The translations under genes were made by a program, and so were the position numbers. A stretch of DNA of 64,000 bases, from the IMG/VR virus record IMGVR_UViG_3300020166_000010; one strand, 5' to 3'. Under the pieces are notes generated by a model that did not search any database, had not been told where the DNA came from, and worked only from the letters and a program-made list of their open reading frames with translations. Below, in pieces: positions 1 through 64,000 of the stretch. Position 1 is the stretch's first letter, and each line of letters starts with the position of its first letter. This DNA comes from a virus.

Positions 1-40
1 TATTACTGTCCAACGTAGTACCTAAGATAAATTTTGCCAT
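1..40 (-). CDS. 5' end of a gene running off the window (MAKLSLGTTLDSN...)
   Basis: ATG at 40 after an A-rich leader downstream of the 78..2828 stop; open to the window edge. Confidence 0.5.
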   Translation of the reverse strand, partial: MAKFILGTTLDSN

Positions 41-77
41 GTTATTATTTTTATATTTTTATTTGTTTTATATATTG

Positions 78-2828
78 TTATCCGATATTTACACCATTCT
101 GGATAGTACGTGGGCCGCTAGTCGTGTAGATTAAACCACTGTAACCTCCAACGGTATTGGTTCCTTGAGCTCCTTGTGGGCCTTTAGCTCCAGTACCAGA
201 ACCACCTGAGGCTCCAGTATATCCTTGAGGTCCTCTTGCCGGTGCTGGTTGCCCAGTTGCACCTTGATAACCTTGAGGTCCAACACCTGATGCTGCAATT
301 CCCTGTGCTCCTTGAGCTCCTTGCGCTCCGGTTGCTCCTTTATATCCTTGAACTCCTCTTGGTCCAGCATTTCCACTAACACCCTGAGCTCCTTGTGGTC
401 CTCTTGGTCCAACTGGTCCGGTTATTCCTTTAGCTCCTTGAGGTCCTGTATAACCTTGAGCTCCTCTACCACCTTGAGTTCCTTGAGCTCCTCTTACAGT
501 ACCTGCAAGTCCAATAAAACCTTTAAGTCCAGTTGAACCTTGCGGTCCTCTTGATCCCTGCGGTCCAGTTATTCCTACGTATCCCTTTGGTCCTGTTGAT
601 CCTTGGAATCCTCTATGACCAGGTGCACCACTATAACCTTGTGCTCCTTGAGATCCTTTATATCCATCGGCTCCTTGGGTACCTCTTGGTGCCGCAGTTC
701 CCTGTGGTCCAGTTGTTCCTTTATCACCAGTAGCTCCTTGTGGTCCTCTTGGTCCAGTAGATCCTTTAAACCCTGTATCACCTTTTAATCCTTGTGCTCC
801 TCTTACACCCTGTGGTCCGAGATCTCCGACGGGTCCAGTATTTCCGATTGCCCCTTGGCGTCCGATAAATCCTTTTGGTCCAGTTGATCCTTGAGGTCCT
901 TTAACTCCAGTTGCTCCAGTTGCTCCTTGATTACCTTTTGGTCCAGTTGCTCCTTGACTTCCTTTTGCTCCTTGAGGTCCAGTTGTTCCTTGACTTCCTT
1001 GAGGTCCAGTATTTCCTTGAGGCCCTCTAACAGTTCCAGTATCTCCAACTACTCCTTGAACCCCTTTGTTTCCAGTGGCTCCAGTTGCTCCTTGATTACC
1101 TTTAATTCCTTGGAATCCTCTGTCTCCGGTTGCTGCAGTAGATCCTTTAAGACCTTGTGCTCCTCTAACTCCTTGAACTCCTTGGAATCCTCTTGGTGCA
1201 GCAGTTCCCTGTGCTCCAGTGTTTCCTTGAACTCCAATAAATCCAGTTGGTCCTAAATCACCAGTTGCTCCGGTGTTTCCTTGAACTCCAATAAATCCTT
1301 TATCTCCTTTAGTTGCAGTTGGTGCGATATATCCAGTATCTCCTTGATATCCTCTTTCTCCAGTTGCTCCTTGATTTCCTTGCGCTCCTGTTATTCCAGT
1401 ATATCCTTTTGCACCAGTAGTACCTTTATATCCTTGGAATCCTCTTGGTCCGCTATCTCCTTGGTTTCCTCTTTGACCAACGTCTCCTTGAACTCCTTTT
1501 GAACCCTGTGGTCCGACTGGTCCAAGAACTCCTTGTGGTCCAGCATATCCAGTATTTCCTTGAAATCCAATTGATCCCGTAGAACCTTTATCTCCAGTTG
1601 CTCCTTGGGGTCCAGTATAACCTTTTGCTCCTTGTGCTCCAAGAGGTCCAGTATAACCTTTTGCTCCTTGTGATCCTTTAAAACCTTGATCTCCTTTAGT
1701 TCCAACGTTTCCAACAACACCTTGAGTTCCTTGGAATCCTCTTGAACCAGTATTACCTTGGGCTCCTGTTGCTCCTTTGAAACCTTTTGCTCCTTGTGCT
1801 CCTTTAAAACCTCTTTCACCAACGATACCAGCATCTCCAGTAGATCCTTGATAACCAGTTGCTCCAGTAGATCCTTGTGCTCCTATTACTTTATTAATAC
1901 CAGCGTCTCCTTGAGTTCCTTGATTTCCTTGAAAACCTCTGTCTCCTACGGGTCCGTTAATACCTGTTGTTCCTTTAATTCCTTTGTCTCCTTGGAATCC
2001 TCTGGCTCCATTTGAACCATTATTTCCTTTTGCTCCTTGAGGTCCGTTATATCCAACGTCTCCTTGTGCTCCTCTGTTTCCATCAAGTCCTTTATAACCT
2101 GTTGCTCCAGTTGAACCTTTAAAACCTTGATCTCCGATAACTCCATCAGAACCTTGATCACCTTTATATCCGGTAACTCCTTGATTTCCCTGAACTCCAA
2201 TAGGTCCAGTAACTCCTTTGTTTCCGACAGATCCTTGGAATCCTCTGGCACCATCTGCGCCTGTTAAACCTTTAGTACCTTGAGTACCTTTAGTTCCTTG
2301 GTTTCCTTGGAATCCTCTTTCACCTTGATTTCCAACAATACCTTTAGATCCTTGAAATCCTCTTTCACCTTTAGCTCCAGTAGTACCTGAAATACCAATA
2401 TCTCCTACTAATCCTTTACTACCACGTGATCCTTCACTACCAGTATCTCCTACTAATCCAGTATTTCCGCGAGAACCTTTATCTCCACGAAACCCTTCAT
2501 CACCAGTATTTCCTTTTGCTCCTTTTAAAGAAGGGAAATTACCAGGTATAAAATTACTAGGTCTTAGTACTAAATTACCGCCGATTGTTGAATCAGGCTT
2601 AAAGCTTCCGCCACCATCAAAAATACCACCTGCGATAATTGCAGAATCAGTACTCCTAATAGTTAACACATTCCCCGTAGGGAATGTGTTTAACTCTTCT
2701 AGGTAAGACGGCGTATAGACGATAGCTGAATCTTGGTCAATTCCTGCTCTGTTCGAAATTTCATCGATCTGAGCTTGGAATTCTCCAGTAGACTGTACTA
2801 GTTTTATCGCTATTTTATTAAATGCCAT
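78..2828 (-). CDS. Collagen-like fibre protein (K/R-rich Gly-X-Y), 916 aa
   Basis: ~100-aa N-terminal domain, then a near-continuous Gly-X-Y run (GAQ, GPQ, GFQ, GxK, GxR, GxT) with short interruptions. Confidence 0.9.
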   Translation of the reverse strand: MAFNKIAIKLVQSTGEFQAQIDEISNRAGIDQDSAIVYTPSYLEELNTFPTGNVLTIRSTDSAIIAGGIFDGGGSFKPDSTIGGNLVLRPSNFIPGNFPSLKGAKGNTGDEGFRGDKGSRGNTGLVGDTGSEGSRGSKGLVGDIGISGTTGAKGERGFQGSKGIVGNQGERGFQGNQGTKGTQGTKGLTGADGARGFQGSVGNKGVTGPIGVQGNQGVTGYKGDQGSDGVIGDQGFKGSTGATGYKGLDGNRGAQGDVGYNGPQGAKGNNGSNGARGFQGDKGIKGTTGINGPVGDRGFQGNQGTQGDAGINKVIGAQGSTGATGYQGSTGDAGIVGERGFKGAQGAKGFKGATGAQGNTGSRGFQGTQGVVGNVGTKGDQGFKGSQGAKGYTGPLGAQGAKGYTGPQGATGDKGSTGSIGFQGNTGYAGPQGVLGPVGPQGSKGVQGDVGQRGNQGDSGPRGFQGYKGTTGAKGYTGITGAQGNQGATGERGYQGDTGYIAPTATKGDKGFIGVQGNTGATGDLGPTGFIGVQGNTGAQGTAAPRGFQGVQGVRGAQGLKGSTAATGDRGFQGIKGNQGATGATGNKGVQGVVGDTGTVRGPQGNTGPQGSQGTTGPQGAKGSQGATGPKGNQGATGATGVKGPQGSTGPKGFIGRQGAIGNTGPVGDLGPQGVRGAQGLKGDTGFKGSTGPRGPQGATGDKGTTGPQGTAAPRGTQGADGYKGSQGAQGYSGAPGHRGFQGSTGPKGYVGITGPQGSRGPQGSTGLKGFIGLAGTVRGAQGTQGGRGAQGYTGPQGAKGITGPVGPRGPQGAQGVSGNAGPRGVQGYKGATGAQGAQGAQGIAASGVGPQGYQGATGQPAPARGPQGYTGASGGSGTGAKGPQGAQGTNTVGGYSGLIYTTSGPRTIQNGVNIG

Positions 2829-2876
2829 ATCTTTGTTTTTATTATTTTTTAGTTACTCCTGTTTTATTTATTCTAA

Positions 2877-5800
2877 TTAATCGAATGAGAATGTAATGTC
2901 TCCATTTCCGTCTCTTTCAATTCTTGCTGTTGGGTTACCATTAGCATCGTTGAAATAAATAGCTTTATCATTGGCGATTGTTATTGAATCTCCATCAAAT
3001 GCTCCAGTTTCTCCTTGGAATCCTTGATCTCCTTTAGCTCCAGTTGCTCCTTGTGCTCCAGTATCTCCTTTGAATCCTTGATCTCCTTTTGCTCCAGTAT
3101 CTCCTTTGAATCCTTGGAATCCTTGATCTCCTTTTGCTCCGGTTGCTCCTTGTGCTCCAGTATCTCCTTTGAAACCTTGATCTCCTTTAATACCTTGAAT
3201 ACCATCGTCTCCTTTGAATCCTTGATCTCCTTTTGCTCCGGTTGCTCCTTGTGCTCCAGTATCTCCTTTTGCTCCAGTATCTCCTTTGAAACCTTGATCT
3301 CCTTTAATACCTTGAATACCATCGTCTCCTTTGAATCCTTGATCTCCTTTAGCTCCAGTTGCTCCTTGTGCTCCAGTATCTCCTTTGAAACCTTGATCTC
3401 CTTTAATACCTTGAATACCTTGCTCTCCAGTATCTCCTTTGAAACCTTGATCTCCTTTAAGACCTTGTTCTCCTTGAACTCCTTGAATACCATCGTCTCC
3501 TTTAGTACCTTGAACTCCTTGAATACCATCGTCTCCTTTAGTACCTTGAACTCCTTGAATACCTTGCTCTCCGGTATCTCCTTTGAAACCTTGATCTCCT
3601 TTAGCTCCTAAAGTACCATCAGTACCTTGAACTCCTTGGAAACCTTGATCTCCTTTAGCTCCAGTATCTCCTTTGAAACCTTGATCTCCTTTTGCTCCAG
3701 TATCTCCTTTGAATCCTTGGAATCCTTGATCTCCTTTAGCTCCAGTTTCTCCTTGATCTCCTTTAATACCTTGTTCTCCTTGATCTCCTTTAAGACCATC
3801 GATACCTTGGAAACCTTGATCACCTTTTGCTCCTTGGAAACCTTGATCTCCTTGTGCTCCTTGGAAACCTTGGAAACCTTGATCTCCTTGTGCTCCAATT
3901 TTCATTGGTGTAAATGAAACTAATAATTGTCCATTCTTATCAGGCTGGTTAACAGCAGCTGCTGTCATGTGTTCGTTAGACGAAGTACCACCGGCATATC
4001 CGTTGTTTGAACCACCAACTCTTTCCATATCTAATCTAAGATCTCCTCTTCCACCAGAACCTAATATAATAGATGCATTAGAAGCTTCGTATAAGTGATA
4101 TTTAGTTGAATCACCATTCTTAGATATTTTTACGTAAATCTTATCATAACCATCGTTAACCATGTTAGCGAATAAAGAATTCATGTGGTTAATATCTTCT
4201 AATCCGTTTGCGATATCTGAGAACCACCATTCTTGAGAACCGCTGTAAATGAATGCATTAGCTTCCGTATGTGATAATTGATTTACATTTGTATATTTAC
4301 TATCAGAGAAAGTAACACCATCGTATATTACTGATAAACCACCAGCATTACCTATAGTACCTTGGAAACCTTGATCTCCTTTTTCTCCTTGATCTCCTTT
4401 AGTTCCTTTTTCTCCTTGATCTCCTTGGAAACCTTGGAAACCTTGATCTCCTTTAGCTCCAGTTTCTCCTTGATCTCCTTTGAAACCTTGATCTCCTTTA
4501 AGACCATCAATACCTTGGAAACCTTGATCGCCTTGGAATCCTTGGAAACCTTGGAAACCTTGATCTCCTTTAGCTCCTAAAGTACCAGACTCTCCTTGGA
4601 AACCTTGATCTCCTTTAATACCTTGTTCTCCAGTATCTCCTTTGAAACCTTGATCTCCTTTAATACCTTGAATACCTTGTTCTCCAGTATCTCCTTTGAA
4701 ACCTTGGTCTCCTTTAATACCTTGAATACCATCGTCTCCTTTTAGACCTTGAATACCATCGTCTCCTTTGAAACCTTGATCTCCTTTAATACCTTGAATA
4801 CCTTGTTCTCCAGTATCTCCTTTAAGACCTTGATCTCCTTTAATACCTTGAATACCTTGCTCTCCAGTATCTCCTTTGAAACCTTGATCTCCTTTAAGAC
4901 CTTGTTCTCCTTGAACTCCTTGAATACCATCGTCTCCTTTAGTACCTTGAACTCCTTGAATACCTTGCTCTCCTTGAACACCTTGCTCTCCAGTATCTCC
5001 TTTGAAACCTTGATCTCCTTTAATACCTTGAATACCTTGTTCTCCAGTATCTCCTTTGAAACCTTGATCTCCTGTAGTACCTTGAACTCCGATAACTCCT
5101 TGTTCTCCTTGAACACCTTGCTCTCCAGTATCTCCTTTGAATCCTTGGTCTCCTTGAATACCTTGTTCTCCAGTATCTCCTTTGAAACCTTGATCTCCTT
5201 TAATACCTTGAATACCTTGCTCTCCAGTATCTCCTTTAAGACCTTGTTCTCCTTGAACTCCTTGAATACCTTGCTCTCCAGTATCTCCTTTAAGACCAGT
5301 ATCTCCTTGAATACCATCGTCTCCTTTAGCACCTTGAACTCCGATAACTCCTTGTTCTCCTTGAACACCTTGCTCTCCAGTATCTCCTTTAAGACCTTGT
5401 TCTCCTTGAACTCCTTGAATACCATCGTCTCCTTTAGTACCTTGAACTCCGATAACTCCTTGTTCTCCTTGAATACCTTGTTCTCCAGTATCTCCTTTAA
5501 GACCAGTTTCTCCTTGAATACCTTGTTCTCCAGTATCTCCTTTAAAACCTTGATCTCCTGTAGTACCCTGAACTCCGATAACTCCTTGTTCTCCTTGAAT
5601 ACCCTGTTCTCCTTGAATACCTTGTTCTCCAGTATCTCCTTTAAAACCTTGATCTCCTTGAATACCTTGAATACCATCGTCTCCTTTGAAACCTTGATCT
5701 CCTTTAATACCTTGAATACCTTGTTCTCCAGTGTCTCCTTGGAAACCTTGAATACCTTGAATACCATCGTCTCCTTTAGTACCTTGAACTCCGATAACTC

Positions 5801-6395
5801 CTTGTTCTCCTTGGAAACCTTGAATACCTTGTTCTCCAGTTTCTCCTTTGAAACCTTGAATACCTTGTTCTCCAGTATCTCCTTTAAAACCTTGATCTCC
5901 TTGAATACCCTGTTCTCCAGTATCTCCTTTGAAACCTTGATCTCCTTTAAGACCAGTTTCTCCTTGAATACCCTGTTCTCCTTGGTCTCCTTTAAGACCT
6001 TGTTCTCCTTGAATACCTTGAATACCCTGTTCTCCTTGATCTCCTTTAAGACCTTGTTCTCCTTGATCTCCTTTAAGACCATCTACTCCTTGTGTTCCTT
6101 GATCTCCTTGGAAACCTTGAATACCTTGTTCTCCTTGAATACCCTGTTCTCCTTGAAGACCTTGATCTCCTTGAATACCTTGTTCTCCAGTATCTCCTTT
6201 AAGACCTTGATCTCCTTGAATACCTTGAATACCTTGTTCTCCTGTATCTCCTTGAAAACCTTGATCTCCTTGAAAACCTTGAACCCCATCAATACCTTGA
6301 TCTCCTTGGAAACCTTGATCTCCTTGCGTACCTTGATATCCGGATCCTTGATCTCCCTGAGGACCTGCGGTAGAAATATATGCTGAATATGCCAT
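2877..6395 (-). CDS. Collagen-like fibre protein (acidic GEQ/GDQ-rich) with internal globular domain, 1172 aa
   Basis: Two long Gly-X-Y blocks flanking a ~150-aa non-collagen insert (approx. 3900-4350). Confidence 0.9.
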   Translation of the reverse strand: MAYSAYISTAGPQGDQGSGYQGTQGDQGFQGDQGIDGVQGFQGDQGFQGDTGEQGIQGIQGDQGLKGDTGEQGIQGDQGLQGEQGIQGEQGIQGFQGDQGTQGVDGLKGDQGEQGLKGDQGEQGIQGIQGEQGLKGDQGEQGIQGETGLKGDQGFKGDTGEQGIQGDQGFKGDTGEQGIQGFKGETGEQGIQGFQGEQGVIGVQGTKGDDGIQGIQGFQGDTGEQGIQGIKGDQGFKGDDGIQGIQGDQGFKGDTGEQGIQGEQGIQGEQGVIGVQGTTGDQGFKGDTGEQGIQGETGLKGDTGEQGIQGEQGVIGVQGTKGDDGIQGVQGEQGLKGDTGEQGVQGEQGVIGVQGAKGDDGIQGDTGLKGDTGEQGIQGVQGEQGLKGDTGEQGIQGIKGDQGFKGDTGEQGIQGDQGFKGDTGEQGVQGEQGVIGVQGTTGDQGFKGDTGEQGIQGIKGDQGFKGDTGEQGVQGEQGIQGVQGTKGDDGIQGVQGEQGLKGDQGFKGDTGEQGIQGIKGDQGLKGDTGEQGIQGIKGDQGFKGDDGIQGLKGDDGIQGIKGDQGFKGDTGEQGIQGIKGDQGFKGDTGEQGIKGDQGFQGESGTLGAKGDQGFQGFQGFQGDQGFQGIDGLKGDQGFKGDQGETGAKGDQGFQGFQGDQGEKGTKGDQGEKGDQGFQGTIGNAGGLSVIYDGVTFSDSKYTNVNQLSHTEANAFIYSGSQEWWFSDIANGLEDINHMNSLFANMVNDGYDKIYVKISKNGDSTKYHLYEASNASIILGSGGRGDLRLDMERVGGSNNGYAGGTSSNEHMTAAAVNQPDKNGQLLVSFTPMKIGAQGDQGFQGFQGAQGDQGFQGAKGDQGFQGIDGLKGDQGEQGIKGDQGETGAKGDQGFQGFKGDTGAKGDQGFKGDTGAKGDQGFQGVQGTDGTLGAKGDQGFKGDTGEQGIQGVQGTKGDDGIQGVQGTKGDDGIQGVQGEQGLKGDQGFKGDTGEQGIQGIKGDQGFKGDTGAQGATGAKGDQGFKGDDGIQGIKGDQGFKGDTGAKGDTGAQGATGAKGDQGFKGDDGIQGIKGDQGFKGDTGAQGATGAKGDQGFQGFKGDTGAKGDQGFKGDTGAQGATGAKGDQGFQGETGAFDGDSITIANDKAIYFNDANGNPTARIERDGNGDITFSFD

Positions 6396-6429
6396 AGTTT
6401 AATTTACTTTATTTTTATTTTGTTTTTTA

Positions 6430-7194
6430 TTAGTCTAATGAGTTTTTCTCGTATACTATATCGAAAAGATCTCCTCCTCCGATTTCATATCCTGCGAAAT
6501 TTGAATTCCAAAACAGTTCATCACCAGCTTCTAAATCTGCAACAGATTTGGCAGTGATACCTGCATTGTTAGAGAAATATACATCTCCTGTTTTTTCTCC
6601 ATAAGTTTCTGTAACAGCTACACCGTTAATATAAACCTGTACAGTTGAATCTGCGAAAGGAGTATAGTCTAATGTAATACCTGTTGCTGATTCATCTCCG
6701 TTAGATGAAAGAGGTGTTAAATCAGCTTGCGTGTATTCAGAACCTTGTGCTACCTGAGTTGGACCTAAACTTGGTCTCCATGGTAATACTTGTGCTTTTG
6801 TTGCTGAAATTGCTTGTAAAACTGGATTGCTGTATGCATATGCTGGTTGTGATGCATTTACAAATTCTGCGATAGAACCTGAATCAGAATCATCAACTAC
6901 ATAAAAAGTACCTGGAGTTAAATTCCAAGTTGATACTTCAATGTTACCAATTTGTACTGCAATGAAATTAGAATCATCAGTAGCTTCTTCAACTACTAAT
7001 CTTCCCAATTTGTCGGCAGTTTTAGAATCTGCTAAAACCCAAGAACCGTTAAAGAATGCAATAACATTCCCTGCTGCAAAACCATGAGCAGCCTGTTCGT
7101 AACTTGATTTTAAAGATCCTGATGCCAGTTGAGAATCGATAGACTCTAACTTTGTCTGTAAGCCTTCGATTTGCTTAATTTTTAATTGTGACAT
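6430..7194 (-). CDS. Putative virion structural/decoration protein
   Basis: Lies in the fibre gene run; C-terminal domain paralogous to 11912..13144. Confidence 0.65.
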   Translation of the reverse strand: MSQLKIKQIEGLQTKLESIDSQLASGSLKSSYEQAAHGFAAGNVIAFFNGSWVLADSKTADKLGRLVVEEATDDSNFIAVQIGNIEVSTWNLTPGTFYVVDDSDSGSIAEFVNASQPAYAYSNPVLQAISATKAQVLPWRPSLGPTQVAQGSEYTQADLTPLSSNGDESATGITLDYTPFADSTVQVYINGVAVTETYGEKTGDVYFSNNAGITAKSVADLEAGDELFWNSNFAGYEIGGGDLFDIVYEKNSLD

Positions 7195-7317
7195 AGATTT
7201 TTAATTTTTTTTATTTTTATAATTTAAAAGAGGCTTTTTAACCTAATTTATCAATTCTATATATCATGGAAAAAAAGTGTAAGTGATTGTTAGTAGCCAT
7301 AATATGGTAATATAATT

Positions 7318-7908
7318 ATGATAAATAGTATAATGAATAGTATTACTAAGAAAATAGTTAGAGATTACATATATTTTAGAGAAACATTAGATGACGTAAA
7401 ATCTATTTCTAGTGATGCAGAAGGTGAATTCAGAGATGCGATGCACGATCATAATGAAGTTGCACTAACGGCTCTCACTCCGCCGGAAGGAGCACCTCCT
7501 ATTAAAAAAATTGATGAAGAACCTGTTGTAAAATTCGAAGACAGGCTCTTTAAAAAGCTTTTTAGAAAGATAGCAGTATTATGCCATCCAGATAAATTAG
7601 ATGATTCTTATTCTGAAAGAGAAGCTGTATTTTTAAAAAAATGTTATGAAGATCTCAATACTTCTAATCAAACTTATGATTGGGGATTATTGTTGAAGGT
7701 TGCCATGGAACTGGATGTTGAAATTCCGGAATTAAGCGATGAGCAATTTACTAATATTAATAATAATATAGAATCTATTAAAAAAACTATTAGTCAGTTT
7801 GAAGGATCTATGGCCTATAAATGGTATACCCTCTCCGACGCTGACGCCAAGAAAGGGTATTTAGAAAGCTGTGCTTCTATATTTATGAATAGTTTAAATA
7901 ATCGTTAA
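7318..7908 (+). CDS. J-domain (DnaJ-like) protein; start may be 7333
   Basis: KKLFRKIAVLCHPDKL helix plus HPD motif. Confidence 0.65.
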   Translation: MINSIMNSITKKIVRDYIYFRETLDDVKSISSDAEGEFRDAMHDHNEVALTALTPPEGAPPIKKIDEEPVVKFEDRLFKKLFRKIAVLCHPDKLDDSYSEREAVFLKKCYEDLNTSNQTYDWGLLLKVAMELDVEIPELSDEQFTNINNNIESIKKTISQFEGSMAYKWYTLSDADAKKGYLESCASIFMNSLNNR

Positions 7909-8687
7909 ACGTCCCACTTGTCCGTTAGATGGCATCTTACATAAACCGGTGCTTGATATGCAATACCATTAGGATATTCTGATTGTAGTCTCGTATAAAA
8001 GTCTACATCTTCTGATGTGTCTTTAGATATAACATCCCTCCATTTTGTTGATAGATTAGTTTTGTGCATAAATAACCAAGGTGCCATTATCTGTCTGTTT
8101 GGTTTTACTTGAACTGGCTTCCATGCATCTGATAAACCTTCTATCTGAATTGCAGGCGTTTCGGAAGGATCTACTATAGCATTTCCATTAGCTAGCTCAG
8201 TTGAAACGGACTCATGGTCAAACCATGAAGTATTTATCCACCAATCTTTTTCTGGGTTTGCGTTAAAATATAAAAGAGATGTCATTGTCGCGTTTGGCAT
8301 TAAAAAATCATCTGAATCCATATACATTACAACGTGACCTGTTGCTGCAGCAGCGCCTAATCTTCTACCGAATCCTCTATAATATCTTCCTTTATCTTCT
8401 ATTTCCTCGTACATTTGAGGAGTATCTGTTCTATCGAAATATATTAGTTTTATATTTGGCGTGTTCTTGTGTGATCTATTATATAGTTGATGCGTTTTAT
8501 TACATCCATCTGCAACTATAATAAGTTCGCAATTTTTATATGTTTGGTTTTGAAAACTTTCGACTGCCCTGTGAAATTTACCGATAGGATCCTTTCTTGA
8601 ATTTTCGTAGTTTTCTAGGTTTACTTGCATCACTATAGATATTTTTATCTTGTTTAGTGATTCGAATATTTCTTTAAAGTTGCTCAT
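7905..8687 (-). CDS. Glycosyltransferase family 2 (GT-A)
   Basis: ISIVM..AVESFQNQTYKNCELIIVADG, YMDSDD DxD motif, SED motif. Confidence 0.85.
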   Translation of the reverse strand: MSNFKEIFESLNKIKISIVMQVNLENYENSRKDPIGKFHRAVESFQNQTYKNCELIIVADGCNKTHQLYNRSHKNTPNIKLIYFDRTDTPQMYEEIEDKGRYYRGFGRRLGAAAATGHVVMYMDSDDFLMPNATMTSLLYFNANPEKDWWINTSWFDHESVSTELANGNAIVDPSETPAIQIEGLSDAWKPVQVKPNRQIMAPWLFMHKTNLSTKWRDVISKDTSEDVDFYTRLQSEYPNGIAYQAPVYVRCHLTDKWDV

Positions 8688-9883
8688 TATTTATATAGGT
8701 TTGTTTTCCAATTGTATTCATGAGATAATTCATGTGTTCCTGGTTTAAATAAATTATCTATTAACTTTTTATATGTATCTACGACATCTGCGTTGGTTGA
8801 CAAATAACGGTCTAATACTTTTTTACTGTTTTTATTATATTGATCTAAATTTTTGTCATGCTCTTCTAGCGCTAATTTTAGCTGTTCTGCGCCTTGTGAT
8901 ATATTAAATCCTTCGTAATAATAGCCTGCATCTTTTATCATGTCTGCGTTGTGCACTATAGGGTACCCGAAATAAAGTGCGTCTAAGTATGCATAATTTA
9001 ATGGGTTTTCCCATTGGTGTGATAAGACTATATCTGTTTCACTTGCTAAGAACGTAGATACTGGGTACCTTCCAACATACTTTATTTTATTATCTGGAGA
9101 ATTAACTATATCGAAATTCTTGATCATCGCTAAATAGTATTTATTCTTTAGTAATTTTTTACCAGATCCTATGTATATTTGTTTAAATGAATTTTTACCA
9201 GATTCTCTAAAAACTCTTTCAGCGATCATGATTGTCATTAATGAATATTTAACGACATTTATATTTGGTTCCATTACAGATAGCTTTTTATCTTTAGCAT
9301 CCTTTGGAGTATATCCCGGAATCAATTTGCCGGCACGTTTTAGTAATTTATTAAATTCGTCAAGCGGCTCAGGGTCCCATATGAAAGGAACTGTTTTTAT
9401 CTGAGAATCCTCTTGTCTGTATATTGTTTTAAAGTATTCTATGTTTTGATATTCCTGTTGAGGTATTACCCAGGTTTCGTCGTGACCTCCGTCCCATGAA
9501 GGAACTGTTGAATCTGTAACCGTGTTAAACATTACTCTTTCCATATCGACTACGTAACTATTCCCACATTGGTATTTTACTACTTTTAAATTTGGATTTT
9601 TGCTTTTCATTAAAGATATCCTACTTGTAGGCAAAGAAGCACCTACCATAAACAATAAGTCTATCTCATTTTCCATCTCTGTAAATTTTGCGATTTTATA
9701 TTTATTATAATCCCAGTTTACTTTAGTTAAATCAGAAACATTCTTAGCTGCGTCTAAAATATAAACGTCAAGTCCTTCTATTTGGTTTAACATTTTAGAT
9801 AGGTTCAATGCATTTAATTTAATGCCGTTGATCCACATGCTTTCATATTCCTTTGTTAGAGATATTATAATTCCTACTTTCAT
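8687..9883 (-). CDS. DUF2827-like putative GT-B glycosyltransferase
   Basis: WINGIKLN, EPNINVVK and SHQWENPLNYAYLDALYFGYPIVHNA motifs recalled from DUF2827. Confidence 0.75.
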   Translation of the reverse strand: MKVGIIISLTKEYESMWINGIKLNALNLSKMLNQIEGLDVYILDAAKNVSDLTKVNWDYNKYKIAKFTEMENEIDLLFMVGASLPTSRISLMKSKNPNLKVVKYQCGNSYVVDMERVMFNTVTDSTVPSWDGGHDETWVIPQQEYQNIEYFKTIYRQEDSQIKTVPFIWDPEPLDEFNKLLKRAGKLIPGYTPKDAKDKKLSVMEPNINVVKYSLMTIMIAERVFRESGKNSFKQIYIGSGKKLLKNKYYLAMIKNFDIVNSPDNKIKYVGRYPVSTFLASETDIVLSHQWENPLNYAYLDALYFGYPIVHNADMIKDAGYYYEGFNISQGAEQLKLALEEHDKNLDQYNKNSKKVLDRYLSTNADVVDTYKKLIDNLFKPGTHELSHEYNWKTNLYK

Positions 9884-9924
9884 AAATTATACTTTATTTA
9901 TTATATCTATATATTAAAAAAAGA

Positions 9925-9948
9925 AAGGGTCCCCGTTAGAGGACCCTT
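9925..9948 (-). terminator. Rho-independent terminator
   Basis: AAGGGTCC/GGACCCTT stem followed by a T-run on the minus strand, downstream of 9987..11726. Confidence 0.7.
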
Positions 9949-9986
9949 AATTTAAAAACTATGAATTAATACTTTCGTATTGTTTC

Positions 9987-11726
9987 TTAGAATTGGTAAA
10001 CGAATACTACTTCGTCTTGTGCATCAATTACATAACCTGGGTTAGCGATTGTAACCTGTGGTCCTGCAACTAATTCAACAAATACTCTGTGCCCGTTAAC
10101 GAATACATCTACTAAAGATGCTTGGTCTTCTTGTACAGGGTTTGCTAAATTGTAAACGAATCCAGCTCCAGCGAATGTTTCAGTAGCCATTTGATCATCT
10201 TCGATGATAGCAGCTTCTAATACATCTAATCTACCGTCTTGTGCAGCATCTTTGTTATCAACTCTTGTAAAGTCAGAGTTAGTAGCAGCGATTTCAGCAG
10301 CTAAAGCAGCTTCTAAAGCAGTGTCAGCGTTTTCACGTGCAGTTTGCTCAGCAGACATTTCAGCGTCATGCTTAGTTTCTAATGAAGTAAAGTCAGAGTT
10401 AGTAGCAGCGATTTCAGCAACTAAACCAGCTTCAACATCTGATACTCTCGTATCAATTGAAGTAAATTCAGCAGTGATTGCTCCTTCTAATGAAATAACA
10501 TCAGAATTAGTAGCAGCGATTTCAGCAGCTAAAGCAGAATCAATTCTAGTAACATCAGAGTTAGTAGCAGCGATTTCAGCAGCTAATTCTCCTTCAACTC
10601 TTGTAAAGTCAGAGTTAGTAGAAGCGATTTCAGCGTTTAAGTTAGAAATTACTACAGCTAAAGCGTCGTCATTTACAGTATCAACAGCGTTGATTAAAGA
10701 AACGATTTCAACGAATGTATCTTTATCAGCATCAGATGCTAATAAGATTGCGTCGATTCTTGCGTTTTCTGCGTCAATGTTAGACTGTAACGTTGCGTCA
10801 GCAGCAGCATAAGCAGCTTCAACTCTTACGAAGTCAGAGTTAGTAGATGCAATTTCTGCAGCTAATTCTCCTTCAACTCTTGTAAAGTCAGAGTTAGTAG
10901 AAGCGATTTCAGCAGCTAAAGCAGAATCAATTCTAGTAACATCAGAGTTAGTAGCAACGATTTCAGCGTCTAATTCAACTCTTAAGTCAGATACTTCATC
11001 AACTAAATCTCCAGATACTTCTCCTAATCTTAAGTCAATAGAAGTAACATCAGAATTAGTAGATGCGATTTCATTTTCTAACGCAAGTTGTAAAGCAGCG
11101 TCGCCGTTTGCACGTGCAGTTTGCTCTGCAGACATTTCAGCGTCATGCTTAGCCTCTAAAGAAGTAAAGTCAGAATTAGTAGCTGCAATCTCTGCAGATA
11201 ATTCTCCCTCAACTCTTGTAAAGTCAGAGTTAGTAGCAGCGATCTCTTGAGAGATTGCTAAGTTAATGCTTGTGAAATCTGCGTTAGTTGCAGCGATCTC
11301 ATTGTTTAAGTCAACGATTACCGCTCCTAAAGCGTTATCATTTTCTAAATCAACAGCATTAATTAAAGAAACAACCTCAACGAATGTATCTTTATCAGCA
11401 TCAGCTGCTAATAAGATTGCGTCGATTCTTGCGTTTTCTGCATCAATGTTAGATTGTAACGTTGATTCAACACCTTCAGCTCTTAATTGCTCAGTAGATA
11501 AATCTCCCTCTAATCTAGAAACATCTGCGTTTGTTGCTGATACTTCACCAGCTAAAGCAACTTCTAAAGAGTCAATTGAAGCGTCTAATTCAGTTTGAGC
11601 TGCAGTGATCTCATCACCAACATACTTTGCGATGTCAGATGTGTTTGCAATCTCAAAAGAAGAAGTAGCTGCCCAGTTTACCGTGCTTAAGAAATCCTTA
11701 ATTTGTTTTGAACGAATTTGTGCCAT
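9987..11726 (-). CDS. Acidic repetitive coiled-coil fibre protein, 579 aa
   Basis: ~18-aa repeats (EIAATNSDFTRVEGELAA), an internal duplication and a small C-terminal beta domain. Confidence 0.8.
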   Translation of the reverse strand: MAQIRSKQIKDFLSTVNWAATSSFEIANTSDIAKYVGDEITAAQTELDASIDSLEVALAGEVSATNADVSRLEGDLSTEQLRAEGVESTLQSNIDAENARIDAILLAADADKDTFVEVVSLINAVDLENDNALGAVIVDLNNEIAATNADFTSINLAISQEIAATNSDFTRVEGELSAEIAATNSDFTSLEAKHDAEMSAEQTARANGDAALQLALENEIASTNSDVTSIDLRLGEVSGDLVDEVSDLRVELDAEIVATNSDVTRIDSALAAEIASTNSDFTRVEGELAAEIASTNSDFVRVEAAYAAADATLQSNIDAENARIDAILLASDADKDTFVEIVSLINAVDTVNDDALAVVISNLNAEIASTNSDFTRVEGELAAEIAATNSDVTRIDSALAAEIAATNSDVISLEGAITAEFTSIDTRVSDVEAGLVAEIAATNSDFTSLETKHDAEMSAEQTARENADTALEAALAAEIAATNSDFTRVDNKDAAQDGRLDVLEAAIIEDDQMATETFAGAGFVYNLANPVQEDQASLVDVFVNGHRVFVELVAGPQVTIANPGYVIDAQDEVVFVYQF

Positions 11727-11911
11727 ATTATTTTATTTATTATATTTTGGCCTAACAACATTATTGTCGTTAGTGAATTATATATTCCAGATAAGTTGTG
11801 TCGATTGTCATATTTGGACGTAATATGTTAATAGAATTCAAAAAATTGGGTTTTTCCCATTTTCCCTATTAAAGATGTAGTATACTCGTGCGCGGGTGTA
11901 TTAGGATATTA

Positions 11912-13144
11912 TTACCTTAGATCGTCTGATTTTGCCTCGTATATTAAATTGATTTCGTCTCCGATCTCTAATTCATACCCTGCAATATCGCTATTCCAGT
12001 ATAATTGATCCCCTGATCTAATCTCTTCAACACTCGCAGCCGTTGATCCGTTATTACCTGAAAAGTATGCATCTTTATCTTTAGTTCCATCGCCAACTTC
12101 AACACTAAGTCCGTTTACTTCAACCATAACATAAGAATCTTGATATGGTGAATGTGTTATTAATATTCCTGTTGCAGAATGATTTCCTACAGATGCTGAT
12201 GGATTTATATTTTTATCAACGTATGTTAAGATACCGTCTGGTAATACCGAAGCTGACGTAATTCCATGCGCATCCATGCTATACGATACTGATTGACCTA
12301 CTTGCCACGTGGTTTGAGTTACCCCGGGACCGGTTGAAACCGTTTCCAATGATACGTTTACTTTTATTCCATCTAAGTTATCTGCGTCTCCGCCGCCTAC
12401 ATTAAGATCTAATCTCTCCCATGAGTCTACTCGATAGATTGCATACATATTAGTTTCTGCAATATCATTTATAGTAATGATACCATTAATATTATCACCT
12501 GATATTCTTTTAGTTAAAAAGTTTTCTAATCCAGATATTCTTATTCCATTTTTATCTAGATTTCTAAATATAATAAAATCTACTAGAGCCGGGTCAGCTG
12601 AACTCATAGATACCATTCCACGATCTGACGGATCTGATCCATCAATATGTTCTACTTGGAATTCTGCCTCAATTGGACCTCTTTCTATGATTGTAGTAGT
12701 TCCTCCGCCTGTTTCGCCAGATGGATCTCCATTATCTATATTTGGATTATTAATAACATCTCCAATTAAAAGCCTTGGGAATACGTAGTTTTTAGGTTGT
12801 GGATAATAGTTTTCGTAATATACGCTTACTTGTGCATATAGCCTACCAGCTGACAAGTGAGTTGAGTTAGTTTCGTTAATATTAAAACTAATTTTACCTG
12901 TGTTGTCTACTAGGTCAACGTCTAAGTCAACAGAAACTCCTGAAACAGAAGGTCTTGAGAATTGCAAAACTTTTTTATCTTCAACATAAACCGCAACATT
13001 GAATGATGTTGGTTGATTTAAATTTAATACAGAGCCTATAAAATCTTTGTATAATATGATATCGTATGTTTGCGAATTTCCTTGAATGAAGTTTGATTCT
13101 CCATCAATAAATGCTATTATATCGTCCTTTGCTACGTAAGCCAT
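11912..13144 (-). CDS. Putative virion structural protein
   Basis: C-terminal domain paralogous to 6430..7194 (V.VNG...YFS.N.G.TA.SV.....GD.L.WNS..AGYE). Confidence 0.65.
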   Translation of the reverse strand: MAYVAKDDIIAFIDGESNFIQGNSQTYDIILYKDFIGSVLNLNQPTSFNVAVYVEDKKVLQFSRPSVSGVSVDLDVDLVDNTGKISFNINETNSTHLSAGRLYAQVSVYYENYYPQPKNYVFPRLLIGDVINNPNIDNGDPSGETGGGTTTIIERGPIEAEFQVEHIDGSDPSDRGMVSMSSADPALVDFIIFRNLDKNGIRISGLENFLTKRISGDNINGIITINDIAETNMYAIYRVDSWERLDLNVGGGDADNLDGIKVNVSLETVSTGPGVTQTTWQVGQSVSYSMDAHGITSASVLPDGILTYVDKNINPSASVGNHSATGILITHSPYQDSYVMVEVNGLSVEVGDGTKDKDAYFSGNNGSTAASVEEIRSGDQLYWNSDIAGYELEIGDEINLIYEAKSDDLR

Positions 13145-13186
13145 TTTTATTAAGTATTTTTTATATATATTCTTTTAAATTTAACC

Positions 13187-13873
13187 TTATTTTGTTAATT
13201 TATTATAAAGTGAATATCGTAGAACTGGTAATATACATCCTTCTAAATCTTCTTTTAACTTATGGTCTACTCTCCAAAACCTACTATCATCTGATTTTAA
13301 TTTTGAATTAGTAACATAGTCTACCATTTCTGGAATTCCAGATAATTCAATATCTACATTTTTTAATTGCATATCCTTCCACTCCCCTACTAATCTATAA
13401 GGATTATTATAAGAATAAGTTAATATATTATTATGGTTTTTGTTTATTAAAAAAACTATTCCTTTTGTTTTAGTAGGCATTTTATGAGGAATCTCGGTGA
13501 TTATCATTTTTGACATGATTGCTCTCCACTTAACTCTAACCATTCTGAATAATGCTTCGAATTCTTCTATTGCAATTTCTACTAAATTATATATATGAAA
13601 TATTTCGTCTTGAGAATCTGGGTATTCATAATCTAGGGACATTGTGTCTAGATTAATACCAGTAAGAACCTTTAATCTATCATCTATTTCACTCTTTTGG
13701 TTCTTGAGTTTATATAAGTCTTCTAACTGATATTCAACCTCAATAAGTGCCTCATAGATAAATCCGGCTTTGATCATAGATTTTATCTTTTGAGTTGCCC
13801 CTAAAAGTTTATATCTTTTTAATTCAAAGTCGAAAGGTAAATCTGTAAGCCAATTCTTTTCTAATACGTTCAT
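13187..13873 (-). CDS. Hypothetical protein
   Basis: 228-aa ORF in gene run. Confidence 0.7.
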   Translation of the reverse strand: MNVLEKNWLTDLPFDFELKRYKLLGATQKIKSMIKAGFIYEALIEVEYQLEDLYKLKNQKSEIDDRLKVLTGINLDTMSLDYEYPDSQDEIFHIYNLVEIAIEEFEALFRMVRVKWRAIMSKMIITEIPHKMPTKTKGIVFLINKNHNNILTYSYNNPYRLVGEWKDMQLKNVDIELSGIPEMVDYVTNSKLKSDDSRFWRVDHKLKEDLEGCILPVLRYSLYNKLTK

Positions 13874-13924
13874 GAATATATTTATTCATATTTTTCCTGC
13901 ATATTAGTAAAAATTAAACTTATA

Positions 13925-14239
13925 TTATAAAGTTTTTTTGTTTTTATTTTCTTCTTTAGTATTACTCTGTTTATTTAAACTAGTATTACTAAGGGTAAGT
14001 CCCCATTGTAGAATAAACCATTGAGCTTCTTTGATCGCCATAGATTTATTTATTTTTAAAACTTTTCTAATTCTATCAACACAGTGTTCGATGAATGCTT
14101 CTTCTTCTGCCTTGGTTGTCTTGTATTCCATGTACCATTGTGGATTATTTTTAACATCCTCATATGTTACATTGTGTGGCTTTAGCTGCTCGTTAATTAA
14201 TTCAACGAAAAGCTCTTTTGTTTTTTCTCGCTTTGTCAT
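13925..14239 (-). CDS. Hypothetical protein
   Basis: 104-aa ORF in gene run. Confidence 0.65.
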   Translation of the reverse strand: MTKREKTKELFVELINEQLKPHNVTYEDVKNNPQWYMEYKTTKAEEEAFIEHCVDRIRKVLKINKSMAIKEAQWFILQWGLTLSNTSLNKQSNTKEENKNKKTL

Positions 14240-14264
14240 ATTACTTTATTATTTTATTAATATA

Positions 14265-14459
14265 TTATAATGATATAAGAGTAGCAAAAGTATCTCTATC
14301 ACTGAGTCCTATAAAGTCGTCAATTAATAGAGATACCATTACTGAATCATTCATTGGGTTGAAAGATATTTCAATAGGTTCAATTAGATTATTATAATCT
14401 TTTAATATACTATTAAGATATTCTAATTTTTCTTGTCTAACGTAAAAATATACTTTCAT
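14265..14459 (-). CDS. Hypothetical protein
   Basis: 64-aa ORF filling the gap before clpP. Confidence 0.55.
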   Translation of the reverse strand: MKVYFYVRQEKLEYLNSILKDYNNLIEPIEISFNPMNDSVMVSLLIDDFIGLSDRDTFATLISL

Positions 14460-14476
14460 AATCCTATATTATTATA

Positions 14477-15145
14477 TTATCTTTTTTTAATAATTTCATC
14501 AATGATTCCGTACTTCTTAGCTTCAGCAGCGCTCAACCAAAAATCTCTAGTAGCGTCTTTCATTACTACCTCTGGCTTTTTACCACAGTATTCTCCTAAT
14601 AAAACAAACAATTCTTTGTTTACATCTTGCCAATTTTTCCAATCAATTTCAGCATCCTGTATATTTCCACTGAAACCCCCAGAAGACTGGTGTAACATTG
14701 TTGTAGAGTGCTTTAGTGACATTCTCTTACCTTTAGTTCCTGCTCCTAATAATACTGAACCCATTGATGCGGCCATTCCTGTGTTGATCGTACGTATATC
14801 ACACTTAATATAATCCATAACATCTACCATAGAAAGTCCTGATTTAACAGAACCTCCTGGAGAATCAATGTGCATTGTAATATCTCCTTCTGATGTCGTA
14901 TCTAAAAACATCAATTGAGCCTGTACTATCGTAGACATATTGTCATTAACAGGACCTGCAACCCATAACAATCTATCAGCCATCAATCTAGAAAAGATAT
15001 CCATTTGAGTAACTCTCATTTCTCTTTCTTCTAAAATATAGGGAGTCATTGAATTTTCGATCTGCTTTTCGTAGTAGTTCATGTTTGAAGAACTAACACT
15101 GTGATCGCTCATTGCGTATTTTTTAAACTCGTTACTGTAATTCAT
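14477..15145 (-). CDS. clpP: ATP-dependent Clp protease proteolytic subunit (Bacteroidota-type)
   Basis: MDIFSRLM, IDSPGGSV, GMAASMG (catalytic Ser), MLHQ, RDFWLSAAEAKKYGIID. Confidence 0.95.
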   Translation of the reverse strand: MNYSNEFKKYAMSDHSVSSSNMNYYEKQIENSMTPYILEEREMRVTQMDIFSRLMADRLLWVAGPVNDNMSTIVQAQLMFLDTTSEGDITMHIDSPGGSVKSGLSMVDVMDYIKCDIRTINTGMAASMGSVLLGAGTKGKRMSLKHSTTMLHQSSGGFSGNIQDAEIDWKNWQDVNKELFVLLGEYCGKKPEVVMKDATRDFWLSAAEAKKYGIIDEIIKKR

Positions 15146-15443
15146 ATTCTTTAATTAAGTTTGTTACTTTTTCACAGGTCTCATATTCTTCCTGTTCTTT
15201 ATAATATTGCAATGACATTAATAATGATTTTTTGTAGCCTCCTTTTTCTAACTTAGCCTCCATGGTAGTTCCATCAGAATCTACAAAATAGCATAAAATA
15301 TTTATTTCATAATTACTTTTCATATTAAAATCTATAAAGTCTATCATTCTTTTATAGAATGCGTCAGTATCTATTACTGGACCGTGCTTAGATTCTAAGA
15401 AGCCATTATCATGTATATCAAAGTGTGGTATTTCTCCAATCAT
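15132..15443 (-). CDS. Hypothetical protein with UVR-like C-terminal hairpin
   Basis: Ends EQEEYETCEKVTNLI; overlaps the clpP start. Confidence 0.6.
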   Translation of the reverse strand: MIGEIPHFDIHDNGFLESKHGPVIDTDAFYKRMIDFIDFNMKSNYEINILCYFVDSDGTTMEAKLEKGGYKKSLLMSLQYYKEQEEYETCEKVTNLIKEYELQ

Positions 15444-15447
15444 TATA

Positions 15448-16302
15448 TTATGTTAATCTAATATTAAGATATTCTCTTAATATGTTACTATATGTTATTT
15501 GCTTGCTTTCAGTTGAAACAGCATCATTAATATCTTGCATGAAATTAATACCATACTCTGTTAATATCATATCATCTTTTGTTAGATTAAACAAAGGATT
15601 TTCAATGTTCATTGTATAGTTTTTACCTTGCTCATCGCTTTCTGAAATAATCTTAGAAGACATATCAAAATGTCTTTCATAAAAATGAATATTATCTGCG
15701 CAATGGTAGTATGTTCCTAACTCTAATTCTGGGTAAGTTTCTAACAACCATAATCTCATGTGTTGGTGTATGAAACTAAAGTAAGGTGCGTCAAATGTTA
15801 ATCCATAAAATATATCATTGGATCTCATTTGAACTTTCATATTCAATTTATTGTCTCTAATAAAAAAGTTGAGGTACATTGTACATACAAAATCTTTATT
15901 ACCTTCAAATTGAAATTTAGGTTGGTTTAAAAATGATATTGCTTGTCTTGTATTCTTGTCTGATTTTAAAGAATCTAGTGCCCATTGTAGTTGACCACCT
16001 AAAAGTAAATAACCATAATTAGAATTAATCTCGTTAGAATTTGGATTAGTTAAAGTCGACCACATTCCTGAGAATTGACCAATATAATCTACATCGCGAT
16101 CTCTATTAAGATACCAACATAGTTCTCCACCAAAATATTTCCAGTTAAAAGATCTACTATCAAAATGTGCAATTGTTTTAGTAGGATCGAATTCTAAAGT
16201 TTGGACAGTACGTTCTTTTACCTTCATATCTCGAGGTTGCGAAACGCTACCATTGTTTTCAATGTCTAAAATTAATTCTTTAAATTTATTGTTAAATGTC
16301 AT
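15448..16302 (-). CDS. Thymidylate synthase superfamily enzyme, probably dCMP (hydroxy)methylase-type
   Basis: Catalytic KDFVCT, MRSNDIFYGLTFD (Asp at the dUMP-specifying Asn position), HFYERH. Confidence 0.75.
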   Translation of the reverse strand: MTFNNKFKELILDIENNGSVSQPRDMKVKERTVQTLEFDPTKTIAHFDSRSFNWKYFGGELCWYLNRDRDVDYIGQFSGMWSTLTNPNSNEINSNYGYLLLGGQLQWALDSLKSDKNTRQAISFLNQPKFQFEGNKDFVCTMYLNFFIRDNKLNMKVQMRSNDIFYGLTFDAPYFSFIHQHMRLWLLETYPELELGTYYHCADNIHFYERHFDMSSKIISESDEQGKNYTMNIENPLFNLTKDDMILTEYGINFMQDINDAVSTESKQITYSNILREYLNIRLT

Positions 16303-16331
16303 ATATTATATTATTAAAATATCTTACTAAT

Positions 16332-16358
16332 ATTATACTACTATTTTAGAGAAAGTTT
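16332..16358 (-). promoter_or_regulatory. Promoter of class AAAC-N17-TATAA (representative copy)
   Basis: AAAC, 17 nt, TATAAT upstream of 15448..16302; same spacing at more than 10 other intergenic sites. Confidence 0.7.
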
Positions 16359-18317
16359 ATCTTCTCCTTTTTTATATGATATTGAATAAACTTTAGTTCC
16401 AATTGTCATTTTCTTATCTATGATTGCGTCTGCTAAAATATCTTCTACGTAATTTTGAACTGCTCTTTTTAATGGACGTGCTCCATATAGTGGATCATAT
16501 CCTTGTTCTGCTAGGAATGCCTTTGCAGTTTTATTGATTTTAATAGAATAACCTTGTTTTTCTAATCTAGTGATAACTCTATTTAATTCAATATCTACAA
16601 TCTCCAACATATTATCTTTACTTAAAGAATTAAATAAGATCATGTCGTCTAATCTATTTAAGAATTCAGGTGCAAACTTATTTTTAAGTTCCTTTCTGAT
16701 AATAGATTCTACGTGAGATTTCTGAGTTGCAATTGAGCTATTACTTTCAAATCCTATCCCTGCTCCAAAGTCTGAAACTTTTTTAGCACCTACATTTGAT
16801 GTCATTATAATAATAGTATTCGTGAAATCTACAGTTCTTCCTAGGGAATCTGTTAATCTACCCTCGTCTAATACTTGCAATAATGTATTGAATGTATCTG
16901 GATGCGCTTTTTCAACTTCATCAAATAATACAACCGAATAAGGTTTACGTCTTACTTGTTCCGTTAATTGTCCACCACTCTCGTGTCCAACATATCCAGG
17001 AGGAGATCCAATTAATTTAGAAACATTAAACTTTTCTTGATATTCTGACATATCAATTCTAATAATAGAATCTTCATCACCAAAATAATAGTTAGCTAAA
17101 GCTTTGACTGTTTCTGTTTTACCAACTCCAGTAGGTCCAATAAACATAAAAGAACCAATTGGTTTTTTAGATGAACTAACACCAGCTCTAGATCTTTTAA
17201 TTACTTTACATAATCCAGTAACTGCAGAATCTTGTCCGATTATCATCGACTTAAGTTTAGATTCCATGTCCGTGATAACTTTACTTTCGTCGTCTGTCAT
17301 TCTAGAGATTGGAATTCCAGTTGCGTCTGAAATAGTTTCAGCGATATCATCGTATGTTACAGGGCGTCTGTTAATTCTTAAATCACTTTGCCAATCCGAA
17401 ATAGTTTTATCAATAATATCTCTTTGTTTTATTTCAGCATCTCTGAATTTTGCTGCCTTTTCATAATCTTGTTCTTCAACTGCTGCTAGCTTTTGAGACT
17501 TAACTACCTCAATCTTTTTCTCAGCATCTTTAATATGTTCTGGCATCTTAACCTGAGATAGGTGTACTTTTGCACCGGCTTCATCCATTAAATCGATTGC
17601 TTTGTCTGGTAATTCTCTAGAAGTAACATATCTATCAGAAAGTTCAACACATGCTTTTAGTGCCTCATCTGTATATTCTACCGCGTGATAGTCTTCGTAA
17701 TTACCTTTAATTCTATTTAAGATCTCGATAGAATCACTAATTGAAGGTGGATCAATAAAAACTTCTTGGAATCTTCTAGTAAGTGCTCCATCAGTTTCTA
17801 TATTTTCTCTATATTCATCGAGAGTTGTTGCCCCAATACATTGTACCTGTCCTCTCGCAAGGGCTGGTTTTAAAATGTTACTAGCATCTAAAGAACCGCT
17901 AACTCCACCAGCTCCTACCATTGTGTGAATTTCATCAACAAAGATTATAATATCTGGATTAGCCTTTAGCTCATCAACAATCTTCTTCATTCTCTCTTCG
18001 AATTCTCCACGATATTTAGTACCTGCAACAATCGTCGACATATTTAAAGAGATTACTCTTTTACCTGTAAGAGTCATTGCTACTTTTTTATCAACAATTC
18101 TTTGCGCTATAGCCTCAACCAATGCAGTTTTACCAACACCAGGATCTCCTAATATAATTGGATTGTTCTTCTTTCTCCTAGAAAGGATTTGACAAATTCT
18201 ATAAACTTCTTTGTCTCTTCCTATAATAGGATCTAATTTACCCTCAGAGGCTGCAGCTGTTAAGTCTTCTCCGAATTGATCTATTAACGGTGTTTTTGCT
18301 TGTTTCTTATTTGCCAT
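16341..18317 (-). CDS. clpC: ClpC-like AAA+ unfoldase lacking the N-terminal Clp-repeat domain
   Basis: Two AAA modules (GDPGVGKT, GPTGVGKTE, GSPPGYVG, GARPL); UVR middle domain AAVEEQDYEKAAKFRD. Confidence 0.9.
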   Translation of the reverse strand: MANKKQAKTPLIDQFGEDLTAAASEGKLDPIIGRDKEVYRICQILSRRKKNNPIILGDPGVGKTALVEAIAQRIVDKKVAMTLTGKRVISLNMSTIVAGTKYRGEFEERMKKIVDELKANPDIIIFVDEIHTMVGAGGVSGSLDASNILKPALARGQVQCIGATTLDEYRENIETDGALTRRFQEVFIDPPSISDSIEILNRIKGNYEDYHAVEYTDEALKACVELSDRYVTSRELPDKAIDLMDEAGAKVHLSQVKMPEHIKDAEKKIEVVKSQKLAAVEEQDYEKAAKFRDAEIKQRDIIDKTISDWQSDLRINRRPVTYDDIAETISDATGIPISRMTDDESKVITDMESKLKSMIIGQDSAVTGLCKVIKRSRAGVSSSKKPIGSFMFIGPTGVGKTETVKALANYYFGDEDSIIRIDMSEYQEKFNVSKLIGSPPGYVGHESGGQLTEQVRRKPYSVVLFDEVEKAHPDTFNTLLQVLDEGRLTDSLGRTVDFTNTIIIMTSNVGAKKVSDFGAGIGFESNSSIATQKSHVESIIRKELKNKFAPEFLNRLDDMILFNSLSKDNMLEIVDIELNRVITRLEKQGYSIKINKTAKAFLAEQGYDPLYGARPLKRAVQNYVEDILADAIIDKKMTIGTKVYSISYKKGEDKLSLK

Positions 18318-18340
18318 GTTCTTAATTAGTATTTATAGTT

Positions 18341-18367
18341 ATTATAACGAATAAACGGGATTTGTTT
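18341..18367 (-). promoter_or_regulatory. Promoter AAAC-N17-TATAAT for clpC
   Basis: Exact 17-nt spacing. Confidence 0.7.
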
Positions 18368-18383
18368 ATTTATTAATGAAAAA

Positions 18384-18412
18384 AAAAGAGCCAGTGGTTA
18401 ACTAGCTCTTTT
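18384..18412 (-). terminator. Rho-independent terminator
   Basis: AAAAGAGC...GCTCTTTT stem with a T-run on the minus strand. Confidence 0.7.
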
Positions 18413-18468
18413 GTAAAAATCTATGTGGTTAAATGAATCTAACACAGCACGGTTAAATATCGTTCTGC
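18384..18468 (-). ncRNA. Candidate ~85-nt small RNA with three UUAACC repeats
   Basis: Lies between a GATATATA motif (18471-18478) and a terminator; no ORF. Confidence 0.35.
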
Positions 18469-18496
18469 TTTATATATCTATTTTTTCATGAGCAAT

Positions 18497-18712
18497 TTAA
18501 AGATTTACAGATCGCATAGTACATTGGGAGCAAACTACAGCTGAGGTATTTTCAGTTACTTCCGTCCATTCTTTACATTGAGTCTCACCATCGTTCGGCG
18601 CCCATTGTGGATATCTACTTTCGTCTAAGTCGGAATTCATACAAATCATCATGATCTTTTTGTCAGTCTTTTTAGTTTTCCAAACTTTGGTCATCTTTTT
18701 CTTCTTGGTCAT
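18497..18712 (-). CDS. Small basic putative Zn-ribbon protein
   Basis: Four Cys including CSQC; own AAAC-N17-TATAAT promoter at 18732-18758. Confidence 0.65.
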   Translation of the reverse strand: MTKKKKMTKVWKTKKTDKKIMMICMNSDLDESRYPQWAPNDGETQCKEWTEVTENTSAVVCSQCTMRSVNL

Positions 18713-18944
18713 AATATATTATTATTTGATTATTATACTTAAATATTACCTTTTGTTTCTATTTTATTATTCTTTAATTCTTAGAGTTGTTAGAGTTACT
18801 CATAGGATTCTTTGAGGGAATTAAAAATTTTTATTTTTGCAGCTTCTCATTTATTCCACCTCCACCCTCTTTATTATTTTACTTAAAGTAGTTTAAACGT
18901 TATTCAAAGTCTGGGAAAATAATTTTCAGCAACATTCAAAAACT

Positions 18945-19453
18945 AAAAAAACCCAAAAACCCAAATCAATACCAACATTATATCGTAGGTTCCCGCACAC
19001 CGGATAGGATCCCTAGAAGGACCCGGAGCCTGGGAAGTACCCTCGGAGAAAATATCAGGGGGTGTTCCACCCAACCTCTCGCTCCACACATGGGAACCGC
19101 AGGGGACCGACCCCACTAGTGCACACATCACTCTGAGTTACTCATTTAAAAGTTGGCGCAGAGTACAAGTGAGAATTGGGTTTTTCCCTTTTTTTCCTCG
19201 ATGCCTCTTACCCTCTTAGTCCTTATAGAATACTATAGAATATTTCTTTTATATCTTATAGGTTCTCTATCCTAATAGACAAGTAGACGGCGCCAACCTG
19301 CCACTTGCGGGTGCTTTCTTTTTGGGTTATTTGAGGGGTACCCTTAAAGGGGACTGTGAGTGCTTGGAGTCATGTGAGAGGTTGCAACCCTCTGATTGTA
19401 GTGAGTGGTTTGAGTTGGCCCTCTCCCTCCCTATTCAACCTTCAAGCTTAAAG
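18945..19453 (-). ncRNA. Candidate large structured non-coding RNA
   Basis: Promoter AAAC-N18-TATAAC at 19460-19487, no credible ORF, several long-range complementary segments. Confidence 0.4.
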
Positions 19454-19815
19454 ACATAAGTTATATTCACAGGTACCAGATTTGTTTCATAATTTGTAAA
19501 CTTTTTTTATTAACAGTCCTCTGAGGTACTGAGAAGAGGGCGCCCCGCCCGACGGGGTCTAGGGGGTCACTCCCACCCCGGGGATATTTGGGGGGCTGGA
19601 GCACTTTCCTGTTTATATTATTGAGTGTAGGGGGATGGGATCCTTAGAGGGTACCTCTGAGATCTCAAAGAGTACTCCCCATTGGTCTGGAAGGGTCCTT
19701 TTCCCGGGAGACCAGATGGTGCCCATTGGGTAAAGTGTTTTTTGATATATGTTTATTATTAATAGTAGTCATAGCCCCTGACCCCCAGCCCTCGGAGCCA
19801 TGGTAAATTCAGGTT

Positions 19816-20265
19816 TTACCTGCGGAACTTGGGTATTTGCGGCTTTGGTACCTTGGGTGTTGGACTCCCTCCAAGCTTGGGTACTTGCGGCGCGGGTGGA
19901 TTGGGTTTGGGTCTCTGAGCCTTTGGGGAGCCTGGAGCGCCTGGGCTCTCGGGTTGCCCCTTGCCTGGTTGGCCGTCAGGGTTCATAGTACTCTGCATCT
20001 TGTCGCTTGCCTTACCCATGGCATAGTTCCACGCTTTGTCTTTAGCCCACTCTTTTCCGCGACTCCACTTATCTCCTACCCAGTCAGAAAATCCGCGCTG
20101 GTCAGCTTCCCCAGCTGGGGGCTTAGGAGGTGGTACAGCTGCTGCCTTGGGCCTGTCTATCGAGGGCTTCCCTAGGGAGCTCTTTTGATTGGCCTGAGTG
20201 TTAACCCCCTGGGTGTTACTCTGTACCTGTAGGTTTAATTTAGCTTGTGGGCTCTGGTTGATCAT
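19816..20265 (-). CDS. Pro/Lys-rich disordered hypothetical protein
   Basis: 149-aa ORF with a Trp-rich amphipathic central helix; overlaps the end of an upstream small ORF. Confidence 0.55.
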   Translation of the reverse strand: MINQSPQAKLNLQVQSNTQGVNTQANQKSSLGKPSIDRPKAAAVPPPKPPAGEADQRGFSDWVGDKWSRGKEWAKDKAWNYAMGKASDKMQSTMNPDGQPGKGQPESPGAPGSPKAQRPKPNPPAPQVPKLGGSPTPKVPKPQIPKFRR

Positions 20266-20380
20266 AGGTTAGCTGGTCTAGTTGTTGATTTAACTTAGGT
20301 ATACTCTTGTCGTAGGGGTTAGATAGCTTAAGTGCTATAATGCGATTTCTTAACTCTACTATCTGGTCTTGCTTGTTCAT
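20240..20380 (-). CDS. Small hypothetical protein (46 aa, MNKQDQIVELRNRIIALK...)
   Basis: Translated manually; below the ORF-track cutoff; A-rich leader. Confidence 0.45.
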   Translation of the reverse strand: MNKQDQIVELRNRIIALKLSNPYDKSIPKLNQQLDQLTYDQPEPTS

Positions 20381-20505
20381 ACTCTATTTGGTTTTAATTA
20401 AGTTTCTTTATATGGCGCCCTCGGAGTGTTCACTCTGGGAACATTATCTAGGGGTCACCTATTAGTTACTATAGGTTATATATAAGTGACCCACCAGGGT
20501 GACCC

Positions 20506-20964
20506 TTATAGGGCCTCTACCTCAACTGGCTGGTTCATAACAAAAGCTTTACTTGCCCAGGTTTTACTATTAACTGCCTTATACTGGTCACTATTATATA
20601 GGTTCGTGTTATACCATAATCCGTTAATAGTTCCAACTTCTAAGCCAGCCATTATAGCTTCATCCATTAGGAGGATCTTATTTCCTTTTTTCGCGAACAC
20701 TGTAAAGTAATTATCAGATCCGAATGGCTTATACTCTACTGTATGTAAGGCTCCTTTCTTATATGCGTTTAATACTATTGAAGGATTATCATATAATCTC
20801 TGATCGTCAAAATCTCTAGCATCGTTACAGGTCATATAACCAGCTCTACACTTTGTTATAAAACGGAATTTACCCGGTTGGGCTTCGTAGTAGTCGTTCT
20901 TAATAATGTTGATAGCCTGGATTCCAGTAACGTTGATAATGTCTTTGTTTTTTAATTCGTGCAT
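20506..20964 (-). CDS. Hypothetical early protein
   Basis: 152-aa ORF behind the leftward copy of the early promoter cassette. Confidence 0.75.
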   Translation of the reverse strand: MHELKNKDIINVTGIQAINIIKNDYYEAQPGKFRFITKCRAGYMTCNDARDFDDQRLYDNPSIVLNAYKKGALHTVEYKPFGSDNYFTVFAKKGNKILLMDEAIMAGLEVGTINGLWYNTNLYNSDQYKAVNSKTWASKAFVMNQPVEVEAL

Positions 20965-20989
20965 GGTGTGGTGTTTAAGTGTTAGTATT

Positions 20990-21150
20990 AATTATATAGT
21001 AAATATAACACTTATATTTGATATAAAAAAACTTTTGTGCATTTATTTTTAGTTGAGGTCCTATTTATAATGATTATAAATTAGGAAAGTTTTCACCCTA
21101 GATTTTTTTATATGAAACTAATTGCTTATATTTACTATATAATAATTAAA
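20990..21150. promoter_or_regulatory. Divergent pair of early promoters sharing the palindromic operator ATTTATAAT-G-ATTATAAAT (21063-21081)
   Basis: Both directions match the repeated cassette ending TTATATTTA(C/A)...ATAATTAA. Confidence 0.8.
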
Positions 21151-21161
21151 ACAACTACTAC

Positions 21162-21515
21162 ATGAATATCAAAATCACCGCAGACGAAGAAAGAGTTATC
21201 AAATATGCACTCGCAGACTATACTAATAACTTAGTTGGTAAGGGAATTCTATATAATACCGCTGTTGGTATCTTAAATAAGATTAACGATGCTGGTATTG
21301 TGAAGGCAGCGAGAACACCTAAGGTGCTGGTTCAGAAGCAATATATGTTCTCATTCGAGAATGGCGGATGGAACACAGTGTGGGCTAAAACACTACCTGG
21401 TGCTAAGCGTCAAGCCTTATTAGAGTATAAGGATTCTGACTTAAATGTTCGATTAGATAGTGTTCACTTAGCTACTAAGAAAGGATTAGATTCGGCAATG
21501 TCCTTATTCTACTAG
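21162..21515 (+). CDS. Hypothetical early protein
   Basis: 117-aa ORF after the promoter cassette. Confidence 0.7.
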   Translation: MNIKITADEERVIKYALADYTNNLVGKGILYNTAVGILNKINDAGIVKAARTPKVLVQKQYMFSFENGGWNTVWAKTLPGAKRQALLEYKDSDLNVRLDSVHLATKKGLDSAMSLFY

Positions 21516-21520
21516 GGAAC

Positions 21521-21610
21521 CCTTATTTATAATCATTATAAATTAAGAAAGTTTTCACCCTAGATTTTTTTATATCAATAATTAGTGTTATATTTAACTA
21601 TAATTAAAAA
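21521..21610 (+). promoter_or_regulatory. Early promoter cassette with operator (21525-21543)
   Basis: Near-identical repeat of the cassette. Confidence 0.8.
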
Positions 21611-21620
21611 CGTAATCGTT

Positions 21621-21833
21621 ATGACAAATTTCAAAAACTTATCAATTTACATCTTAGTGATTTTAGCTGGTGTAGCTATTGCTGCCTTTATTATCCCAGC
21701 TGGTATCAAACTATTTTTTAGTGGTTTACTATGGATGATGAATAATCCTGCAACAGGGTTGGTAATCTCTATTACATTCTTAATCGGATGTTTTGTTGGT
21801 AATTTTGAAACAAAGTCTAATAAATCAGTATAA
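21621..21833 (+). CDS. Small two-TM membrane protein (start corrected to 21621)
   Basis: Two hydrophobic stretches; the track start 21585 is a GTG inside the promoter. Confidence 0.65.
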   Translation: MTNFKNLSIYILVILAGVAIAAFIIPAGIKLFFSGLLWMMNNPATGLVISITFLIGCFVGNFETKSNKSV

Positions 21834-21853
21834 TAATAAATCAAACGAACATT

Positions 21854-22990
21854 ATGAGCATTCAAACTTTATCACAAACCGCGGTAGCAACAAGTAAACA
21901 AGAGAGCATCAACGCTCAATCTTTACGCCGCACCCTTCCTTTCCGAGACATTACAATGATCGACGAGACAACCATCGAGTATAAAGGAACTCGTATCCCA
22001 ATTACCAAGCAAGCTTTTAAATCCTTACTATCTCTAGTAGGTATGAGCCAGTCGTTCGCAGACAAATTCTCTAAGCTGTTTAACAAAGAGACTAAAGCGC
22101 AATTCATTAATACTATGAAAAACGCAATGGCATCTAACGCAGGTAAACTTAGCAACGTTACATTGGTTCTAAATCCAATTTCGAAAGCTGTGATCTTATT
22201 TACTAAAGAAGACAAGCTGCAAATCTCAAACGATCAAATGATCCAAGTTGCAGAGAACATGATCTCAGATAGTTCAATGGGAGTATCTAGATGGACTACG
22301 GATCCAACAACAGGTATTATCACAATCGACGCTCATAACCCTAAGGCTGAGTTTGAGATCTTAGGATTAAGTGATGAGGTCTTTACTGGAGGAGTTACAT
22401 TCCGTAATAGTCCACTAAGAGGATTTGAAGTTATGCCATACGTAAATCGCCAATGGTGTACTAATGGTCTAACAACAGCTATGGCACAAGAAGCATACCA
22501 ACTACATTCTTTAGATAATAAGAGTATGGAAAGCTTTTTCGAAAACATGCAAGGTTTAAGACGTAATAACTACGCTCCTGAAGGATTTGCTGATCGAGTT
22601 CGCCAAGCTAACAACACACCTGCTTCGCTACATGAAATGTCTTTTGCACATAACTTAATTTCTAAGCATGCTGGTGAAAGAGCAGAACAATGGGTACCTC
22701 TACAAGAGAACCTCAACGAATATAATAAAGCCGGATTTGATAAATTAACTAACGATCAAATGAAGATGGCTAAAACTAACCAATCGCTTTGGTCAGTAAT
22801 TAATGGAGTTACACACTTTAGTAGTCATGGTAAAGGTATCATCGACACTAACATGCAACCTCATAATGAAGCTGATATCCAAACACGTATTGGAAACCTA
22901 TTAGGCAAAAAGAGTTTTGATCACGAAAACACTATGCCAAACCCTTTTAGTAAGGAACAGCTTCAACAGACTGGAGCTCTTCTGAACTAA
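21854..22990 (+). CDS. DUF932/DUF945-like phage protein
   Basis: FRNS...RQWCTNG motif (RxxCxNG) and SLWSVINGVTH C-terminal helix. Confidence 0.6.
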   Translation: MSIQTLSQTAVATSKQESINAQSLRRTLPFRDITMIDETTIEYKGTRIPITKQAFKSLLSLVGMSQSFADKFSKLFNKETKAQFINTMKNAMASNAGKLSNVTLVLNPISKAVILFTKEDKLQISNDQMIQVAENMISDSSMGVSRWTTDPTTGIITIDAHNPKAEFEILGLSDEVFTGGVTFRNSPLRGFEVMPYVNRQWCTNGLTTAMAQEAYQLHSLDNKSMESFFENMQGLRRNNYAPEGFADRVRQANNTPASLHEMSFAHNLISKHAGERAEQWVPLQENLNEYNKAGFDKLTNDQMKMAKTNQSLWSVINGVTHFSSHGKGIIDTNMQPHNEADIQTRIGNLLGKKSFDHENTMPNPFSKEQLQQTGALLN

Positions 22991-23018
22991 TGTTTAGTTT
23001 GATTTTAATTATTATTAC

Positions 23019-23049
23019 AAAAGGCAGGCGTTGTTTCCTGCCTTTTTTT
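23019..23049 (+). terminator. Rho-independent terminator
   Basis: AAGGCAGG/CCTGCCTT stem plus T-run. Confidence 0.8.
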
Positions 23050-23069
23050 ATACACCTCGGTCAGGGGGC

Positions 23070-23160
23070 CCTTATTTATAATGATTATAAATTACAAAAG
23101 TTTTCACCCTAGATTTTTTTATATCAATAAAAAGTGTTATATTTAATTATAATTAAAAAA
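23070..23160 (+). promoter_or_regulatory. Early promoter cassette with operator (23074-23092)
   Basis: Near-identical repeat of the cassette. Confidence 0.8.
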
Positions 23161-23169
23161 CAAACAAAC

Positions 23170-23454
23170 ATGACTTATTCAAAAATCGTTTCCGCTATCA
23201 ACAATGCTAACCTTTCAGTAGAAGAACTTTCTAAGCTGAATTCTTTCGTGGTTGATACTATTAAATTAAAACGCAAAATGAACGGCGCTGTTATTAAGCA
23301 ATCTCTATCTAGAGGTTCAATGGTAATGGTTGATCACCCTGCACACAAGAACTCTACGTTCGAGGTATTAGAAGTTCGTAGAACTAAAGCAACTATCAAA
23401 GATAGTCAAGGTCGCAGAATGAATGCACCTCTATCTATGTTGATCCCAATGTAA
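23170..23454 (+). CDS. Hypothetical early protein, possible SH3-like C-terminus (start corrected)
   Basis: ATG at 23170 after an A-rich leader. Confidence 0.65.
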   Translation: MTYSKIVSAINNANLSVEELSKLNSFVVDTIKLKRKMNGAVIKQSLSRGSMVMVDHPAHKNSTFEVLEVRRTKATIKDSQGRRMNAPLSMLIPM

Positions 23455-23474
23455 ATTGTCAACAACCCGATTGC

Positions 23475-23548
23475 GGACTTATAGCTCAGCTGGTTAGAGC
23501 AGCGCACTCATAATGCGAAGGTCACAGGTTCGAACCCTGTTAGGTCCA
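23475..23548 (+). tRNA. tRNA with CAT anticodon, most like tRNA-Ile2 (lysidine type)
   Basis: GGACTTA/TAGGTCC acceptor stem, TAGCTCAGCTGGTTAGAGCA D arm, CTCATAA loop, GGTTCGAACCC T arm, A73; followed by CCC, not CCA. Confidence 0.9.
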
Positions 23549-23553
23549 CCCAG

Positions 23554-23635
23554 AATTGTTAATAACTTTTGAAAATAAGTTCACTAAAGTTTTCATATCC
23601 CACTAAAAAGGTTTATATTTACATATAACATTAAA
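23554..23635 (+). promoter_or_regulatory. Early promoter variant with AATTGTTAATAACTTTT upstream box
   Basis: Same upstream box and TTATATTTA core as 30437-30520. Confidence 0.6.
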
Positions 23636-23645
23636 ACACCACGTA

Positions 23646-24731
23646 ATGAATCACTACACTATTAAGAAAACCAAAAACACATATACCCTAACTGAGGTAC
23701 AATCAGGAACAACTCTAAACATTGGATCCACACATCCTAAATTTAACTATGTCGCTAAAGAAGATTCTAAAGGATCTCGTATTATTAATATCAATGGCGA
23801 CAAGTTCACCTCATCTAAAGATTATAGAGGTCACTATAAGAAGTCTACCCAAGCTCAAAAGCCAGCTAAGCCTCTTAATATTACCCTAACCAAGTTAGAT
23901 GATTTAAATATTAATGCCAACTTATTCGTACCTATAGAGACCAATACAGTCTTTGACAAATTCGCATCTACTGCAGGTGGTATTATGCCAGGTACAAACA
24001 TCATGGCGGCCGGAGCCCCAGGTGTTGGTAAAACTACGGTCCTATTAGATCTATTAAGTACTGCACATAAGAGTGGTAAGAAGGTCCTATTCATCTCAGC
24101 TGAAATGTCTCAGATAGATATGGCCCGCTACTTACAACGCTTTCCTCACTGGGGTCAGTTGCCGATCTTATTCCTAGCAGACTATGTGGATGAATGTCCA
24201 AAGACTGTAATCGAACAAGTCTTAAATGGAGGTTGGGATTTGGTCCTAACTGATAGCTACACTGAAGTTAACGACACCGTAAAAGAAGCTTGTAACCTAA
24301 CCCGTGGTAAAGTTGAGAAATGGTTCCTAGACCTAATGATCTCAAATAACAAAGGTGTTAACAAGCCCGGAATCTACACAACCTTTATTACCATCTTGCA
24401 ATTATCTAAAGGAGGTCAATTCGTCGGATCTAACAAACTAAAACACATGACCACGAGCATGATGAGCTTGGACTGGGAAGGTGGAGAAAACGCAGGTCGT
24501 AGATACATGGAATTCTCTAAAAACCGAGTAGGTGCAGTAAACAAAAAACTTTACTTTTCTTTAGAAGGCGGAGTAAGCTTTGACGAAGCCCGATACGCTA
24601 GGGATCTATTTAACGACGAGTTGGTATCTACAGAACGCAAGCAATTAGCGACGGAAGCAGATGCCTTCGACAAGTTATTCGGATTCAGTGAAGTAGATGC
24701 CGAAGACTTAGAAGCTCATATCGAAATATAA
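23646..24731 (+). CDS. RadA/Sms-like RecA-family ATPase (no Zn finger or Lon domain)
   Basis: Walker A GAPGVGKT, FISAEMS, LTDS, GSNKLKH, KNRVG (KNRFG-like). Confidence 0.8.
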   Translation: MNHYTIKKTKNTYTLTEVQSGTTLNIGSTHPKFNYVAKEDSKGSRIININGDKFTSSKDYRGHYKKSTQAQKPAKPLNITLTKLDDLNINANLFVPIETNTVFDKFASTAGGIMPGTNIMAAGAPGVGKTTVLLDLLSTAHKSGKKVLFISAEMSQIDMARYLQRFPHWGQLPILFLADYVDECPKTVIEQVLNGGWDLVLTDSYTEVNDTVKEACNLTRGKVEKWFLDLMISNNKGVNKPGIYTTFITILQLSKGGQFVGSNKLKHMTTSMMSLDWEGGENAGRRYMEFSKNRVGAVNKKLYFSLEGGVSFDEARYARDLFNDELVSTERKQLATEADAFDKLFGFSEVDAEDLEAHIEI

Positions 24732-24757
24732 GGGTCCTATTAGGATTCCTAAGCCTT

Positions 24758-24786
24758 CCTCCCGGTTATGTGGTGTTTCCGGGAGG
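24758..24786 (+). other. 8-bp GC stem-loop with a 13-nt loop complementary to early-gene leaders
   Basis: CCTCCCGG/CCGGGAGG stem; loop TTATGTGGTGTTT. Confidence 0.6.
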
Positions 24787-25343
24787 TTTGGTGTATTTGG
24801 AGCATTGGGGCACCTGTATATCCTCGGACCGGTCATGGTAAAAAACGCTCCTCCGGTGTGAGCCAATTGGCGTTGGGGTTTAAGGTTCCTACAGGGACTT
24901 TACTTGGATGCTATATTTAGGGATTACTTGGGAATACCCTTGGATGGCTAGGAGAATCCTTACAAGCCTATCTAGCTTTCTTATATCTCTATTAGGTTAT
25001 TATAGGAGGATGGAGTTTTAAGATCTTATATACCTATACCTATATCTCTATTACTAGGATCCGTATTACTTGGATAGTTGTTTGCCTTATCTTGCTTGTC
25101 TCTTCTTAGATCTCTTATATCTTTCTTTCTTTTCTTATTCTTCTTGTTGGGATTCTTATTCTTATCTCTTCTTTGTTATCTATTATGATTGATTCTTTTG
25201 GTCACGTGCGAGGGTCCATTTTACAAGAATCTTTGCACGCTCGGGTGGTTTGTAGTGTGGTCGGTCAAAAGGATTGATATTCTACAGGTTTTTAGGATCG
25301 GGTTCTTAAGGAGTGAGCCTATATATACCTCTTCTTTTTGTCA

Positions 25344-25440
25344 CCTTATTTGGAATGATTATAAATTACAAAAGTTTTCACCCTAGATTTTTTTATATCA
25401 ATAATTAGTGTTATATTTACTATATAATAATTAAAACAAC
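25344..25440 (+). promoter_or_regulatory. Early promoter cassette with degenerate operator (ATTTGGAAT-G-ATTATAAAT, 25348-25366)
   Basis: Near-identical repeat of the cassette. Confidence 0.8.
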
Positions 25441-25447
25441 TACACTC

Positions 25448-25825
25448 ATGCCTTACATTACTAAAGATCAAGTTTCTCAAAAAAGAAAAGAATTAAAAGC
25501 TGCCTTACCTGACTATAAGCTATCTATTACTACTGAACATTATTCTGGTATTAAGGTTGCTATCATGGCAGGTCCTACTGATTTTGGAACTGAATACTCT
25601 CAACTAAATCCTCATCATGATTATCGAGGAGAAACTTGGAACCGCTATACTGAAGAATACGATTCTAACCCTCCTATCCAAGATGTTCTAGATATTATTA
25701 TGCCTATTCTAAATGAAGGCAAAGGAGAGGGTCATGAAGATGGAGATTACGGTATGATTCCTGATTATTATACTTGGGTTCATATTGGTAAATGGGATAA
25801 AGCTTATGAAATTAAAACTAAATAA
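25448..25825 (+). CDS. Hypothetical early protein, possibly LPD29-like
   Basis: RKELKAALPDYKLSIT..YSGIKV N-terminal motif (recalled resemblance only). Confidence 0.6.
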   Translation: MPYITKDQVSQKRKELKAALPDYKLSITTEHYSGIKVAIMAGPTDFGTEYSQLNPHHDYRGETWNRYTEEYDSNPPIQDVLDIIMPILNEGKGEGHEDGDYGMIPDYYTWVHIGKWDKAYEIKTK

Positions 25826-25826
25826 T

Positions 25827-26054
25827 ATGACAAACGAAAACACAGGATATCTTCCACAAATCGCATTCAATCTAGTAGATGAAAATAGAACTACACTTGA
25901 GTATTTTATTAATAAACATATTGAAGAGTTTGGAAAGTTTTCATCCTCTGATCTAATGTGGATCTTTGATGCTTCTGCTAGTATTAAAAGAACCCGAGCT
26001 CAGGAAACTAATGAATGGAATGACAGCCTTAATATTGAATCTTATACACTTTAA
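25827..26054 (+). CDS. Hypothetical protein (start corrected)
   Basis: ATG directly after the previous stop. Confidence 0.6.
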   Translation: MTNENTGYLPQIAFNLVDENRTTLEYFINKHIEEFGKFSSSDLMWIFDASASIKRTRAQETNEWNDSLNIESYTL

Positions 26055-26058
26055 AATT

Positions 26059-26346
26059 ATGAAAACAAAAGAATTAATTTGGAAATTAGAATCTACTATC
26101 TATTTATTAGATGAGATTGTTTTAAACTATCGATCTGAAGATTGGAATATGTTAAAAGCTCGCATTGCTGATCATATTGGAGTCACTAAAGGCTCGGTTA
26201 ATATGGCTATAGGAAATCTAAAGTGGATTTTATCTGATGGCTCTGAAGGCCTCTCTGCTTATACTGTTCGTCAGGAGGAAGCGGTTAGACTTACTTTAGA
26301 GAAATATGAATTAAGTAAGCAAAAACTTTTAATGATACTATCTTAA
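26059..26346 (+). CDS. Hypothetical protein, possible HTH (start corrected)
   Basis: IADHIGVTKGSVNMAI resembles an HTH. Confidence 0.6.
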   Translation: MKTKELIWKLESTIYLLDEIVLNYRSEDWNMLKARIADHIGVTKGSVNMAIGNLKWILSDGSEGLSAYTVRQEEAVRLTLEKYELSKQKLLMILS

Positions 26347-26355
26347 TTATTAAAC

Positions 26356-27414
26356 ATGAAAATTAAATTTATTATAATCGCATTTTTTGTAGCAGCTACA
26401 TGTAATGCACAGAAAACCCTTGTATCTGACATCACAGATGTAGATCTAAGTAATACAGAGCAATCAGGATATGTTAATTGGGATTTCACCAATAATACAA
26501 CCGGATATGCCTGGACCTGGGGAGCACCTGGAATGCTAGTCTATGGAGATGCGCCTGAAATGTGCTTGGACATAGAAGCTGAAATTAAAAACATATCTCA
26601 CGTATGGGGAGCTGGTATCTCTATTGGAGTAGATGAATCCTCAACAAACAGTGAACTAAAGTATAATGGCATTAATAACTATTATTTATCAGTAGAAGAC
26701 GATGTTGTTGGATTATTTAGAGGAACCAATAACACACAAGAAGATTTCATGGCTGATACACTAGCATACGTCGGTGTGACAATTGATCAAACTGAATGGT
26801 ATAAATTAAGATTAAAAATAGAAGCAGATACGATATATGGATATGTTAACGATGTTCTATACATTAACCATAAGGTAGATAGTATACAAAAGAACGGTAA
26901 GTTTGCTATAGTATCTTCTAATAGTGAAAATACATATAAGAATATAAAAGCAAGATATCACAAAGATCCATACTATATTAGTAGTGATACTATTGTAGAA
27001 TTTGTAAGTGATGTTAATCACCCAGAATGGAATAACTTACCTGTCACTCGATTAGATAGTGTTGAAACTGTAGTAGAAGCCGATGGATTAGATCATTTCA
27101 TAAGCCATTATATACAATATAAAGAATCTGAATCAATTAATATAGGAGATGATGATTGTGATTGCATTTGCCCAGCAGTAACTACCCTATCGATATATCC
27201 AAATCCAGTATCTGAATATATTAACGTAAGTATACAACAGCCTGAAGGAACACTCAAGGTTTATAGCATGCATGGATCATCTGTTAAATCCTATGATTTA
27301 AAATATGGAATTAATAGAATAGATATGACAAGATATCCAATAGGACATTATTTATTCAAAGTAGAATACGAAGGAAGAAAGGCATTAATAGAAAAGATAA
27401 TAGTAACTCATTAA
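26356..27414 (+). CDS. Secreted protein with ConA-like beta-sandwich and T9SS type A C-terminal sorting domain
   Basis: Sec signal peptide (..CNA/Q); C-terminal SIYPNPVSEYINV...IDMTRYPIGHYLFKV...KIIV. Confidence 0.8.
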   Translation: MKIKFIIIAFFVAATCNAQKTLVSDITDVDLSNTEQSGYVNWDFTNNTTGYAWTWGAPGMLVYGDAPEMCLDIEAEIKNISHVWGAGISIGVDESSTNSELKYNGINNYYLSVEDDVVGLFRGTNNTQEDFMADTLAYVGVTIDQTEWYKLRLKIEADTIYGYVNDVLYINHKVDSIQKNGKFAIVSSNSENTYKNIKARYHKDPYYISSDTIVEFVSDVNHPEWNNLPVTRLDSVETVVEADGLDHFISHYIQYKESESINIGDDDCDCICPAVTTLSIYPNPVSEYINVSIQQPEGTLKVYSMHGSSVKSYDLKYGINRIDMTRYPIGHYLFKVEYEGRKALIEKIIVTH

Positions 27415-27420
27415 ATATTT

Positions 27421-28014
27421 ATGATAATATACGTTGCACCCCCTCGAGGGATTCAAGAAAAACAAGATTGCTTTAATTGGCTAACACAATATGGACATGA
27501 AGTTGTTTGGTTAGATTTAAGACGTAAAGTCAAAGGCCCTCTACTCTTATGTGGAGGCGCTGATATCGGTAAAGATCAAGAACGCGATGATCGAGAAAAG
27601 ATTTGGATTAAACAAACCCTTGCTGATGGATATCCTATTATTGGTCTTTGTCGAGGCATGCAAGTTTTAAACTCTTATTTTGGAGGTGTTGTTGAAGATC
27701 TTAGCGATCGTATAGTAGAAGATCATAAAGCTGCTGATTTTTCAGAAAATATTGACCACAGTGGAAAACCTTCACAATTTCACACAGTAGAAGATTTACA
27801 TGGTAAATTAATAAACGTTAATTCTCGACACCATCAACATTGTTCAGTAATAGCAGACAATTTCAAGGCCACTCATCTTTCATATCCTTTATATTCTGTA
27901 ATAGAAGGTTTTGAAGATATTGATCAAAAGATTTGGGCAGTGCAGTGGCATCCTGAAAAAATGGAATCCGAAGATAATGAATACCCTTTAAATAAACTAA
28001 TTAATTTAAAATAA
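27421..28014 (+). CDS. Peptidase C26 / gamma-glutamyl hydrolase (class I glutamine amidotransferase-like)
   Basis: GGADI, GLCRGMQ, VNSRHHQ, VQWHPE. Confidence 0.85.
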   Translation: MIIYVAPPRGIQEKQDCFNWLTQYGHEVVWLDLRRKVKGPLLLCGGADIGKDQERDDREKIWIKQTLADGYPIIGLCRGMQVLNSYFGGVVEDLSDRIVEDHKAADFSENIDHSGKPSQFHTVEDLHGKLINVNSRHHQHCSVIADNFKATHLSYPLYSVIEGFEDIDQKIWAVQWHPEKMESEDNEYPLNKLINLK

Positions 28015-28268
28015 TGGACCAAAACATGATACTAAGATCTGGCAAATATCAAGGATATACTGTCAGAGAAGCTTATCGAAAAGACCCTTCATATATTAGA
28101 TGGGTTATTGAAAATGTACCGGCAATGCTAAAGAGCCACGGCCCTAGTAAAAAAGCTAAAGTAGTAGAAGCTCGTAAACCATTTGAATATAAGCAACCAC
28201 CTGATGTTGAAAAGACTATAGAAAATGGTTGGATTCCACCTGGCAGTGTAGAAGATGCATTTTTTTGA
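28014..28268 (+). CDS. Small protein with GKYxG...DPxYxxW motif
   Basis: SGKYQGYTV...DPSYIRWV. Confidence 0.6.
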   Translation: MDQNMILRSGKYQGYTVREAYRKDPSYIRWVIENVPAMLKSHGPSKKAKVVEARKPFEYKQPPDVEKTIENGWIPPGSVEDAFF

Positions 28269-28286
28269 AAATAAATGAATTTTTGT

Positions 28287-28352
28287 GAAAATAAATGCAT
28301 AAAAGTTTTTTTATCCCAATAAAAAGTGTTATATTTAATTATAATTAAAAAA
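28287..28352 (+). promoter_or_regulatory. Early promoter cassette without the operator
   Basis: AAAATAAATGCA.AAAAGTTTTTTTAT...GTGTTATATTTAATTATAATTAAAAA. Confidence 0.75.
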
Positions 28353-28361
28353 GCAATAGAC

Positions 28362-28694
28362 ATGAACAAATTAGAAACATTAGGATTAGTTGAAATAACT
28401 TCAAAAACTCAAAAGAAAAACGGTACAAGATGCTTTTACGATCCAATCGCTGATTGCGATTATCTAAGTTATGAAAGTGGATATGTTCGTAGAGCTTATA
28501 CTAAAGCTACTCACTACTCTTCTAGACTACACCGAACAATTTATCAATTAAACCTCAAGGGTCGTGGTTACTACAAAAGCCAATACAGCGATAAAATCTA
28601 CGAAACAACCGTTCGTTTAATGATTCCAAGTGAACAAGCTAGACTTGATCGACTTGCTAAGTGTGTTGTTATTTATAGAAAAAATAAACTTTAA
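28362..28694 (+). CDS. Hypothetical early protein (start corrected)
   Basis: ATG after the cassette. Confidence 0.65.
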   Translation: MNKLETLGLVEITSKTQKKNGTRCFYDPIADCDYLSYESGYVRRAYTKATHYSSRLHRTIYQLNLKGRGYYKSQYSDKIYETTVRLMIPSEQARLDRLAKCVVIYRKNKL

Positions 28695-28789
28695 TATGAT
28701 ACTTGAATGGATTATAGTAGGCTCTATTCTAATAGCATGGAATGCCTTTCTAATTATTAAAATGCGTAAAGAAGATAAATAGATTAACA

Positions 28790-30319
28790 ATGAATTTTAT
28801 AGAAGAGATCATCGAGAGTGGAGACACATCTAATTTAATGTTTAGATTTCCTCCAGAACCTAATGGACACCTACACTTAGGACATGCCAAAGCAATTTGT
28901 CTTAATTTTGATTTAGCACACAAATATAAAACAGGGTGCAATCTTAGATTTGACGATACTAATCCATTGGCAGAGTCTACTGTATTTGCAGATTCTATCA
29001 TGGAAGATGTTGCTTGGCTTGGATATAGACCTACCGAAGTCGAAGAAACTAGTAACTATTTTAAATTTATACAAAGATGTGCTAGTCAATTGATTATACA
29101 AGGTGATGCATACATGGATGATTCAACATCCGAAGAGATTGCTGAATTAAAAGGAGATCTTGAAAATCCAGGATCCGATTCGCCATATCGCAATAGAACG
29201 ATTGCAGAAAATTTAGAAGAATTTAGAAAGCTATGTGAAGGCAGTATCAAAACTGTTTTGAGAGCTAAAATCGACATGGCAGATCCTAATCTATTAATGA
29301 GAGATCCTGTTATCTATAGATCTATTGATGCCCCTCACCATAACACAGGCACGGACTTTAAAGCGTATCCTATGTATGATTTTGCACATCCTATTTCAGA
29401 TTGGAAAGAAGACATCACACATTCATTATGTACTTTAGAATTTGAAGCGCATCGACCTTTTTATAATTGGACTCTTGATAAATTATTCGATACTAGTGTC
29501 TTTGGTCCTAATCCTCGTCAAATTGAATTCTCAAGATTAAATGTACAAGGGTTTACTTTAAGTAAAAGATATTTAAAAGAACTTGTAGAAGAAGGAGTTG
29601 TTGATGGATGGGACGATCCTCGCATGCCAACATTGAAAGGATTAAAGCGTCGTGGATTTACTCCAGATGCTATTAGAAACTTTTGTGAAAAGGTTGGAAT
29701 CTCTAAAAGAGAATCTCAAATTGAGAGATCTTTATTAGATGGATGTTTACGTGATGATTTAAATAAGATTTCAGAACGCAGAATGGTAGTCAAAGATCCA
29801 ATTAAACTAACAATTGTTGGTGATTTTAAACCAGGATTTGCTGCTCTTGAAAATAATCCAGAATCATCTATAATATCAGCTCGTAAAGTAAATTACTCTG
29901 AACAATTCTGGATTGAACGAGAAGACTTTAGAGTAAGTGCCAATAAGAAATATAAAAGACTAAAACTCGGAGATAATGTTAGACTAAAGGGTGTTTGTAT
30001 TGTAAAGGCGGTTGATTACACTGAAATAGATGGTATAATCACTGAAGTGTTTTGTGAACATTATCCTGATAGTTTTTCAGGAATGAAAACAGATGTAAAA
30101 GCGAAAGGAACAATACATTGGGTAAATAGAGATGAAGCAGTTGAAATTAAATTAAACCACTTTGATGGATTAGATAAAGGAACAATTTCAGCGTTTGGAG
30201 AACCTTTATTGAGGCTAGAATACGAAAAACCAGTACAATTCGTTCGACATGGCTACTATATGAAAGATGGGGACAGTTGGAACCATTCAGTATCTTTAAA
30301 AAGTAGTTATAATGGGTGA
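28790..30319 (+). CDS. glnS: Glutaminyl-tRNA synthetase
   Basis: RFPPEPNGHLHLGHAKAI, LRFDDTNP, YPMYDFAH, THSLCTLEF, LSKR, GWDDPRMPT, KGTIHWV. Confidence 0.93.
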   Translation: MNFIEEIIESGDTSNLMFRFPPEPNGHLHLGHAKAICLNFDLAHKYKTGCNLRFDDTNPLAESTVFADSIMEDVAWLGYRPTEVEETSNYFKFIQRCASQLIIQGDAYMDDSTSEEIAELKGDLENPGSDSPYRNRTIAENLEEFRKLCEGSIKTVLRAKIDMADPNLLMRDPVIYRSIDAPHHNTGTDFKAYPMYDFAHPISDWKEDITHSLCTLEFEAHRPFYNWTLDKLFDTSVFGPNPRQIEFSRLNVQGFTLSKRYLKELVEEGVVDGWDDPRMPTLKGLKRRGFTPDAIRNFCEKVGISKRESQIERSLLDGCLRDDLNKISERRMVVKDPIKLTIVGDFKPGFAALENNPESSIISARKVNYSEQFWIEREDFRVSANKKYKRLKLGDNVRLKGVCIVKAVDYTEIDGIITEVFCEHYPDSFSGMKTDVKAKGTIHWVNRDEAVEIKLNHFDGLDKGTISAFGEPLLRLEYEKPVQFVRHGYYMKDGDSWNHSVSLKSSYNG

Positions 30320-30436
30320 TCCTTTAGATATATAAAGAAAACAGACAAAAAGCCATGATAATATTTTGCATTGTATTCTTAGCCGTTAGCTTCGTAATTG
30401 GAGTTAACATGCTATTAGAATCTAGAAATCGTAAGT

Positions 30437-30520
30437 AATTGTTAATAACTTTTTTAAAATAAGTGAGTCAGGATTTTCCTGGTTCACTTTTTTTGGTTAT
30501 ATTTATACTATAATTAAAAG
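30437..30520 (+). promoter_or_regulatory. Early promoter variant with AATTGTTAATAACTTTT box
   Basis: Matches 23554-23635. Confidence 0.6.
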
Positions 30521-30529
30521 ATAATTAAC

Positions 30530-30961
30530 ATGGCAATACCTAAAATTTACAAGTACGGAATCGAAATCACAAAGCCCTGGTCTTCTGAGATGTACGATTT
30601 TAACGAAAACATCAAAGAATACTATCAAGATCAAATCAAAGATCTGATAAACTCCCTCAAAACAACAGAAGATTGTAATTTTATCGCTGGAATAGTAAAT
30701 CCATACAGATATGGAATAGGAACTTCCGATGATATTGAGTACATGAAGTCAGATATGATTAAGAACATTGAGAATGCTGAAAGCCACTGGATGAAAGAGG
30801 TTATTGAAGAACTTTTGATCTTACAGAGAATTTACCCTATGATTTGTGAAGCTACTCCAGAAATGCCAGCAATTTCTCTATATGATTTAGGAATTCCAAT
30901 GAACATTATTGGGTTTGAAACTCGCGATGAGATCTTACTTTTGCGCGAAAGATATTCTTAA
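30530..30961 (+). CDS. Hypothetical early protein
   Basis: 143-aa ORF. Confidence 0.7.
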   Translation: MAIPKIYKYGIEITKPWSSEMYDFNENIKEYYQDQIKDLINSLKTTEDCNFIAGIVNPYRYGIGTSDDIEYMKSDMIKNIENAESHWMKEVIEELLILQRIYPMICEATPEMPAISLYDLGIPMNIIGFETRDEILLLRERYS

Positions 30962-30971
30962 AGCATTAATT

Positions 30972-31070
30972 CTTATTTATAATCATTATAAATAGGACCT
31001 CAACCCAAAATAAATGCACAAAAGTTTTTTTATATCAATAAAAAGTGTTATATTTAACTATAATTAAAAA
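30972..31070 (+). promoter_or_regulatory. Early promoter cassette with operator (30975-30993)
   Basis: Nearly identical to the reverse complement of 20990-21081. Confidence 0.8.
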
Positions 31071-31079
31071 ACAAACAAT

Positions 31080-31460
31080 ATGTCAATCAACACAGTTTTA
31101 GTTCACACACAGTACGAAGAGAATTACGGGTTTCATGAAGGTAACTTCCATTGGAAGCCTAAAGGCAGTCACACATTTCAGATCGAGATGGATGCAGATC
31201 ATATGTTTTATTCTGACCCTGCTAAAGTTTTCAGCAAGATGTTAGAGAAGCACAATTCAGATCTTGAAAGATTCACGTATGTCGATCATGATATTCAGTT
31301 TCATTCACCTACTATTCTTGGTAATCAAGATGATTATATTAAGGCTAATCAATCAATAACGGATCAAGAAGATATTCAAGATTTTGAAGAAGTTAATCAC
31401 GTTATTGCTGGTGTCGATTTCTCAGATAGTATTAATCAATTAAATAACCTTAAACTATAA
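31080..31460 (+). CDS. Hypothetical early protein
   Basis: TQYEENYG...HWKPKGS motif; 126 aa. Confidence 0.7.
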   Translation: MSINTVLVHTQYEENYGFHEGNFHWKPKGSHTFQIEMDADHMFYSDPAKVFSKMLEKHNSDLERFTYVDHDIQFHSPTILGNQDDYIKANQSITDQEDIQDFEEVNHVIAGVDFSDSINQLNNLKL

Positions 31461-31565
31461 ATTTATGAAAACTCCTAAACAATTAAGAGACAGTTATCGA
31501 ATGGTCGGATTCAGTATGGTCGGACTTGTAATTATTTTAATATCCCTAATAATTTTTGAAAATAT

Positions 31566-31790
31566 ATGTCAGTAGAAACTTTATATGCAATACCAAGTGT
31601 TAATTGCTTTATTAACGATGATTTGATTGTATATCCAATGAATGATCGAAGTGAACCAGATTTAAGCCAATGGAATGAGCTTGAAAATCTAACATCAGAA
31701 TTCGTTAATAAATTAAACACAGAAGACGATTCCCTTATCTCAGAACTAATATACTGGAAAGTTAGATTTTCAGAAAATATAAACAACTAA
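31566..31790 (+). CDS. Hypothetical acidic protein
   Basis: 74-aa ORF in run. Confidence 0.6.
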   Translation: MSVETLYAIPSVNCFINDDLIVYPMNDRSEPDLSQWNELENLTSEFVNKLNTEDDSLISELIYWKVRFSENINN

Positions 31791-31800
31791 AAAATAAAAA

Positions 31801-32022
31801 ATGAAAGTACCTAATTTTGAAATAGCATTATCTGAAACAGCAACTCTCGTAGAAATCGCTGGTTATATTTTCGATAATTATAATAATGATCCACAATTTA
31901 TTGCAGCACTCCGCGATGATAGCCAACCATGGCCAGATGGAGTACAAGAAGTCCTAGATGCTCACGATGTTTTAGTAGAAGAATTAATTGATTCGCTAGA
32001 ACTATACATCCAAACGTGCTAG
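31801..32022 (+). CDS. Hypothetical acidic protein
   Basis: 73-aa ORF; last gene of the plus-strand island. Confidence 0.6.
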   Translation: MKVPNFEIALSETATLVEIAGYIFDNYNNDPQFIAALRDDSQPWPDGVQEVLDAHDVLVEELIDSLELYIQTC

Positions 32023-32023
32023 A

Positions 32024-32458
32024 TTAATTACAAATTAATTTTACTCTATTCTCCGCGTCAATTTCCCACAATCTGGATTTATATGACGTGGAGAAGGGGT
32101 ATTTGGTACCTTTCCAAATAAAATATCCTTTCTCTGTCTTTAGATCTCCACTATAAATTTGATAAACGTGCACTAATTCGTGCATTAAGGTTTTTTCTAA
32201 TTGGTTGTCATCCCACATTGGGTTTAGATCAACTATAAACCAACCACTCGAAAGCTCTCGGGTGAGTCCTACAATCCTAGGATAAAGAGGTGCGTATTTT
32301 ATTATAACTACAGGTTGTGTGAAGAGAGGGCCCTTAAACATCTCACTACAAATCTGTGAAGTGGCGCTTGTAATGTGTTTTTCTAGTCCTGCATCTGGTT
32401 TTAAAATTTGTCCGCTAACTTGTAATGAAAAAAGAATTGCGATAATAAATCTCCACAT
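32024..32458 (-). CDS. Secreted zincin-like metallopeptidase
   Basis: Signal peptide; TLMHELVHVYQ (HExxH) and downstream WEIDA. Confidence 0.7.
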   Translation of the reverse strand: MWRFIIAILFSLQVSGQILKPDAGLEKHITSATSQICSEMFKGPLFTQPVVIIKYAPLYPRIVGLTRELSSGWFIVDLNPMWDDNQLEKTLMHELVHVYQIYSGDLKTEKGYFIWKGTKYPFSTSYKSRLWEIDAENRVKLICN

Positions 32459-32460
32459 GT

Positions 32461-32916
32461 TTATTTGTATATTTTTAATTTTTTTATCGAATATAATATA
32501 CTATGTGTTACGAAAAAGCCGACTGCAACTGTTTCAAACCAAAACAACGTGATCAATGGTATTAGAAAGGCAGCACTGACAACGGGGATCGCTAAATAAT
32601 TAAAACGCTTGTCCTTAAATATGGTATATGTTGTGTATAAGAAAAATAAGGCCGCAAATGTATTGTGAGTCCATTCGTAATCAAATGTATTAAACAAAGC
32701 AACACCAAATAAGAGAATACCTGAGATGATATTATCACTTATAATGTAACTTATGCCTATTAATAATAAACTAATCAATAAAATATAAGTTGCTTCTGAT
32801 TCATGGTATACGCTGTATGAATACTTTATAGTTCCAGTTTTAAGATATAAAGCAAGAGGTAAGAATAACGCTGCAGCGGAACAAATTAAGTTAATAAATA
32901 TACCTAGTCTTTTCAA
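32461..32916 (-). CDS. Multi-pass membrane protein
   Basis: Several hydrophobic segments. Confidence 0.65.
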   Translation of the reverse strand: MKRLGIFINLICSAAALFLPLALYLKTGTIKYSYSVYHESEATYILLISLLLIGISYIISDNIISGILLFGVALFNTFDYEWTHNTFAALFFLYTTYTIFKDKRFNYLAIPVVSAAFLIPLITLFWFETVAVGFFVTHSILYSIKKLKIYK

Positions 32917-32946
32917 TTTGATAATGTCTTTAGATATCTATCAAAA

Positions 32947-33780
32947 TTATATGTCTAGTTTTTCAGAATTACTTAATAAATTTTCAATCTCTTGATAAGT
33001 TTTATCAAAAGTATCAGTGTTTATGTAGTGGGCTCCTTTATTATTGTCTATATTATATTGACTATTTCTTTTGCCATACATAGAGTGTCTCTCTGTCACA
33101 TACTCACTCCCAATAAACTTGTAGTGTAATAGTTTTAATGGTTCTTTTTTAAAGATGTGTAGTAAGTCATGCATGATTTTCCACTTTCCCCATCTATGTC
33201 CTTTATATTCTCCTTCAGGCCTTACGCTCTCTGGGACGACATGATAAATATCACCATCATATTGACAGTTCAAATATACTTCATGTTGGCCTCCAGCCCA
33301 TTCAAATTCTTCTAATAAATTTGGATTAATTAATATCGGCTTAGAATACCAAGGGTTAGGTACTCCGGTTTTAATTGAATCATATATTTGTAGATCTTTA
33401 TTTGGAAACTCGTGACTAGCCATATCAAATCCTGCTGGATAAAATACTGCGGTTTTTCCTAAATGATCTTCTAAAAATTGTGTAAGATTTGGATGGTAAA
33501 TAAATTCATCACAATCGCCGATAATTACGTAATCACATTTACCAACGCAATGCGCAATTGCACCATGTTTAAGACTCATATGTTCCCCGTCATCAAAGGT
33601 TCCACCCGTGTTGAATGATATAATTTCAGTATTAGGATATGAGTTTATTATCTCCCTAGATCGGTCATCTGATTCGTTATCAAAGAATATCATCTTGTCA
33701 CAGAATTGAGAATAGTGCCTTAAATAAAATTCTAGCATTTTCTCTTCGTTCCATACTGTCGCGTAGCTCCAGATTTTCAT
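32947..33780 (-). CDS. GT-A glycosyltransferase (GT2-like)
   Basis: NEEKMLEFYLRHY, DNESDD, GDCDEF, LLHYK. Confidence 0.8.
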   Translation of the reverse strand: MKIWSYATVWNEEKMLEFYLRHYSQFCDKMIFFDNESDDRSREIINSYPNTEIISFNTGGTFDDGEHMSLKHGAIAHCVGKCDYVIIGDCDEFIYHPNLTQFLEDHLGKTAVFYPAGFDMASHEFPNKDLQIYDSIKTGVPNPWYSKPILINPNLLEEFEWAGGQHEVYLNCQYDGDIYHVVPESVRPEGEYKGHRWGKWKIMHDLLHIFKKEPLKLLHYKFIGSEYVTERHSMYGKRNSQYNIDNNKGAHYINTDTFDKTYQEIENLLSNSEKLDI

Positions 33781-33783
33781 AAA

Positions 33784-33954
33784 TTAAGTTTTTCTTAATA
33801 AGACTTCTATCATCTCATTATTAGATTGATATACTGCAAGATCTCTTATTCCTAAGGTTTCACCTTTTTTAATTCTATTTACAATATCTTTAATGACTGC
33901 ATATGAAACTTCACCAGTGTCGACATACTTTTTCCAATCTTTATCTGACATCAT
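33784..33954 (-). CDS. Small hypothetical protein (56 aa, MMSDKDWKKYVDTG...)
   Basis: Translated manually; fills the gap between genes. Confidence 0.5.
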   Translation of the reverse strand: MMSDKDWKKYVDTGEVSYAVIKDIVNRIKKGETLGIRDLAVYQSNNEMIEVLLRKT

Positions 33955-33959
33955 GCTTA

Positions 33960-35501
33960 TTATTTAGAAGAGGCCGCTATCCCAAGATTAGCATTAAATG
34001 GATTAGGTATAGATCCCTTTTGTTCAAATTCAAAGTTTGCTGATTTAAACGGAACAGCTTTAAAACTAAACTTACCCCTTTTAACATCAACTTGTAGATA
34101 TATTTGTTTAACGTCTGTCGCCATTTGTGAGAATTTAGTTAATTGTTCTCCATAAATTTCGTTTAACACATCTTTAATTTCAACTTGAAGACAGTAGAAT
34201 ATAATACCTATTTTGTTCTTTCCCATTTTTAGGTAACCATCAACATAAGTATCAAGGTTTTTGTATACCTTAGATCCGATTCCTGATTTTGTCCATGTCT
34301 CTTTTATAAATTCTTTAAATTTAATAGGATCTTCCTCGTACAAATTATCTAGATATGTAACTAGGGCATCTTGATTCATTTGCCCCGGTCCTAAACCAGT
34401 CTCTTTAGATATATGCCAATACGCTGAATTATCTCGGTCACTTATATTAACCGAACATAAATTCATTATATTATTATAAGTATTTGATCTAGATAACTTA
34501 GGTGGATTAATCCATTGATCTACTACGTTGTTAAAGAAATCATTTTCTTTTGTTCCAACTGGATTAATTATATTGTTCGTATGTAGTTCGTGTATTTTAT
34601 CGATCATTGTCTGACCACTAGGTGTACCTCCTTTTTTACCAGCTTTCGATGATATACTGTACCCATCAAAATAGAAATCTACCAGCTTTTCGTTAGAGTT
34701 TTGTGGATATGATACACCGTTTTTAAATTGCTTTAATATTTTAAACAATAAGAATCCTCCAAGAATTTCACCATAGTCATTTTGGAAATTATTGATAGAT
34801 AGCTGATCAATTCCATCAAATAATTCTTCAGATATTTTAAAGTCAATATTCGTAGAGGCGGAAGATGTATATGCTTCAAGATTATCAAAAATACCAATAT
34901 TATCTCCACTTTTAACTATTTCTTCTGTAGATTTTAAGATAAAATTAGTATAGTTTTCCGGTAAATTAAGTGCTTTTATTTTTGTAGAAACTATCGATAA
35001 TAAATGTTCGGGTGACTCATATACTTCCTTTGTAATTTTTAGCTTATCTGGTGTCAAATCTTTTTTACCTATAACAGAAGCCTCTCCTGTTTTCTTAGAT
35101 ATTTTAAATCTATTTGTAATTACAAAAAAGTCATTCTTCTTATATTCTTTACCTAATCTATCTGTTACTCTTTTTTTAATAATTATTTTATACGCACTAT
35201 AGTCCGATGAAATTATACCAACTGGCAAATATTCAATATCGTATGAATTCGGTTTAAGATCTCCTACTTTATCAAGAAATTCTATAATCTTAGATTCCGC
35301 AGCACCGTCATTAGATCCAAAATTACCTCTAAGTACTTCACCAGTATTTCCCTTTCTAGAAGATGCTTTAGCGAAATCATTAGATTTCATAAATGTTTTA
35401 AATCCTTCTAACCAGAATTCTTCTATTTTTCCTTTACCAGGTTGTTTAGCCTCATTTACTGCCATTTCAAACCTTGTTCTAATATCTCCGTATGTTCCCA
35501 T
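33960..35501 (-). CDS. Hypothetical protein, possible PD-(D/E)xK-like fold
   Basis: YGEILG...NEKLVDFYFDGYSISSK pattern. Confidence 0.6.
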   Translation of the reverse strand: MGTYGDIRTRFEMAVNEAKQPGKGKIEEFWLEGFKTFMKSNDFAKASSRKGNTGEVLRGNFGSNDGAAESKIIEFLDKVGDLKPNSYDIEYLPVGIISSDYSAYKIIIKKRVTDRLGKEYKKNDFFVITNRFKISKKTGEASVIGKKDLTPDKLKITKEVYESPEHLLSIVSTKIKALNLPENYTNFILKSTEEIVKSGDNIGIFDNLEAYTSSASTNIDFKISEELFDGIDQLSINNFQNDYGEILGGFLLFKILKQFKNGVSYPQNSNEKLVDFYFDGYSISSKAGKKGGTPSGQTMIDKIHELHTNNIINPVGTKENDFFNNVVDQWINPPKLSRSNTYNNIMNLCSVNISDRDNSAYWHISKETGLGPGQMNQDALVTYLDNLYEEDPIKFKEFIKETWTKSGIGSKVYKNLDTYVDGYLKMGKNKIGIIFYCLQVEIKDVLNEIYGEQLTKFSQMATDVKQIYLQVDVKRGKFSFKAVPFKSANFEFEQKGSIPNPFNANLGIAASSK

Positions 35502-35504
35502 AAT

Positions 35505-36062
35505 TTACTTTTTTGCTAGGTGTGTTTTAATCTTAACGTCTTTAAGTTCTCTATCTAATTCTTTAATTAGTTTTATGTTATGTTTATCATCATCGAAAAA
35601 AGTAATGTCAATATAACCCTGTTCTACAAAGTATCTCATTGCATCTTTCTTTCTCTCTTGTATAGTTCCTGTTAATCCGTGAATTGGATCGTTAACTGCC
35701 CAAATGAATTCTCTTTTAATATGAAATCCAACATGATAACGTAACCATTCATATATCATATTCTGGTCGTCTCTTGCTGTGATGACTCCGATTGCTATTC
35801 CCTTTTTATAATTCTTTTTCAGAACATTAAAGTATTTATCAATCATCTTACCTGCTTTCATAATCTCCAAAGATTTGAATTGCTCAAAATCTAGTACGTG
35901 ATTAGGATTCTTTTCGTAATCGTTAAATTCCTCAGGAGTCAATTCATATCGCTCTCCTTTCTTTTTATCGTATACTATAATCTTAGCGGCTGAAACCACA
36001 ATAGTATCATCTAGATCAAAGATCAAGATTTTATCAGTTGTCATTTTTTCATTAATCATCAT
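35505..36062 (-). CDS. HAD-superfamily phosphatase
   Basis: FDLDDT, ITAR, RKK, FFDDD. Confidence 0.8.
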   Translation of the reverse strand: MMINEKMTTDKILIFDLDDTIVVSAAKIIVYDKKKGERYELTPEEFNDYEKNPNHVLDFEQFKSLEIMKAGKMIDKYFNVLKKNYKKGIAIGVITARDDQNMIYEWLRYHVGFHIKREFIWAVNDPIHGLTGTIQERKKDAMRYFVEQGYIDITFFDDDKHNIKLIKELDRELKDVKIKTHLAKK

Positions 36063-36089
36063 GTATTATATAACTTTGTTTTAAAAAGT

Positions 36090-36566
36090 TTATGTTGGAG
36101 TTATTACAGGTCCTCCTTTAGATCCACCGCCACATAGTCCTGTTATTGTCGGGAATATAGATGGATCACTAACAACAGCTGTCGCCATGATCTCATAACA
36201 TTGAAAATCGTTACTTATATTTACAATCTGGTTAACGGCAAAACTAGAATTCAATTGAGCGTATGTGCTAAATCCATCACTAGTTCTTTCAATTGTAAAC
36301 GCATTATCAACGGTTGGTCCACCGCCTGAAATAGAACAAGGTCCTTGTAGGGATGCAGTCATAAAATAGTCTCCAAATGTCCATGAATTATTTATTACAC
36401 ATAGCTGTAAAGAGTTTTGATTAACTCCTAGTGTTAATGTTCCGTTTTTCGTGCTACCACACAGCTTGTAAGTTATTGATCCTCCATTAGGTCCTCCATT
36501 AAATACCACACTGACACATGCTGAGCCTGTTAAATCTTCCTGTAAATGGCCAAATACTGTTATCAT
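36090..36566 (-). CDS. Cys-containing hypothetical, likely fibre-associated
   Basis: Directly downstream of the collagen gene; beta-rich, Gly/Ser/Thr-rich. Confidence 0.6.
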   Translation of the reverse strand: MITVFGHLQEDLTGSACVSVVFNGGPNGGSITYKLCGSTKNGTLTLGVNQNSLQLCVINNSWTFGDYFMTASLQGPCSISGGGPTVDNAFTIERTSDGFSTYAQLNSSFAVNQIVNISNDFQCYEIMATAVVSDPSIFPTITGLCGGGSKGGPVITPT

Positions 36567-36610
36567 AATATCTTTTTAATTTTATATTTTAAAATATATC
36601 TACCACTAAA

Positions 36611-39600
36611 TTACATTGGAAAACATCCTATATGTTGTAGCACCATAGTTATTGAATATCCTTTTCCTCCACCTGCTGAACCTGTTTTAACCCTAACGCT
36701 ATAGTGATTATTTGTAGTAATTGCAATCCAATTACCCAAACCAGATGTAACCATTTTTTGGAAACCTGGATGTGTATATGTATGTATCACTGTTACTGCA
36801 TTTGCGCTATCATGTCTAATTAATTCAAATACACATCCTTCACCATTAGCAGTTTCACCATAAGATGCACTAATACCCGTTATATAGTACCCTGATGAGA
36901 ACCCTGTTGGAATCTGAACGAATGAATTAGATATATTTGCTGTTGTGTTTAGTGTACTGTATGCTGTTGGGTTTATTCCAATATATTCATAACATGTGTA
37001 ACCTGTAAATTGAGATCCTTGATTTCCTTTTAATCCTTGAGCTCCTTTTGTTCCTTGGAATCCTTGGAAACCTTGTGTTCCAGTTCCTCCACCAGAACCT
37101 GTTTCTCCTTTTGTTCCTTGGAATCCTTGGAAACCTCTAATTCCTTGTAATCCTTGATCTCCTTTGGTTCCTTTTAATCCTTGGAAACCTCTAAGTCCTT
37201 GATCTCCTTTAATTCCTTGGAAACCTGCAACTCCTTGAAAACCTTGTTCTCCTTTATCTCCTTGGAATCCTTGATTTCCACTTCCACCATTAGATCCTTT
37301 AGATCCTTGGAAACCTTGATCTCCTTTGGTTCCTTTTAATCCTTGGAAACCTCTAGCTCCTTGGAAACCTTGATCTCCTTTAGTTCCTTTAGCTCCTTGG
37401 AAACCTTGATCTCCTTTATCTCCTTGGAATCCAGTTCCTCCACCAGAACCAGTAGATCCTTGGAAACCTTGGTCTCCTTTAGTTCCTTTAGCTCCTTGGA
37501 AACCTTGGTCTCCTTTAGTTCCTTTTAATCCTTGGAATCCGGTGTCTCCTTGGTCTCCCTTAGTTCCTTTAGCTCCTTGGAAACCTTGATCTCCTTTGTC
37601 TCCTTTTTTTCCTTGGAATCCTTGATCTCCTTTAGTTCCTTTAGCTCCTTGGAAACCTTGGTCTCCTTTAGTTCCTTTAGCTCCTTGGAATCCGGTGTCT
37701 CCTTGGTCTCCCTTAGTTCCTTTATCTCCTTGATCTCCTTTAGTTCCTTTAGCTCCTTGGAAACCTTGATCTCCTTGGAATCCAGTTCCTCCACTAGAAC
37801 CAGTAGATCCTTGGAAACCTTGATCTCCTTTAGTTCCTTTAGCTCCTTGGAAACCTTGATCTCCTTTGTCTCCTTTTTTTCCTTGGAATCCTTGGTCTCC
37901 TTTAAGACCTTGGAATCCTGTGTCTCCTTGGTCTCCTTTAGTTCCTTTAGCTCCTTGGAATCCGGTGTCTCCTTGGTCTCCTTTGGTTCCTTTTAATCCT
38001 TGATCTCCTTTATCTCCTTGGAACCCTTGGTCTCCCTTAGTTCCTTTAGCTCCTTGGAATCCTGTGTCTCCTTGGTCTCCCTTAGTTCCTTTATCTCCTT
38101 GGAATCCCTGATCTCCTTTATCTCCTTGGAATCCAGTTCCTCCACCAGAACCTGTAGATCCTTGGACTCCCGTGTCTCCTTGGTCTCCTTTAGTTCCTTT
38201 AGCTCCTTGGAATCCTGTATCTCCTTGATCTCCTTTAGTTCCTTGGAATCCTGTGTCTCCTTGGAATCCTGTAGCTCCTTGGAACCCTTGGTCTCCTTTA
38301 GAACCTATAGTTCCTTGGAAACCTTTATATCCTTGGAAACCTTGATCTCCTTTAATACCCTGATCTCCTTTATCTCCTTGGAATCCGGTTCCTCCACCAG
38401 AGCCCGTTTCTCCTTGAGTTCCTTTATCTCCTTGGAAACCTTGATCTCCTTGGAAACCTTGATCTCCTTTAGTTCCTTTAGCTCCTTGGAAACCTTGATC
38501 TCCTTTGTCTCCTTTTTTTCCTTGGAATCCTTGATCTCCTTGATCTCCGGCTCCTCCAGTAGAACCTATAGTTCCTTGGAAACCTTTATATCCTTGGAAA
38601 CCTTGATCTCCTTTAATACCTTGATCTCCTTGGAAACCCTGATCTCCTTGGAATCCTGTTCCTCCGCCAGAACCTGTGTCTCCTTGAGTTCCTTTATCTC
38701 CTTGGAAACCTTTATCTCCTTGGAAACCTTGATCTCCCTTGTCTCCTTTTTTTCCTTGGAATCCTTGATCTCCGGCTCCTCCAGTAGAACCTATAGTTCC
38801 TTGGAAACCTTGATCGCCTTGGAATCCTTGGAATCCTTGGAAACCTTGATCTCCGGCTCCTCCAGTAGAACCTATAGTTCCTTGGAAACCTTGATCTCCT
38901 TTAGAACCTATAGTTCCTTGGAAACCTTTATATCCTTGGAAACCTTGATCTCCTTTATCTCCTTGGAAACCTTGTGTACCTTGGTCTCCTTGGTCTCCTT
39001 TATCTCCTTGGTCTCCTTTATCTCCTTGGAATCCTTGGTCTCCCTGGAATCCCTGGAATCCTTGGTCTCCCATATCTCCTTGGAATCCTTGGTCTCCCAT
39101 ATCTCCTTGGAATCCTTGGTCTCCCATATCTCCTTGGAATCCTTGGTCTCCCATATCTCCTTGGAATCCTTGGTCTCCCATATCTCCCTGGTCTCCTTTA
39201 TCTCCTTGGAATCCCTGGTCTCCCTGGAATCCTTGGTCTCCCTGGAATCCTTGGTCTCCCATATCTCCTTGGTCTCCTTGGTCTCCTTTATCTCCCTGGA
39301 ATCCTTGATCACCAGCTATACCCTGGAATCCTTGGTCTCCCATATCTCCCTGGTCTCCTTTATCTCCTTGAAATCCTTGGTCTCCTTTATCTCCTTGGTC
39401 TCCTTTATCTCCCTGGAATCCTTGATCACCAGCTATACCCTGGAATCCTTGGTCTCCCATATCTCCCTGGTCTCCTTTATCTCCCTGGAATCCTTGGTCT
39501 CCCATATCTCCCTGGTCTCCTTTATCTCCTTGGAATCCTTGGTCTCCCTGGTCTCCTTTATCTCCCTGGAATCCTTGGTCTCCCATATCTCCCTGGTCTC

Positions 39601-42446
39601 CTTTATCTCCTTGGAATCCTTGGTCTCCCTGGAATCCTTGGTCTCCCTTTTCTCCCTGGTCTCATATCTCCCTGGTCTCCTTTATCTCCTTGGAATCCTT
39701 GGTCTCCCTGGAATCCCTGGTCTCCTTTATCTCCTTGGTCTCCTTTATCTCCCTGGAATCCTTGATCACCAGCTATACCCTGGAATCCTTGGTCTCCCAT
39801 ATCTCCCTGGTCTCCTTTATCTCCTTGGTCTCCCGCATCTCCTTGGAATCCTTGATCACCAGCTATACCCTGGAATCCTTGATCTCCCGTATCTCCTTGG
39901 AATCCTTGGTCTCCCGCATCTCCTTGGAAACCTTGATCTCCTTTAAGACCATCTAATCCTTGGAAACCTTGATCTCCTATATCTCCTTTTAATCCTTGAT
40001 CTCCTTGGAAACCTTGAATACCCTGTGATCCTATATCTCCTTGATCTCCTTGTAAACCTTGTGCTCCTATATCTCCTTGATCTCCTTGTAAACCTTGTGC
40101 TCCTATATCTCCTTGATCTCCTTTTAATCCTTGGAAACCTTGATCTCCTTTAAGACCATCTAATCCTTGGAAACCTTGATCTCCTATATCTCCTTGATCC
40201 CCTTGGAAACCTTGATCTCCTTGCGGACCCTGTTGATATCCAATGCTTGTTACAACATAAGAATAGTGAGATGCTCCTTCAGTGTATAACGTTGCTCCTA
40301 GGGTTTGATTTTCATTGTTTCTAACAACAACCTCAACCATCATTCTTTGGCCTAAAGCAACTGGTGTTGAAGGAAATGTAATGTCCGTTTCGTGCTCTAC
40401 TGCAGTCGTGTTGTTATTATTCCAACCGATATTTACAGCTTGTGAAGTTCCTGCAGCTGCAAGTACATTACCCGCATTATCTGTTAAATATAAGTTTACA
40501 TATACTTCTAAATCATCTTGTTCATTTTGCTTTGACATCCATAAGAAGAATCTTTGAACTCCACCTGGAATAATAGTAAAATCAAATGGTGATGAAATAT
40601 ATGTTTCTATTAATGTATCGTTATTTGCCGCTGTTGTTTGAGTTACTGTTCTTTCAGCTCCTGATGTTGGTTCAGTACCTAATTGTTTTGTAGATGCAAC
40701 TTCAATAACAGAATCGTTAAAGTAGTAAATTCTACCTGAAGCAATTCCATCATTTCCTTTAATACCTTGATCTCCTTGATCTCCTTTAAGGCCATCTAAT
40801 CCCTGGAATCCTTGATCTCCTTTAAGACCATCTAATCCTTGGAATCCTTGATCTCCTTTAATACCAGCGATACCCTGATCTCCTTGATCTCCTTTAAGGC
40901 CATCTAATCCTTGGAATCCTTGATCTCCTTTAAGACCATCTAATCCCTGGAAACCTTGATCTCCTTTTAATCCTGTATCTCCTTGATCTCCTTGGAAACC
41001 CTGGTCTCCTTTTAATCCTGTATCTCCTTGATCTCCTTTAAGACCATCTAATCCCTGGAAACCTTGATCTCCTTTTAATCCTGTATCTCCTTGATCTCCT
41101 TGGAAACCCTGGTCTCCTTTTAATCCCGTATCTCCTTGATCTCCTTGGATACCTTGTGCTCCTATATCTCCTTTAAGACCTTGATCTCCTTGGTCTCCTT
41201 TTGCTCCAGTATCTCCTTGGTCTCCTTTTAATCCGATTTCACCTTGAATACCTTGTTCTCCTTGGTCTCCTTTTAATCCGATTTCACCTTGAATACCTTG
41301 GTCTCCTTGAATACCCTGTTCTCCCTGGTCTCCTTTGATACCAGTATCTCCTTGGTCTCCTTTAAGACCGGTTTCACCTTGAATACCTTGGTCTCCTTGA
41401 ATACCCTGTTCTCCCTGGTCTCCTTTGATACCAGTGTCTCCTTGGTCTCCTTTTAATCCAGTATCTCCTTGATCTCCTTTAAGACCGGTTTCACCTTGAA
41501 AACCTTGTTCTCCTTGGAATCCTGTGTCTCCTTGTTCTCCTTGGTCTCCTTTTAATCCAGTATCTCCTTGGTCTCCTTTTAATCCAGTATCTCCTTGAAT
41601 ACCCTGTTCTCCTTGGTCTCCTTTAAGACCTTGTTCTCCTTGGTCTCCTTGAAGACCTTGTTCTCCTTGATCTCCTTTTAATCCAGTATCTCCTTGATCT
41701 CCTTGAAGACCTTGTTCTCCTTGAATACCTTGATCTCCTTTTAATCCAGCTTCTCCTTGAAGACCTTGTTCTCCTTGAATACCTTGTTCTCCTTTAAGAC
41801 CAGTATCTCCCTGATCTCCTTTTAAACCAGTTTCTCCAGTTTCTCCTTGAATACCCTGTTCTCCTTGGTCTCCTTTAAGACCTTGTTCTCCTTGATCTCC
41901 TTTTAAGCCAGTATCTCCTTGATTTCCTTGAATACCCTGTTCTCCAGTTAATCCTTGAATACCCTGATCTCCAATTAATCCTTGAATACCCTGATCTCCA
42001 ATTAATCCTTGAATACCCTGATCTCCCTGTATACCTTGTTCTCCCTGAATACCCTGTTCTCCTTGATCTCCTTTTAATCCATCATCTCCTTGAAAACCTT
42101 GAGGACCAATAGGTCCTTGTGCTCCACCGCTTCCGGTTCCTCCTACACTTGGAATCCAAACATAATCGCCGGCTTCAGCGCCAGCCCCTAAAAGACCAGT
42201 ATCACTTGAATTAACTAAATGTAATTTTAAAACTTTATCTAAATCGTTTATTAGATCTAAGTCCCCGTCAGTACCGGTTCCCATTACCCTATAACCTTTT
42301 ATAACTTGGCCAACTAAATCAAGATTATAATCCATCTCATCATGGGTTAATGGTCTTAATCTATCGCCTTCATTCGGGTATTGTGGCAGGTATTGTCCGT
42401 TCTCTGATTTATACTGTTCACCAGATGTGTTTAATGGATCTTGCAT
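36611..42446 (-). CDS. Giant collagen-like fibre protein (~1945 aa if joined), split by a frameshift at ~39663
   Basis: ORFs 39603..42446 and 36611..39586 are collinear Gly-X-Y; the repeat unit GGTCTCCCATATC lacks 2 nt at 39663. Confidence 0.85.
39050..39900. repeat. Near-identical tandem repeats of 9/27-nt units (GDMGDQGFQ etc.)
   Basis: CCTTGGTCTCCCATATCTCCTTGGAAT repeated in tandem at ~39060-39190, plus longer duplicated blocks. Confidence 0.85.
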
Positions 42447-42470
42447 TATTATTTTTTAGTATTTTTAATT

Positions 42471-43004
42471 TTAACTTCTTTCTCTCTTATATAAATCAAT
42501 TAAATAATTAATAGTATTAATAAAGTATACCTCAATATAACCACAATCAATGTATTGTCTTTGTACTTTAATGTATTCGTCTAATTTTAATTCATTCCAA
42601 ACTGCTAATATCTCATTATACTTATATAAGTATGAATCTTTTCCTGTATTCAACACATCCATTGCAGCAGTTTGTACGTTTTCTGATGTTGTTGTGAATC
42701 TACGAGTGGTTGGTTCATATTGAACAGGTGTCGTTGAGGTATTAGGCGATGTCATTGTAAATCTTTTTAATAAATAAAGATTTAATTGAAAACATTGAAT
42801 ATTATCCCAATTAGGTTCTGCTGGAAATGTAGCAATGAATGCATCTAAATCCGCAAGAGTATTAAATGTTCTTGAGGTTTTAACGTCCGATTCATTACTT
42901 AACGATTCTAAAAGAATGCTAGAAATACTACTCTCCGCATTTAAATTCCTAAATTGTCGAAGTTTTACTGAAATAAGTTTTAAAGTAAGTATATCTGTTA
43001 TCAT
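42471..43004 (-). CDS. Hypothetical protein
   Basis: 177-aa ORF abutting the upstream gene. Confidence 0.65.
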   Translation of the reverse strand: MITDILTLKLISVKLRQFRNLNAESSISSILLESLSNESDVKTSRTFNTLADLDAFIATFPAEPNWDNIQCFQLNLYLLKRFTMTSPNTSTTPVQYEPTTRRFTTTSENVQTAAMDVLNTGKDSYLYKYNEILAVWNELKLDEYIKVQRQYIDCGYIEVYFINTINYLIDLYKRERS

Positions 43005-43409
43005 CTATCCTCCTGTTTTTTTGAATAGGTCTAGCGCTTGTGTAACTAAAATCGCAATAAGACCACCAATACCAGTTAAAAGAGCCCATGCAAATTTAAT
43101 GAAACCTGATTTGAATCTCATAAGATCTTTGTGCTCTTCGAGTATTTTTTGAGTTTGCTCTAATTCAGCCTCAGCTGCCAATCTAGCTTCAGTGTTCTTT
43201 TTAGTCTCAACAATAACTCCGTCAAAGGGACTTAAGAGTTGTCTTTTCATCTCTTTAATTTCCCTTTTCATATCATTTTGGTTTTCTACCAATTGATTTA
43301 ATGTATTTTCAATTTGAATAAAATTAGGATCTTCCATTCTACCCTTAAATGTAGAAAAGAGATCATATAATTCCTGTATAAGTTCTTTAGGTGATTTTTC
43401 GTGTTGCAT
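43005..43409 (-). CDS. Coiled-coil protein with C-terminal TM helix
   Basis: Heptad region, then FAWALLTGIGGLIAILV. Confidence 0.65.
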   Translation of the reverse strand: MQHEKSPKELIQELYDLFSTFKGRMEDPNFIQIENTLNQLVENQNDMKREIKEMKRQLLSPFDGVIVETKKNTEARLAAEAELEQTQKILEEHKDLMRFKSGFIKFAWALLTGIGGLIAILVTQALDLFKKTGG

Positions 43410-43475
43410 CTAATTAAATTGATCTTTTTTGTCTAATCTATATATCTAAATGAAATCAGACTCAATTTAATTTAA

Positions 43476-43988
43476 TCACTTCGCTTTTAATTCGTTTTGT
43501 ATTTTTATCCAATAATGTTCGGTTCTTTTATTCTTATATCCTCGAGGACCTCCGTTCCAATTTCTTGCAATCGTTTCAAAGCCTCCATCTGGGTGGTGAT
43601 AGTTTTTCCAAACCATAAACATTTCAATAGACTTTTCTCTATTAAATCGATCTTTTTTAGAATATCTTTTATTGGATTTCTGAATCTTTAAAATTCTATT
43701 AACCTCTCTCAACATTATCGGCCTGATTTGTAAAACACCGACTGCTTCATTACCTACAAGGTGTTTGTCACCTATTGCTGAGTCATTGCCAAGTGACTCG
43801 ACTTGAATCATCGCTGGAATTAGGTTGTTCTTTACACTGATCTGCTCAATGGCCTTAGGTTCAATCTTTGTAACTGCTGTGATCTTTTTTCTTTCTTGAG
43901 AAGCACTATCAAATAAACCCCTATTACCACCTCCACTAATAATGAATGGTAAAAGAAAAACTGAAATAAGTAATGGATTACGTTTCAT
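43476..43988 (-). CDS. Lysozyme-like/lytic transglycosylase with N-terminal signal
   Basis: MIQVES catalytic Glu, GVLQI, ARNWNGG. Confidence 0.8.
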   Translation of the reverse strand: MKRNPLLISVFLLPFIISGGGNRGLFDSASQERKKITAVTKIEPKAIEQISVKNNLIPAMIQVESLGNDSAIGDKHLVGNEAVGVLQIRPIMLREVNRILKIQKSNKRYSKKDRFNREKSIEMFMVWKNYHHPDGGFETIARNWNGGPRGYKNKRTEHYWIKIQNELKAK

Positions 43989-43999
43989 ATTATTATCGT

Positions 44000-44070
44000 T
44001 TAATTACTATACTAATATAAACAAAAAAACCCAAACAAAAAAATGTTTGGGCTTTTATTTTCAATAAATT
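44000..44070 (-). promoter_or_regulatory. Diverged early-type promoter overlapping a hairpin (CCCAAACA/TGTTTGGG)
   Basis: Minus strand GAAAATAAA...TTTATATTAGTATAGTAATTAAA. Confidence 0.45.
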
Positions 44071-44076
44071 TTAAAT

Positions 44077-44508
44077 TTATTTAAGTTGATCTTTAATTTG
44101 ATTTGATGGTGAATCATCCTTTATAAAAGGTATTTCATTTCCATCTACATCTAATAAACCAGCTCCTTTATGTCCTTTAGATCCTGCGCCAGATCCTGAA
44201 CCATTAGTAGGTCCTCCTGGATTAATAATAATACCGTCGCTAGAACCTCCTGATCCTATGCCGTTTCCTGAACCAGATCCTGAACCAGATCCTGAACTAA
44301 CAGGCTTTGTTCCACCTTGACCTGTTCCTGAACCAGCTCCATTGAATTCTGAACCAAATCCTGAACCAGATCCTGCTTGACCAGATCCTGAACCAGTTGT
44401 TCCACCACCAGAATTAACCGGCTTAACTGGTGCATTCTTTTTAGTAACTGCCTTTCTAACGAAGAATACAACTACTGCTAATACCAATAATCCTAATAAT
44501 AATTTCAT
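44077..44508 (-). CDS. Membrane-anchored Gly/Ser-rich protein
   Basis: N-terminal TM; GSGSG low-complexity region. Confidence 0.7.
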   Translation of the reverse strand: MKLLLGLLVLAVVVFFVRKAVTKKNAPVKPVNSGGGTTGSGSGQAGSGSGFGSEFNGAGSGTGQGGTKPVSSGSGSGSGSGNGIGSGGSSDGIIINPGGPTNGSGSGAGSKGHKGAGLLDVDGNEIPFIKDDSPSNQIKDQLK

Positions 44509-44602
44509 GCTTTATATAATTGTTTTTAATTTATAGCTATTGCTACATGGTATATATTCATAAAAAAAGTGTAATATTTCACAATTACACTCTTTTAATA
44601 GC

Positions 44603-44791
44603 TTAGGCCGGTCCACCGACGCCGAAGTTGAACAAGTAATAGTCATCAGACTCTTCATCACTTTCATCAAATTGGTCAAACATAATTGGCTCAAAGTCAA
44701 TCATGTCTTCCATTGAAAGGGATTTATTAACAGATAATTTTTCGTTTTGTTCATCTAGCGAAGTTGGATCTACTTCGTTGATGAAATCCAT
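44603..44791 (-). CDS. Small highly acidic protein
   Basis: 62 aa, D/E-rich. Confidence 0.55.
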   Translation of the reverse strand: MDFINEVDPTSLDEQNEKLSVNKSLSMEDMIDFEPIMFDQFDESDEESDDYYLFNFGVGGPA

Positions 44792-44861
44792 GAGATAAAT
44801 AAATATTTTTTAGTATAGGTTATTCTATATTAATATATATTCTAGTTTCTAAAAAAGTTTA

Positions 44862-45188
44862 TTATTTTTTGTGATTTTTTTCACTTGATTCTAAATCTTT
44901 TTCAAGATTTAAACTCCATATTCTATCGTTAGGTACGACGAACTTTCTTTCATGGTCATATAGATAAAAAGTGGTGCGATAAATTGATTGTCTAACTATT
45001 CTTGCCTTTTTAGTTCCATTAATCCATACTACATCATCTACGTTAAAATCATTACCGTATAGGAACATAGCTCCAGTATAAAATTTAGATATAGAATCTT
45101 TGAAAGCAATAGAAATAACAGCAGTTGCAACGAGCCATCCCCATTCTCCTAGTACTTTTTCAACTATTTCCCTTACTGATTCTATCAT
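44862..45188 (-). CDS. Minimal MscS-like (TM plus beta domain) protein
   Basis: AFKDSISKF..G....F.VDDVVWING...RTT...VVPN. Confidence 0.6.
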   Translation of the reverse strand: MIESVREIVEKVLGEWGWLVATAVISIAFKDSISKFYTGAMFLYGNDFNVDDVVWINGTKKARIVRQSIYRTTFYLYDHERKFVVPNDRIWSLNLEKDLESSEKNHKK

Positions 45189-45342
45189 CCCAATATGATT
45201 TATAATCTTTTATAGTTCCTTTGAACCTTCTGATTTTATTTAACCTTGAATCTTCTGCAACACCATACTGGGTTGCATTAATTTCTTGATTAGGTTTTAT
45301 GTTTTTTCCTCCAATAGTCTTCATTAACTATATATCTATAAC

Positions 45343-45543
45343 TTAATCTAAGCTGATTCGATAACCAACCCACCATAGATCTATTCTAATAAAGAAAGTA
45401 CCGCTATTAAACCCAAATCCAAAACGTAACATCCTGTTCCAGTGATCTAGTTTGATTTTGTGAATCATTTTTCTTTTTTTAGATCCGATCCTAACCATCC
45501 AATCCTCTATAGATTCCCCTTCTCTTCGTTTACGACTATTCAT
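45343..45543 (-). CDS. Hypothetical protein
   Basis: 66-aa ORF. Confidence 0.5.
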   Translation of the reverse strand: MNSRKRREGESIEDWMVRIGSKKRKMIHKIKLDHWNRMLRFGFGFNSGTFFIRIDLWWVGYRISLD

Positions 45544-45646
45544 TTACAGTAAAGGTCCGGCACTTCCTGATTTGATTGCAGCATTCATTCGCTGTTCTTC
45601 TAACCAGATTAGATGGTTCCATATTTTTTTGAGTGTTTTCATGTAT

Positions 45647-46696
45647 TTAATTTGATAGTGGAGCCTTGATGCTCGGATGATATTTATAATCTTTAACTTC
45701 GTAATCAAATTCACCATCTAATATATTTATATTACTAAATTCTACTGTTGGTAAATCATAAATTTCTCGATCTAATTGTTCCATTGCTTGATCAATGTGG
45801 TTTGAATATAAATGAACATCACCTAAATTACCAATTAATTGATCTGGCACCATATTAACTTCTTCTGCGATTAAACAAAGTAGAGCAGCATAACTTGCAA
45901 TATTAAATGGAAGACCTAAAAAAGTATCTACTGATCTTTGATTCCACATTAATGAGATCGATCTAGTTGGTATACCTTCATCATCCATAAAGTCTAATGT
46001 ATTTATCATACCTAATCCATTGCCGTTATATGGTTTATCAGAATATAGGGACCATCTCTCATTAAAGGATAATTGTTTAGTATACATTTGAAATCCATAG
46101 TGGCATGGCGGGAGTGCCATCGTTGGTAAATCTCCAACGTTCCATGCTGAAACCATAAGTCTACGAGAATCCGGATTTGTTTTTAGTTCTTCAATTAGAT
46201 TTGCAATTTGGTCTTTAGTTCTCTCTACTATAATAGGATTACCACCATTCAATTTCTCAACATAATATTCAGTCCAATCTCTCCACTGCTTCCCATATAT
46301 AGGACCTAACTCACCCCACTTCTGAGCAAACTCATTATTGGTTTTGATTTTGTTGATAAATTCATCTTGACTGGGTAAAGATGATTGAATGCCGGGCATT
46401 TGCGAAAATGTACTCTTAAATGCTTTATAAGCATCACCATTCCAAATGCTACAACCATTGTCAACTAAATATTTAATGTTTGTATCTCCTTTAAGAAACC
46501 ATTTCAATTCAGTCATCATTGTCTTAACTGCCATTCTCTTGGTAGTTAATAAAGGAAATCCATCCTTCATACTATGCCTGATCTGGCGACCAAAAACAGA
46601 ATGAGTTCCTGTTCCAGTACGATCTGATTTTATTGTTGAGTTTTCTAATAGAGTTCCAAGCAGCGCTCGATATTGTTCTTCAATTCTATTTGGCAT
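45647..46696 (-). CDS. thyA: Thymidylate synthase (canonical ThyA)
   Basis: DRTGTGT, FPLLTTK, LGPIYGKQWR, MALPPCH, QRSVDTFLGLPFN, DVHLYSNH. Confidence 0.95.
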   Translation of the reverse strand: MPNRIEEQYRALLGTLLENSTIKSDRTGTGTHSVFGRQIRHSMKDGFPLLTTKRMAVKTMMTELKWFLKGDTNIKYLVDNGCSIWNGDAYKAFKSTFSQMPGIQSSLPSQDEFINKIKTNNEFAQKWGELGPIYGKQWRDWTEYYVEKLNGGNPIIVERTKDQIANLIEELKTNPDSRRLMVSAWNVGDLPTMALPPCHYGFQMYTKQLSFNERWSLYSDKPYNGNGLGMINTLDFMDDEGIPTRSISLMWNQRSVDTFLGLPFNIASYAALLCLIAEEVNMVPDQLIGNLGDVHLYSNHIDQAMEQLDREIYDLPTVEFSNINILDGEFDYEVKDYKYHPSIKAPLSN

Positions 46697-46997
46697 TCTT
46701 TTCTTTTTTCTTTTCTTGTCTTAGTGTTTTGATCAGTAAATGTACTAAATATACATTACCAATAACGGACACCATTGATATAGTTGATGTTAATATTATT
46801 GCTATTTCCATATATTAAATTTCTAGGCATATTCCCCAGCTTCCCCAAGCTAGGATAAATTCATAATATCCATTTAAGGATTTATCAAATGTGATTTTAA
46901 TGGTAGGTATGATCAAGAATTGACCAATCTGAATGTACCATCCTATTTTTGGTAGTTTCATAGTTATAATGTATTAATAATTATACAAAAGTATCAA

Positions 46998-47234
46998 CTA
47001 TTGTTTCATAGATAACTCAATTTCATCTTTAATTAACTTACAGTATCTATAAAGCTCTGCGGCTTCAAAGGCCTTAAGGGCCCATCCCATTTCTTCTACT
47101 GTACCTATTCTTAACCAATCTAAAAAATCATCTTCATCTTCGAAGTGTTCTATTAAAACTGTAGGGTTAATTAGATCAATATACATTCTTTCTAGTTCGT
47201 CCGGATCCATTATAGATATTTTAACCAAGCCCAA
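46998..47234 (-). CDS. Hypothetical protein with UVR-like C-terminus
   Basis: Ends FEAAELYRYCKLIKDEI. Confidence 0.55.
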   Translation of the reverse strand: MGLVKISIMDPDELERMYIDLINPTVLIEHFEDEDDFLDWLRIGTVEEMGWALKAFEAAELYRYCKLIKDEIELSMKQ

Positions 47235-47554
47235 AATCTTCGGTTCTTAAGGTATTTATAATTATTTTCATTCGCATACGCTTCTCTTTCAAAAGAGATA
47301 TTGTAGTAAGCTTCTTTACCATAAAAGAATAATTTTATAAACCATTCAGTTACATATAAAATATAAAATGGAATGACTAGTAGCTCCTCTTGTTGTTTAA
47401 TATGGATAGATTCGTGATTAATAATTCTTTTAGCTCTTCCTTTATATTTTTCTCTAAGAATCACAAATGGCCATAATGTAATACCGCCAATTTTCATAAA
47501 CCAACTTAATCTGTTTAATGTTTTATCACTATATTTAACAATAGGAGTTTTCAT
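47210..47554 (-). CDS. Hypothetical membrane-associated protein with HExxH
   Basis: GITLWPF...NHESIHIKQQ...ISFEREAY. Confidence 0.7.
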   Translation of the reverse strand: MKTPIVKYSDKTLNRLSWFMKIGGITLWPFVILREKYKGRAKRIINHESIHIKQQEELLVIPFYILYVTEWFIKLFFYGKEAYYNISFEREAYANENNYKYLKNRRFWAWLKYL

Positions 47555-47555
47555 T

Positions 47556-47816
47556 CTATTTAATTTTGTTTTGTCGAGATACTTGATTGCTCTCCATTTC
47601 TTTTAATAACTTATATTTTAATTCTTCGAACTGAATATCTGTATGAGTACTGTTAATACACTCGAACTGTATCTCAGTTTCTCCTGGTGTATAGTTCTTA
47701 AGAACAAGTAAATTATATTCATCCATGATTGGCGACTCCTGGAAGTCTAAAAACACGTTTGATACTTCATCTTCGGTTTTACCGTAGGGCATTCTAACTA
47801 TTAAAATTGGTGTCAT
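47556..47816 (-). CDS. Hypothetical protein
   Basis: 86 aa; promoter at 47838-47864. Confidence 0.6.
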   Translation of the reverse strand: MTPILIVRMPYGKTEDEVSNVFLDFQESPIMDEYNLLVLKNYTPGETEIQFECINSTHTDIQFEELKYKLLKEMESNQVSRQNKIK

Positions 47817-47863
47817 TCTTATAATATTTAATTTAAAATTATATTAAGAAAATGTAAATTGTT

Positions 47864-48172
47864 TCAAATGTTAAATACATCATCATCTCCTTCAAGATCT
47901 ATACTATCGTCTTGAAATCTTATCAAAGCTTCTTGTAACTCATGAACTCTCCATTCATGATCGAACACTTCTTCAATGCTTACTTTACCGTTCTTATGTA
48001 ATTTTTTAAATTTAGAAAGATCTTTTTTTGCTATGTTTAACATTCGTGTGATCTCTTTCACGCCAGTATTTATAGATTCTATTGAAATTTTATTAGATTT
48101 AATTTCTTTTTCTATTATCTCAAATTGGATACGAGGAAATAGGTCACAAAATTTACTTAAAAGTTGTTTCAT
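47864..48172 (-). CDS. Hypothetical protein
   Basis: 102 aa. Confidence 0.6.
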   Translation of the reverse strand: MKQLLSKFCDLFPRIQFEIIEKEIKSNKISIESINTGVKEITRMLNIAKKDLSKFKKLHKNGKVSIEEVFDHEWRVHELQEALIRFQDDSIDLEGDDDVFNI

Positions 48173-48244
48173 AATGATATGAATTATGTTATGTTTATAA
48201 TTGCACTATAAAAATTATATATCTGAGTCTTATGCTTATAAATG

Positions 48245-48278
48245 AAAAAAGGCCCTAATAAAAATTAGAGCCTTTTTT
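48245..48278. terminator. Rho-independent terminator (possibly bidirectional)
   Basis: AAAAAAGGC.CTAAT/ATTAG.GCCTTTTTT. Confidence 0.7.
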
Positions 48279-48294
48279 GGATTAAGTCCTATTC

Positions 48295-48510
48295 TTAGAT
48301 AGTACCTGGTCTTAGCGTGTCGATTGACTTTGCTAATAAGACAGAGTCTCTTACACTTAATCTTCCAGAGTTCTGAGCTAATTGAGCCGCTTGGATCAAT
48401 ACGTTAACTGCAGCAGCCTCGTCGATGTTTGTAATTTCTTCAAATACTGGTGATAATTGTTGTTCAGCAGTTTCTTGAGTTTCAGCAGTTGCTGTGTTTT
48501 CTAGTGACAT
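48295..48510 (-). CDS. Hypothetical protein
   Basis: 71 aa with its own promoter (48552-48578) and terminator. Confidence 0.7.
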   Translation of the reverse strand: MSLENTATAETQETAEQQLSPVFEEITNIDEAAAVNVLIQAAQLAQNSGRLSVRDSVLLAKSIDTLRPGTI

Positions 48511-48579
48511 AATTTTTGTTTTTAAATTTATATTTGTTAACTAATACGAATATTATACTCGTGTTTTTTAAAAAGTTTA

Positions 48580-48987
48580 CTAATTGTTTAATATTTTATC
48601 TAAATCTTTTATACATTTCAAAGCTTCACGGTATATCGTGTCATCTTTTATAGATATAATCTCACTTCGATAAACTACTTTATTAGTTTGTTTATTTGTA
48701 ACTCGACACCTTAGAATATATCGAGGTTTAATTCTTAATATAGGTTGTAGGTGTTTAACATTCCAGATCTGTGCCCTTGCTTCACCTGCAGCAGCTGCTG
48801 AGGTTTTTATACTTGCGGTCACATGATAGTCTTTATTTTCGTTTTCATAGAAAGATTGAACTTCCTTAACGTCGTTAGTAATTAAATAAAGACGATATGC
48901 TGTTTGATAGGTAGATGCAAGCACAGTTTTCAGCGCACTTGCATCTATCTTTTTTGTTATGTAAGGTTCTTGTAGGTTAAACTTCAC
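48580..48987 (-). CDS. Hypothetical protein
   Basis: 135 aa, GTG start. Confidence 0.6.
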   Translation of the reverse strand: MKFNLQEPYITKKIDASALKTVLASTYQTAYRLYLITNDVKEVQSFYENENKDYHVTASIKTSAAAAGEARAQIWNVKHLQPILRIKPRYILRCRVTNKQTNKVVYRSEIISIKDDTIYREALKCIKDLDKILNN

Positions 48988-49305
48988 CCGGTTGTATTTT
49001 ATCCGTTCTTTGAACTAAACCTAATCCGCCTAATCCATTGTCCGGTTGTGTTATTCTTTTTCTAGTAGGTGACACTGTTCTAGATTCTTTAACTTGAGCT
49101 GTTAAACCTGCTGGTTTAACTTCTTCATCTAATCCATCAGAAAGAGTTATATCAAAATCATTAATAAGTTCTTTTTCTTCTGATATAGAATTAATCTCAT
49201 TTGCTAATGCAGCCCATTCCTGTATTTCATCAGCATCTGCTCCTAATGCCGATTTACCAGATACGACATTTGCGTATTCAACTGGCTTATCTAAAGGATT
49301 CTCTA

Positions 49306-49827
49306 CTATTTCACTTTTTTTTTCTCAGAAGTAACATTAATATCAGAAGCAATATCTTCTAAATTAGTTGGAGATAATTCACCAACCTCAGATTCTGGTT
49401 TAATATAATCTACTAGTGATTTAATAAATCCTAAAGCAACTAATGGTAAGATTGCTCCAGATACTGCAGCTAATAATCTTTTTTGTTCTAAAGGTTCCCA
49501 TTCTACTAGGTTAAATAATTCAACCCAACCATAATAGTTATCTAAGTTAATAAATGCATAGTACATGTTACCTTGCATCTGCATTGCGGTTATAGTGATA
49601 AATAGGGCCCATACTAGGGACTTGTTCATTTTATCTAAAGTAATTAATGCCGCTAGCGATGCTGCCGCTCCTAATTCAAATCCAATTGCTAGGGTTATTG
49701 CTAACCATTTTGGGTTAGATAGTTCAAAGAAATCTACAACGTGAATTGTTGATACTACACTCACTAAAATATATAGTGAAACGAAAGTTCCAATAATGAA
49801 ACCGTTAACTAATTTACTCTTGTTCAT
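49306..49827 (-). CDS. Multi-TM membrane protein; -1 frame extension to 48977
   Basis: About 4 TM segments; ends at an A9 run whose -1 frame stays open for 112 codons. Confidence 0.75.
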   Translation of the reverse strand: MNKSKLVNGFIIGTFVSLYILVSVVSTIHVVDFFELSNPKWLAITLAIGFELGAAASLAALITLDKMNKSLVWALFITITAMQMQGNMYYAFINLDNYYGWVELFNLVEWEPLEQKRLLAAVSGAILPLVALGFIKSLVDYIKPESEVGELSPTNLEDIASDINVTSEKKKVK

Positions 49828-49828
49828 A

Positions 49829-50137
49829 TTATTTAGATTCTAATTCATCGATTAAACGCTCGATCTCGTTTTGGCGTTGAACGTCTAGCATTTTTCTATC
49901 AGTTCCTTGAATCATTCTCTTCTCAGCTTTTAAACCTTCAATTCTTATATCTAGTTTAGTTGGAAGTGTTTCTATGGTTGCTTTTAATTCAGCAGCAGTA
50001 GCATGTTCAATTTTAAGTTCTTTTTTAACTCTTGTTAATTCGGAGTCTACTCCGCATGATTTAAAGTATACTAATACTAATAAGATAGTGATTACCTTAG
50101 ATCCGTGTTTTGCAAAAAATGCATTGATTTTATTCAT
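49829..50137 (-). CDS. N-anchored coiled-coil protein
   Basis: Hydrophobic N-terminus with FKSC, then coiled coil. Confidence 0.65.
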   Translation of the reverse strand: MNKINAFFAKHGSKVITILLVLVYFKSCGVDSELTRVKKELKIEHATAAELKATIETLPTKLDIRIEGLKAEKRMIQGTDRKMLDVQRQNEIERLIDELESK

Positions 50138-50236
50138 AATTCTAATATTTGTTTAAGTTTTATGTTATTTATATATCTCGATTTAAATAATAAACTTGTT
50201 TAGTTAGTTATACGTTAAAATTCAAGATTGTTTATT

Positions 50237-53200
50237 TTATCCACAATATAGATATCCATATACTCCTTCAGCCTTTCCTTCAGCATCAAATGCACAATCT
50301 TCCATACATTTACCTACTGTATATGATGTGATAGTTTGTCTTTCTTCATACTGTGGAGTTCCATCTTCAAATCCAATTATTACCCATTCGGTTGGTTGTT
50401 TCATAACATATCCTGGCGTATCTGAAGAACATACTAAATCCCCTACAAGAACAAGTCCATTTTGATCACATACTTTCATACCCGTTAATCTGCCTTCACG
50501 TGAATCTCCAATAGACGCTACTCTCCAAATAGTTTTAATATCCCTATCAGTTACTGGTATTTTATTTCCTAGTGAATCTCTGTAGTGATGTGGTTTTTCT
50601 GAAGTATCTTTTCCGTTTGGTAAAAATTTATCTAATGGGCTATCCTTTATAGTAAAATCAAGACCTTGCCATAATATACCTACGATAGCAGTATCTTGTG
50701 CTGACGATGCTTTAACTAATTCGTTGTTTTCATCTAACTTAACCAAATCTCCAACTTCTATTTGTGTATCATTTCTTTTAATATACGTATGGGATGCTGT
50801 GAAAGTTGGCGTAAATCCACTATCTTTGTCGCTAGGGGCTTCGCTAATAGTTGCACCGTTATCGTTGTCATATGTGACGTCATCATATCGCCCTGCATAA
50901 CTCTCTGCTATAGTTCGAAAATCAGTTCTAAAATCATCAAATCTTTGATCTCCGAATTTTACTTCGGGTTTAAATCTAAGTTGTCTATATCCATTCTCGT
51001 CTAATATAGGGGCATCACTAGGATCTAACTCAAAATCAAATATAGTACTTGCAAGTCCACCTGCAATTGTTGCGCCTCCTTCAATGTCCATATCACCTCT
51101 AAACTTCGCGTTACCATCTGGATCTATATAGAAATTCTTAGCATTAATAGCACCAGCGTCTAGGTTAATACCCATACCTGCGAAAGAATACGTATCCCAA
51201 AGTGTTGAACTCGAAGTAACATCAGTTGCTGTCATTTCTTCTTCAGTTAATCCTGCACCTGTACCTGATGCCAAAGACTGGGCAGAAACCGGCATTGCAA
51301 AATCGCCGCTCACTAATCTTCCTGTTGTTATCTTTCCACCGGATATTGTCGTTGTCGTTGTTAAGAATTGACTAACATCTGGTTCCGGACCTTGGAAACC
51401 TCTTGGTCCTGTAGGTCCAGTATCTCCTTGTAATGATTTAGCAAAAGTTTGTTCCTTTATAAACGTAAAACTTTTACCATTAAGAAGAGTTCTTCCAGTA
51501 ATGGTATATGTAATCTTAGCGGTATTATCAGTCATTTTACTATGATCTGTAAACAGTCTATCACCGCCAAAATTAGCAGAACCTCCAACCGTGATTGAAG
51601 TTCCAACTGCAGTCACTTTATATTTTCCAACGCCAGTACCTACCCCATCAGATGTTAATTTGTTAAGACCCTCATACACGCTAACGCCTGTTCCTGACCC
51701 AAAATAATCTACAGTACCATCCGTTTGCGTTGGTAAGGTGTGAGCCTCGTTAGTAAGAATCACAGTCATACCATCAGCACCTGGAGTACCGGGTGCACCG
51801 TCAGCTCCTGCTTTAACTCCAGCAATCGTTATTTGGTCTCTTGCTAAAATAGCTGATGTTTTACTGCCCTCTCTTATTTCTACCTCAATAGTTTCGGGCA
51901 TATTGCTATAACTCGATTGAGGTGTATATGTATATGTTCGAGTTGTACTGTGTTGTACTGATACGTCATTTTTATAGAAATTATAATACACCGTCCCAGT
52001 TGTGTTAAATGCAGTTGCTGCAATTTGTGTACTGGTTGGTAATGGAGTTGTTCCAGATGTATTATATGCAAATACTTGACTCGGTGTTGCTAAAGAAACT
52101 GCTCTAGCGCTTACTCCAGCTGAACCAGTTGAACCTTGAGCACCTGGAAGGCCTACATCACCCTGTGCTCCTTTAGTTCCAGTAGTTCCCTGTGCTCCTT
52201 TAGTTCCAGTAGTTCCCTGTGATCCAGTTGGCCCTGCTGGCCCTGCCGGCCCTGCTGTAAAACTAACTTCCCCGTTAAATGCTACTTGACCGTTTTTTAT
52301 TGAGAATGGAGTTAATAATGTACCATTTGCATCTTCACTATTTACTTTGAAACTATCTGCTTTAAATGCTATTGTACTACCAGTTTCATCTGCTCCTAAT
52401 TTCATACCCGCAACGACTGGAACACCATTACTATCACTACTTACTTCTAATGTATATTGTGCGTTTACTTTACCAGTAAGAGCATTTATATCTGCTGATT
52501 GCTGGGTAGTTACTCCAGCGGTTTTATTATCTAACGCTGCTATTAAACTTGTTGTTGAGGTAACAGTAGCTTGATTTGCAGTTGCAACTGCACTGTCTAT
52601 TGTTGTTTTAAGGGCTGAATTTGTGCTTACACCGGTAATAGATCCATCTGTAGGATTTATTGTATATTCTGCTTCTAGCGTATCTACTCTATTAACCGCA
52701 GCTGTGTTTAATGTTGTTAGTGCTGTTTCAACAGTATCTATAGCTGCATTGGTTGCAACAAGATCGGTTGAGACGCTAGTTTCTATCGTATCTATTCTGC
52801 GTCCAAGTGCAGAGTCTGCATTAGCAAATGCCGTTTCAGCCGTACCTATAGCTGCATTAGTTGCAACAAGATCGGTTGAGACGCTAGTTTCTATCGAATC
52901 TATTCTGCTTCCAAGGGCAGCGTCTGCTGTCGCGATCGTTGTTTCAACCGTGCTAATATCGGCATTGGTTGCAACGAGATTGGTTGAAACTCCTGCTTCT
53001 AAAGTATCTATTCTACCTGCAAGGGCGAGATCTGCTGTTGTTAGTGTTGTTTCAGCCGTACCTATAGCTGCATTAGTTGCAACAAGATTGGTTGAAACAC
53101 TAGTTTCTATCGTATCTATTCTACCTGCAAGGGCTAGGTCTGCTGTTGCGAATGCTATTTCAGCCGTGCTAATATCTGCATTAGTTGCAACAAGATTGGT

Positions 53201-56143
53201 TGAAACTCCGGCTTCTAAAGTATCTATTCTGCTTCCAAGAGCGAGGTCTGCTGTTGCTAGTGTTATTTCAGCCGTACCTATAGCTGCGTTAGTTGCAACA
53301 AGCTCGGTTGAGACTTCAGCTTCTAAAGTATCTATTCTGCTTGCAAGAGCAACGTCTGCTGTCGCAAATGCTGTTTCAACTGTGCTTATATCGGCATTGG
53401 TTGCAACTAAATTGGTTGAAACTCCTGCTTCTAAAGTATCTATTCTACCTGCAAGGGCGAGGTCTGCTGTTGCTAGTGTTACTTCAGCTGTACCTATAGC
53501 TGCATTGGTTGCAACAAGCTCGGTTGAGACTTCAGCTTCTAAAGTATCTATTCTACCTGCAAGAGCAACGTCTGCTGTCGCAAATGCTGTTTCAACTGTA
53601 CCTATGGTTGCGTTGGTTGCGACAAGATCGGTTGAGACTCCGGCTTCTAAAGTATCTATTCTACCTGCAAGGGCGAGATCTGCCGTTGCGAATGTTGTTT
53701 CAGCCGTATTTATAGCTGCGTTGGTTGCAACAAGATCGGTTGAGACTTCAGCTTCTAAAGTATCTATTCTGCTTGCAAGAGCGGAATCTTCGTCCGCATA
53801 CGCAGTTTCTACAGAACTTAAATTAGCTTCGTTTGCAGCACTTTCTGTTGAAATTTCAGCTGTCAAAGTTTCAATTCTCTGTAACATAGCGCTATCCTCG
53901 TCAACTAATGCTGTCATATCAGTTTCTATACTGGCAGTTACTAATAATTCATCAGAACTAAGCTGTGCAATTAAAGAACTTGCTTGGTTTACTACTGCAA
54001 CGTCTGCATCCGCAAATGCGGTTTCAATTGAACCGATATCTGCCTGGGTTACGGCGCCATCAGCCGTAAAACTTGCAGCTAAATCATCTATTCTGGTTGC
54101 TAAAGCAGCATCTTCGGTCGCTCGTGTTGTTTCAGCCGTATTTATAGCTGCGTTGGTTGCAACAAAATCGGTTGAGACTTCAGCTTCTAAAGTATCTATT
54201 CTACCTGCAAGAGCGGAGTCTTCGTCTGCGTATGCAGTTTCTACAGAACTTAAATTAGCTTCTGTTGTAGCACTTTCTGTTGAAATTTTAGTTGTTAGAG
54301 TTTCAATTCTCTGTAACATGGCAGTGTCCTCATCAACCCGTGCTGTCATATCTGTTTCTATACTAGCGATTACTAATAATTCATCGGAACTAAGTTGTGC
54401 AATTAAAGAACTTGCTTGGTTTACTACAGCAATATCTGCATCCGCAAATGCCGTTTCAATCGAACCTATGTCTGCTTGAGTTACCGCACCATCAGCCGTA
54501 AAACTTGCAGCTAAATCATCTATTCTGGTTGCTAAAGCAGCATCTTCTGTTGCAAGTGTAGTTTCAACTGTATTGATATTAGCATTAGATTCTGCGATAT
54601 CTGTTGAAATTGTTGCAGTTAAATTATTTATTCTATTTGAAATAGCAGCATCTGCATTAGCCAGTACTGTTATATCTGATGAAATTCCTGCATTTGTTTG
54701 TACTAGTTCATTACTAATTTCCGCAGTTAGTGCTCTTGTTTCTGAAATAACAACGGCATCGGCAGACACTGTTGTTTGAAGTAATGATGTTATATTGGCA
54801 GATGCTATTGCGCTTTCGGATGAAATCTCAGCCAGTAGCGATTCTTCTAATTCGATTAGTGCAGCGTCTGTTGTTGCTATTGCAGTTATGCTTTCGTTTA
54901 AGCTTATATTTGTATTTGTTAATTCAGTAGATACTGCTGCATTTAATCCTTTCGCTTCTTGTAGTATCGCTTCGTCAGCATCTGCTAAAAACACAGAGAT
55001 TGATTCTAATCCTGCTGATGTTTCAGAACTGGTAGTACTAAATGCTGCTTCAACTGAAGTTGATAACTGTGCAAAGGCCTCACTTGAAGTAACTAATGCA
55101 TTAACATCCTGTCGAATACTTGCTTCCGCACTCGTGATGTCATCACTTAACGTTGCAGAAACACTGTCTATTTTTTGATCTAAAACAAAGTTACCATCTG
55201 ATATTTCACCATTTAGGTAAGCTTGTAAACCATCTACTCTAGTCTCAATTGAACCCTTAACCTGAATAAATTCAGCAGATGTTGCATCTGTAATTGAATT
55301 AAGATACACATCAGTGTCTGAAATAAGATTGTTTATAGATTGGTTTGTATCACTAAGAGTAGAAGAAACTAAATCTGTGACCGCGTTAGCTTCTGTAATC
55401 TCCGAAGTTAATCTTTCTCTTATAGCATCTAACTCAGCTTCTACTTCTTCCTCTATATCTTTAATTTTTGTATTTGTTGATGCTATATCATCTTCAACGG
55501 ATGCTTTATTTTCGCTGATTTCATTTTCAATTGAACTAGTGTTATTATCTAATATTGTTTCTGCTTGAGATTGTATTATGTTCGTTAAACTAAGAGACGC
55601 TAACATAGCATCAATGATACTTGTAACTTCATCTTCTGATATCGCATCGGAATCAATTATAGATCCATTTACACTTAATTTACCATCAACGATACTAATA
55701 CTATTTTCTCCTAAATAAAGCGTACTATTACTTAAATAAATATCTCTAAATTTATTTGTAGCAGATCCTAAATCGTATGCTACATCTACGTCTGGTATTA
55801 AACTACTAACAACAGTACCTCCTATAATATTAGATGAACCTCCTCCTCCAGTAGTTGGAATCCATACATAATCTCCAACTTCAGCGCCTTTATCGATATA
55901 CGTAACGTCGCTTGCTATTACTTTATGTAGTTTTAAAACTTTATCTACATCATTTATTAGATCTAATTCTCCATCAGATCCCGATCCCATTACCAAATAA
56001 CCATTAAGTGTTTTCCCAATTAAACTTAAATTGGAATCCATTTCATCGTGCTTCAGTGCTCTTTTTAGAACCTTTCGATAGTTTGGTGTATATTTACCAT
56101 TTTCGTCCTTGTTAAAATAGTCTCTAGAATTTCCTTGTTGCAT
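50237..56143 (-). CDS. Long tail-fibre-like protein: N-terminal adaptor, ~36-aa-repeat coiled coil, DUF1983-like domain, short collagen, C-terminal chaperone/peptidase-like domain
   Basis: ATNAAIGTAETAFATADLALAGRIDTLEAGVST repeats; AQYTLEV..VAGMKLG..FKADSF..PFSI; C-terminal VCDQNG..GDLVCSSDTPGYVMKQ. Confidence 0.85.
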   Translation of the reverse strand: MQQGNSRDYFNKDENGKYTPNYRKVLKRALKHDEMDSNLSLIGKTLNGYLVMGSGSDGELDLINDVDKVLKLHKVIASDVTYIDKGAEVGDYVWIPTTGGGGSSNIIGGTVVSSLIPDVDVAYDLGSATNKFRDIYLSNSTLYLGENSISIVDGKLSVNGSIIDSDAISEDEVTSIIDAMLASLSLTNIIQSQAETILDNNTSSIENEISENKASVEDDIASTNTKIKDIEEEVEAELDAIRERLTSEITEANAVTDLVSSTLSDTNQSINNLISDTDVYLNSITDATSAEFIQVKGSIETRVDGLQAYLNGEISDGNFVLDQKIDSVSATLSDDITSAEASIRQDVNALVTSSEAFAQLSTSVEAAFSTTSSETSAGLESISVFLADADEAILQEAKGLNAAVSTELTNTNISLNESITAIATTDAALIELEESLLAEISSESAIASANITSLLQTTVSADAVVISETRALTAEISNELVQTNAGISSDITVLANADAAISNRINNLTATISTDIAESNANINTVETTLATEDAALATRIDDLAASFTADGAVTQADIGSIETAFADADIAVVNQASSLIAQLSSDELLVIASIETDMTARVDEDTAMLQRIETLTTKISTESATTEANLSSVETAYADEDSALAGRIDTLEAEVSTDFVATNAAINTAETTRATEDAALATRIDDLAASFTADGAVTQADIGSIETAFADADVAVVNQASSLIAQLSSDELLVTASIETDMTALVDEDSAMLQRIETLTAEISTESAANEANLSSVETAYADEDSALASRIDTLEAEVSTDLVATNAAINTAETTFATADLALAGRIDTLEAGVSTDLVATNATIGTVETAFATADVALAGRIDTLEAEVSTELVATNAAIGTAEVTLATADLALAGRIDTLEAGVSTNLVATNADISTVETAFATADVALASRIDTLEAEVSTELVATNAAIGTAEITLATADLALGSRIDTLEAGVSTNLVATNADISTAEIAFATADLALAGRIDTIETSVSTNLVATNAAIGTAETTLTTADLALAGRIDTLEAGVSTNLVATNADISTVETTIATADAALGSRIDSIETSVSTDLVATNAAIGTAETAFANADSALGRRIDTIETSVSTDLVATNAAIDTVETALTTLNTAAVNRVDTLEAEYTINPTDGSITGVSTNSALKTTIDSAVATANQATVTSTTSLIAALDNKTAGVTTQQSADINALTGKVNAQYTLEVSSDSNGVPVVAGMKLGADETGSTIAFKADSFKVNSEDANGTLLTPFSIKNGQVAFNGEVSFTAGPAGPAGPTGSQGTTGTKGAQGTTGTKGAQGDVGLPGAQGSTGSAGVSARAVSLATPSQVFAYNTSGTTPLPTSTQIAATAFNTTGTVYYNFYKNDVSVQHSTTRTYTYTPQSSYSNMPETIEVEIREGSKTSAILARDQITIAGVKAGADGAPGTPGADGMTVILTNEAHTLPTQTDGTVDYFGSGTGVSVYEGLNKLTSDGVGTGVGKYKVTAVGTSITVGGSANFGGDRLFTDHSKMTDNTAKITYTITGRTLLNGKSFTFIKEQTFAKSLQGDTGPTGPRGFQGPEPDVSQFLTTTTTISGGKITTGRLVSGDFAMPVSAQSLASGTGAGLTEEEMTATDVTSSSTLWDTYSFAGMGINLDAGAINAKNFYIDPDGNAKFRGDMDIEGGATIAGGLASTIFDFELDPSDAPILDENGYRQLRFKPEVKFGDQRFDDFRTDFRTIAESYAGRYDDVTYDNDNGATISEAPSDKDSGFTPTFTASHTYIKRNDTQIEVGDLVKLDENNELVKASSAQDTAIVGILWQGLDFTIKDSPLDKFLPNGKDTSEKPHHYRDSLGNKIPVTDRDIKTIWRVASIGDSREGRLTGMKVCDQNGLVLVGDLVCSSDTPGYVMKQPTEWVIIGFEDGTPQYEERQTITSYTVGKCMEDCAFDAEGKAEGVYGYLYCG

Positions 56144-56206
56144 TTTAATACTTTATTTTTAAATATATCGTATTATATTTATCTCAATTATAATGTATAA
56201 AATACA

Positions 56207-56234
56207 AAAGGCCTATATTTTCATATAGACCTTT
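56207..56234 (-). terminator. Probable terminator
   Basis: AAAGG.CTATAT/ATATAG.CCTTT stem. Confidence 0.5.
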
Positions 56235-56472
56235 ATTTATTTGCTTTTTGATTCTTTGATTTGAATTTAGAAGAGGGGTTTGATTTAGAGTGTTTTGTCT
56301 TGCGACCTTTAACTCGTTTTCTCCACATTTTAAAACTAGATTCTTTCATGTTAGATCTCATTATCTTTCTAACATCATTTTCTTTTATACCGAATTGAAA
56401 TTCAATGGCCTCAAAGGGGGTTCGATCTTCCCATGCCATTTCTATAATTCTATCGATTTGTTCTTCAGTCAT
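56233..56472 (-). CDS. TIGR03643/DUF2805 family protein
   Basis: RIIEMAWEDRTPFEAI..QFG...SSFKMWRKRV.GRKTKH. Confidence 0.85.
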   Translation of the reverse strand: MTEEQIDRIIEMAWEDRTPFEAIEFQFGIKENDVRKIMRSNMKESSFKMWRKRVKGRKTKHSKSNPSSKFKSKNQKANK

Positions 56473-57045
56473 TTATTTTAAATCTCTTTTAATATCTTTC
56501 TTGACGATCTCCAAGTACTTAGCTCGCTTTCCATCAGATACAAAAGGTACTGACCAAAATTGTTTTGTTTTAAACCATCTGTTTAGATTCCATCCAAATA
56601 CAAATGTATATACTCCCATTACTAAACGAAGTTTCACTGAGTTTAAATAGAGAGTCAGTACGGGTAAGGAAGGTGCTCCGTGTGTAATATAAGTTCTAAC
56701 TTTTTTATCACTTAAAAATGGCTGAGGATATGCGTATGCACCAATTAACGGTACAAACTTATATGCAAACCCTGGTGTAAATACTTCATCAAAAAAGATT
56801 TCCATCCTCGGCGTTAATCTAAACCACCATACTGGAGATACAAAATAAATACGATCTGACCATGTAACCATATCTTGGTACCCTTTGATTAGATCTGCCC
56901 TTGATCTTGTAAAATCATCTGAATAGAGATCCGCTATCTTTGTTTCTTCTCCTTCGACATCTAATTCTTTTACAATAGTCTTATAAATACCATTATAACA
57001 GAATGATTTCTGATCAGGGTGCGCTATCACTATTAAATTTTTCAT
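56473..57045 (-). CDS. NAD(P)H-dependent oxidoreductase (flavodoxin-2 fold)
   Basis: IAHPDQKSF, SPVWWF, FFDEVFTPGFAY. Confidence 0.85.
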   Translation of the reverse strand: MKNLIVIAHPDQKSFCYNGIYKTIVKELDVEGEETKIADLYSDDFTRSRADLIKGYQDMVTWSDRIYFVSPVWWFRLTPRMEIFFDEVFTPGFAYKFVPLIGAYAYPQPFLSDKKVRTYITHGAPSLPVLTLYLNSVKLRLVMGVYTFVFGWNLNRWFKTKQFWSVPFVSDGKRAKYLEIVKKDIKRDLK

Positions 57046-57047
57046 GC

Positions 57048-58112
57048 TTATTTATTGTTAAATTTATTAATTTTATCAGGTGTTAGTTCCTTTAAAAATT
57101 CAACGAATAATTTAATACAGGATTTAACATCTTTCTTATGGGCCATTTCCACAGTAGTGTGCATATATTTTAATGGAGTTGCTAAGATCGCAGTTGGTGT
57201 ATTCTCCATAAAGAATGCTACCGTATCATTACCCATTGATCCAACTGTTAATTGAACCGGTATCTTTTTGTCCTTTGCAATTTCCCTTAACATCTTATTA
57301 ATACCTCTGTGATTTTGCGAAGTATACTCTAGACATGGACCAGCTCCGCCTTTATTATCTCCATCTTTTGCTTTGTCTATTTTTGGAGTATTAGTATTAT
57401 GACAAACATCATGTACTAGCGCAAGATCTGCTTGTAAGTGTTTAGCAATCTTTTTGGCACCATGTAGGCCAACTTCTTCTTGGACTGAATTTACTACATA
57501 TAAATCATAAGGTAATTCTATTCCTTTCTCTGTGATCTCTCTAAGAGCTTCAGCAATGATATATCCACCAATCTTGTTATCTAATGATCTACCAACATAA
57601 TAGTCTCCCATCTCGTGGAATTGATCGTCAAATGTAATTAAGTTTCCAACTTCAACGCCAGCTTTATTGACTGCTTTTTTATCTTTTAATCCAGTATCAA
57701 CCCATAATTCATGTTGATCATATCCTGTTTCGACATATGATTTTCTAGTATGAATCGCAGGCCATCCGAAAACTCCCTTAACTTTAGTTCCACTATGAGT
57801 ATGTATCATGACAGTTTTACTTGGTGCAATCATATTATCAGATCCACCGTGTCTTTTAACTCTAATATATCCATCTGCTTCGATGTTTGTAATAATCCAA
57901 GCAATCTCGTCACAGTGTGCTTCAATAACTACTTTAGTTGAGTTTTCTGTTTTAGATCTTTTAATACCATAGCTTGTTCCATACGCATCAGTGTGTATTA
58001 CATCAGTAAATTTCTCAATGTAATCTCTCCATATTGATTGACCTTCTTCCTCCTGTCCAACCGGAGCGTATGCATTTAAATAATTGTATAAAAATTTCTT
58101 ATTTTCTTTCAT
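57048..58112 (-). CDS. M42 family metallo-aminopeptidase
   Basis: EAHCDEI, SLDNKIG, VQEEVGLHGA, LKYMHTTVE. Confidence 0.9.
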   Translation of the reverse strand: MKENKKFLYNYLNAYAPVGQEEEGQSIWRDYIEKFTDVIHTDAYGTSYGIKRSKTENSTKVVIEAHCDEIAWIITNIEADGYIRVKRHGGSDNMIAPSKTVMIHTHSGTKVKGVFGWPAIHTRKSYVETGYDQHELWVDTGLKDKKAVNKAGVEVGNLITFDDQFHEMGDYYVGRSLDNKIGGYIIAEALREITEKGIELPYDLYVVNSVQEEVGLHGAKKIAKHLQADLALVHDVCHNTNTPKIDKAKDGDNKGGAGPCLEYTSQNHRGINKMLREIAKDKKIPVQLTVGSMGNDTVAFFMENTPTAILATPLKYMHTTVEMAHKKDVKSCIKLFVEFLKELTPDKINKFNNK

Positions 58113-58113
58113 A

Positions 58114-58359
58114 TTAATCTTCTTTATTTCCTGTTAATTGATATGCTTCCCATAATTTATCTTGGGCTTCACTAATTAAATCTTTTATTTTTGTTTCTAT
58201 TTTGGCAACCGGATGCTGCTGTAAATGATCATCTATCATTGACATAACTACATGTAACCTATCTAACATTTCATGATAATGAAATTTATCTAGCTCTACC
58301 TTTTTAGAAGTTTGTTTCTGTTGATTTGTTTTTTTCATGATACTCGGTAATTTTTGCAA
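58114..58359 (-). CDS. Hypothetical protein (start uncertain)
   Basis: Fills the gap between the LOG and M42 genes. Confidence 0.55.
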   Translation of the reverse strand: MQKLPSIMKKTNQQKQTSKKVELDKFHYHEMLDRLHVVMSMIDDHLQQHPVAKIETKIKDLISEAQDKLWEAYQLTGNKED

Positions 58360-58957
58360 CTGCTTCTTCTGCAGTATCTACAACTCTAAATAAATCAAAA
58401 TCATCTTGGCTTATTGCGCCATGTTCCCATAAAGTATTTTGCATCCAATCAATTAATCCTTCCCAGTATTTTTTACCAACAAGAACTATTGGATATTTTA
58501 CGTTATGGCCACATTGTGCAAGAGTAATGGCCTCAAATAACTCATCTAAAGTGCCGACGCCGCCTGGAAATATCACAAATGCCTGTGAGTATTTGAGGAA
58601 CATTACCTTGCGAGTAAAGAAATATCTATTCTCTACTCCTAAATCTACATATTCATTCATGCTTGCTTCGAACGGTAATTCAATACCTACTCCGATAGAT
58701 TTTCCACCAGCATTATGCGCTCCTTTGTTAGCAGCTTCCATAATTCCTGGTCCTCCTCCTGTAATAACTCCGTAGCCAGCTTCAACCAATAATCTACCGA
58801 TCTTTTCTGCTTCTTTATATATTGGATTTGTTGAAAGAGTTCTAGCACTTCCAAAAACAGAAACACAAGATCCTAATTCATTAAATGTATCGAATCCCTT
58901 TGTGAATTCTCCTTGTATTCTTAAAATCTGCCACGCGTCTTCAGCTTTATTTATCAT
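58304..58957 (-). CDS. LOG family (TIGR00730) nucleotide phosphoribohydrolase
   Basis: VFGSAR, TGGGPGIMEA, YFFTRKVMF, PGGVGTLDE. Confidence 0.9.
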   Translation of the reverse strand: MINKAEDAWQILRIQGEFTKGFDTFNELGSCVSVFGSARTLSTNPIYKEAEKIGRLLVEAGYGVITGGGPGIMEAANKGAHNAGGKSIGVGIELPFEASMNEYVDLGVENRYFFTRKVMFLKYSQAFVIFPGGVGTLDELFEAITLAQCGHNVKYPIVLVGKKYWEGLIDWMQNTLWEHGAISQDDFDLFRVVDTAEEAVAKITEYHEKNKSTETNF

Positions 58958-59708
58958 CTGGGTATTTTTCTTTAAATAGTTTTAATCTTCTTTGGAATTC
59001 TTTAAAATAATATTTAATGTCATCTACTGTTAACTTAAATATTTGTGGAATTGAATCTTCTTCATTTGCAATCCAAATTTCAACACCATCTGGTTTTTGA
59101 CCACTTCTTTCCCAGTATGCAATAAAGTATGAAGAACCTTGTACAAAATAATCTTGCACCCATTCTTCACGTTTTGGTCTTCTTGAATTTTTATAATCAA
59201 TTACTAATACACTACCATCTGTCATCTCTGAAATATTATCGACAGTACCTGCATATCCTTGTTTAGACCATAAGAAATTCTCAGCAGCGATAACCTTTTT
59301 AACTCTATCAAAAAATTGACTTGAATTAAAATAGAATTTCATGAACATCTCCCATCCACTTGCTAACCATATTGCTCCATTTTCTTCAGTAGCATATTGA
59401 TTAACTTCCTCATCAGTTGAGGCTTGTCTTCTAAGCTCTTCTAATCTTTCTTTCTTAGTACCATCAGTTGCTTTATACAACTCCACCAGGCGGTGCATGA
59501 TAGTACCTCGATTCATTGAAAGTTCGCTTATTCTTTTTGCTTCAGCTTCTCCAACTCTCTTTCTCCACTTTTCTAAACCTGCAGTTTTATCGCTAGTTTC
59601 TCCAAGTACCGTTGTGATTGATGGATATGTTCCTATAATAGTTCCATCTTCCGACGTCACCTGATAGTGTCTAAGGCCGTGCTTCTCAACACGTACAATA
59701 GATTCCAT
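58947..59708 (-). CDS. PD-(D/E)xK exonuclease (phage Cas4-like/RecB-like)
   Basis: YPSITTVL, RGTIMH, YAGTVD, IDYKNS, Q..SY. Confidence 0.85.
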   Translation of the reverse strand: MESIVRVEKHGLRHYQVTSEDGTIIGTYPSITTVLGETSDKTAGLEKWRKRVGEAEAKRISELSMNRGTIMHRLVELYKATDGTKKERLEELRRQASTDEEVNQYATEENGAIWLASGWEMFMKFYFNSSQFFDRVKKVIAAENFLWSKQGYAGTVDNISEMTDGSVLVIDYKNSRRPKREEWVQDYFVQGSSYFIAYWERSGQKPDGVEIWIANEEDSIPQIFKLTVDDIKYYFKEFQRRLKLFKEKYPDDK

Positions 59709-60130
59709 TAAATAAATAAGTTAACAAGTTGGACGATACCATAGACGGCCGCGCCAACCAAACCTAAGAATAAAAGGTTTCTGATGAAAGAATACATGTT
59801 AAAGTCGTCATTTTCCGGATATAAAACTACTAAGTACGATTCTGCACTTAATTTACTTATTTCGGGAAAAGCATCATTTGATAAACCATACTTAATTAAG
59901 ATCTTATTAATAGGTCCTAATTGCTGGAATACGTAAGACTGTTGTACAACCTCAGGTTGATTGAGAAATTCTTCTTTTAAATTTATAACTGTATAAATTC
60001 TACCGATCCAATCTACTCGAAGGTTTTCTTTTTCTAATTCTGCTTTAATTGACTTTACAGCTCTATAATATTTTATTGTGAACAACGCTTCAATAAAGAA
60101 GTTTGGCCAGTACATTAGTATTTTCTTCAT
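59708..60130 (-). CDS. Hypothetical protein with C-terminal TM
   Basis: RVDWIGRIYTVINL; C-terminal hydrophobic helix. Confidence 0.7.
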   Translation of the reverse strand: MKKILMYWPNFFIEALFTIKYYRAVKSIKAELEKENLRVDWIGRIYTVINLKEEFLNQPEVVQQSYVFQQLGPINKILIKYGLSNDAFPEISKLSAESYLVVLYPENDDFNMYSFIRNLLFLGLVGAAVYGIVQLVNLFI

Positions 60131-60162
60131 ATTAATTATATACTGATTTTACGTTTTGTTTA

Positions 60163-61068
60163 TTATGCAAATAACTTGCTTAGGAAAGATTTAACTTTAC
60201 TTGATTTAATCTCACTTGAGTTTATAATCGCTCGACCTTCCTGTGATTCCCAATCTCGATCTTCTCTAACAGAATCGTTTGTTTTTAATGTACCTCTCAA
60301 TACGTGAACTGGCACTCCAGATTCTGCTGCAATATAACATATTGCATTTAGATCTTTTGGAAAACAATGTCCTCCGAATCCTCTATCACCGTCAGGCCCT
60401 GGAACCATCCAATGCGAGTTTCCTAATCTTGGATCTAATATTGCAAGATCTTTAGCAGCATTATAATTAATATCATTCTCCTCGCAAATATCATAGATTT
60501 CATTTGCAAAACTAACTTTAACTGAAAGGAATGTGTTGGTAATATATTTACACATTTCGGCCTCTTTAGAATTAACAACCGGGATTAATGCGTTTGGAAA
60601 TACTTTTCTAAATATAGCAACAACGTCTGTCGCTGGATAACTATCACAAGTTCCTATAATAATTCTATTTTGATTTTTAAAATCATTAACAGCGTTCGCT
60701 TCAGTTAAGAATTCAGGATTGAATATAACTTCACTATATGAAACAATACCATTAAGATATTCAGTAGTACCTGGCGGGACTGTTGATTTAATAATTAAAG
60801 TTGGATTAGAACCTACATCGGCAGCTAATTCATCAATTTCAAGTATTACTTCTTCTACAATTGAAATCGAAGCTTCACCTGTTCTAGCATCCATCGGAGT
60901 TGGAACACACACAAAAATAATATCTGCGTTTTTTACAACACCTTCTAGATCAGTGTTTGACTTACTATCATTATATTTGTCATATAAAAATAATTCATAA
61001 TGTTCTTTAAAACCTTGTTTGATTGCTCCTCCGACAAAACCTTGCCCAATAATACCTATTTTCTTCAT
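60163..61068 (-). CDS. UDP-glucose/GDP-mannose dehydrogenase family (short form)
   Basis: GQGFVG, CVPTP, KSTVPPG, NPEFL, GFGGHCFPKD. Confidence 0.9.
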   Translation of the reverse strand: MKKIGIIGQGFVGGAIKQGFKEHYELFLYDKYNDSKSNTDLEGVVKNADIIFVCVPTPMDARTGEASISIVEEVILEIDELAADVGSNPTLIIKSTVPPGTTEYLNGIVSYSEVIFNPEFLTEANAVNDFKNQNRIIIGTCDSYPATDVVAIFRKVFPNALIPVVNSKEAEMCKYITNTFLSVKVSFANEIYDICEENDINYNAAKDLAILDPRLGNSHWMVPGPDGDRGFGGHCFPKDLNAICYIAAESGVPVHVLRGTLKTNDSVREDRDWESQEGRAIINSSEIKSSKVKSFLSKLFA

Positions 61069-61136
61069 AATATTGTTTTAATTTATATATGTTATATTAA
61101 AAAAAATAAAATAGTTTCATGAAAAACTATGTGTAA

Positions 61137-61778
61137 TTACCAGTCTTTGGTATGTTCTTGTCCGTCTACCCATGAAAACATTCGAGTGTCTTCGACATCA
61201 TGTAATACCACAGTCTTACTGTTAATTTCCCAGTTATAAAAGTATTCATATCCGAAACACGCAATATCTGGTTCAATTATTGAAATGATTTTGTCTGAAA
61301 ATGTTTTACATCCGTGTGCCCATGTCAGGCTTTTATAAACAGATAATATTTCCATAACGGTTCTAGATCCGGGTGCAGATCCATACACAGTACAATCAAA
61401 TAAAGTATTATTAGATTGAGTTGGTTTTAACCCAGTTAAAAAAGTATGTGTTGGTAGCAATTTGTCTCTAACTACATTAAAAGATCTAATAGGTTTTGCA
61501 TCAACATCACAGTAAATTCCACCGTAATCTCTTAACAATAGCATTCTAATTCTGTCAGCGATAAATGCCCACTTGTATATTTCTGGATTCTTTACGTAGT
61601 TTTGTAAAAAAGGATCGTCTTTATATACTTCTGTAAATACCTCGTTTCCCCAAAGATGATGTTCCCAGTCTGGGTGCATGTCTTTCATTTCACGAACAAA
61701 TTGTTTACAATGTTCTGGCATTTCTCCTCCACCTAACCAGATCTGGTGGATTATCTTTGGTATTTTAATTTCGTCCAT
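61137..61778 (-). CDS. GT32-type glycosyltransferase (DxD sugar-binding)
   Basis: IPKIIHQIW, ADRIR..LL..YGGIYCDVD. Confidence 0.85.
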   Translation of the reverse strand: MDEIKIPKIIHQIWLGGGEMPEHCKQFVREMKDMHPDWEHHLWGNEVFTEVYKDDPFLQNYVKNPEIYKWAFIADRIRMLLLRDYGGIYCDVDAKPIRSFNVVRDKLLPTHTFLTGLKPTQSNNTLFDCTVYGSAPGSRTVMEILSVYKSLTWAHGCKTFSDKIISIIEPDIACFGYEYFYNWEINSKTVVLHDVEDTRMFSWVDGQEHTKDW

Positions 61779-62643
61779 TCTTGTTTACTTTTCCTGTTGA
61801 TTTTCGTATTGTTGTATTTGTTCTAACTGGTCTCGTGTTTGTTCTAACCGGCCTAACGTTATTTGGAATATTATTAATTGGTCTTGTGTTAGTTCTCATA
61901 GGTGGTTTTACATCAGATCTTCTGATAGGTGTTCTAATAGTTCTAACATTATTTGGAATTATTGTCCTTGTGTTTTTAACATCCTTCGGCAATACTCTAG
62001 TCCTATTAGGTCTAGTTCTAATAACTCCAGTTGGTGTATTAGTTCTTGTTGATCTTGATCTAGGTGAAAAGCTATTTCTTCTACTATTTATATTAGATCT
62101 TCTCCAGTGATATGGTACGTAATTGTTATTATTCCATCCATAATATCCGTAGTTGCCATAATATCCATAATGAGCATTACCCGTCCAAGGTGACCAGTTG
62201 CTACCCCAATAGTCATATCGATATCTGGGATTCCACATCCAGTTATTGTTCCAGTGATTCATTCCTCCCCAATTTGAATTCCATCGAGAGCCAGATAAAA
62301 AACCATGCGATGGTCTACAGAAATAAGGTGAATAGCTAAAATCAGTCCAGTCGTTTAAATCATGAAAACCGTGATGTCTACAGTGAATCCAATTTCCACC
62401 AAACGATAATCCTAAGTCCCATGGATCTAGAGTTGCAAACGTCTGATGCGTTGTTTTAATGATAGTCGCTTGAACTTCAACAGGTTGTTGATACTTTGAT
62501 TGAACCTGCATAGTTCCTATTCTAAAGTCTAGAGACTTACAACCCAGCATCAATAATGCTAGGATTCCTATAGCAATTGTCTTTAATGCTATGCTTACTT
62601 TTTCTTCTGTGCTAAACCTATTTAAAAATGTTTTCATATACAT
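61765..62643 (-). CDS. Putative lipoprotein with W/Y/N-rich and R/T/N-rich low-complexity tail
   Basis: LLMLGC lipobox-like. Confidence 0.65.
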   Translation of the reverse strand: MYMKTFLNRFSTEEKVSIALKTIAIGILALLMLGCKSLDFRIGTMQVQSKYQQPVEVQATIIKTTHQTFATLDPWDLGLSFGGNWIHCRHHGFHDLNDWTDFSYSPYFCRPSHGFLSGSRWNSNWGGMNHWNNNWMWNPRYRYDYWGSNWSPWTGNAHYGYYGNYGYYGWNNNNYVPYHWRRSNINSRRNSFSPRSRSTRTNTPTGVIRTRPNRTRVLPKDVKNTRTIIPNNVRTIRTPIRRSDVKPPMRTNTRPINNIPNNVRPVRTNTRPVRTNTTIRKSTGKVNKNGRN

Positions 62644-62683
62644 TATATATCATTATCAATATTTGTTTACATTTTTAAACAAC

Positions 62684-62709
62684 AAAAGACCAGGAATTCC
62701 TGGTCTTTT
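62684..62709. terminator. Perfect 26-bp palindrome, probable terminator
   Basis: AAAAGACCAGGAATTCCTGGTCTTTT. Confidence 0.7.
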
Positions 62710-62733
62710 ATATAGATTAAGCTAAGTTTAAAC

Positions 62734-62913
62734 CTAAGCTTTATTCGCTTCAGATACCGCAACTCTTACGTCTTGCGCTAATCCTTTAACTGTTTGCATT
62801 GCTTTACGAACTCTTGTTCCCGCAGCTTTGTTTCCTTTTTCATCGAATTTTGCAACGTCAGTTCCAATTTCAGCGATTACTTCTTCTAATGTGTTGATTA
62901 ATTCTTGTATCAT
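62734..62913 (-). CDS. Histone H1-like (Hc1 family) nucleoid protein, 59 aa, missed by the ORF track
   Basis: MIQELINTLEEVIAEIGTDVAKFDEKGNKAAGTRVRKAMQTVK...; own promoter (62941-62967) and terminator. Confidence 0.8.
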   Translation of the reverse strand: MIQELINTLEEVIAEIGTDVAKFDEKGNKAAGTRVRKAMQTVKGLAQDVRVAVSEANKA

Positions 62914-62976
62914 AATTTAAATTTTATTAATAATTCTAGATTTATATAAGATAAAGTTAAATAGTTTCAATATATT

Positions 62977-63270
62977 TTAATTAATTATAAATGTTTTTCC
63001 TTTTAAGATATATCCTATAACTTGTTTTTCACTTCTCTTTCTTACTGAAGTAACATATTGCACCGGTTTTTTAATGTTCGTGTATTCCACTGCGTATCCG
63101 TCGTATATGATAGTAACTGTTTCTCCTCCCGGTTCAAGTGAGATAGGGTTAGTCCTCATATCAGGTGTTGGCGTGTACATGTGGTGAAGGGACATTTCAC
63201 GCGGGTCAAATGAGATAGGACTATTACTCATATCAGGTGTTGGCTTGTGTTTTTTTGAAAATGGATTCAT
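62977..63270 (-). CDS. Hypothetical protein with an internal PTPDM..PIS repeat
   Basis: 97 aa. Confidence 0.6.
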   Translation of the reverse strand: MNPFSKKHKPTPDMSNSPISFDPREMSLHHMYTPTPDMRTNPISLEPGGETVTIIYDGYAVEYTNIKKPVQYVTSVRKRSEKQVIGYILKGKTFIIN

Positions 63271-63272
63271 TT

Positions 63273-64000
63273 CTATACTAATTTATTTCCATGTTTCCAA
63301 TGTGCTCTATCGTATAGCTTATTATTAGGCGGAGTTTTACTGTAATAGTAAAATGCTAAACTTCTTCGGCTTTCTCCAGGAGGGCATTTTAAAGGTTCTG
63401 GGTGACCATGTGGAGCATCTTCTATATTAAATATAATAGCTCTACCATATTTAGGCTGTAATGTCTTGAAATCTTCTGTCAAATCTGATTTCCAAAGTTC
63501 AAGCGCTCCTTGCCAATTATCTTCCCATTCTTCGTTTAAGTATATTAATAGGTTAACTTTACGATACATTCTCACAGGAGCAATATCATCCTTATAATTA
63601 AAATCATGGTGAATATTTAAGAGTCCACCTGGATATGTGACATGAAATCCTCCACCTTCAAGTCCCCAGTCTGGTGATAGATCTTCAATCCCAGTTAACT
63701 GGCGCATAAATTCCATAAATTCATCACTATTAAAATACCTACATAATAAATTCATATAGTACGGCATTTTTTCAAGATCTCTAATACCTCTCTTGAATAC
63801 CTGATCATTGTGGTCGATCATATCGTTCCATTGCTTTGATCCCATTCTCCATTCACTGGTTTCTGCGTCTTCTTCATTTACTAGAAACTTGGCTTCTCCT
63901 GCAACATCATCTAATATGGTTTTATTTACAAAATCATTAAATACAATGTGTGGAAATTCTGCTGCAGTATTGTATGTTGGTGCGAGGGAAGTCGCCGCTA
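63273..64000 (-). CDS. 2OG-Fe(II) oxygenase (prolyl-4-hydroxylase-like), 5'-truncated by the window
   Basis: Frame open upstream of 63845 (EFPHIVFNDF); HHD...LLIYLN..W...GALELW...PHGH...RRSL. Confidence 0.85.
   Translation of the reverse strand, partial: AATSLAPTYNTAAEFPHIVFNDFVNKTILDDVAGEAKFLVNEEDAETSEWRMGSKQWNDMIDHNDQVFKRGIRDLEKMPYYMNLLCRYFNSDEFMEFMRQLTGIEDLSPDWGLEGGGFHVTYPGGLLNIHHDFNYKDDIAPVRMYRKVNLLIYLNEEWEDNWQGALELWKSDLTEDFKTLQPKYGRAIIFNIEDAPHGHPEPLKCPPGESRRSLAFYYYSKTPPNNKLYDRAHWKHGNKLV

Follow-up and report, generated by a model that had tools for sequence, protein, structure and literature searches.

The early region of phage T7 opens with strong early promoters, behind which several hundred untranslated nucleotides precede the first gene. 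In phage lambda, PL-nutL and PR-nutR furnish each genome with two promoter-proximal RNA sites made up of boxA and boxB. Among the replication origins of phage T4, oriF and oriG combine a middle promoter with an A+T-rich unwinding element and an R-loop, oriE combines an early promoter with 12-nt iterons, and the origins lie near regions of transcriptional divergence (PMC3016281). The PeSLs of T4-type phages are composite promoter/terminator cassettes (PMC2839356, PMC4122927). Here we describe a locus that shares features with each of these systems and consists of a conserved promoter-plus-leader cassette and, behind it, an ORF-free, GC-rich stretch that we call the body (Table 1). The reading that we favour, with a probability that falls somewhat short of even, is that this stretch is an untranslated, largely unstructured cis-regulatory spacer behind one of two specialised promoter-leader cassettes; only the anatomy of such an arrangement is established here, and its role we infer.

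The DNA analysed, a 64-kb stretch that we refer to as the window, is part of an uncultured, AT-rich marine jumbo phage, and bacterial-type promoters and terminators are therefore the right frame in which to read it. It has 32% GC and is densely coding; among its other genes are a ClpP-like protease, two thymidylate-synthase-fold genes, a GlnRS-like gene, a tRNA-Met and very long collagen-like ORFs. Five related records have lengths of 81-236 kb and completeness estimates of 27-77%, from which we put the related genomes at roughly 270-300 kb. The ClpC gene has hundreds of relatives among IMG/VR viral contigs and marine metagenome contigs, the closest of them 68-81% identical, and its best match in a collection of cultured/GenBank phages is below 60% identity. 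The clade is apparently widespread and has no cultured relative in that collection. For close comparison we used L081 and L096, which belong to the same phage lineage as the window (~91% identical) and together with it form lineage A; lineage B comprises L001, L009, L138, L086, L094 and L093.

Table 1. Features of the locus and its surroundings, in window coordinates
Feature	Position	Strand	Remarks
ClpC-like ATPase	16341-18317	minus	
Intrinsic terminator-like hairpin after the 71-aa gene	18384..18412	minus	12-pair stem, then T-run TTTTTCATTA
71-aa Cys-rich small protein gene	18497..18712	minus	first ORF downstream of the cassette
AT-rich spacer (24% GC) upstream of the 71-aa gene	18713..18944	minus	97.4% identical to L081
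U/G-rich tract UUUGGGUUUUUGGGUUUUUUU	18938..18967	minus	3' end of the body (inverted repeats I1, I3, I4)
ORF-free GC-rich body (candidate RNA)	18945..19426	minus	no conserved ORF, no excess structure, fast-evolving
AT-rich core with TATAGAATA twice (repeat D15)	19205..19280		between A+C-rich and G+T-rich halves
C-rich, G-poor part of the predicted transcript	19309..19413	minus	about +52 to +156 from TATAAC
Best-conserved block of the body, AATAACCCAAAAA	19319..19331	minus	in lineages A, B and L108; degenerate in L135
Promoter-plus-leader cassette	19427..19503	minus	77/77 identical to L081; profile match over the same span
Second ORF-free GC-rich stretch, upstream of the cassette	19504..19815	minus	93% identical to L081
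149-aa Pro-rich ORF	19816..20265	minus	same GC island as the body
tRNA	23475-23548		sole Rfam match at gathering thresholds in the window

The promoter-leader cassette and its copies

An initial annotation had proposed an AAAC-N18-TATAAC promoter firing into ORF-free DNA. The motif is indeed present (GAAAC-N18-TATAAC at 19460-19488, minus strand) and turns out to belong to a conserved bipartite cassette of ~75 nt, which consists of an A-tract and GTTTAC, TGAAAC (19484-19489), an 18-nt variable spacer, TATAAC (19460-19465) and the leader TTATGTCTTTAAGCTTGAAGGTTGAATAGGG, inside which lies the 9-mer GTCTTTAAG (19447-19455). In an alignment with the syntenic loci L001 and L009 it forms a sharply conserved block at ~19430-19510, and the DNA around the 77 positions that are all identical in L081 is 85-93% identical. 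The 18-mer TATAACTTANGTCTTTAAG occurs in 57 IMG/VR stretches, 55 of which have in common a longer pattern, namely tTGAAAC, the 18-nt variable spacer, TATAACTTA(A/T)GTCTTTAAG and then CC-T..G.G-TAAAAT. Across ~55 viral contigs we counted 32 distinct versions of the cassette in which TGAAAC is invariant and lies exactly 18 nt upstream while the spacer varies. As the TATAAC side belonged to the search pattern, only TGAAAC and its spacing are independent evidence; an invariant hexamer at a fixed distance across a freely varying spacer has, as far as sequence can tell, the look of a bipartite polymerase site.

A scan with the sigma-70 consensus (TTGACA-N16-18-TATAAT) did not call the cassette site on the minus strand, where the best sigma-70 register is TTGAAA with a 19-nt spacer, and the region has none of the TATATTTA boxes that are common in the phage. 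In one contig group the cassette lies 43-46 nt upstream of the ATG of ordinary genes, a distance that fits a promoter with a 5' UTR, and in the window, lineage B and L135 its orientation is that of ClpC and of the 71-aa homologue downstream.

The window holds a single copy of the cassette. Five related genomes carry exactly two copies each (with at most one mismatch), always inverted so that they converge, and 66-144 kb apart. In G001, a close relative of the window, nearly all genes lie on one strand with a single strand switch; its copy 1, the counterpart of the cassette in the window, sits 1.5 kb from that switch, and copy 2 lies between the end of a structural-gene block and a 62-aa ORF. 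Beyond that ORF come two larger ones, and their counterparts in L092 have matches to gp32 and to a primase zinc finger. All genes around copy 2 run opposite to it, an orientation that is odd for a plain promoter. Small ORFs of 62-87 aa on the cassette strand behind copy 2 in some lineages were dismissed as spurious, as they are absent in G001 and group C, and in groups C, D and E what had looked like a long conserved 'non-coding' stretch after the cassette proved to be genes on the opposite strand.

The main rival to a cis-regulatory leader is that the locus is replication-origin-like, with the cassette transcript priming or opening the DNA and the short 9-mers of the body (see below) serving as iteron-like protein sites. 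A promoter without an ORF, so close to the sole strand switch of a nearly one-strand genome, and a second copy directly beside gp32-like and primase-like genes speak for such a role, as do the RNase H-like gene that lineage B has in this operon and the precedents of T4, whose origins near transcriptional divergence pair a promoter with an unwinding element or with iterons (PMC3016281). Like those origins, the locus has a promoter that points into non-coding DNA, short repeats, a position beside a divergence point and more than one copy per genome. However, AT makes up only 50-58% of the 50 nt that follow the -10 element in lineages A and B (56% in the window), compared to 68% of the genome, and the locus therefore lacks the A+T-rich unwinding element that follows the promoter in oriF and oriG; moreover, the cumulative GC skew in a 175-kb relative merely tracks gene direction. 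Weighing these points together with the motif evidence below, we regard an origin-like role as unlikely.

The likeness to the T7 early region lies in a conserved strong-promoter region and the untranslated run of hundreds of nucleotides with which a long one-strand gene block opens, but the locus differs in three features. The first is the presence of one cassette where T7 has three tandem promoters. The second is that no RNase III-type hairpin was detected here. Finally, the cassette recurs far away in inverted orientation. With the PeSLs it has in common that a short conserved regulatory cassette stands at the junction of otherwise unrelated sequences, although it is present in two copies per genome and not in the many that fill hyperplastic regions, holds no terminator-like hairpin according to a terminator scan, and has one copy that is antisense to its neighbours. 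The nut sites of lambda are likewise present as two copies per genome, each with a promoter and a short conserved leader. The leader here has a UCUUUAA core and a 3-bp mini-hairpin, one position of which varies between C-G, U-G and U-A (32 versions, judged by eye); the core resembles boxA (GCUCUUUAA), a match to a 7-mer common in AT-rich DNA, and a C-rich untranslated stretch follows downstream as at the rut site of lambda tR1. On the other hand, the two sites of lambda are adjacent and divergent whereas the copies of the cassette are far apart and convergent, the hairpin has 3 bp only, and no N-like antiterminator was identified here.

Coding, composition and folding of the ORF-free body

That the region is free of ORFs, as first noted, holds for the whole 1.1 kb between 18713 and 19815, where the longest ORF is at most 62 aa and which is flanked by the 149-aa Pro-rich ORF and the 71-aa ORF, both on the minus strand. 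A 37-aa ORF beginning with ATG (18978-19091) has lost its start codon in the close relative L081. The first ATG after the promoter does open a frame of only eight codons (MSLSLKVE, then a stop), and this ATG is itself missing in most versions of the cassette, where A replaces T. No protein remnants were found in the stretch by tblastx or tblastn with neighbouring and cassette-driven proteins as queries. Decayed collagen repeats were rejected as a source of the sequence (tblastx of the region against the collagen-like genes, E 0.6 or worse), as were tandem units of ~250-300 nt (self-alignment, E 0.02 or worse).

The region behind the promoter had also been described as GC-richer, and the body does contain 45-49% GC against ~20% at neutral sites, with GC3 at 0.19-0.21 in core genes and GC at 0.21-0.26 in other intergenic DNA. 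On the plus strand the G+T fraction changes from 0.32-0.43 left of the AT-rich core to 0.57-0.67 right of it. The cassette is followed by a similar stretch without ORFs in both lineages, A and B, as well as in L108 and L135 (the ClpC of the latter is 81% identical), and the bodies of lineage B and L108 have a GC fraction of 0.41-0.44 even though they can barely be aligned to the window. Past the first ~150 nt the bodies are hardly alignable, and what they share is an order of blocks: TCACA, a pair of 9-mers 9 nt apart, AATAACCCAAAAA, GCGGCG, further 9-mers and an AT-rich stretch. Searching 217 loci with nhmmer returned only L081 and L096 as homologues of the body, and blastn found no match to it in the phage collection; AATAACCC in combination with the cassette may offer a search handle for further body lineages. 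Early in the predicted transcript of the window there is also a G-run, GGGAGGGAGAGGG, which is not conserved in lineage B. Such a run is of the kind that favours a transcript-primed origin, and its lack of conservation in lineage B counts against one.

In comparison with L081 the body has 85-87% identity and five indels, the lowest conservation anywhere in the locus, and the third codon positions of the flanking genes have 81-85% identity. By this measure it diverges as fast as third codon positions, at a near-neutral rate, which would fit an absence of function too and which we have counted against a cis-acting leader. The stretch might then have no function and be a spacer left over from foreign or decayed GC-rich DNA beside a recombination-prone conserved cassette, with selection acting only on the cassette and on the AT-rich region before the 71-aa gene. 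Consistent with this, what lies downstream of the cassette is unrelated from one lineage to another, as at PeSL junctions (PMC4122927), and in some lineages the cassette has no ORF-free body behind it at all. However, neutral drift should have carried the GC content to ~20%, and 41-49% is kept in bodies that can no longer be aligned; the excess of a short motif, CTYNRAG (see below), is independent in lineages A and B, L093 and L108; the order of blocks from TCACA and the 9-mer pair through AATAACCCAAAAA to GCGGCG is common to them; and the translated searches detected no protein remnant. A functionless spacer thus seems to us improbable. The composition held far from neutral and the recurring motif excess are counted in favour of a cis-acting leader or spacer, along with the conservation of the cassette and its orientation, the absence of coding and of a fold, the C-rich, G-poor part of the predicted transcript and the pairing variation in the mini-hairpin of the leader.

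The initial annotation had gone further and proposed a large folded ncRNA with long-range pairing. A discrete structured RNA of ~500 nt would be in keeping with the conserved promoter, the lack of an ORF, the high GC within an AT-rich genome and the few sequence blocks in common with lineages B and L108, and the five complementary pairs on which the proposal was built do exist where they had been placed, with 9/9, 9/10, 8/8, 7/7 and 8/10 positions paired. The stretch does not, however, fold better than dinucleotide shuffles: over 543 nt the energy on the minus strand is -155.1 versus -156.9 +/- 7.1 kcal/mol (z +0.26), the z-score on the plus strand is -0.93, and no 120-nt sub-window stands out on either strand (z -2.1 to +1.7). 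Folding no better than that of shuffles had been named beforehand as an outcome that would refute an ncRNA, and the claim of unusual folding stability therefore falls. The observation that the region matches no tmRNA, RNase P or group I core is borne out by a scan against Rfam 15 (families covered include tmRNA, RNase P, group I/II introns, GOLLD, ROOL and HEARO), which gave no hit to it at gathering thresholds; even at E up to 10, neither 18300-20400 nor eleven related loci had a credible match.

The complementarity itself has a simpler basis. Perfect inverted 8-mers number 13 against 3.0 in dinucleotide shuffles and 9-mers 7 against 0.8 (8- to 10-mers were scored), an excess that comes almost wholly from one low-complexity family, AAAAACCCAA, which is present twice in tandem at 18947-18964 and has its complement at 19176-19185 and 19319-19328. 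Most of the 'long-range' complementarity traces back to the U/G-rich tract at the end of the body, and the 9-mer pair and 8-mer pairs are at chance level; the division of the plus strand into an A+C-rich left half and a G+T-rich right half raises chance complementarity. Two further candidates were discarded, one a diverged large inverted repeat around the AT core (alignment score 12 versus 10.3 +/- 1.5, with 74/500 shuffles as good), the other a long-range partner for the conserved AAUAACCCAAAAA, for which duplex energies do not surpass those of shuffles and the target positions differ among lineages. Nor do the proposed helices persist: that between 19376-84 and 19072-80 declines from 9/9 to 4/9 pairs in L081 and L096, two others lose one pair each, and none of these changes is compensated. 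Among seven homologous loci there is no conserved helix (RNAalifold, -3.7 kcal/mol with 18 pairs), and the four closer leaders give -33.8 kcal/mol with an unfavourable covariation term of +1.75, in a small covariation sample of 6-7 lineages. As the terminator scan called no terminator in the tract at the proposed 3' end, and given the near-neutral divergence of the body, we consider a large structured ncRNA to be very improbable.

Short motifs, RNA libraries and neighbouring segments

Between 18940 and 19830 there are 11 instances of the heptamer CTYNRAG, mostly as part of GWCTYNRAG, where 0.9 would be expected (~12-fold); lineage B has 6-7 against 0.5 and L108 has 6 against 0.33. The excess recurs independently in lineages A and B, L093 and L108, and L135 has neither the motif nor an excess. 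In the collagen-like genes, the hotspots reflect GLKGDQG coding repeats, of which the motif encodes GLKGD; outside these genes, the region is the only CTYNRAG hotspot in the 64 kb, and a cluster as singular as this would suit an origin-like role. On the other hand, the GWCTYNRAG 9-mers are degenerate and, except in pairs 9 nt apart, lack regular spacing, and single sites have turned over between L081 and the window. They differ from the iterons of oriE in being degenerate and irregular. Upstream of the cassette, the second ORF-free stretch contains three adjacent 9-mers (plus-strand 7-mer starts at 19643, 19655 and 19664) and six palindromes with an arm of at least 4, where 1.3 are expected, and its positions 19644-19671 are 96% identical over 28 nt to positions 4016-4043 of L001, inside the lineage B body. 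The GC island also takes in the 149-aa ORF, in which GC1/2/3 is 0.59/0.53/0.55 and the identity to L081 at the three codon positions is 90/93/85%.

The 5' part of the predicted transcript is rich in C and poor in G; 78-nt windows there have C/G counts of 28/11 and 28/9, which places them beyond the 99th percentile of the minus strand of the 64 kb (ratio 2.25). In L094 the counts are 25/9 to 27/12, and in L086, L093, L108 and L135 the bias is weaker, at 1.3-1.9-fold; a rut site of a Rho-dependent terminator would be an untranslated, unstructured stretch of ~80 nt with C in clear excess of G. Because the motif sites turn over, L135 has none, and the excess of C over G is weak in four of the six lineages, neither feature is universal.

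Small parts of a 1951-nt stretch of the locus occur in 14 RNA-labelled marine or estuarine runs, for four of which we compared assembled contigs, which give no transcript ends. The 71-aa gene is covered in all four and the 149-aa gene in three (X2, X4 and X7), whereas the body is touched only by contigs of run X2, at 18878-19026 and 19285-19514; X4, X5 and X7 have no body contigs, an absence that in contigs is uninformative. As the second X2 contig spans the promoter, it reflects read-through or DNA carry-over and not a start. In two studies RNA contigs end at 18736 and 18737, a short way before the ATG of the 71-aa gene, which is a weak hint that this gene has a start of its own in 18713-18944. 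The AT-rich spacer there contains sigma-70-like sites on the minus strand at 18761-18732 and 18793-18766 and probably holds the promoter of the 71-aa gene. Homologues of that gene are found at the same position in L001, L009, L006 and L135, and its product belongs to no Pfam or PHROG family.

A candidate transcription-control leader

How might such an arrangement work? If the leader reading is correct, the cassette, for which bipartite conservation is observed and promoter activity is inferred, would fire leftward transcription toward the 71-aa gene and the ClpC/ClpP block, and the leader of ~30 nt with its UCUUUAA and 3-bp mini-hairpin would be part of the predicted start cassette. The next ~500-740 nt are untranslated and without a stable fold, at 45-49% GC, with a C-rich 5' part and an excess of CTYNRAG and GWCTYNRAG. 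This zone may act in cis through its composition and short motifs rather than through folding, as a transcription-control leader in which elongation into the 71-aa/ClpC block would be attenuated or licensed. Candidate routes are Rho-type loading on untranslated C-rich RNA and a phage factor that would bind the 9-mers and the nut-like leader, either alone or in combination.

A more ambitious idea, which we think doubtful, is that the cassette and its two inverted copies form an as yet undescribed cis-acting system in a clade of marine phages of roughly 300 kb, in which they would serve as two origins primed by a transcript or as the two sites of a processive antitermination mechanism. In such a system the GC island behind copy 1 would do the work, and a phage protein would bind at the GWCTYNRAG 9-mers; one candidate for that protein is the conserved Cys-rich 71-aa product of the gene immediately downstream.

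Untranslated control regions close to a promoter are a known kind of element, as are conserved regulatory cassettes; what has not been described is the variant seen in this uncultured phage clade, an inverted cassette in two copies that comes with a GC island and an excess of 9-mers. With the ncRNA claim gone, follow-up on a false 'large ncRNA' is spared, and what remains is modest but real: a two-copy inverted cassette, a GC island off mutational equilibrium and an enriched short motif. Should the cassette mark origins or antitermination, it would provide a handle on how these phages organise a genome of ~300 kb in which nearly all transcription is from a single strand.

Paired cassettes and G001 organisation

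Each of five related genomes carries exactly two copies of the cassette, the 75-nt TGAAAC-N18-TATAAC promoter-plus-leader element, when up to one mismatch is allowed, and the pairs are convergent in every case, with a separation of 66-144 kb. The second copy, antisense relative to the adjoining genes, is flanked by a structural block and by genes for which the related viral locus L092 has counterparts matching gp32 and a primase zinc finger. Lineage-specific variants (T versus A in CTTATGTC, and AAGCT) are common to both copies of one genome, a pattern of sharing which suggests concerted evolution of the two within a genome. Adjoining a cassette copy in another related locus, L116, is a tRNA match (10270-10403) of 134 nt, well above normal tRNA size, which may contain an intron.

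In the 175-kb close relative G001 (L219-L227), one strand carries about 140 of the 152 long ORFs; a single opposite-strand block occupies ~10 kb (121.6-131.9 kb), and cumulative GC skew falls monotonically, tracking gene direction.

The window contains 27 TATATTTA boxes where 11 are expected, with most of the enrichment in a 10-kb rightward gene block (21000-31056). There are none in the studied region around the cassette, so the cassette represents a promoter class distinct from these boxes.

Small genes and GC-rich ORFs

Positions of the cassette and of the ORFs discussed here
Feature	Position	Strand	Remarks
Cassette	window 19427-19503; G001:C1:40895-40913 (L218 ~4372-4425)	minus (window)	
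71-aa protein gene	18497-18712	minus	directly after ORF-free zone
149-aa Pro-rich ORF	19816-20265	minus	GC1/2/3 = 0.59/0.53/0.55
Four collagen-like ORFs, 916-1172 aa	78-6395 and 36611-42446	minus	GLKGDQG-type Gly-X-Y repeats

The 71-aa protein, whose gene keeps its place in lineages A and B and in the related locus L135, belongs to no Pfam or PHROG family. Lysine-rich and with paired cysteines that possibly form a zinc ribbon, it is one candidate for binding the GWCTYNRAG 9-mers enriched in the region studied. The remaining CTYNRAG hotspots of the window are the collagen-like ORFs, which have high GC and a strong strand skew and probably encode fibres.

GC content in the 149-aa ORF is flat over codon positions, as against a genome GC3 of ~0.2, and by composition this ORF and the non-coding stretch belong to one GC island. 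Despite that composition, it is covered by RNA-library contigs from three studies.

In lineage B (L001:6337-7470, also L009), two genes that the window lacks, one LOG/SLOG-like (lysine decarboxylase-like) and one RNase H-like, are placed between a 78-aa gene and the gene for the ClpC-like ATPase.

Translation starts and the host

The ATGs of the 71-aa (18712), ClpC-like (18317) and 149-aa (20265) genes all lack a Shine-Dalgarno-like sequence in front of them. This suggests that translation in the host does not depend on Shine-Dalgarno pairing, as in Bacteroidota or SAR11-like bacteria, for example.
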